Part shown: piece by piece, positions 1 to 32,000 of the stretch
How the letters are laid out: every line of letters starts with the position of its first letter
Numbering within the stretch: position 1 is the first letter of the stretch
Assembly: GCA_021650915.1 (NCBI GenBank)
Contig: CP091279.1
Location: 3,990,001-4,022,000 of the forward strand
Direction: 5' to 3'
DNA: 32,000 nucleotides
Source: Candidatus Brocadia sp.
GTDB taxonomy: Bacteria; Planctomycetota; Brocadiia; Brocadiales; Brocadiaceae
Notes under the pieces: generated by a model
What the model saw: only the letters and a program-made list of their open reading frames with translations
Databases searched by the model: none
What the model was told of the DNA's origin: nothing
Position numbers and translations under genes: made by a program

Positions 1-255
1 CCCGCATTTTTGCGGGAGCGTTACCTGTAATTCATCTTATTATTGGGAAAGAACTATTTTAAACACGCAGAGCGATTCTACTTTAAATACGCTCTTCGTG
101 TCAAACAAATTGTTTTTTCTTGCCGTTTGGCAATCACACACACTTCGTCATTTTTCCTTTGATTCTCCATCACAAGAAATATACAATATCGCCTGATGTT
201 CATTTGTGATTTGAGCTTGTGCGCAATTTTCTTGCTAAAGGGGGATATAATTTAC

Positions 256-1416
256 ATGAGATTGAAAAGAGACGTCCATCCGGTTTTTCTTCCTGCGGTA
301 ATGCTTATCATTCTTATGCTCATGGGATCAGGCTGTGCCATGTTTAAGAAAAAAACACTTTTAGTTCCGCGAGAAGCAGGGGATACCCTCGTGGAGATTA
401 CCGACCCCACACAACTTCCTCAGTTTAGAGACGATTACAGCCGTGATTCCCTCTTGCAATCGATCGATCATAGCCTTGACTACTTTAAGAGAGTGAAGGC
501 GAATCCGTATGGTTTTCATATGGATGGTTTTTCACACGAAAATCTGGAAGATTCCCTAAAGTTCTTTCGGGAAGGTTTTTTACGCTGCAGAGACACTGCG
601 GAGATCAACGATTTCATCGTAAAAAACTTCAGGGTCTTTCAGGCCATAGGAAAGGCTTACGAGGGACAGGTGCATTTCACCGGTTATGGAACGCCCATCT
701 ACGATGGAAGCCTCACCCCAACCGGAGAATTTCGCTATCCCCTTTATAAAATCCCGCCAGACTTCAGGAAACCTTATTATACCCGGAGTGAGATCGAGGA
801 CCGCAATCTCTTAAAAGGACTTGAAATTGCCTATCTCAAATCCAAACTGGACGCCTACCTCATTCACGTTCAGGGATCGGGGCAAATACGGCTTGCGTCG
901 GGTGAAAAGGTCTATGTGGGGTACGGCGCTGATTCAGGCCACAAATATAGCAGTATTGGGCGTATGCTCGTTATGGACGGGAAGATTCCCGAAGAGGAAT
1001 TGACCCTTTCGACGCTCATTGCCTATTTTAACCAGCACCCGGGTGAACTCGATTCTTACCTCAGGAAAAACGACCGCTATATCTTTTTCAAGCGGGTCAA
1101 CTATGCAACCCCCTACGGCTCTATCGGCGTGCCGGTAACTCCTATGAGGAGTATCGCCACCGACAAAAAGGTCTTCCCGGCTGGTGGTTTGGCCTTTGCA
1201 GTTATCGAACCAAAGAAGGCAAAGAAGACCTGGAAGTTTTGGGAAAAAGGGACGAGCGGGACAGAAAAATCGTTCTTTGTTCTCGATCAGGATACGGGAA
1301 GCGCCATTCAGACCCCGGCCAGGGCAGATGTCTATTTCGGAATCGGAGACCAGGCAATGTATGAGGCCGGGAGCTTAAATACCTACGGACGACTCTATTA
1401 TTTCCTGAAACGGTAG
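256..1416 (+). CDS. mltA: Membrane-bound lytic murein transglycosylase A (MltA domain plus C-terminal 3D domain), exported or lipoprotein-like
   Basis: The ORF track gives 196..1416. I prefer the internal ATG at 256 (MRLKRDV...), which is followed by a hydrophobic signal ending in LMGSGC. MltA-type motifs are LIHVQGSGQIRL and GYGADSGHKYSSIGRML. The 3D-domain end is LDQDTGSAIQTPARADVYFGIGDQA. Confidence 0.8.
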   Translation: MRLKRDVHPVFLPAVMLIILMLMGSGCAMFKKKTLLVPREAGDTLVEITDPTQLPQFRDDYSRDSLLQSIDHSLDYFKRVKANPYGFHMDGFSHENLEDSLKFFREGFLRCRDTAEINDFIVKNFRVFQAIGKAYEGQVHFTGYGTPIYDGSLTPTGEFRYPLYKIPPDFRKPYYTRSEIEDRNLLKGLEIAYLKSKLDAYLIHVQGSGQIRLASGEKVYVGYGADSGHKYSSIGRMLVMDGKIPEEELTLSTLIAYFNQHPGELDSYLRKNDRYIFFKRVNYATPYGSIGVPVTPMRSIATDKKVFPAGGLAFAVIEPKKAKKTWKFWEKGTSGTEKSFFVLDQDTGSAIQTPARADVYFGIGDQAMYEAGSLNTYGRLYYFLKR

Positions 1417-1481
1417 TTCGCCATGGCTCACTTTAACCGATTTCAGGAAAGGAGATCAGGGCAAAATATTACAATTTTCTC

Positions 1482-1510
1482 TTGACATTGGCCCGTATTA
1501 GATATATCTT
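1482..1510 (+). promoter_or_regulatory. Possible sigma70-type promoter (TTGACA at 1482-1487, AT-rich -10 candidates TATATC/TATCTT about 15-17 nt downstream)
   Basis: There is an exact TTGACA hexamer, but the -10 element is ambiguous. It lies about 25-45 nt upstream of the structured leader described next. Confidence 0.3.
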
Positions 1511-1527
1511 CATATACTCAATAATTT

Positions 1528-1672
1528 CGACAAAGGTAAACTCTGAGTGATCAGGGGGCGCAAAGTAAAGGGTCTTTCTCCACAGTTGAGATAGAGTGCA
1601 TCTCTTATAAAATAAAAAGATAGCCTTACTGCCGAAGCATTGTAATATTTAGCAGTAAGGCTATCTTTTTAG
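1528..1672 (+). promoter_or_regulatory. Candidate c-di-GMP-I (GEMM-I) riboswitch aptamer with overlapping intrinsic terminator, in the leader of the first OmcB-like gene
   Basis: On the + strand the order is ACAAAGGUAAAC (1531-1541), stem CUCUGA/UCAGGG capped by the GNRA loop GUGA (1541-1556), GG-CGCAAAG (1557-1565), then GAUAGCCUUACUGCCGAAG (1619-1637). This follows my recollection of the GEMM-I pattern AAAGGCAAAC-stem-GNRA-stem-GGACGCAAAGC ... AGC.GGG.UGCCGAA. GGUAA (1535-1539) can pair with UUACU (1626-1630). The 3' conserved block lies inside the 5' arm of the terminator hairpin. I could not fold the second (receptor) helix convincingly by eye. Confidence 0.4.
1614..1670. terminator. Perfect 19-bp hairpin (AAAAAGATAGCCTTACTGC / GCAGTAAGGCTATCTTTTT) flanked by an A-run and a T-run; intrinsic terminator
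   Basis: The arms 1614-1632 and 1652-1670 are exact reverse complements, and the 3' arm ends in TTTTT. It could terminate mltA, act as the riboswitch expression platform, or both. Confidence 0.7.
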
Positions 1673-1837
1673 TAATAACCGTAAAGGGATTGTTTGTCTT
1701 TAGCATGATTTTATTAAATACTCATACATAAAAGGGAGTATATAAGCCGCCTAAACGGCAAAGGAGTTGGCTCATGTTACAGGAAGCAAGAGGGCTCCTT
1801 TTAAAGATCATGTGTCTTTTTTAGAAAGGAGGAGTAA

Positions 1838-3469
1838 ATGAGGTTAAGGAATAGTATGTACAAATTGTTGTGTATTTCTGGCTTGATGTCGTTTGCACTT
1901 TACGGGTGCGGAATGTTCAAATATGAAGCTGGTGTCGAGCATGATAAGCCACCGTACTATCATGGACACGTTGAAGATGAACCACCGGCAAGGCACCTTC
2001 GGTCGCATGTACATGAAGCACCAGCTCCTGCACCAGCGCCAGCGCCTCAATCGGATGTCTGCACGGCAGATGGGGCATACCCGACGAATAGCAAGGATTG
2101 CTGCAGTGTTATTTATCTGCAAAAAATGGGCCCCTGCAGCGGTAGCGTGGGTCAGGAATATTGCTACGTAATAAAAGCCACGAACCTTACCAAAAGAAAG
2201 GTGAAAAACGTAGAAGTTATTCAGACCCTTCCCAAGAATTTTGAGGTGAGAAATTCCACCCCTGAATTGGGCACCGGAAGCGCGGGCGGTGTGGCGAAAT
2301 GGTTCTTGGGTGAGCTTGGCCCTGAAGAAACGAGAGAAATTAAGGTTTGCGGTATTCCGACACAAAGCGGAAACATGCCTTTCTGCACGGATGTTACGTA
2401 TAGTTTACCAGAGGTTTGCCTTGACCCGGTCATTACCGAGCCGAGGATAACCATCGCAAAGAGCGCTCCAGCCGAGGTTACCCTTTGTGATGTGATTCCG
2501 ATCACCTTTACCGTCACCAATACCGGCACGGGCGTAGCGAACAATATTAAAGTTAAGGAGACCTTGCCCGCAGGACTGGAGACGCAGGATGGCAGAACTG
2601 ATGTGGTCTTAGATGTTGGTTCATTAAATCCAGGCGAGTCGAGAGACGTTGCGTTGACGGCAAAAGCAACAAAAACCGGCACATTTAATAATACTGCGAC
2701 GGCGGTTGCCGATGGCGGTTTGAGTGCAGAATCCAATACAACCACGACTGCAGTAAGACAACCAGTGCTTGCTATCACAAAAGTAGGCAGCAGCGATAAA
2801 GTGTATCTGGGACGCAATATTTCATATGAAATTGTGGTAACCAACAATGGCGACTGCCCGGCGACATCAACCGTTGTTGAAGATAGCGTACCTGATAATG
2901 CCTCCGTGGTAAACGCCAGCGAAGGAGCAACCTTATTGGGTAGCACAGTTACCTGGAATGCAGGAACCATACAGCCGCAGGGATCACAGAAATTTACTCT
3001 GACGTTGAACCCCAAAGGCATTGGTACCGTGAAAAACACGGTGGCAGCGCGGGCTACCTGCGCAGAAGCCGTTTCAGCAGCAACTTCAACCGAAGTCGTA
3101 GGTATTGCTGCAATCCTGCTTGAGGTAATCGATATCGATGATCCTATTGAGGTTGGAAACGATGAAGTCTACGAAATCGTTGTAACCAACCAGGGTTCAG
3201 AAACGGGGACCAATATCAAAGTAACCTGCATACTTGAGGATGAAATGCAGTATGTAACTTCTGAAGGACCAACAACGGGAAGTGTTTCTGCTGACGGCAT
3301 GACGGTAACCTTCGACCCATTGCCAACCCTTGCTTCAAAGGCAAAAGCGATTTGGAAGGTCAAGGTGAAGGCGATGAAAGAGGGTGATGTCCGATTCAAG
3401 GTTATTATGACCGAGGATTGCCTGGGCAGACCAGTAGAAGAGACCGAAGCTACACATTTCTATGATTAA
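1838..3469 (+). CDS. Lipoprotein with four tandem DUF11 (conserved repeat domain) modules; OmcB-like (chlamydial 60-kDa cysteine-rich OMP-like)
   Basis: A strong RBS (AAAGGAGGAG) sits 5 nt before the ATG. The signal peptide ends in a lipobox-like ALYGC. A His/Pro-rich region with a (PA)5 linker follows. Repeated VTNxG..xxNxxV...LP modules are present. The C-terminal block DPIEVGNDEVYEIVVTNQGSETGTNIKV...GPT.G...VTFDPLPTLASKA...GDVRFKV...PVEETEATHFYD matches my memory of the OmcB C-terminus ([26 protein letters not shown]...GPTKG...VVFDSLPRLGSKE...GDARGEA...PVSDTENTHIY). Confidence 0.8.
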   Translation: MRLRNSMYKLLCISGLMSFALYGCGMFKYEAGVEHDKPPYYHGHVEDEPPARHLRSHVHEAPAPAPAPAPQSDVCTADGAYPTNSKDCCSVIYLQKMGPCSGSVGQEYCYVIKATNLTKRKVKNVEVIQTLPKNFEVRNSTPELGTGSAGGVAKWFLGELGPEETREIKVCGIPTQSGNMPFCTDVTYSLPEVCLDPVITEPRITIAKSAPAEVTLCDVIPITFTVTNTGTGVANNIKVKETLPAGLETQDGRTDVVLDVGSLNPGESRDVALTAKATKTGTFNNTATAVADGGLSAESNTTTTAVRQPVLAITKVGSSDKVYLGRNISYEIVVTNNGDCPATSTVVEDSVPDNASVVNASEGATLLGSTVTWNAGTIQPQGSQKFTLTLNPKGIGTVKNTVAARATCAEAVSAATSTEVVGIAAILLEVIDIDDPIEVGNDEVYEIVVTNQGSETGTNIKVTCILEDEMQYVTSEGPTTGSVSADGMTVTFDPLPTLASKAKAIWKVKVKAMKEGDVRFKVIMTEDCLGRPVEETEATHFYD

Positions 3470-3576
3470 GCTTCTCTTTTACTTCAGTGTCTGACACAAG
3501 CAGTCGGAGATGAAGTGATGTGAAGGAGACAGGAAGTTTTAGAATCTCCTTGAAGTGTAGTTGATTTTAGTATACA

Positions 3577-3622
3577 AAAGAAGGCCGGGACGCGTTCACC
3601 GACGCACCGGCCTTCTTTGTTT
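3577..3622 (+). terminator. Intrinsic terminator-like hairpin after the first OmcB-like gene
   Basis: AAAGAAGGCCGG (3577-3588) pairs with CCGGCCTTCTTT (3607-3618). There is an inner GCGT/ACGC pairing, and the hairpin is followed by GTTTC. Confidence 0.6.
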
Positions 3623-3792
3623 CATGGTAACAGTATCGTTTTTGTGTACTTGTGCAGTATGTTATAAAGGGTATACCTCGCACCCTTAGAATGACCTCAG
3701 AGTACGACAACCTGTAATATCTCGTGTTTGCAAACATCAAGTGCATATCTTTGTATTAACCAGATTCAACCTTTTTTGAAAGGGGTTATTGC

Positions 3793-5385
3793 ATGTATTG
3801 CCAAAAGAGACGAAATCCTTTGATGCTTATATGCATGGCTGTAATATTTGGTATCTATGGCTGCAGTTACCAGCAAAACGATTTTTCGAACGAGAAACCG
3901 CCATATGCACACGGACATCTTGAAAAAGACCCAGGCCCAAGGCACGAACGTTTGCACAAGGGTGAGAACAAAGCCACGTACGATAACCAGGAAGACAACA
4001 GGGCCTTTTCCGCCATAAACAAGAAGTCCGGTGTTATCTTTATCGAAAAAAGTGCGCCTCCGGAGATTCAGGTCAACAGACCATTTGACTATCTTATCAA
4101 GATTACGAACCTTACCGATGAAAGGGTGCATGACGTTGAGGTAACCGAAACATTTTCCCCAAAATACAAAATAAAAAACACTATCCCCAAATCACGGAAA
4201 GGCCCGGGGGAAGGAACCGTAACGTGGTCAATAGGAGACCTGGGACCGAATGAAATGAAAGAAATTCGGGTAACTGGTGTCTCATTAGAAACCGGAGACA
4301 TGCCGTTTTGTACCGATGTTACTTATAACTTGCCGCCACTCTGCCTTATTGCAACCGCCGTGGAGCCGAAGTTGACAATTACCAAACGTGCGCCCGCGGA
4401 GGTTTTATTATGTGATTCGATACCAGTAACTCTTGTGGTCAGTAATACTGGTACCGGCATCGCCAGGAATATCCAGGTGAGGGACACCCTGCCACAAGGA
4501 TTAAAAACGATCGATGGCAAGAGCAATATTGTTCAGGGAATTGATCTGTTACGGGCAGGAGAATCACGCGAGATTACCTTTACGGCTCAGGCAGACAGCC
4601 CGGGAAAGTTTGAGAATTCGGCAACGGTGGTTGCGGACGGTGGTCTGCAAGCCGAATCCAGTATGATTACCACCGTGGTAAAACAACCAGTACTGACCAT
4701 TGCCAAAAAGGGACCAGAGAGGATTTATACCGGACGCGACATTACTTACACAATCGGCGTAAGCAATAAGGGTGACGGTCCGGCAGCATCATCGGTTATT
4801 GAGGACACCATACCCGGGAACGCTACTTTTGTGAAGGCAGGCCAGGGCGGTATATTATCCGGAAACACGGTTACCTGGAATTTAGGGACTTTGCTGCCTC
4901 GCGACTCAAGAAAAGTCAGCGTGACTTTACAGGGAAGAGGTCTTGGCAAAATAACAAATACCGCAACCATTAAGGGTGAATGCGCCAGCCAGGCATCAGC
5001 AACCGCTGTTACCGACGTAATCGGGATAGCTGCTATTTTACTGGAAGTAATTGACCTGGCGGACCCCATAGAGGTTGGAAGCAATGAGACCTACGAGATT
5101 ACCGTGACCAACCAGGGCTCTGATTACAGCACCAATATCAGGATCGCCTGTACCCTTGAAGATACGATGCAGTATATATCCTCCGATGGGCCAACCAAGG
5201 GAACATGCGTTGGCAAGACCGTGACTTTTGATTCTTTAATAAGCCTTGCACCAAAGGCAGCAACAACCTGGAAGGTCGTTGTGAAGGCATTACGTCCCGG
5301 AGACGTTCGCTTCAAGGTCGAAATGATCGAGGACTGTCTGAGGAGGCCAGTAGAAGAGACGGAGGCAACCAATTTTTATGAATAA
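3793..5385 (+). CDS. Paralogous OmcB-like DUF11-repeat lipoprotein
   Basis: It is colinear with 1838..3469 along its whole length. It shares KPPY.HGH, MPFCTDVTY.LP, GIAAILLEVID..DPIEVG, VTNQGS, GDVRFKV and PVEETEATNFYE. Its lipobox-like sequence is GIYGC. Confidence 0.8.
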   Translation: MYCQKRRNPLMLICMAVIFGIYGCSYQQNDFSNEKPPYAHGHLEKDPGPRHERLHKGENKATYDNQEDNRAFSAINKKSGVIFIEKSAPPEIQVNRPFDYLIKITNLTDERVHDVEVTETFSPKYKIKNTIPKSRKGPGEGTVTWSIGDLGPNEMKEIRVTGVSLETGDMPFCTDVTYNLPPLCLIATAVEPKLTITKRAPAEVLLCDSIPVTLVVSNTGTGIARNIQVRDTLPQGLKTIDGKSNIVQGIDLLRAGESREITFTAQADSPGKFENSATVVADGGLQAESSMITTVVKQPVLTIAKKGPERIYTGRDITYTIGVSNKGDGPAASSVIEDTIPGNATFVKAGQGGILSGNTVTWNLGTLLPRDSRKVSVTLQGRGLGKITNTATIKGECASQASATAVTDVIGIAAILLEVIDLADPIEVGSNETYEITVTNQGSDYSTNIRIACTLEDTMQYISSDGPTKGTCVGKTVTFDSLISLAPKAATTWKVVVKALRPGDVRFKVEMIEDCLRRPVEETEATNFYE

Positions 5386-5480
5386 ATTCTGACTGTTGGA
5401 GGGAAACCGGGAGATAAAACCAACGAAAACCATTACCCCGCCTCATCTGTATAATGAGGGGATATGCGGTAGATTATAAC

Positions 5481-5510
5481 TTGACACAAAATACTCTCAT
5501 TAGCTATAAT
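5481..5510 (+). promoter_or_regulatory. Near-consensus sigma70 promoter (TTGACA-N18-TATAAT)
   Basis: TTGACA lies at 5481-5486 and TATAAT at 5505-5510. This would give a leader of about 165 nt before the hemerythrin-domain gene. Confidence 0.5.
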
Positions 5511-5682
5511 TATGTTTTGATGTATCGGAATTTCAAAGTTCCCGCTACTATCTTACCCGCCCCAAACCCGGTCTCAGGAGGGAATGCAGGGGTGGATTTA
5601 ATTGTGATGTAAAAATTTGCTGCAGACCTAACTCCAGAATAATTTTCATTAATGAATACCGTAAAACTATCGTATAAGGAGG

Positions 5683-6486
5683 GTGTTTTTGGAGAATGTA
5701 TTAAATAAGGAAATAAAAAAGATCATTGACGACTGTCCTGAAGTAGGCCGTATTCTTGAGGAATATGGCATTGGCTGTGTCCCCTGTTCCGTGGGCAGCT
5801 GCCTTTTGAAGGATGTTGTGGGAATCCACAATCTTGATCCGGAACGGGAAGCCACCTTGATGTACCGGATAGAAAAGGCTATTTATCCTGATAGAAATGT
5901 TTCAAAGCCGGTGATAGATGCATCAAAAAAATCTGCGCCGAAGAAGATCACGTATTCACCACCGGTCAAAAAGCTGGTTGATGAGCATGTTCTGATCAAA
6001 CGGCTCCTGGCTTTAGTCCCTACCATTGTTGATTACATTGAAAGCAGCATGAAGGTGGATAAGGATCTGGTTTTAAAATGCGTTGATTTTATTCGGACCT
6101 ATGCAGACAAATATCATCACATGAAGGAAGAGGATATTTTGTTTAAGTATGTAGACGATAAGGCAGAGGTTATTCAGGTCATGTATAAGGACCATGACAC
6201 AGGAAGGGGTTACATCAGACAGGTTGTTGAGGGCGCTGAAACGGGGAATAAGGCGCAAATTAAGCAAAATCTGCTTGCCTATCGGGAATTGCTCACCCAG
6301 CATATTAAAAAAGAGGATGAAATTCTTTACCCGTGGATTGATCGCCAGCTATCAACAACTCAGGTCGGCGAGATGTTTCGCAAGTGTAATGAAGCGGACG
6401 CTTCGGTAGGCGAAGAGCTACCAAAAAAGTATGAGCGGTTTATTACTGATTTAGAAGGAAAATTTTTACAGGAGGTTGTGAAATGA
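5683..6486 (+). CDS. DUF1858 (redox-disulfide, hybrid-cluster-protein-associated type) plus hemerythrin-like HHE di-iron domain protein; RIC/YtfE-like architecture
   Basis: The N-terminus (IIDDCPEVGRILEEYGIGCVPCSVGSCLLKDV) is of the DUF1858 type. The C-terminal half has hemerythrin-like ligand spacing (DEHVLIKRLL, YADKYHHMKEEDILF, LLTQHIKKEDEILYPWI). The start is uncertain: GTG at 5683, or TTG at 5689, which is better spaced from AAGGAGG. Confidence 0.65.
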   Translation: MFLENVLNKEIKKIIDDCPEVGRILEEYGIGCVPCSVGSCLLKDVVGIHNLDPEREATLMYRIEKAIYPDRNVSKPVIDASKKSAPKKITYSPPVKKLVDEHVLIKRLLALVPTIVDYIESSMKVDKDLVLKCVDFIRTYADKYHHMKEEDILFKYVDDKAEVIQVMYKDHDTGRGYIRQVVEGAETGNKAQIKQNLLAYRELLTQHIKKEDEILYPWIDRQLSTTQVGEMFRKCNEADASVGEELPKKYERFITDLEGKFLQEVVK

Positions 6487-6944
6487 GTGGATGTCCAGGA
6501 TCAAGAACCATGGATTTTAGCGACAAAACGGCCCAGGAGGGAAGCGAAACGGGAAAGCGCCCTTCTCAACTGAGGCAGTGGCCTATACAGATGCATTTGG
6601 TTTCCCCACTAGCACCCTATTTTCAGGGCAAGGATATTCTGCTGGCGGCAGACTGTACGGCTTTTGCCTTTGGAGAGTTCCATAAGGATTATCTCAAAGG
6701 AAAGAGCATCGCAATTGCCTGTCCAAAGCTCGATTCTGATCAGGAAGTTTATACTGAAAAGATCAAGGCATTGATTGACGATGCAAAGATTAATACCTTA
6801 ACCGTCATGATCATGCAGGTGCCCTGTTGTTTTGGATTGGCGCAGATTGCTAAGGAAGGCGCAGAAAAGGCCACCCGCAAGATCCCGATTAAACAGGTCG
6901 TTGTCGGGCTGGAAGGAAACATCTTATCCGAAGAGTGGATTTAG
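6483..6944 (+). CDS. Cys-containing conserved protein (LRQWPIQ.HLV / AADC / ACPKLD / VPCC motifs); resembles the C-terminal module of proteins usually fused to a 2x[4Fe-4S] ferredoxin domain
   Basis: Its start overlaps the upstream stop by 4 nt (ATGA), indicating translational coupling. The motif set is recognised from memory only, and I cannot name a Pfam family with certainty. Confidence 0.5.
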   Translation: MSGCPGSRTMDFSDKTAQEGSETGKRPSQLRQWPIQMHLVSPLAPYFQGKDILLAADCTAFAFGEFHKDYLKGKSIAIACPKLDSDQEVYTEKIKALIDDAKINTLTVMIMQVPCCFGLAQIAKEGAEKATRKIPIKQVVVGLEGNILSEEWI

Positions 6945-6965
6945 CGCCTGGCGCACACCGGTGAT

Positions 6966-7010
6966 AGAAAAAAATCCCTGGGGGGTTTTAAACTCCCCAG
7001 GGATTTTTTA
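6966..7010. terminator. Bidirectional intrinsic terminator between convergent operons
   Basis: The structure is AAAAAAA-ATCCCTGGGG-loop-CCCCAGGGAT-TTTTT. The GC-rich 10-bp stem has an A-run on one side and a T-run on the other. Confidence 0.8.
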
Positions 7011-7053
7011 TGGAAACCTGTTTTTTTAAAGCTGCAGATTTTTCTTTCTTGAA

Positions 7054-7602
7054 TTACATTCCTCTGAACAGATATCGTTGCGCCCGTGAGCTTTCTCCGC
7101 GTTGTATGTCTACTATCATTTCTGTGCCCGTGTCCTGGAATTGATACACGAGTTTCCCACCCCGTTCATCTGAGTGAGCAGAAAACAAGACCCTGCCGGA
7201 AACCGGGTTACCATCCAGGCTGGCTGCAACAATCTTTAAAGGCAGACAACACGCCGCCTGAAAGACCAGGGTATTGTCAAATGCCAGAAGATGTGAGTAG
7301 TGCGGTTTTCTGACACCTTTTTGTCTTACGGTGTTATCTGCCTTTCGCGAAAGAAGGACATGCGTATTATCAGGACGCATCTCAACCATATATTTTTCGC
7401 AGGCATCGATCATATTCTCCAAAGAAAGATTAATCCATAATCCCGCAAGCCTCAGCATTGTTTTTGCATCCTCCAAATCCTGTATAATACTATCAGGTGA
7501 AGCAACCGATCTTGTCCTCTCTCTGGAACTGAATGCCCTTGGAGCATGAAGGTCAACAAGCGGTAGCATTTCATAGTCTCTGTGCATCGTACTGATTGGC
7601 AT
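7054..7602 (-). CDS. Hypothetical protein (182 aa), downstream partner of the 837-aa orphan
   Basis: Its ATG overlaps the TGA of the upstream gene (TGATG on the minus strand at 7604-7600). It has no signal peptide, TM segment or motif that I recognise. Confidence 0.5.
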   Translation of the reverse strand: MPISTMHRDYEMLPLVDLHAPRAFSSRERTRSVASPDSIIQDLEDAKTMLRLAGLWINLSLENMIDACEKYMVEMRPDNTHVLLSRKADNTVRQKGVRKPHYSHLLAFDNTLVFQAACCLPLKIVAASLDGNPVSGRVLFSAHSDERGGKLVYQFQDTGTEMIVDIQRGESSRAQRYLFRGM

Positions 7603-10115
7603 CAGGTATTATTTCCATATTCTTTGATAATCGCCAGTTTATCAATTTCTTTCATGAGATCATCCATTTCCTCTTTTTGCGGTTCCTTAAAACCTTCTCC
7701 CACCTGGTAATGGAATATGGTGCTGACACTTTCCTTAAACATATCTTCCATTGATTGCGTCAAGGCAATCAATCGCACATCGATGTTACTTAGCAAATAC
7801 GTTATTTGGTCAAAAAGGACGCTGGTTGTCACACCGGAATGGATAAACGAATGACGATCTAAATTACTTTCGATATCATGCATGAACCCTTCAATCTGAG
7901 CAATCTGGTTTTGCAAAAGGAGAGTCGCCTTTTCCAGATTCTTTTTCAACAACTGGGAGCTCTTCAAATAGTCAATATGGACGTCAGGCTCCTTGGATAT
8001 TTTTTTATCTTTATTCCTGGTACATAACGAAATTCGATGGTCAATGTCTTTCACTGCCTTGATCAACTGGTTGAGCCGATTCTCCATAGCTTCAAATTCA
8101 GATACATTTTGATAATAACACGTATCTTTTAATTCTTCATGGAATCTCTCGATCTCCGTTAAAAATGCGTCCAATTCTTTTGCGCTATAAGAAAAAAAAT
8201 CAAAATCATTTTTAAAAGTATTAACCCTGCGGGTCAGAGTTTCTGTTTCTATAATATTTTTCAGACCTGCTTTAATATCAACAAACTTTTTAAAAACAGA
8301 ATTTTGATGCAACTTTTGCATAAAAACGCCCCTGTTGCTGTTTTGTTCCTTCGCAGGAATGTCTCTGCTGGTAACAAAATCCTCAAGGGACTGTACCGTA
8401 TTGATGATCTTTCCGTAGGCAACTTCCTTCAATGGTTTGTCAAAGAGAAGACCTTGTAACTCTTTTAATAACCCGTGAGCGGTTTCCTGATCCTGAGTAT
8501 TTTTCAATATTCCCATGGCGTTCAACTCATTTTGTAGCATTTCAAATTTATTGGATCTGGCAAAAATGGTCTTCAGAGGATCCTGGATGTCCTTTTGTCT
8601 CTCCATATCCTTTATTAGCCCTTTCAACTCATCAAGGGTATGGGACAAACTGGTAAATAGCGGCACGGATTTTTTTGCCTCTAAAAAGGCATCTTTCCCG
8701 GACACCGTCTTCAGTTTTGATAACTTTTCCAAATTCGCACTAAACTTTCCGATAAGCTGCTGAATGTCTTCTTGTTCTGGTTTTAAGACCTGATCCTGGC
8801 GGAAAACGGGCTTTGTGGAAATATTGATCGTTACGGAGAATACCGCCTCAATGCATTTTTTCAGTAAGGAGCCAAATTTCTTTGAGGATTTTTGAGCAAG
8901 CTGAATCACATCCTGCGTTCCCGACGCGGCCGCGCCTGTGTCCTTTATCGTTAAAAAATCGAGATATGCAAGAAGTTTCCCGAAAGAATTCAGCAATTCC
9001 TGGTAATCATTTTGGAGCATCTGATGCTTTGAAATGGTTTGCAATTTCTTCAATTCATGATAATTTGCCGTTAAATTTTCCTGTTCACTCCGAATGTCAG
9101 GTTTGTTTTTCATGAATTTTTTTGTTAATCGCGCAACAAACTTTTCAATACAATTCGCGTAGGTTAAGAAGAGACCGCATTCCTCCAGAAGCTTAAACTG
9201 GCCATTCAGCCTGCCGGACGCAGAATAGATATAACCTGCGTATGCGGGAATACCCTTCCAGTTATTATTTTCAATGATACGCTCAAGCCGCATTAAATCT
9301 GAAAATAATTCTTTATTAAATAACAGCGGATTATCCGTTGATGCGATGTGATTAAAAATATCAGCGAAGAAACCAAGGTCATCAATTTTTTCCTCAACGA
9401 TTTTCATCTCGCTCTCCTGAAGATGAAAGATTCTTAGCTTCAGATAATGCTGCTCTAAATCTAATTTGAGGATCAAAGAGATAAAATGGAGATTGACATA
9501 AATTTCCTTCAATCCCGTTGTCGTAAAGACCTTATTTTTCGTTTCAATTTTATTGAACCGAAGCTCCCTGCCTAATTTTTCCGAAGTTAATGGCAATCCG
9601 TTGAGAATTAAGTAGTCGCCGAACCGTCCTGTATACTTTTCATACGATTCCGCGTGGGTAATATAGTTGCGATGGATGTAATCCGGTGCACAAGCATCCG
9701 CCTGACCCTGTTCTGTTTCGTCAATGATCAGGAGATTGCTCGCGCCCTTTTCAATTCCTTTTTTGTAATGCAGTACGACATGAGGCTTCATCAGACATTG
9801 AATGAGGGACTCAATCTCAGATGGAGTAGCGGTAATGGCCGCTTCCACAAGACCTTTTTCTTTCACGGTAAGGATAGTATCAATTTTGCCGTTATGAAAC
9901 AACCGCCTGGAAATAATTTTCAGGGTCTTTTCAAAAGAAGTATCGATAACCTGCCCTTGAAACGTAACACGGAAGGCCTTCATCGGTTCCTTTGCCGACT
10001 TTCCCCTGGTCCTCGTTTTTACTTCGTCTATCTGTGCCCGCACAATCTCAGAGGTGTGATACTTCTTTTTTAAGAGCTCATACAAATAATTAGATGCTTG
10101 AGTTTTCATATGCAC
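7602..10115 (-). CDS. Large hypothetical protein (837 aa): N-terminal mixed-composition region of about 250 aa followed by a long K/E/L/I/N-rich, probably helical or coiled-coil region
   Basis: The reading frame is uninterrupted for 2.5 kb. It starts at GTG 10115 or ATG 10109. I found no Walker A, nuclease, protease, TM or signal motifs by eye. The DNA is visibly more AT-rich than the neighbouring genes. Confidence 0.6.
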   Translation of the reverse strand: MHMKTQASNYLYELLKKKYHTSEIVRAQIDEVKTRTRGKSAKEPMKAFRVTFQGQVIDTSFEKTLKIISRRLFHNGKIDTILTVKEKGLVEAAITATPSEIESLIQCLMKPHVVLHYKKGIEKGASNLLIIDETEQGQADACAPDYIHRNYITHAESYEKYTGRFGDYLILNGLPLTSEKLGRELRFNKIETKNKVFTTTGLKEIYVNLHFISLILKLDLEQHYLKLRIFHLQESEMKIVEEKIDDLGFFADIFNHIASTDNPLLFNKELFSDLMRLERIIENNNWKGIPAYAGYIYSASGRLNGQFKLLEECGLFLTYANCIEKFVARLTKKFMKNKPDIRSEQENLTANYHELKKLQTISKHQMLQNDYQELLNSFGKLLAYLDFLTIKDTGAAASGTQDVIQLAQKSSKKFGSLLKKCIEAVFSVTINISTKPVFRQDQVLKPEQEDIQQLIGKFSANLEKLSKLKTVSGKDAFLEAKKSVPLFTSLSHTLDELKGLIKDMERQKDIQDPLKTIFARSNKFEMLQNELNAMGILKNTQDQETAHGLLKELQGLLFDKPLKEVAYGKIINTVQSLEDFVTSRDIPAKEQNSNRGVFMQKLHQNSVFKKFVDIKAGLKNIIETETLTRRVNTFKNDFDFFSYSAKELDAFLTEIERFHEELKDTCYYQNVSEFEAMENRLNQLIKAVKDIDHRISLCTRNKDKKISKEPDVHIDYLKSSQLLKKNLEKATLLLQNQIAQIEGFMHDIESNLDRHSFIHSGVTTSVLFDQITYLLSNIDVRLIALTQSMEDMFKESVSTIFHYQVGEGFKEPQKEEMDDLMKEIDKLAIIKEYGNNT

Positions 10116-10225
10116 AATGTAATAAAACTTTCTGGGACTGTCAAAATAATTCTTATTATCATCAAAGATTATCGAATTTCTATTTGTTTGCCGGATGCAA
10201 GCAACTTTTTATGCAAGGCGAAAGA

Positions 10226-10375
10226 GTAACACTTTAGTTTTTTGAAAAAGTAGGGGCGAAGCATTTGCCTGCTTGGGGTGTGAATACCTTTATGCCAATT
10301 TATGGCAAATGCTTCGCCCCTACACCATGCGGCAACATCGTATTATGGTAATTTTTCAAAAAACTAAAGTGTTAC
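10226..10375. mobile_element. MITE-like non-autonomous element, copy A (150 bp)
   Basis: It has perfect 24-bp terminal inverted repeats (GTAACACTTTAGTTTTTTGAAAAA ... TTTTTCAAAAAACTAAAGTGTTAC). A second internal inverted pair is GTAGGGGCGAAGCATTTGCC / GGCAAATGCTTCGCCCCTAC. It is flanked by a perfect 8-bp direct duplication, GCGAAAGA (10218-10225 and 10376-10383). It has no coding capacity. Confidence 0.85.
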
Positions 10376-10913
10376 GCGAAAGATAATCTTTTCAGTGGAG
10401 TCTTCCACCGCCGTTCCTGACTTTGGCCTTGCAGCCTTCCACCACCTCTCTCTGCCTTAAAATCAACAACATCCATTGTTTTCCCCGTCACGACCAGATT
10501 CTCATCTTTTTCAATGTTCTTAGCCGGGGTTCTCCTGTGAAAAATACGTAATGGTGGTCTCCGCAATCATGCCCGTTTGCCTTTCAACTTGTGACCATTG
10601 ACAAAGCGCGTGTAAGGGACTATTTACATGAAACAATTATACCCTTCAGAAGTAAATGCGCAACTATGTTTTTTGTTCAACATGACGACATCAGATTTTC
10701 TTCTCAACAATAGTATCACTTTATTATAATTTTTTATTTGAAGAATAGTTATGATATTATTATAGTATTATCGTAAATGTGTTTTATCCTTTGGGAAGCA
10801 TGAAAATTACGACCTTGTTTTTCCGTTTAGCGTCTCACATTGCACCTTTGAAACGACCATTTGCGCGCATCTTCGAAATTCCCGTATAAAATTTTTAACA
10901 TGTAAAATCAAGC

Positions 10914-12992
10914 ATGTTAAGTATTTTCATTACAAAGAACTCTTTTCCTCTTTCTGACGCACTTGGGAAATTTCGGCTGACCCTTATCACCCTTTTCATT
11001 CCTTTCTGTTTCTTGCCTTGCCTGTGTCTGGCAGAAGCAGAACAGGAACACATTCTGGAATCAACACCCATAAGCGACGAGGTGATTCTTTTCCAGGAAA
11101 TCCCCTCAGTTTATAGCGCCTCAAAATATGAGCAGAAGGTAACCGAAGCGCCTTCTTCCGTGAGTATTATAACGGCGGATGAAATCAAGAAATATGGGTA
11201 TCGAAATTTTTCGGAAATTTTACGGAGCATACGGGGTTTCCATATCACCTATGATAGAAACTATCATTACGTGGGGGTAAGAGGGTTTGGATTGTCCGGA
11301 GATTACAATACCCGCATCCTCCTCCTTATCGATGGGCATAGAATAAATGACGCTATTTATGACCAGGCGCCTATCGGTACGGATTTCCCTCTTGATATCG
11401 ATCTTATCGAGCGCATTGAGATTATCCGCGGCCCGGGGTCTTCCCTGTATGGCACCAATGCATTTTTTGGCGTTGTCAACGTAATTACCAGGAAGGGCAG
11501 AGGGTTCAGAGGAGCAGAGGCTTCGGCAGAAGCGGGTACTTTTGAGACATACAAGACGCGTATGAGCTACGGTGAAAAATTTTCCAACGGTCTTGAAATG
11601 GTAATTTCCGGCTCTTATTATGAGAGTGAAGGAGATGACCGGCTTTTTTTCCAGGAATTCGATCAACCGGCAAACAACCATGGCATTGCGGAAGATCGGG
11701 ATCGTGATCAGTTTGAAAATATTTTCGCCGAGATTCTGTATCGTGATTTTACCTTACAGCTAAATTACCATGACAGGGAAAAGGACGTTCCAACCGCCCC
11801 CTTTGGCACGCTCTTTAATGAGCAGTTTTTTACTGCTGATGAGCGGGGCTGGGCTGACCTAAAGTACGAACGGATATTTGGCGACCAATTCAGTTTTCTA
11901 TCCAGAGTCAGCTATAATTTTTATGATTATAACGATGATTATTTTACCAGTCCACCGACTGGAAAATTAAAAACTTCTGATGTCATTGACAGTCAATGGT
12001 TACAAGGGGAGGTTCAGATAACCAAAACATTTTTTGAAAGGCATAAATGCACCTTTGGTATAGATTCCCGATATAATATGCAGCAGGACCAGCGCACCTT
12101 TAATCATATACAGGAGGGAACAGTTCCCGGTATCAAGCGGGAAATCCTCGATGACAAACGTGAATCAGAGTATTTTGCAGGTTATCTTCAGGATGAATTT
12201 ACTCTTACCGACTTTTTGACCTTGCAGGCAGGCGTTCGGTTTGATTATTTTGAAACCTTTGGGGGAACTGCTAACCCGCGTGCTGCCCTGATTTATACCC
12301 CCTTCGAGAAAACGGCGTTTAAGTTCGTCTATGGCCGGGCATTTCGCGAACCAAATGCCTATGAACTCTATTACAGCGACGACACCTCCCAGAAGTCCAG
12401 TCCCGATCTTGACCCCGAGACGATTGATACCTATGAGATCATTTACGAGCAGTATTTTGCAAAATACTTCCGTGGAACCATTGTTGGTTTTTACAACTCA
12501 ATTGACGATTTCATTTCCTTAACAACGGATCCTCATGACGGCCTTCTCGTGTTTGACAATGTTGACGGAGTTCATGCAAGAGGTTTTGAATTTGAACTGG
12601 AAGGAAAATCTGAGCTTGGATTTGAGGGGCGTGCAAGTTATAGCATCCAGGAAGCTGAAGGCGGTGATTCCGGGGGTATCCTGGTGAATTCTCCCAAACA
12701 CCTGGCCAAGTTCAATATGATTATCCCCATGTTCAAGAGAAAACTTTTTTTAAGCGGTGAAGAACAGTATACCGGCAAGAGGAGAACAATCATGGGCAGC
12801 TCTGCAGGAGACTATTTCATTACGAATGTAACGCTTTATAGTCGTAATATTTTTAAAACACTGGAAGTTTCAGGAGGCGTTTTTAACTTGTTCGACATGG
12901 AATATGAGGACCCGGGCGGAGAAGAACACGCCCAGGATGTTATTGAACAGGATGGCAGGGTATTTCGAATCAAGATTACGTACGCATTTTAA
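10914..12992 (+). CDS. TonB-dependent outer-membrane receptor (plug plus 22-strand barrel type)
   Basis: It has a signal peptide. Plug motifs are APSSVSIITADEIKKYGYRNFSEILRSIRGF, RILLLIDGHRIND and IEIIRGPGSSLYGTNAF. The barrel ends with RIKITYAF, a terminal aromatic residue. Confidence 0.85.
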   Translation: MLSIFITKNSFPLSDALGKFRLTLITLFIPFCFLPCLCLAEAEQEHILESTPISDEVILFQEIPSVYSASKYEQKVTEAPSSVSIITADEIKKYGYRNFSEILRSIRGFHITYDRNYHYVGVRGFGLSGDYNTRILLLIDGHRINDAIYDQAPIGTDFPLDIDLIERIEIIRGPGSSLYGTNAFFGVVNVITRKGRGFRGAEASAEAGTFETYKTRMSYGEKFSNGLEMVISGSYYESEGDDRLFFQEFDQPANNHGIAEDRDRDQFENIFAEILYRDFTLQLNYHDREKDVPTAPFGTLFNEQFFTADERGWADLKYERIFGDQFSFLSRVSYNFYDYNDDYFTSPPTGKLKTSDVIDSQWLQGEVQITKTFFERHKCTFGIDSRYNMQQDQRTFNHIQEGTVPGIKREILDDKRESEYFAGYLQDEFTLTDFLTLQAGVRFDYFETFGGTANPRAALIYTPFEKTAFKFVYGRAFREPNAYELYYSDDTSQKSSPDLDPETIDTYEIIYEQYFAKYFRGTIVGFYNSIDDFISLTTDPHDGLLVFDNVDGVHARGFEFELEGKSELGFEGRASYSIQEAEGGDSGGILVNSPKHLAKFNMIIPMFKRKLFLSGEEQYTGKRRTIMGSSAGDYFITNVTLYSRNIFKTLEVSGGVFNLFDMEYEDPGGEEHAQDVIEQDGRVFRIKITYAF

Positions 12993-13027
12993 TTTATTAG
13001 GCGATACGTACCGTGCCTGGAGAAAAG

Positions 13028-13963
13028 ATGCCTATCATTCTCAATGCCTTCATTATAGCATTCATTATCGTATATATCAATATTCCCGAAATCTTAGCTG
13101 ATGAATACCAAATCGCAGTGCTTGCCAGTCGCAACGAATCCCCTTATAAGGAGGTAATTGCGGGTTTTCAGAAAACAATCATAGACCAGAGAAGAGATAC
13201 AAAGTGCAATGTCTTTATCATGGAAAACGATAAAACGCAAATATCACAAAGCTTTCGTGACATCAAAAAAATCAAACCCAGGGTACTCTTTACGGTTGGA
13301 ACTGCTCCCACGGTAGAAGCTCTCAAAGTATTTACTGATATACCCGTTGTTGCAACCCTTGTGCTTGATGATGATATGATACTGCACGCACGTAATGCTA
13401 CCGGGGTAATACTCAGTTTTCCCATAGAAACACAGTTCCATTTGCTCAAAAACTTTCTCCCGGAGGCAAAAAAGATTGGTGTTATTTACAACCCTGCGGA
13501 AAACCGGGAAAAAATCCGATCCGCCACAATCATAGCAGAAAAAATGGGGCTCGATCTTCATCCTGTGGATGTCCATTCGCCCAAAGATATTCCCAAGGCA
13601 CTCAAGACCTTGGCAAGTGGTATTGACATCTTGTGGGGAATAAATGATGCCCTGGTATTTAACTCGCTAACGGCAAAACAAATCTTGCTATTTTCCTTTA
13701 GAAATCATGTGCCATTCAGCGGTCTTTCTTCCACTTGGGTAAAGGCAGGCGCTCTGTATGCGCTGGAATATGATTTTCATGATATCGGCGTGCAGTGTGG
13801 CGAAAAATCCCTTAAGATCCTGCAGGGGGCAAAAGTAAACTCTCTGCCCGTATGTTTACCCCGAAAATTGCTTTATGCTTTGAATCTGAGAACGGCCAGA
13901 TACATGAAGATAAAATTTCGCGAAGAGCACATTCATAATGCATATCAGATTTTTGATGAATGA
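13028..13963 (+). CDS. Periplasmic ABC_sub_bind-family (PF04392-like) solute-binding protein, without adjacent permease or ATPase genes
   Basis: The pattern YQIAVLAS...PYKEVIAGF...VGTAPT...IPVV...ATGV...IGVIYNPAENREK...ND is typical of the family. The track start is GTG 13013; ATG 13028 has a better-placed GGAGAAAAG RBS. Confidence 0.7.
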   Translation: MPIILNAFIIAFIIVYINIPEILADEYQIAVLASRNESPYKEVIAGFQKTIIDQRRDTKCNVFIMENDKTQISQSFRDIKKIKPRVLFTVGTAPTVEALKVFTDIPVVATLVLDDDMILHARNATGVILSFPIETQFHLLKNFLPEAKKIGVIYNPAENREKIRSATIIAEKMGLDLHPVDVHSPKDIPKALKTLASGIDILWGINDALVFNSLTAKQILLFSFRNHVPFSGLSSTWVKAGALYALEYDFHDIGVQCGEKSLKILQGAKVNSLPVCLPRKLLYALNLRTARYMKIKFREEHIHNAYQIFDE

Positions 13964-15666
13964 TTATGGCAAGGACAAAAGAGACGACGGGAAAGAGACG
14001 ATTAAGCATTGCGGCGAAGTTTAATCTTCTAACCATTTTTATTATTCTGGTAACTGCGGCAGGAATAAGCTATTTCCTCATACAAAATGCTACTTCTCAT
14101 ATATATCGCAACCTGGTAAATCATGGCTTAATTATTGCCGGCATGGCGTCGCAAACCAGTGAATACTGTATCTACACCGGGGACAAAGAATCTATGAAGC
14201 TGATTATTGAAAGTCTGGAAGTGGATGAAGACATTGCCTATGTATGCCTTCTTGATAAAGAAAAAAGGCAACTTATGTTCAAAATCTTTATCCCTGGATT
14301 GGTAATTCCACCGCTTCCTCAAGGGGAGATGACAGACGACGGCTTCACCTTCACAACACACTACGAAGAATTTATAAATAGAGAAGATGGGAACCGATAC
14401 CTCGGCTTCTTTTCTCCCGTAATTGGCTATATCAATAACAAACCAAGCGATGAATTCTCAACCCACAAAGAAAGTGCGAACCAGGAGATTATTGGATATG
14501 TTCACCTTGGGTTATCGCTTCAAAACCTTCACAAAAGGATAAAGCAATTTCAGATATCTACGCTGGCCTTTACCTCGCTCTTCATATTTCTTGGCGTTAT
14601 CTTAACCCTGTTTCTTACAAAAAGAATTACTCTTCCCATCAAGAAATTAAGCTTAATAACAAAAAAAGTATCAATGGGTGTATTCGAACACACGGTTTCT
14701 GTTCGCACAAACGATGAAATTTCCGATCTTGCAGCCACCTTTAACCATATGGTCGACCGACTGCGAGCGTATCGCGAGGCGATAGAGTCACACAATCAGG
14801 AACTCTTAAATACCAATGAACACCTGTTACAGGAGATCACGATCCGTAAACAGATAGAGAGGGCGCTTGAAGAAAAGACTCGGGAGATTATCCGTTCGAA
14901 TAAGGATTTGGAGCAATTCGCCTATATCGTTTCCCATGATTTACAGGAACCCCTGCGAAAGGTAATGGTGTTTGGTGATCGGTTGAGTACGAAATATGGA
15001 CATGCCTTATCCCATGAAGGGCGTGATTATATCGATCGTATGAAAAATGCGTCACAGCGGATGCAAACCCTCATAACCGATCTTCTTGCTTACTCAAGAG
15101 TCACCACCCATACCAGACCATTCACCCGGGTTGATCTTGCCAGGCTCATTCAGGAGGTAATCAGCGATCTGGAAATCCGGTTAGAAAGAACGGGAGGACG
15201 GGTAATCCTTGGGAATTTACCGACTGTTCATGCTGATGCTGTTCAAATGCGACAGTTATTTCAAAATCTCATCGGGAACGCCCTGAAATACCATCGTGAT
15301 GGGGTGCCGCCGGTGATTGAGATTCAGACACACTACCCCAAGGGCATGAAGGAAGACCACACACAGACCTCTCACCGTAATGACTTGTGCGAAATTACGG
15401 TTGCAGATAACGGAATTGGGTTTGAAGAGAAGTATGCCGAGTACATCTTTGGAATTTTCCAGAGATTACACCGGCGCGATGAATACGAAGGAACTGGTGT
15501 AGGGCTGTCGCTTTGCCGAAAAATTGTAGAGCGTCACGGCGGAAGGATCACCGCAACAAGCGCTCCCGGGAAGGGTGCGAAATTTACTATTGTATTACCG
15601 GTAGCGCCAGCACAAGAAAAAAGCCATGGAAGGCACAAAGAAATTATTTCCCATCTTAATAGCTGA
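13960..15666 (+). CDS. Sensor histidine kinase (TM - periplasmic sensor domain of about 165 aa - TM - HAMP - HisKA - HATPase)
   Basis: Its start overlaps the upstream stop (ATGA). The H-box is FAYIVSHDLQEPLRKV, the N-box LIGNALKYH, G1 DNGIGF and G2 GTGVGLSLC. Confidence 0.85.
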   Translation: MIMARTKETTGKRRLSIAAKFNLLTIFIILVTAAGISYFLIQNATSHIYRNLVNHGLIIAGMASQTSEYCIYTGDKESMKLIIESLEVDEDIAYVCLLDKEKRQLMFKIFIPGLVIPPLPQGEMTDDGFTFTTHYEEFINREDGNRYLGFFSPVIGYINNKPSDEFSTHKESANQEIIGYVHLGLSLQNLHKRIKQFQISTLAFTSLFIFLGVILTLFLTKRITLPIKKLSLITKKVSMGVFEHTVSVRTNDEISDLAATFNHMVDRLRAYREAIESHNQELLNTNEHLLQEITIRKQIERALEEKTREIIRSNKDLEQFAYIVSHDLQEPLRKVMVFGDRLSTKYGHALSHEGRDYIDRMKNASQRMQTLITDLLAYSRVTTHTRPFTRVDLARLIQEVISDLEIRLERTGGRVILGNLPTVHADAVQMRQLFQNLIGNALKYHRDGVPPVIEIQTHYPKGMKEDHTQTSHRNDLCEITVADNGIGFEEKYAEYIFGIFQRLHRRDEYEGTGVGLSLCRKIVERHGGRITATSAPGKGAKFTIVLPVAPAQEKSHGRHKEIISHLNS

Positions 15667-16072
15667 AGACGATCCGGATGACCGTCTCATCATACACGAC
15701 GCCTTTGAAGAAGCCGGCATGCATCATGCGGTTCATTACGTCGAGGATGGTCAGGAGTTAATGGATTATCTTTGCTTGCGGGGAAAATACTCCTGGCCAA
15801 ACCATTCACCGCGCCCGGGTATTATTCTCCTTGATCTGAATATGCCCAAAAAAAACGGACAAGATGCGCTAAGCGAAATCAAATCAGACCCGAGCCTGAA
15901 GCGAATCCCTGTTATTGTCATGACAACATCAAAAAGAGACGAGGATATCGGATTTCTGTATGATTTGGGCGCAAATTCATACATCCATAAACCAACGGAT
16001 TTTGCAACATTAGTAACAATTGTAAAGACGTTATCAAGATATTGGTTCGAAATTGTTGAACTCCCATCATAA
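15626..16072 (+). CDS. Single-domain CheY-like response regulator (Rcp1-like)
   Basis: Motifs are ILIAEDDPDDRLI, LLDLNMPKKNG (phospho-acceptor Asp) and SYIHKP. Its start lies 41 nt inside the end of the kinase gene, in another frame. Confidence 0.8.
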   Translation: MEGTKKLFPILIAEDDPDDRLIIHDAFEEAGMHHAVHYVEDGQELMDYLCLRGKYSWPNHSPRPGIILLDLNMPKKNGQDALSEIKSDPSLKRIPVIVMTTSKRDEDIGFLYDLGANSYIHKPTDFATLVTIVKTLSRYWFEIVELPS

Positions 16073-16086
16073 GGAGTAGAAATGCG

Positions 16087-18210
16087 ATGAACAATACCCG
16101 AATACGAATACTTCTCGTGGACGACGACGAAGATGATTATGTAATAGCCCGTGAATTGTTTTCTGAAATCTCGACCTGGAAACCTGAACTGGATTGGGTA
16201 AAAACGTATGACGCAGCAATGGAAATGATCCGGACAAGACAGCATGATGTGTATCTCTTTGATTATCGGCTTGGTCTCGGCGAACACACCGGACTGGAAC
16301 TCTTGCGTGAAACGATAACCACGGGTTGCAAGGCTCCCATAATCATCCTCACCGGTCAGGGAGATTACCGTGTGGATATGGAGGCAATACGAAAAGGTGC
16401 ATCGGATTACCTGATTAAGGGGCAGATAAACTCTTCACTGTTGGAGAAATCGATCCGCCATGCCATTGAACGCAAGCGTGCGGAAGAAGCAATCAGATCA
16501 GCAAAAAATTATTCGGAATACCTTGTTGCATGCTCGCTCGATATGATTGTTGCCGCCAACTTAGGCTTAGAAATCACCGAATTCAACCCCTCCGCCGAAA
16601 AGATGTTTGGCTATTGCAAGTCAGAAGTACTTGGCAAATCAATCCGCATGCTGTTTGCAGACGCCATGGAATCCAAACAGGTTACTGAAAAAATATTAAA
16701 AGAAAAGATTTTTTCAGGAGAAATAAATAAAAGAAAAAAAAGCGGGGAGATTTTCCCCTCCTTCTTATCTGCATCCATCCTGAAGGATATCAATGATAAA
16801 GAAATAGGAATCGTAGGTATTTTGCGCGATATAACAGAACGCAATCGTCTTATCGATCAACTCCGGTACAATGCATTTCACGATCCGTTAACAAACTTGC
16901 CCAACAGGAATCTGTTCATGGAACGATTGGAGCGCTTACTTGAACACGCAAAAAGAAACAGAAACAGTGCGTTTTCCGTCCTCTTTCTCGATCTCGACCG
17001 TTTCAAGGTGGTAAACGATAGCCTCGGTCACCTCTCGGGAGATAAATTGCTGATCTTAATTGCACAAAAATTGAGAGAATGCCTGCGAAGATCGGATACC
17101 GTTGCTCGTTTTGGAGGAGATGAGTTTGCAATCCTTCTTGATAATGTCGATGACCACTTCAATGCAAAATTTGTGGCAGAGAGAATCCTGGAAACCTTGA
17201 AGGATCCTTTCGTCCTCGACGGACACAAAATTGTTGTTTCTGCCAGCATTGGAATTGTTATAAAAGGCGAATTGTATAATCGTCCGGAGGATATTCTGAG
17301 AGACGCCGACACGGTGATGTATCGGGCAAAGATGCTTGGCAAGGCACGGTATGCAATATTTAATATTGAAATGCATGCCCATGCAATGAACTTTTTACAG
17401 TTAGAGACGGACCTCCGGCATGCTATTGAACGCTCGGAACTCGTCATTTATTATCAGCCCATTGTGTCATTGGCAACCTCGGAAATTGTTGCCGTCGAAT
17501 CTCTCGTTCGCTGGCAACATCCACAACGTGGCTTAATTTTACCGGATGAGTTCATTCCCCTGGCAGAGGAAACCCGGGAGATCGATAAGGTTGGCTATTG
17601 GGTTATCCAAGAGGCATGCGCCCAAAATAAGGCATGGCATGATATGGGATTTTCAAACATAACCGTCACCGTGAATATATCGTTGTTACAATTCCAGCGT
17701 AAGGAATTGCCGGAACAGATCGGAACAATCATTAAAAACACTGGCTTATCTGCCGACGCCTTTGAATTGGAAATCACGGAAAGCACGGTAATGGAGAGCA
17801 AGGGACTCGTTCTCGAAATTTTTAAAGAACTGAATAAGATGAAAATCCATCTCATGATGGATGATTTTGGTATCGGTTTTTCTTCAATCAACAGTTTGAA
17901 GCATCTTCCTTTCAGCACGTTAAAAATTGACCGGTCTTTAATTTCGGACATTGACACCAATCCGGACGCCTCGGCAATTGTCAAATCCATTATAGACATG
18001 GCGCACACGCTGAAAATAAAAGTGATTGCAGAGGGAGTGGAGACACCAGGCCAACTGGAGCTGTTGCGGTCGTATAACTGTGATTATGCACAGGGGTACT
18101 TGTTCTACTGTCCCATGAAAGCAGAAGAGATTACCAGCCTGCTGAGACAGTCAAAGAAATATCCGTCAGAAAAGAAAAGTAACATTACGCGTGAATTCAG
18201 TCCTTCGTAA
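16087..18210 (+). CDS. REC-PAS-GGDEF-EAL c-di-GMP turnover protein
   Basis: The REC domain shows ILLVDDDEDDY and DVYLFDYRLG. A PAS domain follows (..RDITERN). The GGDEF motif RFGGDEFAIL is intact. The EAL domain has ESLVRW in place of EALVRW, plus ELEITES, DDFGIGFSS, EGVET and QGYLF. Confidence 0.85.
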   Translation: MNNTRIRILLVDDDEDDYVIARELFSEISTWKPELDWVKTYDAAMEMIRTRQHDVYLFDYRLGLGEHTGLELLRETITTGCKAPIIILTGQGDYRVDMEAIRKGASDYLIKGQINSSLLEKSIRHAIERKRAEEAIRSAKNYSEYLVACSLDMIVAANLGLEITEFNPSAEKMFGYCKSEVLGKSIRMLFADAMESKQVTEKILKEKIFSGEINKRKKSGEIFPSFLSASILKDINDKEIGIVGILRDITERNRLIDQLRYNAFHDPLTNLPNRNLFMERLERLLEHAKRNRNSAFSVLFLDLDRFKVVNDSLGHLSGDKLLILIAQKLRECLRRSDTVARFGGDEFAILLDNVDDHFNAKFVAERILETLKDPFVLDGHKIVVSASIGIVIKGELYNRPEDILRDADTVMYRAKMLGKARYAIFNIEMHAHAMNFLQLETDLRHAIERSELVIYYQPIVSLATSEIVAVESLVRWQHPQRGLILPDEFIPLAEETREIDKVGYWVIQEACAQNKAWHDMGFSNITVTVNISLLQFQRKELPEQIGTIIKNTGLSADAFELEITESTVMESKGLVLEIFKELNKMKIHLMMDDFGIGFSSINSLKHLPFSTLKIDRSLISDIDTNPDASAIVKSIIDMAHTLKIKVIAEGVETPGQLELLRSYNCDYAQGYLFYCPMKAEEITSLLRQSKKYPSEKKSNITREFSPS

Positions 18211-18302
18211 CTCCGAAAGAAACGATGGGGTTTTTCTTTCATCATATACCGCAGCAGGTAAATTGCGATCATCTCACAAAATATTTTAAAGGAGGTGAAT
18301 CT

Positions 18303-19415
18303 ATGAGAAGCAAAAATCGGCTCACCGTATTGTTGTTGGTTTTGATGGTCTCGCATGTTTGCACTTTGGTGGTTCGTGCAAATGAAACAACAGGTTTACC
18401 GAAGGCATATCTCATTGCCGGCGTACCGCACCATAAGCAAATCACCGGCCTTTCCTGCGGTCCTGCATCCCTTGAAATCCTCTACGATTTCTGGGGGGAG
18501 GATATCGATCAAAGGGCTATTACCGATGTCACACGCACCTCTTCAATAGGCACTTATACCTGGGACATGATGCGCGCCGGATATTTCAGCCATTTGAGCA
18601 GGGCACAGGGAAGATTCTTTCCCAGCTACGCCCCCAAGGCTGGCTACCCGGAAAGGCCATTGGGTTACGTCTCTTTTTCCCACGCGTCAGACAACCTGTG
18701 GTGGACAGACCTTAAAGGATTGATCGCCAGGAATATCCCCGTTGTCTTACTCATGAAATATGCACCGGATGATGCAACCGGACACTATCGGATAATCGTT
18801 GGGTATGATGAAGAGAACGGTGTTGTTTACTTTGTTGATCCATGGGGTCGCGACTTAAACAAGATGACAAACCCTGATGGTACCATTACCTGGAGCATGA
18901 CAGACTTTAAAGATGCATGGAATTATATTGGCTACGGCACAGATCGGCCTTATTGGGGAGCGGTAATAATGCCCTGGAGGGTTACCATTCATACCACCGG
19001 TGAAATAGCCCCAGGTTCCATACTTGAAGTAACCGCAGAGATTACCTATCCATGCCTGCAACCGTTCGATTGCTCGGCCTATTCTGCCTTCAATGCCAGT
19101 GCAGAAATTATTTTACCTCCAGAAATATCCTTATGGCAGGGCGCATCCAGAATCGACATCGGATCCTTCCAGGCCGGAGAAAAGGTTACCGTTACCTGGC
19201 TAGTAAAACTTGATGAGGACGGACCAGATTCCTCAATCACCGTAAAAGCCACAGGATTTGTCTCCGGCGCTGTTCCAGAAGCCCTTCGGATGGGTGAGAA
19301 AACGAAACCTCATAGCAACAAAGACGAGGACGGCAACAAGAAGAACAATAGGAATTGTTATCCTGCTTATGATTATACCGACGAAATCGGTGTTGAAGAG
19401 CACCTGGAACTGTAA
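18303..19415 (+). CDS. Secreted papain-like cysteine peptidase (Peptidase_C39-like) with a C-terminal beta-rich domain and a K/N/D-rich tail
   Basis: The RBS AAAGGAGGTG sits before ATG 18303 (the track starts at 18225). It has a signal peptide (LLLVLMVSHVCTLVVRA). The catalytic Cys context is VPHHKQITGLSCGPASLEIL and the His context is ATGHYRIIVGYDEENGVVYFVDPWG. Confidence 0.65.
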   Translation: MRSKNRLTVLLLVLMVSHVCTLVVRANETTGLPKAYLIAGVPHHKQITGLSCGPASLEILYDFWGEDIDQRAITDVTRTSSIGTYTWDMMRAGYFSHLSRAQGRFFPSYAPKAGYPERPLGYVSFSHASDNLWWTDLKGLIARNIPVVLLMKYAPDDATGHYRIIVGYDEENGVVYFVDPWGRDLNKMTNPDGTITWSMTDFKDAWNYIGYGTDRPYWGAVIMPWRVTIHTTGEIAPGSILEVTAEITYPCLQPFDCSAYSAFNASAEIILPPEISLWQGASRIDIGSFQAGEKVTVTWLVKLDEDGPDSSITVKATGFVSGAVPEALRMGEKTKPHSNKDEDGNKKNNRNCYPAYDYTDEIGVEEHLEL

Positions 19416-19799
19416 CCTACCTGCATTATCCAGGGAGTAGATGGTATAGTATTCCTGTCGCACTTCATAAGCACTGATTCATTCAACGTTTGTCGATATT
19501 AGGCTTCCAATTCATGATATAAAAAAGCAAGCTCCTGTCAAATTGACACACAAACAAGAATTGTTCACCGGAGAATGCTGTCATAATGGCACACCGATAC
19601 GAGAGAAAATCATTTCATTCTCATTTTGCATGCGAGATAATTTTGTCTATTTTGTTGAATCGAAACAAGTTAGGTACCATTGAAACAATATGGATAAATC
19701 TATAGTAAAACAAGGCAAAAGGCATTTATTTTGCTACTGTTCACCCAGATATATAATTTTGTCTTTATTGATAGTAAAAATTTTGGAGGATAGTTCGAT

Positions 19800-21437
19800 A
19801 TGTCGGCGAAAAAGATTATATTTGACCATGATGCACTTGATACCGTTAAGCTTGGCGTTAAGCAACTGGCGGATGCCGTAAAGATTACCTTAGGACCTCG
19901 GGGGCGCAATGTCATTATACAAAAGAGCTTTGGTTCGCCTACCATAACAAAGGACGGCGTTACGGTTGCAAAGGAAATTGAACTTTCAGACCATATGCAA
20001 AATATTGGCGCACAGATGGTAAAATCCGTCGCTTCAAAAACCAGCGATGTCGCCGGCGACGGCACTACAACCGCAACGGTGCTTGCAGAGGCGATCTTTG
20101 TTGAAGGATTAAAAAATGTTACGGCCGGGACGAATGCGATGGCCCTGAAACGCGGCATCGACAAGGCTGTTGAGGCAATCGTAAAAAAATTGAGAGAGAT
20201 GAGTATCGCGACGAAAGGACGAAAAGAGATTGAACAGGTCGCCACTGTTGCCTCGAATTACGATACCGAAATTGGCAAGATCATAGCCGACGCCATGGAG
20301 AAAGTTGGGAAAGACGGGGTAATAACGGTGGAAGAGGGTAAAAGCCTGCAAACCGAGGCAAAATGGATTGAAGGGCTGCAGTTTGATAAAGGTTACCTGT
20401 CGCCATATTTTGTCACGAATCCCAATACGATGCAATGCATATTAGAAGACGCCTATATTTTAATTCATGAGAAGAAAATTACTACCGCAAAGCTGTTGGT
20501 TCCTCTTTTGGAAAAGATCTCTCAAACAGGCAAACCCTTGCTGATTATTGCTGAAGAAATAGAAGGTGAGGCATTGACTCTCCTGGTAGTCAACAAACTT
20601 CGCGGCGCGCTGAAATGCGCAGCAGTAAAGGCGCCGGGGTTTGGAGACAAGCGCAAGGCCATGCTGGAAGACATCGCAATTCTCACCGGTGGCCAGGCGG
20701 TTTTTGAAGATCTTGGGATCAATATGGAAACCATCCAGATCAAGGACATTGGCCGTGCAAAGAAGATCGAAATTGATAAGGAAAATACCATCATCATCGA
20801 AGGGGCGGGTGATGGGAAAAAAATCAAGTCTCGTATTGAACAGATTAAAAAGGAGATTTCCATAACCACCTCGGATTATGATCGTGAAAAGCTCCAGGAA
20901 AGACTGGCAAAGATGGCTGGCGGCGTTGTGCAGATTAATGTAGGCGCTGCGACTGAAAGTGAAATGAAAGAAAAAAAGGCGCGGGTAGAAGATGCGCTTC
21001 ACGCCACCCGCGCCGCCGTTGAAGAAGGAATTCTCCCCGGTGGAGGCGTAGCGCTTTTACGGTGCCTTCCGGCGCTGGATGCCTTAAAACTATCCAGTGA
21101 TGAGGCCGTGGGCGTTGACATTGTCCGCAGGGCATTGCGGGCCCCCTTACGGCAAATCGCTGCAAACGCTGGGGTAAATGCCGCGATTATTGTGCAGAAA
21201 GTGGAAACCGCCAAAGGCAATGAAGGATATGATGCCAGCGCTGACCGGTATTGTGATATGGTCAGTGAAGGGATTATCGACCCGACAAAAGTGGTCAGAA
21301 CGGCGCTGCAAAATGCCGCCAGTATCTCTACGCTACTCCTGACAACGGATGCCATTGTGGGCAAAATACCAGAAAAGAAAAAGATGCCTCCTATGCCGCC
21401 AGGCGGTGGATACGGTGGATACGGCGATATGTATTAA
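19800..21437 (+). CDS. groEL: Chaperonin GroEL (Cpn60)
   Basis: The ORF is full length with [10 protein letters not shown] and [16 protein letters not shown]. Its C-terminal tail is [16 protein letters not shown]. No groES lies upstream. Confidence 0.95.
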
Positions 21438-21490
21438 TAATAAAATGGTTGTATTCCGAGGCAGTTCCATAATTTTAACCATTTCAGATA

Positions 21491-21526
21491 AACAAAAAAC
21501 CCCGCCCGTCTGCGGGGTTTTTTGTT
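21491..21526 (+). terminator. Intrinsic terminator after groEL
   Basis: The hairpin is AAAAAACCCCGC-ccgtct-GCGGGGTTTTTTG. Confidence 0.85.
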
Positions 21527-21578
21527 GGTGATGTTTCAATTGCTAGGGATGTGCACGAAATCTGTTACCGTTAAACCT

Positions 21579-21608
21579 CTTGCACTCGAAATCAAAAATT
21601 GATATAGT
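21579..21608 (+). promoter_or_regulatory. Possible promoter of hsp20-lon (TTGCAC-N18-TATAGT)
   Basis: The assignment rests on hexamer similarity only. The same TATAGT hexamer occurs upstream of groEL at 19701-19706. Confidence 0.3.
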
Positions 21609-21651
21609 TATTCCGGTCTTCTGAAAACCGTGGGGGGCAGCCATATTAACG

Positions 21652-22104
21652 ATGTCAATACATTACAACAACCCTTACAAAACGCATGCACACGAGAATC
21701 ATCTGGAAAAGATTTTTTCAGAATTTTTTACCCTGAATAAAAATATCCCTATGCAGTCGTCGTCCCCATGGCAACCCCCAACTGACATCTATGAAACCCC
21801 GGATGATATTGTCGTGAAGATGTCCATACCAGGGATGAAATCAGAGGATATCCACATCTCCTTTTTAGAAGACGTTCTTACGATTCATGGATTGGTAAGT
21901 GATGCCTCGCCACGCGAGAGGATCTGTTTTTATCAGGTAGAAATCCGTTACGGGTACTTTGAAAGAAAGATCGTCATTCCCAAATCCGTTGATACGGAAA
22001 ATATGCAAGCCACCTATAAAGATGGATTTCTCCAGGTTGTTTTGCCGAAGACAAAGCAGCCCTCGTCGCAAAAGATTTCGGTAAAAATTAAATTTCATCA
22101 GTAG
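21652..22104 (+). CDS. Small heat-shock protein, Hsp20/alpha-crystallin family
   Basis: The alpha-crystallin core shows PPTDIYETPDDIVVKMSIPGMKSEDIHISF...LTIHG and ATYKDGFLQVVLPK. Confidence 0.85.
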   Translation: MSIHYNNPYKTHAHENHLEKIFSEFFTLNKNIPMQSSSPWQPPTDIYETPDDIVVKMSIPGMKSEDIHISFLEDVLTIHGLVSDASPRERICFYQVEIRYGYFERKIVIPKSVDTENMQATYKDGFLQVVLPKTKQPSSQKISVKIKFHQ

Positions 22105-22129
22105 CTTTTCTGAAAGGGCGTAAGATTCT

Positions 22130-24571
22130 ATGAAAGAGAACGAAGACAAAGACCCGTCAGAACCGAAAATTACGTTACATCAAAAATCCGATACTGAGGA
22201 AGAGGGGCGGCTGGATAAACCAAAGGTGCCACAGGAGATGCCGCTCCTTCCCATAAAAGATACCGTGGTTTTTCCTAACATGGTGGCTGCCTTAAGCGTG
22301 GTTACGGAAAGAGACATTAAGCTTTTAAACCACGTTCTGGCAGAAAACCGCTTTCTTGCGCTGGTGGCGCAAAAGGATAAAGATCTCAAGGTTGTACAGC
22401 AATCGGATTTGTATGATTATGCCACGGCAGCCGTTGTGCTTCAGATGCTGCGCATGCCGGATAATTCCGCCAAGATGCTGGTGCAAGGGATATGCAGGAT
22501 TAAAATTGATGACTACATCCAGACAGAGCCCTATTTTAAGGTCAAGGTTACGGTTCTCGAAGACATCATTGAGAATGACATGGAAACCGAGGCCCTTGCG
22601 CGAAATGCGGCAGACCAGTTTGTCCGCATGATATCTCTGGCGCCGTCCTTGCCGGAAGAGCTGAAGATAGCGATTGTCAACGTTGACAGCCCGAGCCGTT
22701 TGGCAGACATGATCGCATCCCACCTGAATATTGGTGTGCCAGAAAAACAAAAGGTGCTCGAAGCCATCCACGTGAAATCCCGATTGCAGAAAGTAACTGC
22801 TTTGATTACCAGTGAAATGGAAGTTTTGGAGATGGCCACCAAGATACAGTCGCAGGTAAAAAATGAAATGGAAAAGGGACAGAAAGAATATTATCTGCGG
22901 CAGCAGTTGAAGGCGATCCAGGAAGAACTCGGTGAGGGAGACGAACGTGCCGTTGAGATCAAGGAGCTGACCAAGAAGATTGAAGAGGCGAAAATGCCTC
23001 CCGAAGCGAAAAAAGAGGCCGACCGGGAATTAAGCCGTCTTGCCAAAATGCCCTCTGCCTCAGCAGAATATACGGTCTCCAGGACCTATATCGACCTGCT
23101 GGTCGCCCTCCCGTGGTCAGTCAACACAACGGACAATCTGGATATTCAGGCCGCCCGGAAGACGTTGGATGAAGACCACTACGACCTGGAAAAGGTCAAA
23201 GAGAGGATCCTGGAATATCTGGCAGTCCGAAAATTAAAACAGGACATGAAGGGGCCGATCTTGTGTTTTGTAGGCCCTCCCGGCACCGGAAAGACTTCGG
23301 TAGGGATGTCGATTGCGCGCGCCATCGGCCGGAAATTCGTGCGGATGTCGCTGGGTGGAGTGCGGGATGAGGCTGAGGTTCGGGGCCATCGGCGCACCTA
23401 TATTGGGGCATTGCCCGGCCGCATCATCCAGGGCCTCCGGAAGGTAGGTTCAAACAATCCGGTCTTCATGCTGGATGAGATTGATAAACTGGGCGCTGAT
23501 TTCCGCGGCGACCCATCGGCAGCGCTGCTCGAGGTTTTAGACCCGGAACAAAATCACTCATTTGCAGACCATTACCTGGATGTGCCGTTCGACCTTTCCA
23601 GGGTAATGTTTATCACCACGGCAAATCTCCTGGACCCCATCCCTCCTGCCCTCAAAGATCGTATGGAGGTGCTGGAACTTCCCGGATATACCGCGGACGA
23701 GAAGGTATTCATTGCAAAACAATTTACCATACCCAAACAACTGAAGGAACACGGACTCACCGAAGAGCAAATCACCATTGAAGATGACGCCATCAGGACG
23801 GTCATCAGCGATTACACGCGAGAGGCCGGCATCCGTAATTTTGAGCGCGAAATTGCCCATATCTGCCGGAAGGTTGCCAAAGACATTGCATCAGGGGAAA
23901 AAAAGTCAGCGATCATAACGGCCGACCAGCTGCACAATTTGCTGGGACCCATCAAATTTTTCTCAGAAACAGCGGAACGGACATCAGAGGCTGGTGTCGC
24001 AACGGGGCTTGCCTGGACGCAGGCCGGCGGAGACATCCTTTTTATTGAAGCAACGCTTATGGCCGGAACAGGAAAACTCCTGCTGACCGGGCAATTGGGT
24101 GACGTTATGAAGGAGTCCGCCCAGGCAGCGATGAGTTATATTCGGGCGAAACTGGCAAAGCTGGGAATTGCCTTCAAGGATTTTCATAAATACGATTTTC
24201 ACATCCATGTCCCCGCCGGCGCCATTCCTAAAGATGGGCCTTCTGCCGGGGTAACAATGGCAATGGCGTTGATTTCTCTTTTGAAGGAAACCCCCATTCT
24301 TTCTAATGTGGCTATGACGGGCGAGATTACCCTGCGTGGCCGTGTGCTGCCGGTAGGCGGCATCAAGGAGAAGGTGCTTGCCGCCAAACGGGCTGGAATC
24401 ACCACCGTCGTCCTGCCAAAACGAAATGAGAAAGACCTGGTCGAAGTGCCTGAAAATGCCAAGAAAGAGATGAAGTTTGTATTTGTAGAAAAGGTCGATG
24501 AGATGTTGCCGGTCGTCTTTGGGACAAAAGAGCCGGCAGTGAAAAAGAAAAGGATTTTTAGCAAGGTTTAG
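22130..24571 (+). CDS. lon: ATP-dependent Lon protease (LonA type)
   Basis: It has an N-terminal LON domain, Walker [10 protein letters not shown], Walker [10 protein letters not shown] and the catalytic Ser motif PKDGPSAGV. It starts 25 nt after hsp20. Confidence 0.95.
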
Positions 24572-24631
24572 TAGTTCAGGTCACCAAGGCACAAAGTCAG
24601 GAAGTAAAAATGTAATTGAGGGACTTCATAT

Positions 24632-24859
24632 ATGGATATAGCAATTAAAAAACAGGCTAAGAAAGCAATTGAAACCCTTTCTGATAAAAAGGCCCGCGTT
24701 GCCCTGGATTTCATCAATTACCGCAGAGGAAGGGAGGAATGGGAGGCGACTTCTGAACTTCTTTCTGACGAAAAACTTTCGATGGATTACAAAGCGGCGA
24801 GAGAAGAAATTAAAGAAGGCAACACGGTAAAATGGAAAAATATCAAGAGAAACGTTTGA
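24632..24859 (+). CDS. Type II antitoxin-like small protein (75 aa)
   Basis: It is small and acidic. The pattern ...EEWEATSELLSDEKL...AREEIKEGNTV.W is typical of antitoxins paired with RelE/ParE toxins. It lies immediately upstream of a RelE/ParE-like remnant. Confidence 0.6.
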   Translation: MDIAIKKQAKKAIETLSDKKARVALDFINYRRGREEWEATSELLSDEKLSMDYKAAREEIKEGNTVKWKNIKRNV

Positions 24860-25309
24860 GATAGAATTTTCCAGAAAGGCCGAGAAATATTACTGTTCTG
24901 CAGATGAAAAGACGGTGAGAATTCTCAACAGATGTCTTGAAATTATTGCTAAAGAACCTTTTTATCATGCAAACATAAAAAACTGCATGGAGAGTTTGAA
25001 GGAAGCTATAGATACAGGTCGGGAAGTTTAGAAATTGTATAACACTTTAGTTTTTTGAAAAATTACTATAATAACGATGTTGCCGCACGGTGTAAGGGCG
25101 AAGCATTTGCCATAAATTGGTATAAATGTATTCATACCCCAAGCTGGCAAATGCTTCGCCCCTACTTTTTCAAAAAACTAAAGTGTTACGGAATTGTATA
25201 TTCTGTGGATGAAGAAGAAAGAATTGTTTATAGTGAAATAATTACGAACAAAAGGTTAAAGAAGTTGGGAATAAGTGACTGCTTTAAAATAATGATGCGC
25301 ATAGTATAG
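24852..25309 (+). pseudogene. RelE/ParE-family toxin gene inactivated by a frameshift and by MITE insertion
   Basis: Frame A reads TFEIEFSRKAEKYYCSADEKTVRILNRCLEIIAKEPFYHANIK. After the A6 run (24977-24982) the sense continues in another frame as KLHGEFEGSYRYRSGSLEIV. The MITE then interrupts. After it, the same frame resumes as (I)VYSVDEEERIVYSEIITNKR.... I found no canonical start codon. Confidence 0.7.
25039..25189. mobile_element. MITE-like element, copy B (151 bp), inverted relative to copy A
   Basis: It has the same 24-bp TIRs and internal GGGCGAAGCATTTGCC/GGCAAATGCTTCGCCCC pair. By eye it shows about nine substitutions and one 1-nt indel against the reverse complement of copy A. It is flanked by GAAATTGT / GGAATTGT (7 of 8 positions match). 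Confidence 0.85.
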
Positions 25310-25349
25310 GTCGCTGCAAAGTTCGGATTTTTAACCTTTTGGATTCGGA

Positions 25350-26411
25350 TTGGGAGACACAACATTGCTAAGAGTAGGAATCATTGGCGCCACGGCCTAT
25401 ACCAGCCTTGAGCTCATAAAAATTCTCCTGCGTCACCCGGAAGTGAAGATTACCTATCTCGGCGTGCGCCGGACTGACCGCCCCAGGATATCAGATATAT
25501 TTCCCACCTTAAAAAACCTGCTCGACTTGAAATGTGAGACCATTGAGCAGAAAGAAGTTCCTGAAAATATTGACCTCGCTTTTATTACACTGCCGCCAAC
25601 GATCTCTATGCAATATGTCCCGCTCTTTATACAAAAGAGCATAAAGGTCATCGATTTTAGCGCCGATTACCGTTTCCGTGACAAGTCACTGTATGAACGG
25701 TGGTATAAGACGCAGCATACAGATAGTAAGGGAATTGAAACGGCCGTATATGGCCTTCCGGAGCTTTTTCGGGAGAAGATCAAAAAGGCCAGGCTGGTAG
25801 GCAATCCGGGTTGTTATACTACGGCAACCATATTGGCCTTAGCCCCCTTACTTATGAAAGGGCTTGTCTTCCCGGAAGATATCATTGTGGACGCAAAGTC
25901 GGGCGTATCAGGACGTGGACGTGAACCCAAGGAAGATACCCACTATTGCGAATGTAATGAGAACATAGAGGCCTATAGCGTAGGCGGGCATCGCCACAGT
26001 CCTGAGATCGAACATATCCTTTCCATGAGGACAAACCAAAAGGTATCTATACAATTTGTCCCTCACCTCATTCCTATGAATCGCGGCATCCTGTGTACCA
26101 TCTACGCCAAACCAAAACATGGAATGACTGTAGGGGCGAATGGTCATTCGCCCTTCAGTGACCATGAGGTGCATAAACTCTACAAAGAATTTTACGGAAA
26201 TGGACCCTTTATTCGTCTCAAAGAGGGCCATGAAACACCCAGGACAAAGGACGTAACATACACCAACTTCTGCGATATTGCCACGAAGGTCACAGAAAAC
26301 CGCATCGTCATCCTTTCCGCTATCGACAATCTTATCAAAGGCGCATCCGGTCAGGCCGTACAGAACATGAATGTCATGTGCGGCTTTGACGAGAAAACGG
26401 GGCTGTTATAG
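25350..26411 (+). CDS. argC: N-acetyl-gamma-glutamyl-phosphate reductase
   Basis: The NAD(P)-binding N-terminus reads VGIIGATAYTSLELIKIL. The catalytic Cys motif is GNPGCYTTA, and the C-terminal motif is AIDNLIKGASGQAVQNMN. The start is TTG 25350 or a nearby alternative. Confidence 0.9.
   Translation: MGDTTLLRVGIIGATAYTSLELIKILLRHPEVKITYLGVRRTDRPRISDIFPTLKNLLDLKCETIEQKEVPENIDLAFITLPPTISMQYVPLFIQKSIKVIDFSADYRFRDKSLYERWYKTQHTDSKGIETAVYGLPELFREKIKKARLVGNPGCYTTATILALAPLLMKGLVFPEDIIVDAKSGVSGRGREPKEDTHYCECNENIEAYSVGGHRHSPEIEHILSMRTNQKVSIQFVPHLIPMNRGILCTIYAKPKHGMTVGANGHSPFSDHEVHKLYKEFYGNGPFIRLKEGHETPRTKDVTYTNFCDIATKVTENRIVILSAIDNLIKGASGQAVQNMNVMCGFDEKTGLL
26132..26155. repeat. Short palindromic element inside argC (GGGCGAATG-gt-CATTCGCCC)
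   Basis: Two 9-bp perfect arms lie at 26134-26142 and 26145-26153. The 11-mer GTAGGGGCGAA is shared with the core of the MITE. It lies in a segment (MTVGANGHSPFS) that looks like an insertion relative to the ArgC sequences I remember. Confidence 0.55.
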
Positions 26412-26564
26412 ACCGGTTGTAGTCAGAAACAGCATACAAAGATTCATTTCTCTGCGTTTTCCGCGCGTTCTGCAGTGCACTCTTACGAAAAAGAGTGGTT
26501 GGAGGTGGTAAGGCAGGGAGCAAAAAGCTTGAAATTCCTGTATATAATTTATGTCAAACTACTT

Positions 26565-28634
26565 TTACACGTGCCTTCTTAAGGCAGCAATATCGTTCAG
26601 GAACCGTTCGTTGGAATATTTTCCTTTTTTTACCACCAGGGAAACACAGTGGTTTAACTTTTCCTTATCCGCCTGGGTCAAATCCTTTGAAGTAACCACG
26701 ATGATGGGAATGGTGTTCGTCTCCGGCGAGGTCTTTAATTTGTCCACAACGTCAAATCCGCTTACCTCCGGCATCATCAGGTCTGAAAGAATCAGGTCCG
26801 GTTTGTGGAGAAAAGCCTTATCGATCCCTTCTTTCCCGCCGAAGGCCTTTAAAACTTCATATCCTTCCGAGCCAAGAAGCGTACTGAGTAATTCGACTGA
26901 TTTCGAATCGTCGTCAATAATCAATACCTTCGTGTGCACGTTGTTGACCCTGGGAGACAATCCGTATGAGGCGAGTTTTGACAAGAGATCGGCTCTGCTG
27001 ACCGGTTTGCTGAGGTAATCCGTTGCGCCCAGTCCAAAGCCGATATCCCTGTTGTCTACCAGGGAAATTACCAGGACGGGGATATCTTTCACTTCCGGAT
27101 CTTCTTTCAGTTCCTTTAATACCTCCCATCCGTCTTTTTTGGGAAGCATGATGTCCAGGGTAATGGCAAATGGCTTAAACTTCCTTGCCTTGTGCAGGGC
27201 GTCTTCACCATCGAAGGCGGTAATGGTCTGATACCCCGATTTCTTTAAAAAGACGCACAGGAGTTCGCTTGTCTTCGGGTCGTCTTCAACCACCAGAATT
27301 ACTTCACGGCCTGGCTGGCTTTCGGATAGACGGGCACGTTCTCTTTCTGTTCCGGCGATTTTGTTTACCGGCAAGGTGAAGAAAAAGACACTGCCGACTC
27401 CCACCGTACTCTCAAAGCCTATTTTGCCGCCATGCATCTCAACTAATTTCTTCGTAAGGGCAAGGCCCAGTCCTGTTCCTTCATATTTGCGCGCGAAAGA
27501 GCTGTCGACCTGCGAAAATTCCACAAATATTTTTGGATAATTCTGTGGGGCTATCCCAATACCCGTGTCGGTGACTTTGACCTCAATACAATCGTTCTCT
27601 CTTTTCACCGAAGCGGTATGGAGCGTAATTTTTCCTTTTTCCGGGGTAAATTTAATGGAGTTGGAAAGCAGATTATACAGTATTTGCTTAAACTTGGTCG
27701 GGTCAGCAAAAAGACGGGCGGCAGAGTCGTGTACTATGGTTTCAATGGCAAGTGACTTTTTACTGGCAAGCCCCTTCAGGGTAATCAAGACGGCATCTAT
27801 TGCCTTGCCGAGCTCAAATTCTTCATATTTTAATTCCAGTTTACCCGACTCCACTTTGGAGAGATCCAGGATATCATTGATCATCTGCAACAGATGCTGA
27901 CCACTGCTATGGATGTCGAGAACAAACTCCGTCTGCTCGTCATTTAAATCACCGCACAGTTTATCCCGAAGCACTTCGGCAAAACCAATGATGGCATTTA
28001 ACGGGGTGCGCAGTTCGTGCGACATGTTGGCAAGAAACTCGCTTTTTGCCTTGTTGGCCGTCTCGATCTTCTTGTTTTGCATCTCGGTAATCCTGACCTT
28101 TTCCTCAAGCGCAGCGTGGTAGCTGTGGATATAGGCATCCATAGCCAGTTGCATATCGAGGTTCATAATCTTGTCCATGACCAGGATATAGTCCGTCATC
28201 TTCTCTGGCTGTTCTTTGTAAGTCTCAATGATAAGAGGAAAAATCAGCCGGTGATACAGGCAGTATGCGCCAATATACCAATTAGGGTGCAGATCAATGC
28301 GGTCATGTGTTTTTCCCACGTTTAAACGATGTGCAAAGTATTCGTCGTCATACTCCCCCCCGGTGAGCATCAGGAGATATTCCTTTTGCGTGCGCCTGAC
28401 CTTCTTGACCGTTTCTTCGTCTGACAAAAAAGCCCTGGTTTTATCAAACCGGAGGAGGTGACTGTAAAACTTGCTTATGATCGCGTCTGCATGCTGATGG
28501 ATAAGGCCGTTTAATTCCTTCAGCAAGACGACATCTCTCCCGGTAAAATCTACATAGTCCTTGCGAATCTGACGTTCCTTTTCGCTCAGGTTCAAGTCAT
28601 TTATCGGCACGATATGTTCTTCCATGGCAAACAC
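26565..28634 (-). CDS. Globin-coupled hybrid sensor histidine kinase (protoglobin-like sensor - HisKA - HATPase - REC - REC)
   Basis: The N-terminal 150 aa has the globin-coupled-sensor pattern (FTGRDVVLLKEL...IISKFYSHLLRF...VGKTHDRIDLHPNWYIGAY). The H-box is MSHELRTPLNAIIGF; other kinase motifs are DTGIGI and GTGLGLALT. The two receivers show ILVVEDDPKT...LDIMLPKKDG and VLIIDDDSKS...LSDLMMPEVSG. Confidence 0.8.
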   Translation of the reverse strand: MFAMEEHIVPINDLNLSEKERQIRKDYVDFTGRDVVLLKELNGLIHQHADAIISKFYSHLLRFDKTRAFLSDEETVKKVRRTQKEYLLMLTGGEYDDEYFAHRLNVGKTHDRIDLHPNWYIGAYCLYHRLIFPLIIETYKEQPEKMTDYILVMDKIMNLDMQLAMDAYIHSYHAALEEKVRITEMQNKKIETANKAKSEFLANMSHELRTPLNAIIGFAEVLRDKLCGDLNDEQTEFVLDIHSSGQHLLQMINDILDLSKVESGKLELKYEEFELGKAIDAVLITLKGLASKKSLAIETIVHDSAARLFADPTKFKQILYNLLSNSIKFTPEKGKITLHTASVKRENDCIEVKVTDTGIGIAPQNYPKIFVEFSQVDSSFARKYEGTGLGLALTKKLVEMHGGKIGFESTVGVGSVFFFTLPVNKIAGTERERARLSESQPGREVILVVEDDPKTSELLCVFLKKSGYQTITAFDGEDALHKARKFKPFAITLDIMLPKKDGWEVLKELKEDPEVKDIPVLVISLVDNRDIGFGLGATDYLSKPVSRADLLSKLASYGLSPRVNNVHTKVLIIDDDSKSVELLSTLLGSEGYEVLKAFGGKEGIDKAFLHKPDLILSDLMMPEVSGFDVVDKLKTSPETNTIPIIVVTSKDLTQADKEKLNHCVSLVVKKGKYSNERFLNDIAALRRHV

Positions 28635-28662
28635 CTGTTTTTCATGAATTTTCGCTCATTCC

Positions 28663-29019
28663 TCACATCCTAGAAATTTTACCAGAAGTCTTTATGAATG
28701 ATAAGGAAAAACTCGCGGATTCGATCGTGATGCACAAAGAGCAGGAATAATTTAGTTTTTTGATGGAAAGCTGATGTAACGGCCTGGCGGGATATATACG
28801 CAAATTATACTCAAGATGCTCATAAAATGTGAATTTTAAATTGATAATAAGGTGGCATGGACAAACTCTGTTTGTCCGTGTTGAACTACTATAAATCACA
28901 AATTGTGAGCCTGTGGAGTATAGCAGAGAAATGTTTGTAAAACTCAGACCCAGGGCCATCGTAAAAGCGTCTTTCAGAAAATCCCTGCGATTGGCAAGGG
29001 TATTTTCTTTGAGTGGCAT
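28663..29019 (-). CDS. Doubtful ORF beginning with a consensus twin-arginine (Tat) signal; possibly a decayed gene remnant
   Basis: It starts 7 nt after the proA stop. The N-terminus MPLKENTLANRRDFLKDAFTMALGLSF fits the S/T-RRxFLK consensus plus an h-region. The remaining 90 aa are low-information and AT-rich. Confidence 0.25.
   Translation of the reverse strand: MPLKENTLANRRDFLKDAFTMALGLSFTNISLLYSTGSQFVIYSSSTRTNRVCPCHLIINLKFTFYEHLEYNLRIYPARPLHQLSIKKLNYSCSLCITIESASFSLSFIKTSGKISRM
28859..28877. promoter_or_regulatory. Perfect 19-bp palindrome GGACAAAC-TCT-GTTTGTCC, a possible operator site
   Basis: The 8-bp arms are exact reverse complements and there is no flanking T-run. It lies about 225 bp upstream of the globin-coupled kinase start. 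Confidence 0.3.
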
Positions 29020-30247
29020 TTTCTCTTATTTCCTTACCTGCCCGTTCCCATATACTACAAATTTATACGTCGTGAGTTCTTCAAGTCCCATAGGCCCCCG
29101 GGCATGGAGTTTGTCCGTACTGATGCCGATCTCCGCACCCATGCCAAATTCGTAGCCATCGGTGAAACGTGTTGAGGCATTGACGTACACGGCCGCCGAA
29201 TCGACCTCTTTCGTGAATTTCAGGGCGTTACCGACATGATCGGTGACAATCGCATCAGAATGATTTGATCCATATTTGGTTATGTGACTGATGGCATCGT
29301 CTATCGTAGCCACCACTTTTACGTTAAGGATCAGGTCAAGATATTCAGAGTAATAATCGTCCGCCGTGGCATGTTTTATATTTCCTAAAATGCCGCACGA
29401 CTTGTTGCAGCCCCGGATTTCTACTCCGGCATCGTGCAGTTTTTTCGCCACACCTGGCAGAAAAACGGATGCAATCTTTTCATGCACCAGCATCGTCTCC
29501 ATGGCGTTACAGGTAGCGGGACGCTGCACCTTTGCGTTAAAACATATCTCCGCAGCCATGGTAAGATTGGCAAATTCATCCACGTAGGTATGACACACCC
29601 CTTTGTAATGCTTGATGACGGGTATCGTGGATTTTTCCACTACCGCGCGGATAAGCGATTCCCCGCCTCTGGGAATAACGGCGTCCACATATTGGTCGGC
29701 CTTGAGCAAAAAGTCGATGGCTTCACGTTCAACAACCTCCACAAGCTGGATGCACCGCGTGTCCAGTCCCGCCTTCTCCAGGGCAGAGGCAAGGATCTTG
29801 TAAATGGCAATATTTGAATGGATTGACTCCTTTCCTCCACGCAGGATAACGGCATTTCCCGCCTTTAAACACAAGGATGCCGCGTCAGCAGTGACGTTGG
29901 GGCGTGATTCATAAATAATGGCAATGACCCCGATGGGTACCCGCACCTTCTGAATCTGTAACCCGTTTGGCCTGGTCTGTCCCCATAAGAGTTCACCAAC
30001 AGGGTCGGCAAGATGGATGATTTGGCGGACGCCTTCAGCCATGCCCTGAATACGGCTGTCGGTGAGGCGGAGACGGTCAATTATCGCCTCGGATAGGCCG
30101 GCTTTTTTGGCCACGGCAATATCCTTTTCATTTTCTGCCTTAAGGAGATCTTTTGAGGAAAGAATGCCTTCGGTAAGATAGTGAAGTGCCGTGTTTTTTA
30201 TGGTGGTATTTGCTGAGGCAATGAATCGTGATGCAGTTTTTGCGTGT

Positions 30248-32000
<1,753 letters not shown>

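Follow-up and report, generated by a model that had tools for sequence, protein, structure and literature searches.

A predicted class-I c-di-GMP riboswitch in the leader of a DUF11/CLIPPER protein gene of Candidatus Brocadia

What does the long 5' leader of a predicted surface-protein gene in Candidatus Brocadia respond to, and in which direction would it switch that gene? In anammox granular sludge, the concentration of c-di-GMP and the quantity of extracellular polymer matrix are correlated (review PMC11224092). In the literature searched, no direct c-di-GMP effector-target pair in Brocadia was found named, and no discussion of the riboswitch considered here was found, either for Brocadia or for anammox bacteria generally. 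The window (the whole stretch of DNA that was analysed, a 32 kb Candidatus Brocadia genome fragment with 45% G+C) contains a 421-nt leader before a gene that we call gene 1; this leader and the 1838-3469 product recur in several NCBI Brocadia assemblies (GCA_000987375.1, GCA_002050315.1 and others), 0 or 1 base apart. A preliminary description, made from the letters of the window, had read the leader as a c-di-GMP-I (GEMM-I) riboswitch whose aptamer and terminator exclude each other.

The whole window was scanned with the 4227 families of Rfam 15, and E-values refer to the window as a whole. RF01051 (c-di-GMP-I) matched the plus strand at 1525-1636 over the full model (positions 1-87), with 54.0 bits against a gathering score of 35 and an E-value of 4.7e-8; it was the sole match above gathering score in the 32 kb. 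This match, 19 bits above its gathering score, is the one that the preliminary description had proposed as a check. RF01786 (c-di-GMP-II) gave no match at E up to 10 within 1300-2000. As judged from its sequence, the leader of gene 1 carries an ordinary class-I c-di-GMP riboswitch with predicted ligand binding. Any Rfam-based annotation would flag the element; it is a good new example of a well-known device, with nothing new in kind as RNA biology.

The elements of the aptamer and of the rest of the leader are collected in Table 1. The conserved blocks listed in the preliminary description (ACAAAGGUAAAC, the 6-bp stem with its GUGA loop, GGCGCAAAG and GAUAGCCUUACUGCCGAAG) are all present in the places and the order that it had given. 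The first hairpin matches the family in its 2-bp stem, 3-nt internal loop, 6-bp stem and GNRA tetraloop. The GUGA loop, the lack of an 11-nt receptor and the bulge near the base of P2 correspond to the 'type II' or GYRA form without receptor (PMC1950547, PMC11218506), and the linker of three adenines is a defined feature of the family (PMC1950547).

Table 1. Coordinates of the leader elements, neighbouring genes and related leaders.
Feature	Position	Strand	Details
mltA	196-1416		upstream of the aptamer
Sigma-70-type promoter	1482-1510	+	-35 TTGACA 1482-1487, 17-nt spacer, -10 TATCTT 1505-1510
c-di-GMP-I (GEMM-I) aptamer	1525-1637	+	RF01051, 54 bits, and pair counts in 14 leaders
P1	1525-1529 with 1633-1637	+	5' strand UUUCG
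ACAAAGGUAAAC	1530-1541	+	
2-bp stem	1536-1537 with 1560-1561	+	G1536-C1561, U1537.G1560
6-bp stem	1541-1546 with 1551-1556	+	CUCUGA/UCAGGG, one U.G pair
GUGA loop	1547-1550	+	caps the 6-bp stem
GGCGCAAAG	1557-1565	+	
3-nt internal loop	1557-1559	+	GGC; C44 equivalent at 1559
AAA linker	A1562-A1564	+	between the two hairpins; invariant in 14/14 aligned leaders
P2	1564-1574 with 1619-1630	+	bulged A1568, bulged A1622-G1623
Variable distal part of P2	1575-1618 (44 nt)	+	hairpin GAGAU..AUCUC, A-rich 3' side
GAUAGCCUUACUGCCGAAG	1619-1637	+	53 nt after GGCGCAAAG
Intrinsic terminator / expression platform	1614-1670	+	perfect 19-bp inverted repeat, ends UUUUU
Terminator arms	1614-1632 and 1652-1670	+	5' arm AAAAAGAUAGCCUUACUGC, 3' arm GCAGUAAGGCUAUCUUUUU; 19-nt loop 1633-1651
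Second conserved leader module	1746-1832	+	conserved in 9 orthologous leaders
Hairpin GCCG/CGGC	1746-1759	+	
Pseudo-SD AAAGGAG	1760-1766	+	
Anti-SD-like CUCCUUU	1795-1801	+	
True SD AAAGGAGGAG	1825-1834	+	before ATG at 1838
Gene 1, DUF11/CLIPPER, probable lipoprotein	1838-3469	+	Pfam
Strong hairpin, then UUUGUUU	3577-3619	+	12 bp, G+C-rich; after gene 1
Gene 1 paralogue, DUF11/CLIPPER	3793-5385		
REC-PAS-GGDEF-EAL protein	16087-18210	+	Pfam; GGDEF motif intact, ESL replaces EAL
Leaders before the orthologous gene, Brocadia lineages	L009, L011, L012, L013, L014, L207		GEMM-I above gathering score
Leader cut by contig start	L206		contig begins inside the aptamer; part present canonical; no Rfam match
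Homologous leaders, core mutated	L007 (DTUAMX2), L008 (B. pituitae), L010 (B. sapporoensis)		31.9 bits, 23.5 bits, no match
Leader without riboswitch blocks	L208		no Rfam match
Sister riboswitches	L110:8572-8731; L123:1506-1703 and 2329-2480; L178:5232-5413; L182:754-951		metagenome contigs, 39-44% G+C

The pairing proposed earlier had to be revised in one respect. A GGUAA/UUACU closing helix with a compensatory change had been suggested; it is absent, GGU (1535-1537) being unpaired with the 3' UUACU, which (1626-1630) instead forms the base of P2 together with AGUAA (1564-1568). The second helix, which the preliminary description had left unfolded, is P2 itself, and it is 94% paired across 14 leaders. 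Its distal part varies in length and sequence in every lineage (alignments A2 and A3), and the Rfam alignment treats it as a 39-nt insertion. The second pair of the 2-bp stem is C-G or U-A in sister copies and a U.G wobble in the window. The window copy departs from the consensus in this pair (22-45) and at position 43 (Vc2 numbering), which is G where the consensus has A. That G, noted before as atypical ahead of CGCAAAG, is indeed there, but sister riboswitches above the threshold vary at this position (G in six, A in seven).

Residues G20, A47 and C92 contact c-di-GMP (PMC4744006), and the inter-helical pair C44-G83 is universally conserved (PMC4744006, PMC6140456). Model alignment, together with the spacing of 27 nt from G20 to A47, places the contact residues at G1535, A1562 and C1632, and the inter-helical pair at C1559 and, within the AG bulge, G1623; as read from the sequence, the nucleotides at these positions are those expected.

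Pairs were counted on an alignment of 14 related leaders (A3). For the aptamer, 90% of the cells were paired and six pairs had changed on both sides, as against 29-45% of cells paired in controls with slid partners; in the 6-bp stem, three of the six pairs had changed on both sides in relatives. In the same 14 leaders the terminator stem was 91% paired, and two of its pairs had changed on both sides, from A-U to G-C (L007, L008) and from C-G to U-A (L010). Covariation across orthologous loci, which had been suggested as a further check, is thus found in both the aptamer and the terminator of orthologous or sister leaders.

In the 5' untranslated region, promoter, aptamer, overlapping terminator and gene follow one another in this order. 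The promoter scores 10/12 in a promoter scan and sits 15-20 nt upstream of the aptamer; its TTGACA, its 17-nt spacing and the TAT of its -10 element are invariant in 9/9 orthologous Brocadia leaders. From its position, transcription is predicted to start at about 1517, some 8 nt before P1. Another promoter-like site, at 1586-1613, was rejected: it falls within the P2 insert, which is not conserved, and promoter-like sites are as numerous as chance would produce.

The 3' block had been described as embedded in the 5' arm of a perfect 19-bp terminator, and it is: this arm covers the 3' strand of P2 and C92, and the 3' strand of P1 falls in the terminator loop. Because all of this strand, together with C92, is taken up by the arm, aptamer and terminator are mutually exclusive, and from this exclusivity an ON switch is predicted. 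A simple terminator scan with a loop limit of 8 nt found nothing; hairpins with longer loops were confirmed by folding. The terminator hairpin alone folds with -30.6 kcal/mol. For the full leader, the minimum-energy fold is the terminator form (-49.9 kcal/mol), as against -24.8 kcal/mol with the aptamer enforced, so that termination would be the default state. In a truncated transcript the aptamer fold has -20.7 kcal/mol against a minimum of -23.8 kcal/mol, tertiary and ligand energies not being included in these values. An aptamer fold that lies above the minimum energy without ligand is usual for riboswitches, and gives no positive support.

From the terminator to the start codon there are about 170 nt more of conserved leader, in which further control may reside. 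They include a second module (Table 1), without Rfam match over 1746-1834, that may act additionally at the level of translation: in the RNAalifold structure CUCCUU is paired with the true SD, and the alternative pairing of CUCCUUU with the pseudo-SD shows one double change from G-C to A-U. A 16-codon open reading frame (ATG at 1775, behind the pseudo-SD) was considered as a leader peptide and discarded, as it is not conserved in orthologues. One could go further and hold that the main control is translational, with CUCCUUU alternating between pseudo-SD and true SD, and that the aptamer and terminator only fine-tune expression or end transcripts arriving from mltA, since the module is conserved, contains an SD-complementary element, shows some covariation, and the hairpin 1614-1670 also stands downstream of mltA. 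We consider this distinctly unlikely: the single-sequence fold of the module is not significant alone (z -1.2), the module has no overlap with the aptamer and so cannot read the ligand, and a conserved promoter separates mltA from the aptamer. Translational control of this kind would add to the riboswitch model rather than replace it.

The conserved blocks, for which the preliminary description had looked to orthologous leaders, are kept in L009, L011-L014 and L207; in L007, L008 and L010 the core is mutated, with CGC at positions 44-46 changed to CAG or CAC and with broken P1b pairs or a non-GNRA ACGA loop. Leaders with rewritten cores (L007:2186-2340, L008:2191-2343, L010:2191-2346; also L204 and L205) were recorded as a group of their own; they keep the P2 3' strand, C92 and the covarying terminator, and, from their sequences, appear to be either decayed or retuned riboswitches. 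Mutation of the core in three sister lineages implies that the riboswitch is evolutionarily labile.

It could be argued from these cases that the aptamer of the window is itself a decaying relic, its leader a constitutive attenuator or terminator, or one under control other than by c-di-GMP. Such a state may already hold in Brocadia sapporoensis and B. pituitae, where, as in L007, the terminator was kept when the core mutated; the window copy, too, has its G43 and its wobble at pair 22-45. For the window, however, we find decay very unlikely, given the margin of 19 bits over the gathering score, the retention of all ligand-contacting and tertiary-pair nucleotides, and the presence of G43 and U22 in further copies above the threshold; where copies are intact, P1b has undergone compensatory changes, a sign that selection continues.

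Scans for GEMM-I before the orthologous gene gave no match in another 14 Brocadiales-related loci (Brocadiaceae L015-L019 and L024; a second contig of Brocadia BIN37, L021; Kuenenia L020 and L023; Jettenia L022; Scalindua-type L025, L026, L028 and L029), and likewise none in 38 more loci from planctomycetes, Phycisphaerae and Lentisphaerae (L027, L030-L066; the scan excluded L067-L084). The riboswitch was found in none of the non-Brocadia anammox genera and in none of the other planctomycete loci scanned. A metagenome scan with the pattern ATAGNCTTNCTGCCGA, which is too loose and gave mostly chance matches, was real only in L110, L123, L178 and L182. It yielded five sister riboswitches, two of them in L123 and all five above the Rfam threshold, with the same terminator design and with a 3' half and terminator nearly identical to those of the window. 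They precede genes for a 1686-aa PKD/Ig/MopE-repeat surface protein, an Amidase_2 protein, a PqqD-like protein and a signal-peptide protein, which suggests, on sequence grounds, that a c-di-GMP surface-protein regulon spread through duplication of the leader. Nothing about the system is unexpected apart from its patchy occurrence and the rewriting of the core in sister species, and these only mildly so.

As to the ligand, RF03167 (c-di-GMP-I-GGC) also matched under permissive thresholds, with 58.0 bits against a gathering score of 59. In the core, the consensus lines of RF03167 and RF01051 differ solely in G or A after GACGC; the window has A1562 after GGCGC and is thus of the canonical c-di-GMP-I form. 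A GEMM-Ib reading, in which the A of ACAAAGG would be position 20, was rejected because both the G20-A47 spacing and the Rfam alignment give G1535 there. With G at position 20, c-di-GMP rather than 3'3'-cGAMP would be the expected ligand. That the riboswitch senses another cyclic dinucleotide, whether 3'3'-cGAMP as in GEMM-Ib or the ligand of the GGC variant, is highly improbable, for although RF03167 scores slightly above RF01051 in bits and several sister copies are reported under it, it stays below its own gathering score, the diagnostic nucleotide is A, and cGAMP-binding riboswitches carry A at position 20 (PMC6140456). As a separate observation, several canonical copies (A at position 47) among L012, L013, L110, L123 and L207 come out as RF03167, since it gives them the slightly better score, so that automatic naming can go astray.

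The reading that we favour, with a probability of roughly 0.8, is that the leader is a class-I c-di-GMP riboswitch of the GYRA-tetraloop, receptor-less form, acting as a transcriptional ON switch for gene 1. From the features described above we infer ligand binding as well as the direction and size of the response. The TTGACA-17-TATCTT promoter would set the start of transcription, about 8 nt ahead of the aptamer. If no ligand is present, the hairpin 1614-1632/1652-1670 with its U5 tract would form and RNA polymerase would stop at about 1670. If c-di-GMP binds between the equivalents G1535, A1562 and C1632, it would lock P1 and P2, the P2 3' strand and C92 would become unavailable for the 5' arm of the terminator, and the polymerase would read through the remaining leader of about 170 nt into gene 1. 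The decision would be kinetic, taken within the 14 nt from the end of the aptamer (1637) to the start of the 3' arm (1652). High c-di-GMP would then mean more of the surface protein. A sessile or aggregated outcome is usual for c-di-GMP, and the predicted rise in a surface protein is in keeping with it.

The product of gene 1 has 543 aa, with a signal peptide followed by ..LYGC, in which YGC is conserved, and four DUF11/CLIPPER repeats (Pfam PF01345, 4e-43); its sequence makes it a probable lipoprotein. The genes downstream of the leader had been called OmcB-like. Two DUF11/CLIPPER genes do stand there (Pfam), and the resemblance extends to the shared PF01345 domain family and no further. The family of DUF11/CLIPPER proteins of about 530 aa is widespread in Brocadiales, Phycisphaerae and Lentisphaerae, with orthologues in Brocadiales and Phycisphaerae. 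Among the proteins with CLIPPER/DUF11 domains are fibrillar adhesins and stabilizers of archaeal aggregates (PMC12617251, PMC11224092); a role of this kind may be supposed for the Brocadia protein.

After gene 1, the region 3468-3640 folds with -59.2 kcal/mol (z -4.45); its strong hairpin, whose loop exceeds 8 nt, is missed by the simple scan. As modelled, this hairpin is a probable terminator separating gene 1 from its paralogue, and the switch would for this reason most likely control gene 1 only. There is a hint that the structure is conserved in orthologous loci. Weak sub-threshold matches to unrelated sRNA or leader models were seen at the equivalent of 3468-3640 in L007, L015, L016 and L019.

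Other signals were noted in the neighbourhood. A cobalamin riboswitch (RF00174, 88-99 bits) occurs in seven orthologous loci (L007-L011, L016 and L019, the copy in L016 being cut off at the end of the locus), on the minus strand upstream of mltA and about 1.8 kb upstream of the DUF11 gene. The matching position falls just beyond the 5' end of the window; a divergent cbiM at this position in the window's own species is the likely target. At 5481-5510, before a gene for a hemerythrin-domain protein (5683-6486), stands a perfect sigma-70 consensus promoter (TTGACA, 18 nt, TATAAT; 12/12). A signalling cluster at 13013-18210 encodes an ABC-type substrate-binding protein, a HAMP histidine kinase, a REC protein and the REC-PAS-GGDEF-EAL protein, the latter being the GGDEF-EAL protein that the preliminary description had seen in the window and that Pfam places at 16087-18210. 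It is context only; its domains indicate that c-di-GMP is made or turned over in this organism, and the protein may be a local source or sink of the nucleotide.

For anammox biology, the riboswitch would provide a concrete link to c-di-GMP, consisting of one promoter, one aptamer, one terminator and one DUF11/CLIPPER lipoprotein, and it could be used as a native reporter of c-di-GMP in organisms not amenable to genetic manipulation. One may go further and imagine a Brocadia-specific family of ON riboswitches that directly drives CLIPPER/PKD-type surface proteins, the cores of B. sapporoensis and B. pituitae being of altered specificity rather than dead. We regard this as unlikely; if true, it would be the long-sought molecular link from c-di-GMP levels to the formation of anammox granules.

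The comparison with known systems begins with the Geobacter GEMM-Ib riboswitches for 3'3'-cGAMP, which have the same fold and belong to the same Rfam clan; they have A at position 20, whereas the window has G1535 and is not a member. The c-di-GMP riboswitch Vc2 of Vibrio cholerae (3IRW, 3MXH) shares with the window the equivalents of G20, A47, C92 and C44/G83 and the same 27-nt spacing from G20 to A47. Unlike the window, with its GUGA loop, its lack of a receptor and its other expression platform, Vc2 carries a GAAA tetraloop plus a receptor (type I). The cap gene of Bacillus thuringiensis encodes a surface adhesin. Upstream of it, Bc2 has been shown experimentally to be a transcriptional ON switch, c-di-GMP raising expression (PMC11218506). 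Bc2 and the Brocadia element have in common the layout of a c-di-GMP-I transcriptional ON switch before a gene, the direction being predicted for Brocadia; they differ in phylum and in the family of the downstream protein, which is unrelated, and Bc2 is experimentally validated whereas the Brocadia element is known computationally.

With the 'type II' members of RF01051 (Weinberg 2007, PMC1950547), the window shares the two-hairpin architecture, the 2-bp and 6-bp stems with a 3-nt internal loop, the GYRA loop (here GUGA), the AAA linker, the absence of the 11-nt receptor and an A bulged out close to the base of P2, as well as a terminator with the P2 3' strand serving as 5' arm, and a position in the 5' untranslated region of a cell-envelope gene. 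It differs from them in an unusually long P2 insert (39 nt, against 13 in the model), in G43 instead of A, in the U.G pair at 22-45, and in about 170 nt more of conserved leader after the terminator. GEMM RNAs were reported to be common in Planctomycetes in 2007, and in 78 of 322 of them a terminator overlaps the 3' side of P2, implying ligand-induced expression (PMC1950547).

Follow-up and report, generated by a model that had tools for sequence, protein, structure and literature searches.

One described relative of the proteins analyzed here is chlamydial OmcB (CT443), the 60-kDa large cysteine-rich outer membrane complex protein, with Chlam_OMP6 and DUF11 domains, whose topology is itself debated (PMC2811131). 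A planctomycete homologue of CT443 without cysteines was reported in 2006 (Griffiths and Gupta; PMC1403754). DUF11 domains, also called CLIPPER domains, typically build adhesin stalks (bioRxiv 10.1101/2025.04.25.650565), and a role as adhesins in methanogen aggregates has been suggested for DUF11 "OmcB-like" proteins (PMC11224092). In anammox granules, c-di-GMP correlates with EPS and with aggregation (PMC11224092); one passage of the same paper cites the type IV pili of C. difficile as riboswitch-regulated.

We analyzed a 32,000-nt stretch of DNA (the window; all coordinates are positions within it) from the anammox bacterium Candidatus Brocadia. As the original prediction had it, two neighboring ORFs encode proteins of 543 and 530 amino acids, and both the coordinates and the lengths were correct:

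1826-1834, + strand: Shine-Dalgarno sequence AAGGAGGAG of gene A (read from the sequence; kept in the Brocadia alignment)
1838-3469, + strand: gene A, 543 aa (ORF, Pfam, AlphaFold2 model, OmcB homology)
1838-1909, + strand: signal and lipobox of A (aa 1-24)
1910-2053, + strand: disordered His/Pro tether of A (aa 25-72)
2054-2101, + strand: Cys-containing pre-D1 strand of A (aa 73-88)
2102-2431, + strand: D1 of A (aa 89-198)
2432-2758, + strand: D2 of A (aa 199-307)
2759-3100, + strand: D3 of A (aa 308-421)
3101-3466, + strand: D4 of A (aa 422-543)
3793-5385, + strand: gene B, 530 aa (ORF, Pfam, identity to A, BLASTP against OmcB)
3793-3864, + strand: signal and lipobox of B (aa 1-24)
aa 25-78 of B, + strand: tether of B
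4027-4356, + strand: D1 of B (aa 79-188)
4357-4683, + strand: D2 of B (aa 189-297)
4684-5022, + strand: D3 of B (aa 298-410)
5023-5382, + strand: D4 of B (aa 411-530)

For gene A, we chose the start that gives 543 aa, and not the database model of 527 aa, because of the strong Shine-Dalgarno sequence. The ribosome binding site of gene B (AAAGGGG, 8 nt 5' of the ATG) is weaker. The protein already has a database entry, which assigns it to Ca. Brocadia fulgida and describes it as a DUF11 protein. The tandem is kept in Brocadia, Kuenenia, and Jettenia despite differing flanking genes, and across 80 loci we found no conserved neighbor that would point to a pathway.

A and B are 49% identical over their full lengths, with 20-41% identity in the tether, the pre-D1 segment, and D1, versus 68% in D4. 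So the N-terminal part is the most divergent between the paralogs, as had been claimed, and the rest of the predicted architecture was also borne out. Both proteins have a lipobox-type signal (ALYGC in A and GIYGC in B, with the Cys at residue 24 in each) that fits the regular expression [LVIMFWSTAG]{2}[LIVMFYSTAGCQ][AGS]C, which we take to be similar to PROSITE PS51257. In the alignment of the family, conservation of Cys24 is 90% or more, and a lipobox is present in most non-chlamydial family members; the Kuenenia orthologues lack it. The tether is indeed rich in His and Pro (the 48 residues of A include 6 His and 9 Pro; the 54 of B, 4 of each), and in A it has 7 acidic residues (E+D) versus 4 basic ones (K+R). 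AlphaFold2 predicts that residues 22-71 of A are disordered and that beta-sandwich domains begin at residue 74 (mean pLDDT of 87.4). The four DUF11 repeats in each protein are evident as four stretches that match PF01345 (146.7 bits for A and 150.4 bits for B, versus a cutoff of 24.6). Finally, as originally noted, only A, the first paralog, has the (AP)5 run (aa 60-69) and a cluster of Cys (aa 75-109).

Sequence comparisons indicate that A and B are genuine colinear homologues of chlamydial OmcB. In BLASTP against authentic C. pneumoniae OmcB (P0126), both are 30-31% identical (E = 4e-56 for A and 5e-57 for B), each in a single HSP; that of A (aa 81-542 versus 102-556) reaches the C-terminal end. 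A profile-profile comparison with hhalign covers 445 columns (probability of 100%, E = 1e-86). The original prediction spoke of full-length homologues: the four domains are colinear up to the C-terminal Tyr, but the similarity holds only from about residue 81 on, and the tether of A is just 6% identical to the N-terminus of OmcB over a few aligned positions. The predicted match of the C-terminal block to OmcB, motif for motif, is real and specific. D4 is 42-44% identical to D4 of OmcB, with an SW score of 240 in register (z = 42) versus at most 62 out of register, and the tail ETE[AS]T-x-[FLV]Y is near-universal in the family. For D2 and D3, the in-register scores (105-123) and the cross-scores (93-104) are close together, and pairwise comparison of D1 gave no in-register signal. 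The alignment is colinear through D4, so the proposed check against OmcB did not reveal generic DUF11 likeness alone.

Two other checks had a different outcome. A hit to Chlam_OMP6 (PF03504) above threshold had been set beforehand as a test, and both proteins fall short of the cutoff of 34.1 bits (16.3 bits for A, at aa 81-170 and profile positions 2-87 of 91; 16.2 bits for B). An approximate OmcB sequence of the C. trachomatis type, which shares 91-93% identity with OmcB entries in databases, reaches 200.3 bits. Across 55 non-chlamydial members of the family, PF03504 matches 40 with E ≤ 0.01, and 16 are at about the gathering level. (NCBIfam has no HMM for OmcB; its only match to authentic OmcB is TIGR01451.) As for phylogeny, in midpoint-rooted neighbor-joining trees, A and B fall within an anammox clade (bootstrap of 97) inside a Planctomycetota/Lentisphaerota cluster, and outside the chlamydial OmcB clade, which is separate (bootstrap of 99-100).

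We considered whether A and B could be called OmcB in a strict sense, and rejected this. Besides the sub-threshold scores for PF03504 and the position in the trees, they are poor in cysteine (15 Cys, or 2.8%, in A and 10, or 1.9%, in B; on average, Chlamydiaceae-type OmcB has 5.3% and environmental-chlamydial OmcB has 9.7%), they lack the basic N-terminus, and there is no omcA: the flanking and intergenic DNA contains no ORF of at least 20 aa for a small Cys-rich lipoprotein.

Instead, A and B are members of an unnamed and very large PVC-wide family of OmcB-like DUF11 lipoproteins. Like other members, they have about 500-560 aa, four DUF11-type domains, D4 at the C-terminus, and the tail ETE[AS]T-x-x-Y. 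We confirmed at least 547 loci in species-representative genomes of Planctomycetota and Lentisphaerota, and a search with D4 alone found 2,125 cluster representatives with this signature C-terminal domain (E ≤ 1e-10), mostly proteins of 500-560 aa in which D4 ends at the last residue. D4 is also matched by giant DUF11 repeat proteins, via their many repeats. In Planctomycetia-labelled loci, a "second paralog" clade of about 760 aa adjoins family members. Given the size of the family and the report from 2006 (PMC1403754), the novelty implied by the original prediction was overstated. In our judgment, the pair is unexceptional within its family, apart from an interesting twist in its regulation; what goes beyond the original prediction is the putative riboswitch of gene A, which had gone unremarked, and the family-wide isopeptide-type triads.

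These triads (Lys/acid/Asn) are in D2 and D3 and were lost in the Chlamydiaceae. The Lys of D2 is present in 111 of 121 non-chlamydial sequences and in 80 of 84 environmental-chlamydial OmcBs, and the acid of D2 is present in 119 of the 121; for D3, the corresponding counts are 119 of 121 (Lys) and 121 of 121 (Asp/Glu). Conservation is 90% or higher for both Asn285 and Asn400. Just 4 of the 26 Lys in the folded part of A are at least 90% conserved, and 3 of these are at the equivalent position in the first strand of D1, D2, and D3. In the solved CLIPPER structure 9IFR, the isopeptide Lys715 aligns with K315 and K208, and the acid of D-x-L aligns with D349 and E241; the register of the Asn relative to N806 is ambiguous by about 3 residues, although the Asn is conserved. 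D1 and D4 lack a triad; in D4, an invariant Glu takes the place of the Lys. D3 of one family member passes NCBIfam's isopeptide-forming model TIGR04226 (37.5 bits versus a threshold of 30). In CLIPPER domains, such a triad gives rise autocatalytically to an intramolecular isopeptide bond, and these patterns suggest that D2 and D3 may form Lys-Asn bonds of this kind. Since the triads are kept and Cys-rich cross-linking is absent, covalent stabilization would come from isopeptides and a few conserved disulfides.

Upstream of gene A, and between the two genes, we found candidate regulatory elements:

1482-1510, + strand: promoter-like -35/-10 (TTGACA-17-TATCTT; 10/12 in a consensus scan that as a whole was at background level), directly 5' of the riboswitch
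1526-1637, + strand: putative aptamer of the c-di-GMP-I riboswitch clan in the 5' leader of gene A; best family RF03167 (c-di-GMP-I-GGC)
1613-1671, + strand: intrinsic terminator hairpin and T-run (expression platform)
3577-3622, + strand: candidate intrinsic terminator (GC-rich hairpin and UUUGUUU) between A and B

TTGACA and a downstream TATAT are conserved in the aligned upstream regions from Brocadia, and 1482-1510 may act as a promoter. The aptamer matches the full model (1-80 of 80; Rfam clan CL00126, RF03167/RF01051) with 58.0 bits, versus a gathering score of 59 (E = 3e-13 for the leader and 2e-11 for the whole window). Among related leaders, L010 is above the gathering score (60.4 bits) and L012 has 58.5 bits. 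The Rfam-derived structure is 92.7% paired over 8 Brocadia-group leaders, versus 27-49% for slid controls; these leaders are closely related and showed no covariation beyond that of shuffles. The aptamer is on the sense strand, ends 200 nt 5' of the ATG of gene A, and carries an insert in its P2 loop that is large and variable. At one position, the consensus of RF03167 has G (GCG-AAG) and the window instead carries A (GCGC-A-AAG), the nucleotide that is canonical for c-di-GMP-I. RF03167, the family with the highest score, is the GGC variant; the ligand may be c-di-GMP.

The 5' arm of the terminator (1619-1632) is shared with the 3' strands of the aptamer, and the minimum-energy fold of 1517-1675 is the terminator form, with 20 base pairs (-49.9 kcal/mol, z = -5.8). 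Across 8 genomes, pairing of its hairpin amounts to 92%. Two compensatory pairs were seen, a count that 8 of 500 shuffles also reached, and T-runs of 5-7 are 3' of the stem in all 8 Brocadia-group genomes. Eight Brocadia-group genomes have the riboswitch and the overlapping terminator 5' of gene A. We did not find the riboswitch at L013-L015, in Kuenenia, Jettenia, or the Scalindua lineage, at about 60 other PVC loci, or at gene B. Because it is confined to one clade of the Brocadia group, control by c-di-GMP is not a property of the family. The spacer between A and B has an inverted repeat, AAGAAGGCCGG, at 3578-3588 and 3607-3617; this hairpin (-27.1 kcal/mol, z = -5.0) is conserved in 5 Brocadia-group spacers, and the sequence flanking it is not.

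We think it reasonably probable that this is a pair of OmcB-like lipoproteins with an envelope-anchored structural or adhesive role, with A under the control of a c-di-GMP riboswitch. In this Brocadia fulgida-like bacterium, signal peptidase II would cleave the products of the two paralogous PVC-wide genes, and each would be lipid-anchored at Cys24. From the anchor, a disordered His/Pro tether of about 50 residues would lead to a rod of four DUF11/CLIPPER Ig-like beta-sandwich domains, which would terminate in the signature D4 and the ETEAT-x-FY tail. The proteins would thus have the ancestry and architecture of OmcB without its Cys-rich, disulfide-crosslinking character. Gene A would be its own transcription unit (promoter, riboswitch, overlapping terminator, gene, and its own terminator), and gene B would be downstream of that last terminator and without a riboswitch. 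If the aptamer, once it has bound its ligand, keeps the 5' arm of the terminator occupied, then high c-di-GMP should turn gene A on, and the A isoform would be made upon entry into an aggregated state (biofilm or granule) with high c-di-GMP. Most likely, these are envelope-anchored structural or adhesive proteins, and the riboswitch points to a role for gene A in aggregation or in remodeling of the envelope.

It seems unlikely that A and B are functional equivalents of OmcB, that is, a cross-linked lattice in the periplasm or outer membrane that stiffens the envelope and is lipid-anchored in cis instead of by OmcA. All four domains are colinear with those of OmcB, the lipobox could replace a separate omcA gene (there is none nearby), and four cysteines (C183, C194, C217, and C408) are invariant across about 121 non-chlamydial members; also, in 6 Brocadiaceae loci, the upstream neighbor is the murein transglycosylase MltA. 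However, MltA is not adjacent in Kuenenia, and 2-3% Cys (versus 5-10% in OmcB) is not enough to link the molecules into a disulfide network. Because anammox bacteria possess peptidoglycan, it is not obvious why they would require a replacement for the sacculus. And induction of A by c-di-GMP, if it occurs, would be more in keeping with a surface function needed under certain conditions than with a scaffold that is always present.

More doubtful still is that A and B are periplasmic lipoproteins that bind or buffer metals via the His-rich tether, with the Ig rod as a mere spacer. The tether is otherwise variable, yet its motif PPY-x-HGH-x-E-x-x-P-x-x-RH is kept in both paralog lineages and in Kuenenia, and the wider neighborhood contains a TonB-dependent receptor and the metal-transport genes CbiM/CbiQ. 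But the motif is limited to the Brocadiaceae (it is absent from Scalindua-lineage sequences and from other PVC members), conservation is highest in D4 and the C-terminal tail, no metal transporter is linked to the family in a conserved way, and the riboswitch is of the c-di-GMP type instead of metal-sensing.

That A and B are ordinary DUF11 proteins with no specific relationship to OmcB is effectively refuted, despite the weak PF03504 scores, the D1-D3 comparisons, and the giant repeat proteins that match D4, by the in-register score of D4, the single gap-poor HSP or hhalign path over 445-465 residues to both C-termini, the common length, domain order, and terminal ETE-x-T-x-x-Y, and the PF03504 matches in other non-chlamydial members.

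Overall, our preferred reading, an envelope-anchored OmcB-like pair with A under riboswitch control, resembles several known systems in part. Chlamydial OmcB has a similar length (about 530-560 aa), the same order of N-terminal signal, non-globular tract, and four beta-sandwich domains, and a C-terminal E-T/x-E-x-T-H-x-Y in common with A and B. It differs in its Cys content (5-10%, versus 2.8% and 1.9%) and in its basic GAG-binding tract, where A and B have a His/Pro-rich, acidic tether; A and B carry the lipobox in cis, without an omcA or srp partner, and they keep the Lys/acid triads of D2 and D3 that Chlamydiaceae OmcB has lost. CAD72259 of Rhodopirellula baltica (Griffiths and Gupta 2006; PMC1403754) is also non-chlamydial and Cys-free or Cys-poor, has its similarity concentrated towards the C-terminus, and belongs to the superfamily that we found across the Planctomycetota, but at 907 aa it resembles the clade of ~760-aa second paralogs and not the compact anammox type (530-545 aa). 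The CLIPPER stalks of fibrillar adhesins, such as 9IFR, share strong membership in PF01345 (147 and 150 bits for A and B), and in D2 and D3 the first-strand Lys, the acid of D/E-x-[LIV]-P, and, to within about 3 residues, the late-strand Asn line up with K715, the D-x-L acid, and N806 of 9IFR. Unlike those stalks, A and B have only four domains, with no adhesive head and no long array, and they are lipoproteins instead of fibers displayed by sortase, T1SS, or T5SS. The archaeal "OmcB-like" DUF11 proteins of Methanothermobacter and Methanobacterium formicicum are also envelope repeat proteins linked to aggregated growth (PMC11224092), but probably have only the DUF11 repeat in common with A and B. 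Finally, as with the c-di-GMP-I (GEMM-I) riboswitches of adhesion, pilus, and biofilm genes, a complete match to the aptamer clan lies in the 5' leader of a surface or envelope gene and has a terminator-based expression platform; here, the host is an anammox planctomycete, the gene is from the OmcB family, and the best match is to the GGC variant, with a score at the threshold.

Two open reading frames on the forward strand lie exactly where the original prediction had placed them. The encoded proteins, A and B, are 49% identical across their full length, and both have the architecture that had been described for them. Each begins with a lipobox-type signal (a positively charged n-region, a hydrophobic core, and then ALYGC in A or GIYGC in B, with the cysteine at position 24), and Cys24 is at least 90% conserved in an alignment of 55 family members. 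A His/Pro-rich tract follows (6 His and 9 Pro per 48 residues in A; 4 His and 4 Pro per 54 in B), and then four consecutive DUF11 domains, which we call D1 to D4 (Pfam scores of 146.7 bits for A and 150.4 bits for B, versus a cutoff of 24.6). The (AP)5 run and the Cys cluster, which had been noticed in the first protein only, are indeed found in A and not in B. The KDCCSVIY portion of the cluster is kept in A-type orthologs and in Kuenenia; the (AP)n run is not. For A, we favor the 543-residue start because a strong Shine-Dalgarno sequence (AAGGAGGAG) precedes it. The database model of A (527 amino acids) cuts into the signal peptide.

AlphaFold2 predicts that residues 22–71 of A are disordered (pLDDT below 50) and that the remainder is confident beta-structure (mean pLDDT 87.4). 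A and B probably undergo SPII processing and lipid anchoring, and each probably consists of a flexible tether that bears a rigid rod of four Ig domains. When we compared the AlphaFold2 model to the PDB with Foldseek, we found only generic multi-Ig matches (integrin legs, PrgB, and antigen I/II) and none that were specific. In Kuenenia-type copy 1 (P0032, P0036, and P0029, which are orthologs of A), the signal peptide lacks the lipobox cysteine, so anchoring may differ among anammox genera. The tethers of both proteins contain a His-rich motif, (K)PPY-x-HGH-x-E-x-x-P-x-x-RH (residues 36–55 of A and 34–53 of B, or about 1943–2002 and 3892–3951 in the window). Both paralog lineages keep the motif, as does Kuenenia, while the surrounding tether is otherwise variable.

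Features of the A–B locus:
1482–1510: promoter-like TTGACA-17-TATCTT, conserved, just upstream of the aptamer
1526–1637 (+): c-di-GMP-I-clan aptamer
1613–1632 with 1652–1671 (+): terminator hairpin of 20 bp followed by a T-run; its 5' arm shares the aptamer's 3' strands (1619–1632)
1826–1834 (+): Shine-Dalgarno sequence of A
1838–3469 (+): gene A, 543 amino acids
3577–3622 (+): GC-rich hairpin followed by UUUGUUU
3793–5385 (+): gene B, 530 amino acids

The only Rfam match in the 32-kb window lies upstream of the region that the original prediction covered, in the 5' leader of A. It is a match to RF03167 (58 bits, versus a gathering score of 59; E = 3e-13) across model positions 1–80 of 80, and related leaders score 60.4 bits (L010) and 58.5 bits (L012). 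Where the consensus of the GGC variant has G, the aptamer in the window has A, which we take to be the canonical c-di-GMP-I nucleotide. The minimum-energy fold without ligand is the terminator form (−49.9 kcal/mol, z = −5.8). In eight Brocadia-group genomes, pairing reaches 92.7% in the aptamer and 92.0% in the terminator, versus 27–52% for slid controls, and the terminator has two compensatory pairs. Covariation within the aptamer was no better than in shuffled alignments, because the eight leaders are too closely related. The bound aptamer would sequester the 5' arm of the terminator, so this is probably an ON switch. Judging from these sequences, c-di-GMP would induce isoform A.

The riboswitch seems to be specific to Brocadia. 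We ran Rfam on the whole window and on 45 loci, and a dedicated covariance model on 81 sources (679 kb), and recovered only the eight training leaders; neither approach detected the riboswitch in Brocadiaceae that are more distant, in Kuenenia, in Jettenia, in the Scalindua lineage, or in some 60 other PVC loci. A pattern scan for sigma-70 promoters and terminators gave hits at the background level, and it overlooked the hairpins at 1613–1671 and 3577–3622 because of its limits on loops and bulges. The 166 nucleotides between the terminator and the ribosome binding site (1672–1837, +) contain other blocks of conservation, among them a small GCCGCC...GGC hairpin (about 1746–1760) and the stretch that precedes the ribosome binding site. 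Another kind of riboswitch lies upstream of a family gene in a Brocadiaceae MAG (L015, 2260–2477, −): it is a cobalamin riboswitch (94.7 bits), and CbiM/CbiQ genes are in the same region of other Brocadia loci.

The hairpin between A and B (−27.1 kcal/mol, z = −5.0) is common to five Brocadia-group spacers that are otherwise divergent, pointing to separate transcription units for A and B. Given the riboswitch and terminator in its leader and the candidate terminator after it, gene A looks like a riboswitch-controlled monocistronic unit. No promoter was identified for B, which would be expressed by read-through or from its own promoter. The original prediction had read the divergence of the paralogs as a sign of differing surface or ligand-binding specificity. 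Besides their sequences, their regulation seems to differ too: A is under riboswitch control and is terminated, and B is separate. This is a clearer account of the divergence than ligand specificity alone.

A and B belong to a large and conserved PVC family. Their nearest database entries are Candidatus Brocadia proteins, and a cluster of 100% identical sequences includes BROFUL_02819 from Ca. Brocadia fulgida, which carries the annotation "hypothetical / DUF11 domain-containing protein." When one genome per GTDB species was scanned, at least 547 loci were confirmed. Among the 79 loci listed are Brocadia, Kuenenia, Jettenia, the Scalindua lineage, Lentisphaeria, Victivallales, Phycisphaerae (Sedimentisphaerales and Anaerohalosphaeraceae), and MAGs labelled as Planctomycetia (Pirellulales and Planctomycetales). 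An exhaustive search with D4 only yielded 4,840 cluster representatives at E ≤ 1e-3; at E ≤ 1e-10 there were 2,125, and the best matches were mostly proteins of 500–560 amino acids with D4 at the extreme C-terminus. Across 80 loci, no neighbor is conserved family-wide. There is synteny at the level of lineages: 6 Brocadiaceae loci have MltA upstream, and Phycisphaerae have RmuC-like and MscS-like genes nearby.

The tandem pair is present in Brocadia, Kuenenia (547 and 530 amino acids), and Jettenia, and its flanks vary by genus: Brocadia has MltA and a hemerythrin-domain gene there, and Kuenenia has an aminotransferase and an Lcl_C-domain gene. Two Scalindua-lineage loci (L021 and L023) have a single copy within 4 kb. 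In a neighbor-joining tree of the conserved core, Brocadia A is in one clade and Brocadia B in another, the two Kuenenia copies pair together, and so do the Jettenia copies. By reciprocal tblastn, copy 1 from Kuenenia is more A-like (558 vs. 492) and copy 2 is more B-like (541 vs. 484); furthermore, copy 1 has the A-type KDCCSVIY motif. We infer a single duplication in the ancestor of the Brocadiaceae, followed by partial gene conversion; alternatively, the duplications may have been independent. Other Planctomycetota loci independently hold an adjoining and longer paralog of about 760 amino acids. We considered whether these second copies might be the paralog that is nearest to chlamydial OmcB, and rejected this, as they form their own clade. 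They lie upstream of the family gene in several Planctomycetia-labelled MAGs (L049, L053, L065, L073, L083, L085, and others) and have their own lipobox and the same C-terminal tail as the family gene. This clade is possibly the type of the 907-residue R. baltica protein that was noted in 2006.

Elsewhere in the window, a perfect sigma-70 consensus (TTGACA-18-TATAAT, 12/12; 5481–5510, +) lies about 170 nucleotides upstream of the hemerythrin-domain gene (5683–6486). Two ORFs of 837 and 182 amino acids (7054–10115, −) have no Pfam match; ORFs of the same size and position (838–854 and 182 amino acids) are called in the B. sapporoensis loci L004–L006. About 10 kb downstream, a signaling cluster (13013–18210, +) encodes a protein with an ABC-type substrate-binding domain, a HAMP histidine kinase, and a REC-PAS-GGDEF-EAL protein. 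The latter (16087–18210) is an enzyme of c-di-GMP turnover, and it shares the window with the riboswitch.

In 2025, Pfam's DUF11 was renamed CLIPPER: it has a CnaA-like Ig fold, often with an autocatalytic Lys-Asn isopeptide bond, and the solved example 9IFR has K715, N806, and a nearby Asp (bioRxiv 10.1101/2025.04.25.650565). Among the 26 lysines in the folded part of A, just 4 are at least 90% conserved, and three of these (K96, K208, and K315) are at the equivalent first-strand position of D1–D3. When aligned with 9IFR, K715 falls on K315 and on K208, and the D-x-L acid falls on D349 and on E241; the register of the Asn is ambiguous by about 3 residues. Searches of PDB sequences with the protein and the family profile gave marginal matches only (9IFR at E = 0.19). 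In one family member from the Lentisphaerae, D3 scores above the threshold of TIGR04226, which is NCBIfam's model for isopeptide-forming domains. We counted the triad residues in an alignment of 234 family sequences.

Conservation of the putative isopeptide triads in non-chlamydial members (n = 121), environmental-chlamydial OmcBs (n = 84), and Chlamydiaceae-type OmcBs (n = 20):
D2 Lys (K208 of A): non-chlamydial 111/121; environmental-chlamydial 80/84; Chlamydiaceae-type 0/20 (all Gln)
D2 acid (E241 of A): non-chlamydial 119/121 (D or E); environmental-chlamydial 81/84; Chlamydiaceae-type 1/20 (19 Asn)
D3 Lys (K315 of A): non-chlamydial 119/121; environmental-chlamydial 78/84; Chlamydiaceae-type 0/20 (Ile or Val)
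D3 acid (D349 of A): non-chlamydial 121/121 (114 Asp, 7 Glu); environmental-chlamydial 82/84; Chlamydiaceae-type 19/20 (17 Asp, 2 Glu)

Conservation of Asn285 and of Asn400 is at least 90% in the first two groups, and these residues are present in 20/20 and 17/20 of the Chlamydiaceae-type proteins. These patterns suggest that D2 and D3 are stabilized by isopeptide bonds. By the alignment, the putative triads are kept everywhere (Planctomycetota, Lentisphaerota, and environmental chlamydiae) except in the Chlamydiaceae, which lost both triad lysines and mostly the D2 acid. D4 has an invariant Glu at the position of the Lys and so has no triad. K96 of D1 is at the isopeptide-Lys position and is 90% conserved; D1 lacks a conserved Asn partner. 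The CLIPPER paper does not mention OmcB (bioRxiv 10.1101/2025.04.25.650565), and our literature search found no relevant publication that links OmcB with isopeptide bonds.

What might A and B do? In general, c-di-GMP favors adhesion and the production of matrix, and in anammox granules it is correlated with EPS (PMC11224092). CLIPPER domains are typically the stalks of adhesins (bioRxiv 10.1101/2025.04.25.650565), and OmcB is regarded as an adhesin (PMC2811131). For these reasons we favor an envelope-anchored structural or adhesive protein that is linked to aggregation, and we consider the overall picture reasonably likely. The architecture, the homology, the conservation patterns, the RNA match, and the alternative folds are directly supported; we are less confident about the specific physiological role. 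A cross-linked lattice, as formed by OmcB, seems unlikely. Four cysteines (C183, C194, C217, and C408) are invariant in about 121 non-chlamydial members, and a C217–C408 pair is hinted at because both are missing from OmcB's cysteine-poor sister clade; but cysteine makes up just 2.8% of A and 1.9% of B, versus averages of 5.3% for Chlamydiaceae-type OmcBs and 9.7% for those of environmental chlamydiae. Binding of metals by the tether motif (PPY-x-HGH...RH) is more doubtful still; the motif is absent from Scalindua-lineage sequences and from other PVC members.

The original prediction was that A and B are full-length homologs of OmcB. Apart from a C. trachomatis sequence, which was used only to fetch database entries and as a positive control for PF03504, our comparisons used retrieved sequences such as P0126 (C. 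pneumoniae) and P0122 (Chlamydia sp.). By BLASTP, A aligns to P0126 in a single HSP that reaches both C-termini (amino acids 81–542 vs. 102–556, 30% identity, E = 4e-56), as had been expected, and B is similar to P0126 as well (31% identity, E = 5e-57). A profile-profile comparison of 55 non-chlamydial members with 29 chlamydial OmcBs gave a probability of 100% and E = 1e-86 over 445 columns, in an almost indel-free path from the domain equivalent to Chlam_OMP6 to the terminal Tyr. Mere generic DUF11 similarity is effectively refuted by Smith-Waterman comparisons of individual domains: although D1 was not discriminating, D2 and D3 each scored best in register (115 vs. 93 and 105 vs. 94), and D4 scored 240 in register (z = 42) but at most 62 out of register. 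The identity of A to OmcB climbs from 24% in D1 to 44% in D4.

Even so, A and B belong to the OmcB family in the wide sense only. The colinear body and C-terminus support homology, but A and B are not OmcB in the strict sense. They score just 16.3 and 16.2 bits against Chlam_OMP6 (PF03504), which is below the cutoff of 34.1, so the expected hit was not obtained; the positive control scored 200.3 bits. The weak match in A does sit at the colinear position, and 40 of the 55 non-chlamydial members match PF03504 at E ≤ 0.01. (NCBIfam has no OmcB model, and authentic OmcB matches only TIGR01451.) Unlike in OmcB, the N-terminal tract of A and B is not basic, and it is unrelated to OmcB's; also, no small Cys-rich ORF similar to omcA was found near A and B. 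In neighbor-joining trees, A and B are in an anammox clade (bootstrap 97) inside a cluster of Planctomycetota and Lentisphaerota; the chlamydial clade and the cysteine-poor clade that is sister to it lie apart. The trees also place a cysteine-rich "OmcB family" protein that is labelled as Victivallaceae bacterium (P0144 / P0270) with Chlamydiaceae OmcB, which could reflect mis-binning, mislabelling, or lateral transfer. Many environmental-chlamydial OmcBs (P0150–P0216) have a lipobox-like L-A-S-C motif and then a Cys-rich NRNWCDC tract, so they may themselves be lipoproteins, unlike textbook Chlamydia OmcB.

Nor are OmcB homologs in a free-living PVC bacterium as novel as had been proposed, because A and B fail the tests that define OmcB, the family has very many members, and the link to planctomycetes has long been known: a planctomycete homolog of CT443 (OmcB) without cysteines was reported in 2006 (PMC1403754), and the conservation of chlamydial outer membrane proteins across the PVC group was noted in 2009 (PMC2811131). 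Literature searches for OmcB with anammox or Kuenenia found nothing relevant (the matches for "OmcB + Kuenenia" are to a Geobacter cytochrome of the same name), and a search for riboswitches with anammox found no relevant publication. The value of this locus lies instead in the Brocadia-specific c-di-GMP-type riboswitch on A and in the isopeptide-type triads that were lost specifically in the Chlamydiaceae; we found no description of either in the accessible literature. Gene A is one of few candidates for a direct target of c-di-GMP in an anammox bacterium. In anammox reactors, granulation is correlated with levels of c-di-GMP, but little is known of the effectors. An envelope protein under riboswitch control offers biotechnology a tractable lead.

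We tentatively propose that OmcB arose from a rod of four CLIPPER domains that was PVC-wide, lipid-anchored, and stabilized by isopeptide bonds. Environmental chlamydiae would have gained cysteines while keeping the triads, and the Chlamydiaceae would then have lost both triad lysines and relied on disulfides alone. In Brocadia, A would have been captured by a c-di-GMP ON-riboswitch, as a direct RNA-level output that promotes cell aggregation and granulation, with B expressed independently. Although it may well be wrong, this is a concrete and testable scenario for how the outer membrane complex of chlamydiae evolved. OmcB and its free-living relatives share the same four-domain body and C-terminal tail, while the richness in cysteine and the strong Chlam_OMP6 signature are chlamydial specializations, albeit with 16 of the 55 non-chlamydial members still scoring at roughly the gathering level.

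Follow-up and report, generated by a model that had tools for sequence, protein, structure and literature searches.

Acylphosphatases (PF00708, e.g. PDB 2W4D, 1V3Z and 2GV1) are stand-alone proteins of about 90-100 aa built on a ferredoxin-like beta-alpha-beta-beta-alpha-beta fold, and a phosphate-binding Arg and an Asn are essential in this family. They were compared with the locus described here, together with the acylphosphatase-like N-terminal domain of HypF. ACT domains, such as those of the aspartokinase beta subunit (PDB 3AB2, 2DTJ), have a ferredoxin-like fold as well and are typically small-ligand-binding regulatory modules. The heterodimeric cytochrome c NaxLS (kusta0087/0088, PDB 6R6M) is a same-strand neighbour of the locus in Kuenenia species. 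The locus itself is a pair of genes found in a window of 32,000 nucleotides, the whole stretch of DNA that was analysed. The product of its large gene has a head resembling acylphosphatases that is fused to some 700 more residues, and shows no sequence or fold relation to NaxLS and is devoid of CxxCH.

Both ORFs of the original prediction are present in the sequence with their stop/start overlap (Table 1). The large one is an open frame over the 837 aa first proposed. Translation almost certainly begins at the ATG at 10109, which yields the 835 aa of the database entries; an invariant promoter ends just before this codon. Because dN/dS is 0.11-0.14 for the large gene (about 0.13) and 0.18-0.28 for the small gene (about 0.2), both ORFs are, as judged from substitution patterns, genuine genes under purifying selection. 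Neither protein gave a significant match in Pfam, NCBIfam, PADLOC, PHROG or PDB sequences, which agrees with the earlier failure to recognise any family, and no confident match of the large protein to a characterised family was obtained.

Table 1. Features of the gene pair and its flanks (positions within the window).
Feature	Position	Strand	Details
Large gene, mechanical ORF	7602..10115	minus	837 aa from GTG at 10115; stop codon 7602-7604
Large gene, corrected start	7602..10109	minus	835 aa from ATG at 10109
Small gene	7054..7602	minus	182 aa
TGATG stop/start overlap of large and small gene	7600..7604	minus	read in the sequence
Predicted acylphosphatase-like head	9723..9980	minus	residues ~46-131; ferredoxin-like beta-alpha-beta-beta-alpha-beta (AF2 secondary structure)
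Nearly invariant segment ELRFNKIETKNKVFTT	9519..9566	minus	residues 184-199; partly flexible loop in AF2 model
Predicted all-alpha body	7605..9521	minus	residues 199-837 (~640); ~25 helices, each <=49 residues
Invariant His101 of small protein	7300-7302	minus	homologue alignment
Invariant vicinal Cys118-Cys119 of small protein	7246-7251	minus	homologue alignment
Sigma-70-type promoter of large gene	10116..10144	minus	TTGACA-17 nt-TACATT; -10 element ends 6 nt before ATG
Bidirectional intrinsic terminator	6968..7009 (approx.)		hairpin with A-tract and T-tract; -29.5 kcal/mol, z = -4.4
MITE-like nested palindrome	10226..10375		150 bp; 111 bp upstream of large ORF start

The pair had been described as an orphan operon, a label that does not hold: 84 homologue clusters (47-100% identity) were found for the large protein and 61 for the small one, all from anammox-type sources. 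The 182-aa ORF is thus a conserved gene, and the two genes co-occur in genomes. Full-length orthologues of the large protein (46-100% identity) occur, in order of declining identity, in Brocadia, Jettenia, Loosdrechtia, Kuenenia and Scalindua. Vertical descent fits this series, in which identity is down to 85% within Brocadia, 66% in Jettenia, 55% in Kuenenia and 47-50% in Scalindua. In GTDB species representatives, 49 loci were found. All 49 belong to these five genera or to unnamed Planctomycetota/Brocadiaceae genome bins except for the label of one (L049), whose bin is marked Thermodesulfobacteriota and whose upstream sequence hardly differs from those of L046 and L051, two Scalindua loci. 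There is one locus per genome apart from contig-end fragments, so that the genes are apparently single-copy. An HMM scan of 1.84 billion representatives returned one full-length cluster, fragments and two head-only homologues of about 200 aa, and no full-length relative outside the anammox lineage. The pair is shown to be chromosomal and vertically inherited in Candidatus Brocadia fulgida, and to belong to a gene set that all known anammox genera (order Brocadiales) have in common and that is essentially absent from other organisms.

The large gene is indeed more AT-rich than its neighbours (GC 0.393 against a mean of 0.462 +/- 0.030 for the 19 other long ORFs in the window; z = -2.3). A foreign origin is not supported by this: codon positions 1 and 2 account for the deficit, GC3 being only 1 SD low, and a GC offset of 4-8 points recurs in the orthologues of every genus; low GC comes from the amino-acid composition of the protein. 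The MITE noted some 110 bp upstream was likewise found. It is a short, non-coding element of many copies, as befits a MITE, and its terminal inverted repeats measure 27 nt (96%) and its inner arms 20 nt (100%). A second copy lies in the window at about 25071-25220, and more than 109 metagenome contigs contain the terminal repeat of the element, in many cases as inverted pairs spaced by 105-125 nt. The element has inserted upstream of the conserved promoter region and is context, outside the gene pair. AT-richness, the MITE and a two-gene layout without known families had together suggested that the pair was acquired horizontally, as an anti-phage defence or toxin system of two components sitting on an accessory island. 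Against such an origin, the pair is universal in the order rather than patchily distributed, its identities follow vertical descent, its promoter is conserved, and its synteny with the convergent AF_0155/hemerythrin genes holds from Brocadia to Kuenenia. GC3 is near normal, the flanking genes are housekeeping or signalling genes, and the MITE is missing at this site in the other aligned Brocadia species. The sole PADLOC match of the large protein (PDC-M13C, E 0.0035) covers 25 residues and the small protein has none; neither a PHROG or BFVD match nor a viral contig carrying the pair was found. The defence, toxin or mobile interpretation is largely refuted and retains scarcely any probability.

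Expression signals frame the pair on both sides. The promoter of the large gene is invariant in an alignment of 7 Brocadia species, and the same promoter with the same spacing is kept in Jettenia and related lineages, Scalindua having a similarly placed promoter-like sequence. As the conserved -10 element abuts the ATG, the large-gene mRNA is likely to be leaderless or nearly so. At the other end, the strong bidirectional terminator that had been predicted is common to the gene pair and the convergent AF_0155-like gene.

The large protein was modelled with AF2 at a pLDDT of 81.8 and a pTM of 0.67. An N-terminal non-helical part exists as anticipated, extending in the model over about 198 aa instead of about 250 aa. 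Within it, the predicted head (E46-55, H58-72, E77-84, E89-96, H98-109, E112-116) has the ferredoxin-like beta-alpha-beta-beta-alpha-beta order that characterizes acylphosphatases, and its motif G54-x-V56-x3-S60-F61-E62 is invariant across orthologues. PF00708 matched 4 of the 49 orthologues (best E 1.8e-4, below the Pfam gathering threshold) and did not match the window protein at E <= 1. Five of six weak PDB profile matches of the head were acylphosphatases (E 0.38-0.99), and hhalign gave a probability of 95.6% against acylphosphatase fragments, with templates picked after the weak matches had been seen. The alignment is in register over beta1-alpha1-beta2-beta3-alpha2, including the G-x-V...F motif and the 'VEA' strand. 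The relation would be one of fold similarity and remote homology, and membership of the family is not claimed. Some NCBI records name the large protein "acylphosphatase", which, with the similarities just listed, might suggest that the head is a catalytically active hydrolase and the large protein an enzyme. Nevertheless, the catalytic Arg of VxGxVQGVxFR is absent from the anammox head, where an invariant Glu62 stands instead (SFEKT), the position matching the Asn of GWVxN is not conserved among orthologues, and the window protein itself lacks a PF00708 match. An active acylphosphatase-type enzyme is very improbable.

The top local Foldseek matches of the head were ACT domains and not acylphosphatases, at a probability of about 0.6. 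They share the ferredoxin-like fold, but E values exceed 0.2, TM is below 0.3, the rmsd is about 9 A and no sequence signal accompanies them; they are a lead for a ligand-binding head and not evidence of membership. Only two relatives of the head were found outside anammox bacteria, P0160 in a Candidatus Margulisbacteria genome bin (GCA_028715625.1) and P0161 in metagenomes. Both are homologous to residues ~23-160 of the large protein (profile E 3e-12 and 1.6e-7, 31-34% identity) and have the motifs G-x-V...F...T, PH-x-V-L-H and P-x5-N in common with it. They are complete short genes of about 200 aa without the helical body, and both retain the Arg (FRGT) whose place is taken by Glu in the anammox proteins (FEKT).

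Behind the head, the nearly invariant segment ELRFNKIETKNKVFTT falls below a pLDDT of 50 at residues 187-192 and is a candidate interaction site. The predicted helical body that follows is interrupted by a variable, disordered linker (residues 392-444; 8784-8942). A motif scan revealed no TM segment, signal peptide, hydrophobic N-terminus, CxxCH, CxxC or Walker A (GxxxxGK[ST]); the sequence NLLIIDE looks like a Walker B whose partner Walker A is absent. No internal repeat was detected, every hhalign probability being below 7%, and Foldseek against PDB and BFVD returned nothing significant. By prediction, the large protein is soluble and combines a degenerate head, an exposed invariant loop and a compact, non-repetitive helical body. 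A big, soluble, K/E/L-rich and mostly helical protein that occurs only in a lineage whose organelle is unique, and of which a few members have weak spectrin or coiled-coil-type Pfam matches (the spectrin model matches 3 of 49 members, at E >= 0.078), could be a cytoskeletal or membrane-shaping protein, polymerising through its helical region in anammoxosome shaping or cell division. This role is unlikely in view of the compact modelled body with its short helices and no long coiled coil, the lack of repeats, and the absence of a nucleotide-binding Walker A motif; Foldseek matches to SMC/MukB have TM below 0.1. Membership of SMC-like or dynamin-like families was rejected on the same Walker A, helix-length (longest helix 49 residues) and TM values.

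The AF2 model of the small protein (pLDDT 81.4, pTM 0.78) starts with one helix, after which 7-8 beta strands form a meander, and no PDB fold matched it. It is predicted to be a soluble meander beta protein with an invariant His and an invariant Cys-Cys pair. A PilZ domain was considered and rejected: none of 28 members matched PF07238 at E <= 10, and the basic stretch that precedes beta-strand 102-107 does not form a conserved RxxxR.

Translational coupling had been read as the mark of a functional pair. What stands of this is that the small gene is directly downstream of and co-oriented with the large gene in 22 of 42 informative species, always in the same order and strand where adjacent, from Brocadia to Kuenenia; in the other 20, including all Scalinduaceae, the genes are unlinked. 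The overlap is not conserved either. Its 1-nt TGATG form was found only in the B. fulgida window; overlaps estimated at about 10 nt occur in a few other species, and the spacer elsewhere is estimated at about -10 to 636 nt. The two genes may thus be functionally independent, their adjacency in Brocadiaceae a historical accident and TGATG a quirk of B. fulgida. Besides the unlinked species and the longest spacers, two genomes speak for independence: in GCA_015075005.1 the small gene still lies beside the AF_0155/hemerythrin/DUF11 block and the large gene on another contig, and in the Scalindua-type bin L064 the small gene is downstream of the same M23 peptidase/HIT/IspD genes as in GCA_015075005.1. 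Independence is nevertheless a possible rather than a probable reading, for order and strand are kept in lineages as distant as Brocadia and Kuenenia, both families have the same rare phyletic pattern, and in several lineages the spacer measures 5-60 nt or the genes overlap, with no obvious terminator in between.

Orthologues of the large gene are BROFUL_02814 in Brocadia fulgida and kusta0089 (KsCSTR_40370, UniProt Q1Q7P2) in Kuenenia, where the small gene is kusta0090 (KsCSTR_40360). The Kuenenia orthologue bears the database name "small soluble cyt c", an annotation carry-over from NaxLS. A c-type cytochrome was rejected for the large protein in the absence of CxxCH, CxxC and a hydrophobic N-terminus, and this name is, like "acylphosphatase", a misnomer. 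KsCSTR_40370 is transcribed, with 1545/491 reads in controls against 124/345 after hydrazine stress (log2FC -2.9, padj 1e-5), and drops together with naxLS, hzs and hdh. Among the entries listed of one Kuenenia proteome table are the neighbours kusta0091 and kusta0092, and not kusta0089 or kusta0090.

This neighbourhood raises the question of whether the pair could act with NaxLS (Kuenenia) and hemerythrin/AF_0155 (Brocadia, Kuenenia) as a sensor or regulator of NO, iron or redox homeostasis, the His/Cys-Cys protein being its redox-sensing subunit. Matches to PDB 6R6M (E 1e-59 to 1e-62) identify the genes directly upstream on the same strand in Kuenenia species as naxL and naxS; the syntenic convergent genes encode hemerythrin and AF_0155 ('4Fe-4S ferredoxin'); KsCSTR_40370, KsCSTR_40350 and naxLS fall together under hydrazine stress; and the His and Cys-Cys of the small protein are invariant. 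However, the naxLS adjacency is limited to the Kuenenia lineage and absent in Brocadia, Jettenia and Scalindua, and the Kuenenia large gene retains its own promoter-like sequence. The hemerythrin pair is convergent, with the terminator in between, and the co-regulation is unspecific, since most catabolic genes also fall in this experiment. NaxLS is marked Y in the signal-peptide/organelle-targeting prediction tables of Medema et al.; the large protein has neither a hydrophobic N-terminal segment nor a TM segment. Such a sensor role is unlikely.

The best explanation, and on balance a probable one, is a vertically inherited, anammox-only pair whose large protein has no enzymatic role and whose small protein is its facultative partner. 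The large protein would serve as a binding or scaffold protein (adaptor) for a cytoplasmic process specific to anammox cells. A ligand or partner would bind at its dead acylphosphatase-like head and invariant loop, with the helical body as a platform. The scaffold or sensor-type function first proposed is compatible with the evidence. The small protein may bind a metal, a redox group or some other ligand. Its gene would share a transcription unit with the large gene in Brocadia, Jettenia and Kuenenia and lie elsewhere in Scalindua; its partner role is weakened by the unlinked genes of 20 of the 42 species. A further-reaching version, which is unlikely, would make the large protein, with or without its His/Cys-Cys partner, part of an anammox-only machinery, for instance a cytoplasmic scaffold at the anammoxosome membrane or a regulator of physiology responding to the NO/hydrazine state; both proteins would then have unprecedented folds, and the large gene a conserved leaderless transcript.

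Conserved hypothetical proteins are common in anammox genomes, Ca. B. pituitae having 1,418 of them (PMC7814187). The newness of the present pair is that no known family or fold accommodates either protein; no new mechanism is demonstrated. Practical gains are modest but real: two misleading entries, "small soluble cyt c" and "acylphosphatase", can be renamed, the family could serve as a lineage marker, and the conserved promoter next to the ATG allows leaderless expression to be tested in Planctomycetota. Anammox bacteria are responsible for much of the removal of fixed nitrogen in oceans and wastewater, and their organelle, lipids and biochemistry are unique. To our knowledge, next to nothing has been learned about the proteins outside catabolism that make the anammox cell. 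Kept under purifying selection in every known anammox genus, the 96-kDa large protein is a candidate for anammox-specific cell biology or regulation, and its small partner has the same anammox-only candidate status.

The large and the small gene very likely constitute a core pair specific to the anammox lineage, coding for soluble proteins of undescribed families. The original prediction of an orphan operon does not hold: 84 homologue clusters were found for the large protein and 61 for the small one, over the same taxonomic range. The large-protein clusters are full-length save a few contig-truncated entries and none bears the name of a lineage outside anammox, barring one odd label, Candidatus Nomurabacteria, which is a truncated contig-end fragment (611 aa on a 3 kb contig). 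A protein of Candidatus Brocadia fulgida matches the large protein at 100% identity, in a 90% cluster that includes BROFUL_02814; the identity of the large protein is 67-85% with other Brocadia, 66% with Jettenia, 61% with Loosdrechtia, 52-57% with Kuenenia and 47-50% with Scalindua. Scanning one genome for each GTDB species recovered 49 loci, all from anammox lineages except L049 (1054-3531), a locus from a bin labelled Thermodesulfobacteriota that encodes a Scalindua-type orthologue (47% identity). Since the sequence upstream of this orthologue hardly differs from those at the Scalindua loci L046 and L051, L049 is probably a mis-binned Scalindua contig. A filter-free HMM search with the family profile over 1.84 billion 50%-identity representatives retrieved one full-length cluster, fragments of that cluster and two distantly related stand-alone proteins, each about 200 aa long, the only relatives of the large protein found outside anammox bacteria. 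Relatives of the large protein are absent from viral contigs. The large proteins of Scalindua (e.g. P0153 and P0156; loci L046-L054) carry an extra Lys/Ala/Thr-rich N-terminal tail (MKAKAKTKTKVKT...) absent in Brocadiaceae.

Both minus-strand ORFs of the original prediction are present in the six-frame ORF list, with one base common to the stop and start codons in their overlap. The strong terminator also stands, as a hairpin of -29.5 kcal/mol (z = -4.4 against shuffles) facing the convergent upstream gene. The label of MITE given to the palindrome upstream of the large ORF is reasonable, because a second copy lies in the window and more than 109 metagenome contigs carry the terminal repeat ACACTTTAGTTTTTTGAAAAA, in many cases as inverted pairs separated by 105-125 nt. 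The other features of the locus are collected in the table.

Features of the locus (window coordinates) and predicted regions of the large protein (residues)
Feature	Position	Strand	Remarks
Large ORF	7602..10115	minus	837 aa, GTG start
Small ORF	7054..7602	minus	182 aa, ATG start
Stop/start overlap	7600-7604	minus	...AATACC TGATG CCAATC...
Terminator hairpin	~6968-7009		~45 nt 3' of small gene, A-tract and T-tract at flanks
Promoter of large gene	within 10109-10144	minus	TTGACA-17 nt-TACATT, -10 ends 6 nt before ATG
Hairpin between MITE and promoter	10184-10204		TTGCTTGC-ATCCG-GCAAACAA; resembles a plus-strand terminator; kept in 4/6 other aligned Brocadia species with 1-3 substitutions
MITE-like nested palindrome	10226-10375		150 bp, 111 bp upstream of large ORF; 27-nt terminal inverted repeats, perfect 20-nt inner arms
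Second MITE-like copy	~25071-25220		Internal segment oppositely oriented
64-aa ORF adjoining MITE	10372-10566	minus	TTG start, Arg/Pro-rich; assumed spurious
DUF11/CLIPPER block	1838-6944		Two DUF11/CLIPPER surface-type proteins, hemerythrin-domain protein, AF_0155-like protein (named '4Fe-4S ferredoxin' in Kuenenia)
Hemerythrin/AF_0155-like gene overlap	6483-6486		4 nt
TonB-dependent receptor gene	10914-12992
Signalling cluster downstream of the receptor gene	13013-18210		ABC-type substrate-binding protein, HAMP histidine kinase, receiver protein, receiver-PAS-GGDEF-EAL protein
Alpha/beta region, large protein	1-198		AF2
Beta-alpha-beta-beta-alpha-beta unit and further strands	E46-55, H58-72, E77-84, E89-96, H98-109, E112-116		AF2
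All-helical body, large protein	after 198		~25 helices, none >49 residues; AF2
Linker within body	392-444		Disordered, poorly conserved; AF2

The large gene is indeed AT-rich, with a GC content of 0.393 against a mean of 0.462 +/- 0.030 for the window's other 19 long ORFs (z = -2.3). The deficit sits in codon positions 1 and 2 (GC1 0.451 vs 0.522, GC2 0.280 vs 0.365) and is due to the abundance of K, E, I, L and F residues in the protein, GC3 being only 1 SD low (0.449 vs 0.498 +/- 0.048). In Kuenenia, Jettenia, Loosdrechtia, Scalindua and another Brocadia, the orthologues too lie 4-8 GC points under their own flanks and track the GC of their host. Horizontal transfer as the cause of the low GC was rejected in view of GC3 and these orthologue comparisons. 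The proposed accessory island fails too, as vertical inheritance is favoured by the GC pattern, by the ranking of the identities and by the conservation of the flanks. The MITE is a local insertion, since it is absent at the same position in the other aligned Brocadia species. Against five other Brocadia species, the large gene has a dN/dS (Nei-Gojobori) of 0.11-0.14 and the small gene one of 0.18-0.28, so that both are under purifying selection.

The proposal of a functional pair stands in part: the two genes share a rare phyletic pattern and often form one transcription unit, but their linkage is not obligatory. Among 42 species representatives with enough downstream sequence, 22 have the small gene immediately after the large one in the same orientation. 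The 20 species without this arrangement include all Scalinduaceae and nine Brocadiaceae-type lineages. The estimated spacer of the linked species ranges from about -10 to 636 nt (median about 60 nt), and the stop/start overlap is thus a feature of B. fulgida rather than a family trait. Where the genes part, the small gene keeps its place. In GCA_015075005.1 the large gene is on another contig and the small gene is still found beside the AF_0155-like, hemerythrin and two DUF11/CLIPPER genes, as in the window; in this genome and in the Scalindua-type bin of locus L064, it is downstream of the same LysM-M23 peptidase/HIT/IspD genes. The DUF11/CLIPPER-hemerythrin-AF_0155 block (L062/L063) is syntenic with the small gene even in a genome that has its large gene elsewhere. 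Functional independence of the two genes, with which their facultative linkage would agree and which their common distribution argues against, is a possibility of some weight, though on balance an unlikely one.

The neighbouring genes suggest a possible role of the pair in NO, iron or redox processes. In the Kuenenia lineage, and there only (loci L001, L010, L040, L044, L052), the large gene is immediately preceded on the same strand by naxL and naxS, whose products match PDB 6R6M chains A and B (E 1e-59 to 1e-62). A naxLS link was rejected as a general feature given this Kuenenia-specific adjacency. A shared role with the neighbours is improbable, because their linkage is lineage-restricted or convergent.

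Upstream of the large gene, the putative promoter lies within a sequence, ATTATTTTGACAG-N-GAAAGTTTTATTACATT, that is invariant across seven Brocadia species. The pattern TTGACAG-N-GAAAGTTTTATTA[CA]ATT and the 6-nt gap to the ATG are kept across Brocadia, Jettenia and relatives (L012-L031), and Scalindua has TTGAAC-17 nt-TATAAT/TATAGT about 10 nt before the ATG. This conserved position designates the ATG at 10109 as the start (835 aa, as in GenBank) instead of the GTG at 10115. Judging from the proximity of the -10 element to this ATG, the large-gene mRNA is probably leaderless or nearly so.

In Kuenenia stuttgartiensis, the orthologue of the large protein is UniProt Q1Q7P2 (WP_164995382.1, KsCSTR_40370). 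From the consecutive numbering of the neighbours, the large and small orthologues are kusta0089 and kusta0090 (KsCSTR_40360), respectively. The database names of the former, 'small soluble cyt c' and 'acylphosphatase', are both wrong; the first was probably carried over from naxL/naxS just upstream and the second stems from the similarity of the head domain discussed below. No published description of either protein was found, nor any main-text mention under Brocadia or Kuenenia tags including KSMBR1_3084/3085, and the sole literature trace of the large orthologue is one row in an RNA-seq supplement. In K. stuttgartiensis CSTR1, KsCSTR_40370 counted 1545 and 491 reads in the controls versus 124 and 345 after high hydrazine (log2FC -2.88, padj 1e-5), dropping alongside naxL, naxS, hydrazine synthase, hydrazine dehydrogenase and KsCSTR_40350 (PMC12053348 supplement 2). 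These data show that the large orthologue is transcribed and are not evidence of a specific regulatory link. Among the matches listed for a Kuenenia fractionation proteome, kusta0091 and kusta0092 are present and kusta0089 and kusta0090 are not.

As originally noted, neither protein belongs to a recognisable family: both lack significant matches in Pfam, NCBIfam, PADLOC, PHROG and PDB sequences, and neither contains a TM segment, CxxCH or Walker A motif. Searches of PDB sequences with the profiles of both families returned noise only (IglA, E 0.017; RNA polymerase omega, E 0.26), and Foldseek found nothing at E <= 0.001 for both AF2 models against PDB and for the large model against BFVD. Nine of the 49 members match Com_YlbF at residues 600-691 (best E 2.5e-4), which was treated as helical-composition noise, since the family profile retrieves no YlbF/YmcA structure from PDB at E <= 1. 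The weak matches to FliJ, HAUS4 and Spectrin in the member-wise Pfam scan were treated likewise. A defence or toxin system, also proposed originally, runs counter to the distribution, the synteny, the composition and every model search, and can hardly be entertained any longer.

The large protein was modelled by AF2 from a 49-sequence alignment (mean pLDDT 81.8, pTM 0.67). Conservation is highest in two stretches, residues 151-300 and 751-800. Hardly any variation is seen in the segment ELRFNKIETKNKVFTT (residues 184-199), although part of it is modelled as a flexible loop, a combination that would be typical of interaction sites. A polymerising cytoskeletal or membrane-shaping protein, one reading of the long helical body, appears improbable as well, given the compact model devoid of long coiled coils and the lack of detectable internal repeats (all-against-all hhalign of eight segments of the helical body, every probability <7%).

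The sole detectable link to a known family is that of the head, the beta-alpha-beta-beta-alpha-beta unit, to acylphosphatases, and it is remote, sub-threshold and catalytically degenerate. Four of the 49 orthologues match PF00708 (best E 1.8e-4). With the two distant homologues included, the head profile finds six sequences in PDB at E <= 10, among them five acylphosphatases in register, and hhalign against acylphosphatase fragments, templates picked post hoc, gives a 95.6% probability. Foldseek prefers ACT domains (probability about 0.6), in keeping with a generic ferredoxin-like regulatory fold for the modelled head. The phosphate-loop Arg and the catalytic Asn are essential in the acylphosphatase family. 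In the large protein, the former position is taken by the invariant Glu62 (G-x-V-x3-S-F-E-K-T) and the latter is not conserved. The head is consequently regarded as a non-catalytic binding module, and acylphosphatase membership is not claimed since the defining catalytic features were tested and found missing. An active acylphosphatase-type enzyme, despite these similarities, is very unlikely for want of the catalytic residues. Unlike the anammox proteins, the stand-alone relatives, encoded at L006 (GCA_028715625.1, Candidatus Margulisbacteria bin; 8001-8612) and at the metagenomic locus L007 (5285-5917), keep an Arg (FRGT) in place of the Glu; these complete short genes match only residues ~23-160 of the large protein.

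The small-protein model (pLDDT 81.4, pTM 0.78) has a single helix (residues 36-52), a basic stretch at 79-95 that is disordered, and seven consecutive beta hairpin strands that form a meander. His101, Cys118-Cys119, Gly148-Gly149 and the R/Q-rich C-terminus are invariant. Foldseek against PDB yielded no match (best E 0.04), with NEAT, avidin and Ig-like folds all at TM <0.35. A PilZ domain was rejected. Neither the small protein nor the helical body has a sequence or fold match in the libraries searched. With only a remote, sub-threshold link for the head, the family is thus outside every described kind, that is, undescribed, and is not a demonstrated new mechanism.

Domain logic, solubility, the lack of catalytic motifs and the phyletic pattern suggest a tentative functional proposal, held with low confidence. 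The large protein would be a non-enzymatic binding or scaffold protein in which the degenerate acylphosphatase/ACT-like head and the invariant loop would bind a ligand or partner and the compact helical body would serve as a platform. The small His/Cys-Cys beta protein would be a facultative partner. The whole explanation, in which the core pair and this function are combined, is held with moderate confidence.

Lineage-specific conserved hypothetical proteins are common in anammox genomes and the result is useful to the specialist rather than startling. It provides a clean anammox-only marker family and corrected annotations, together with a conserved putative leaderless promoter and a candidate for cell biology peculiar to anammox bacteria.
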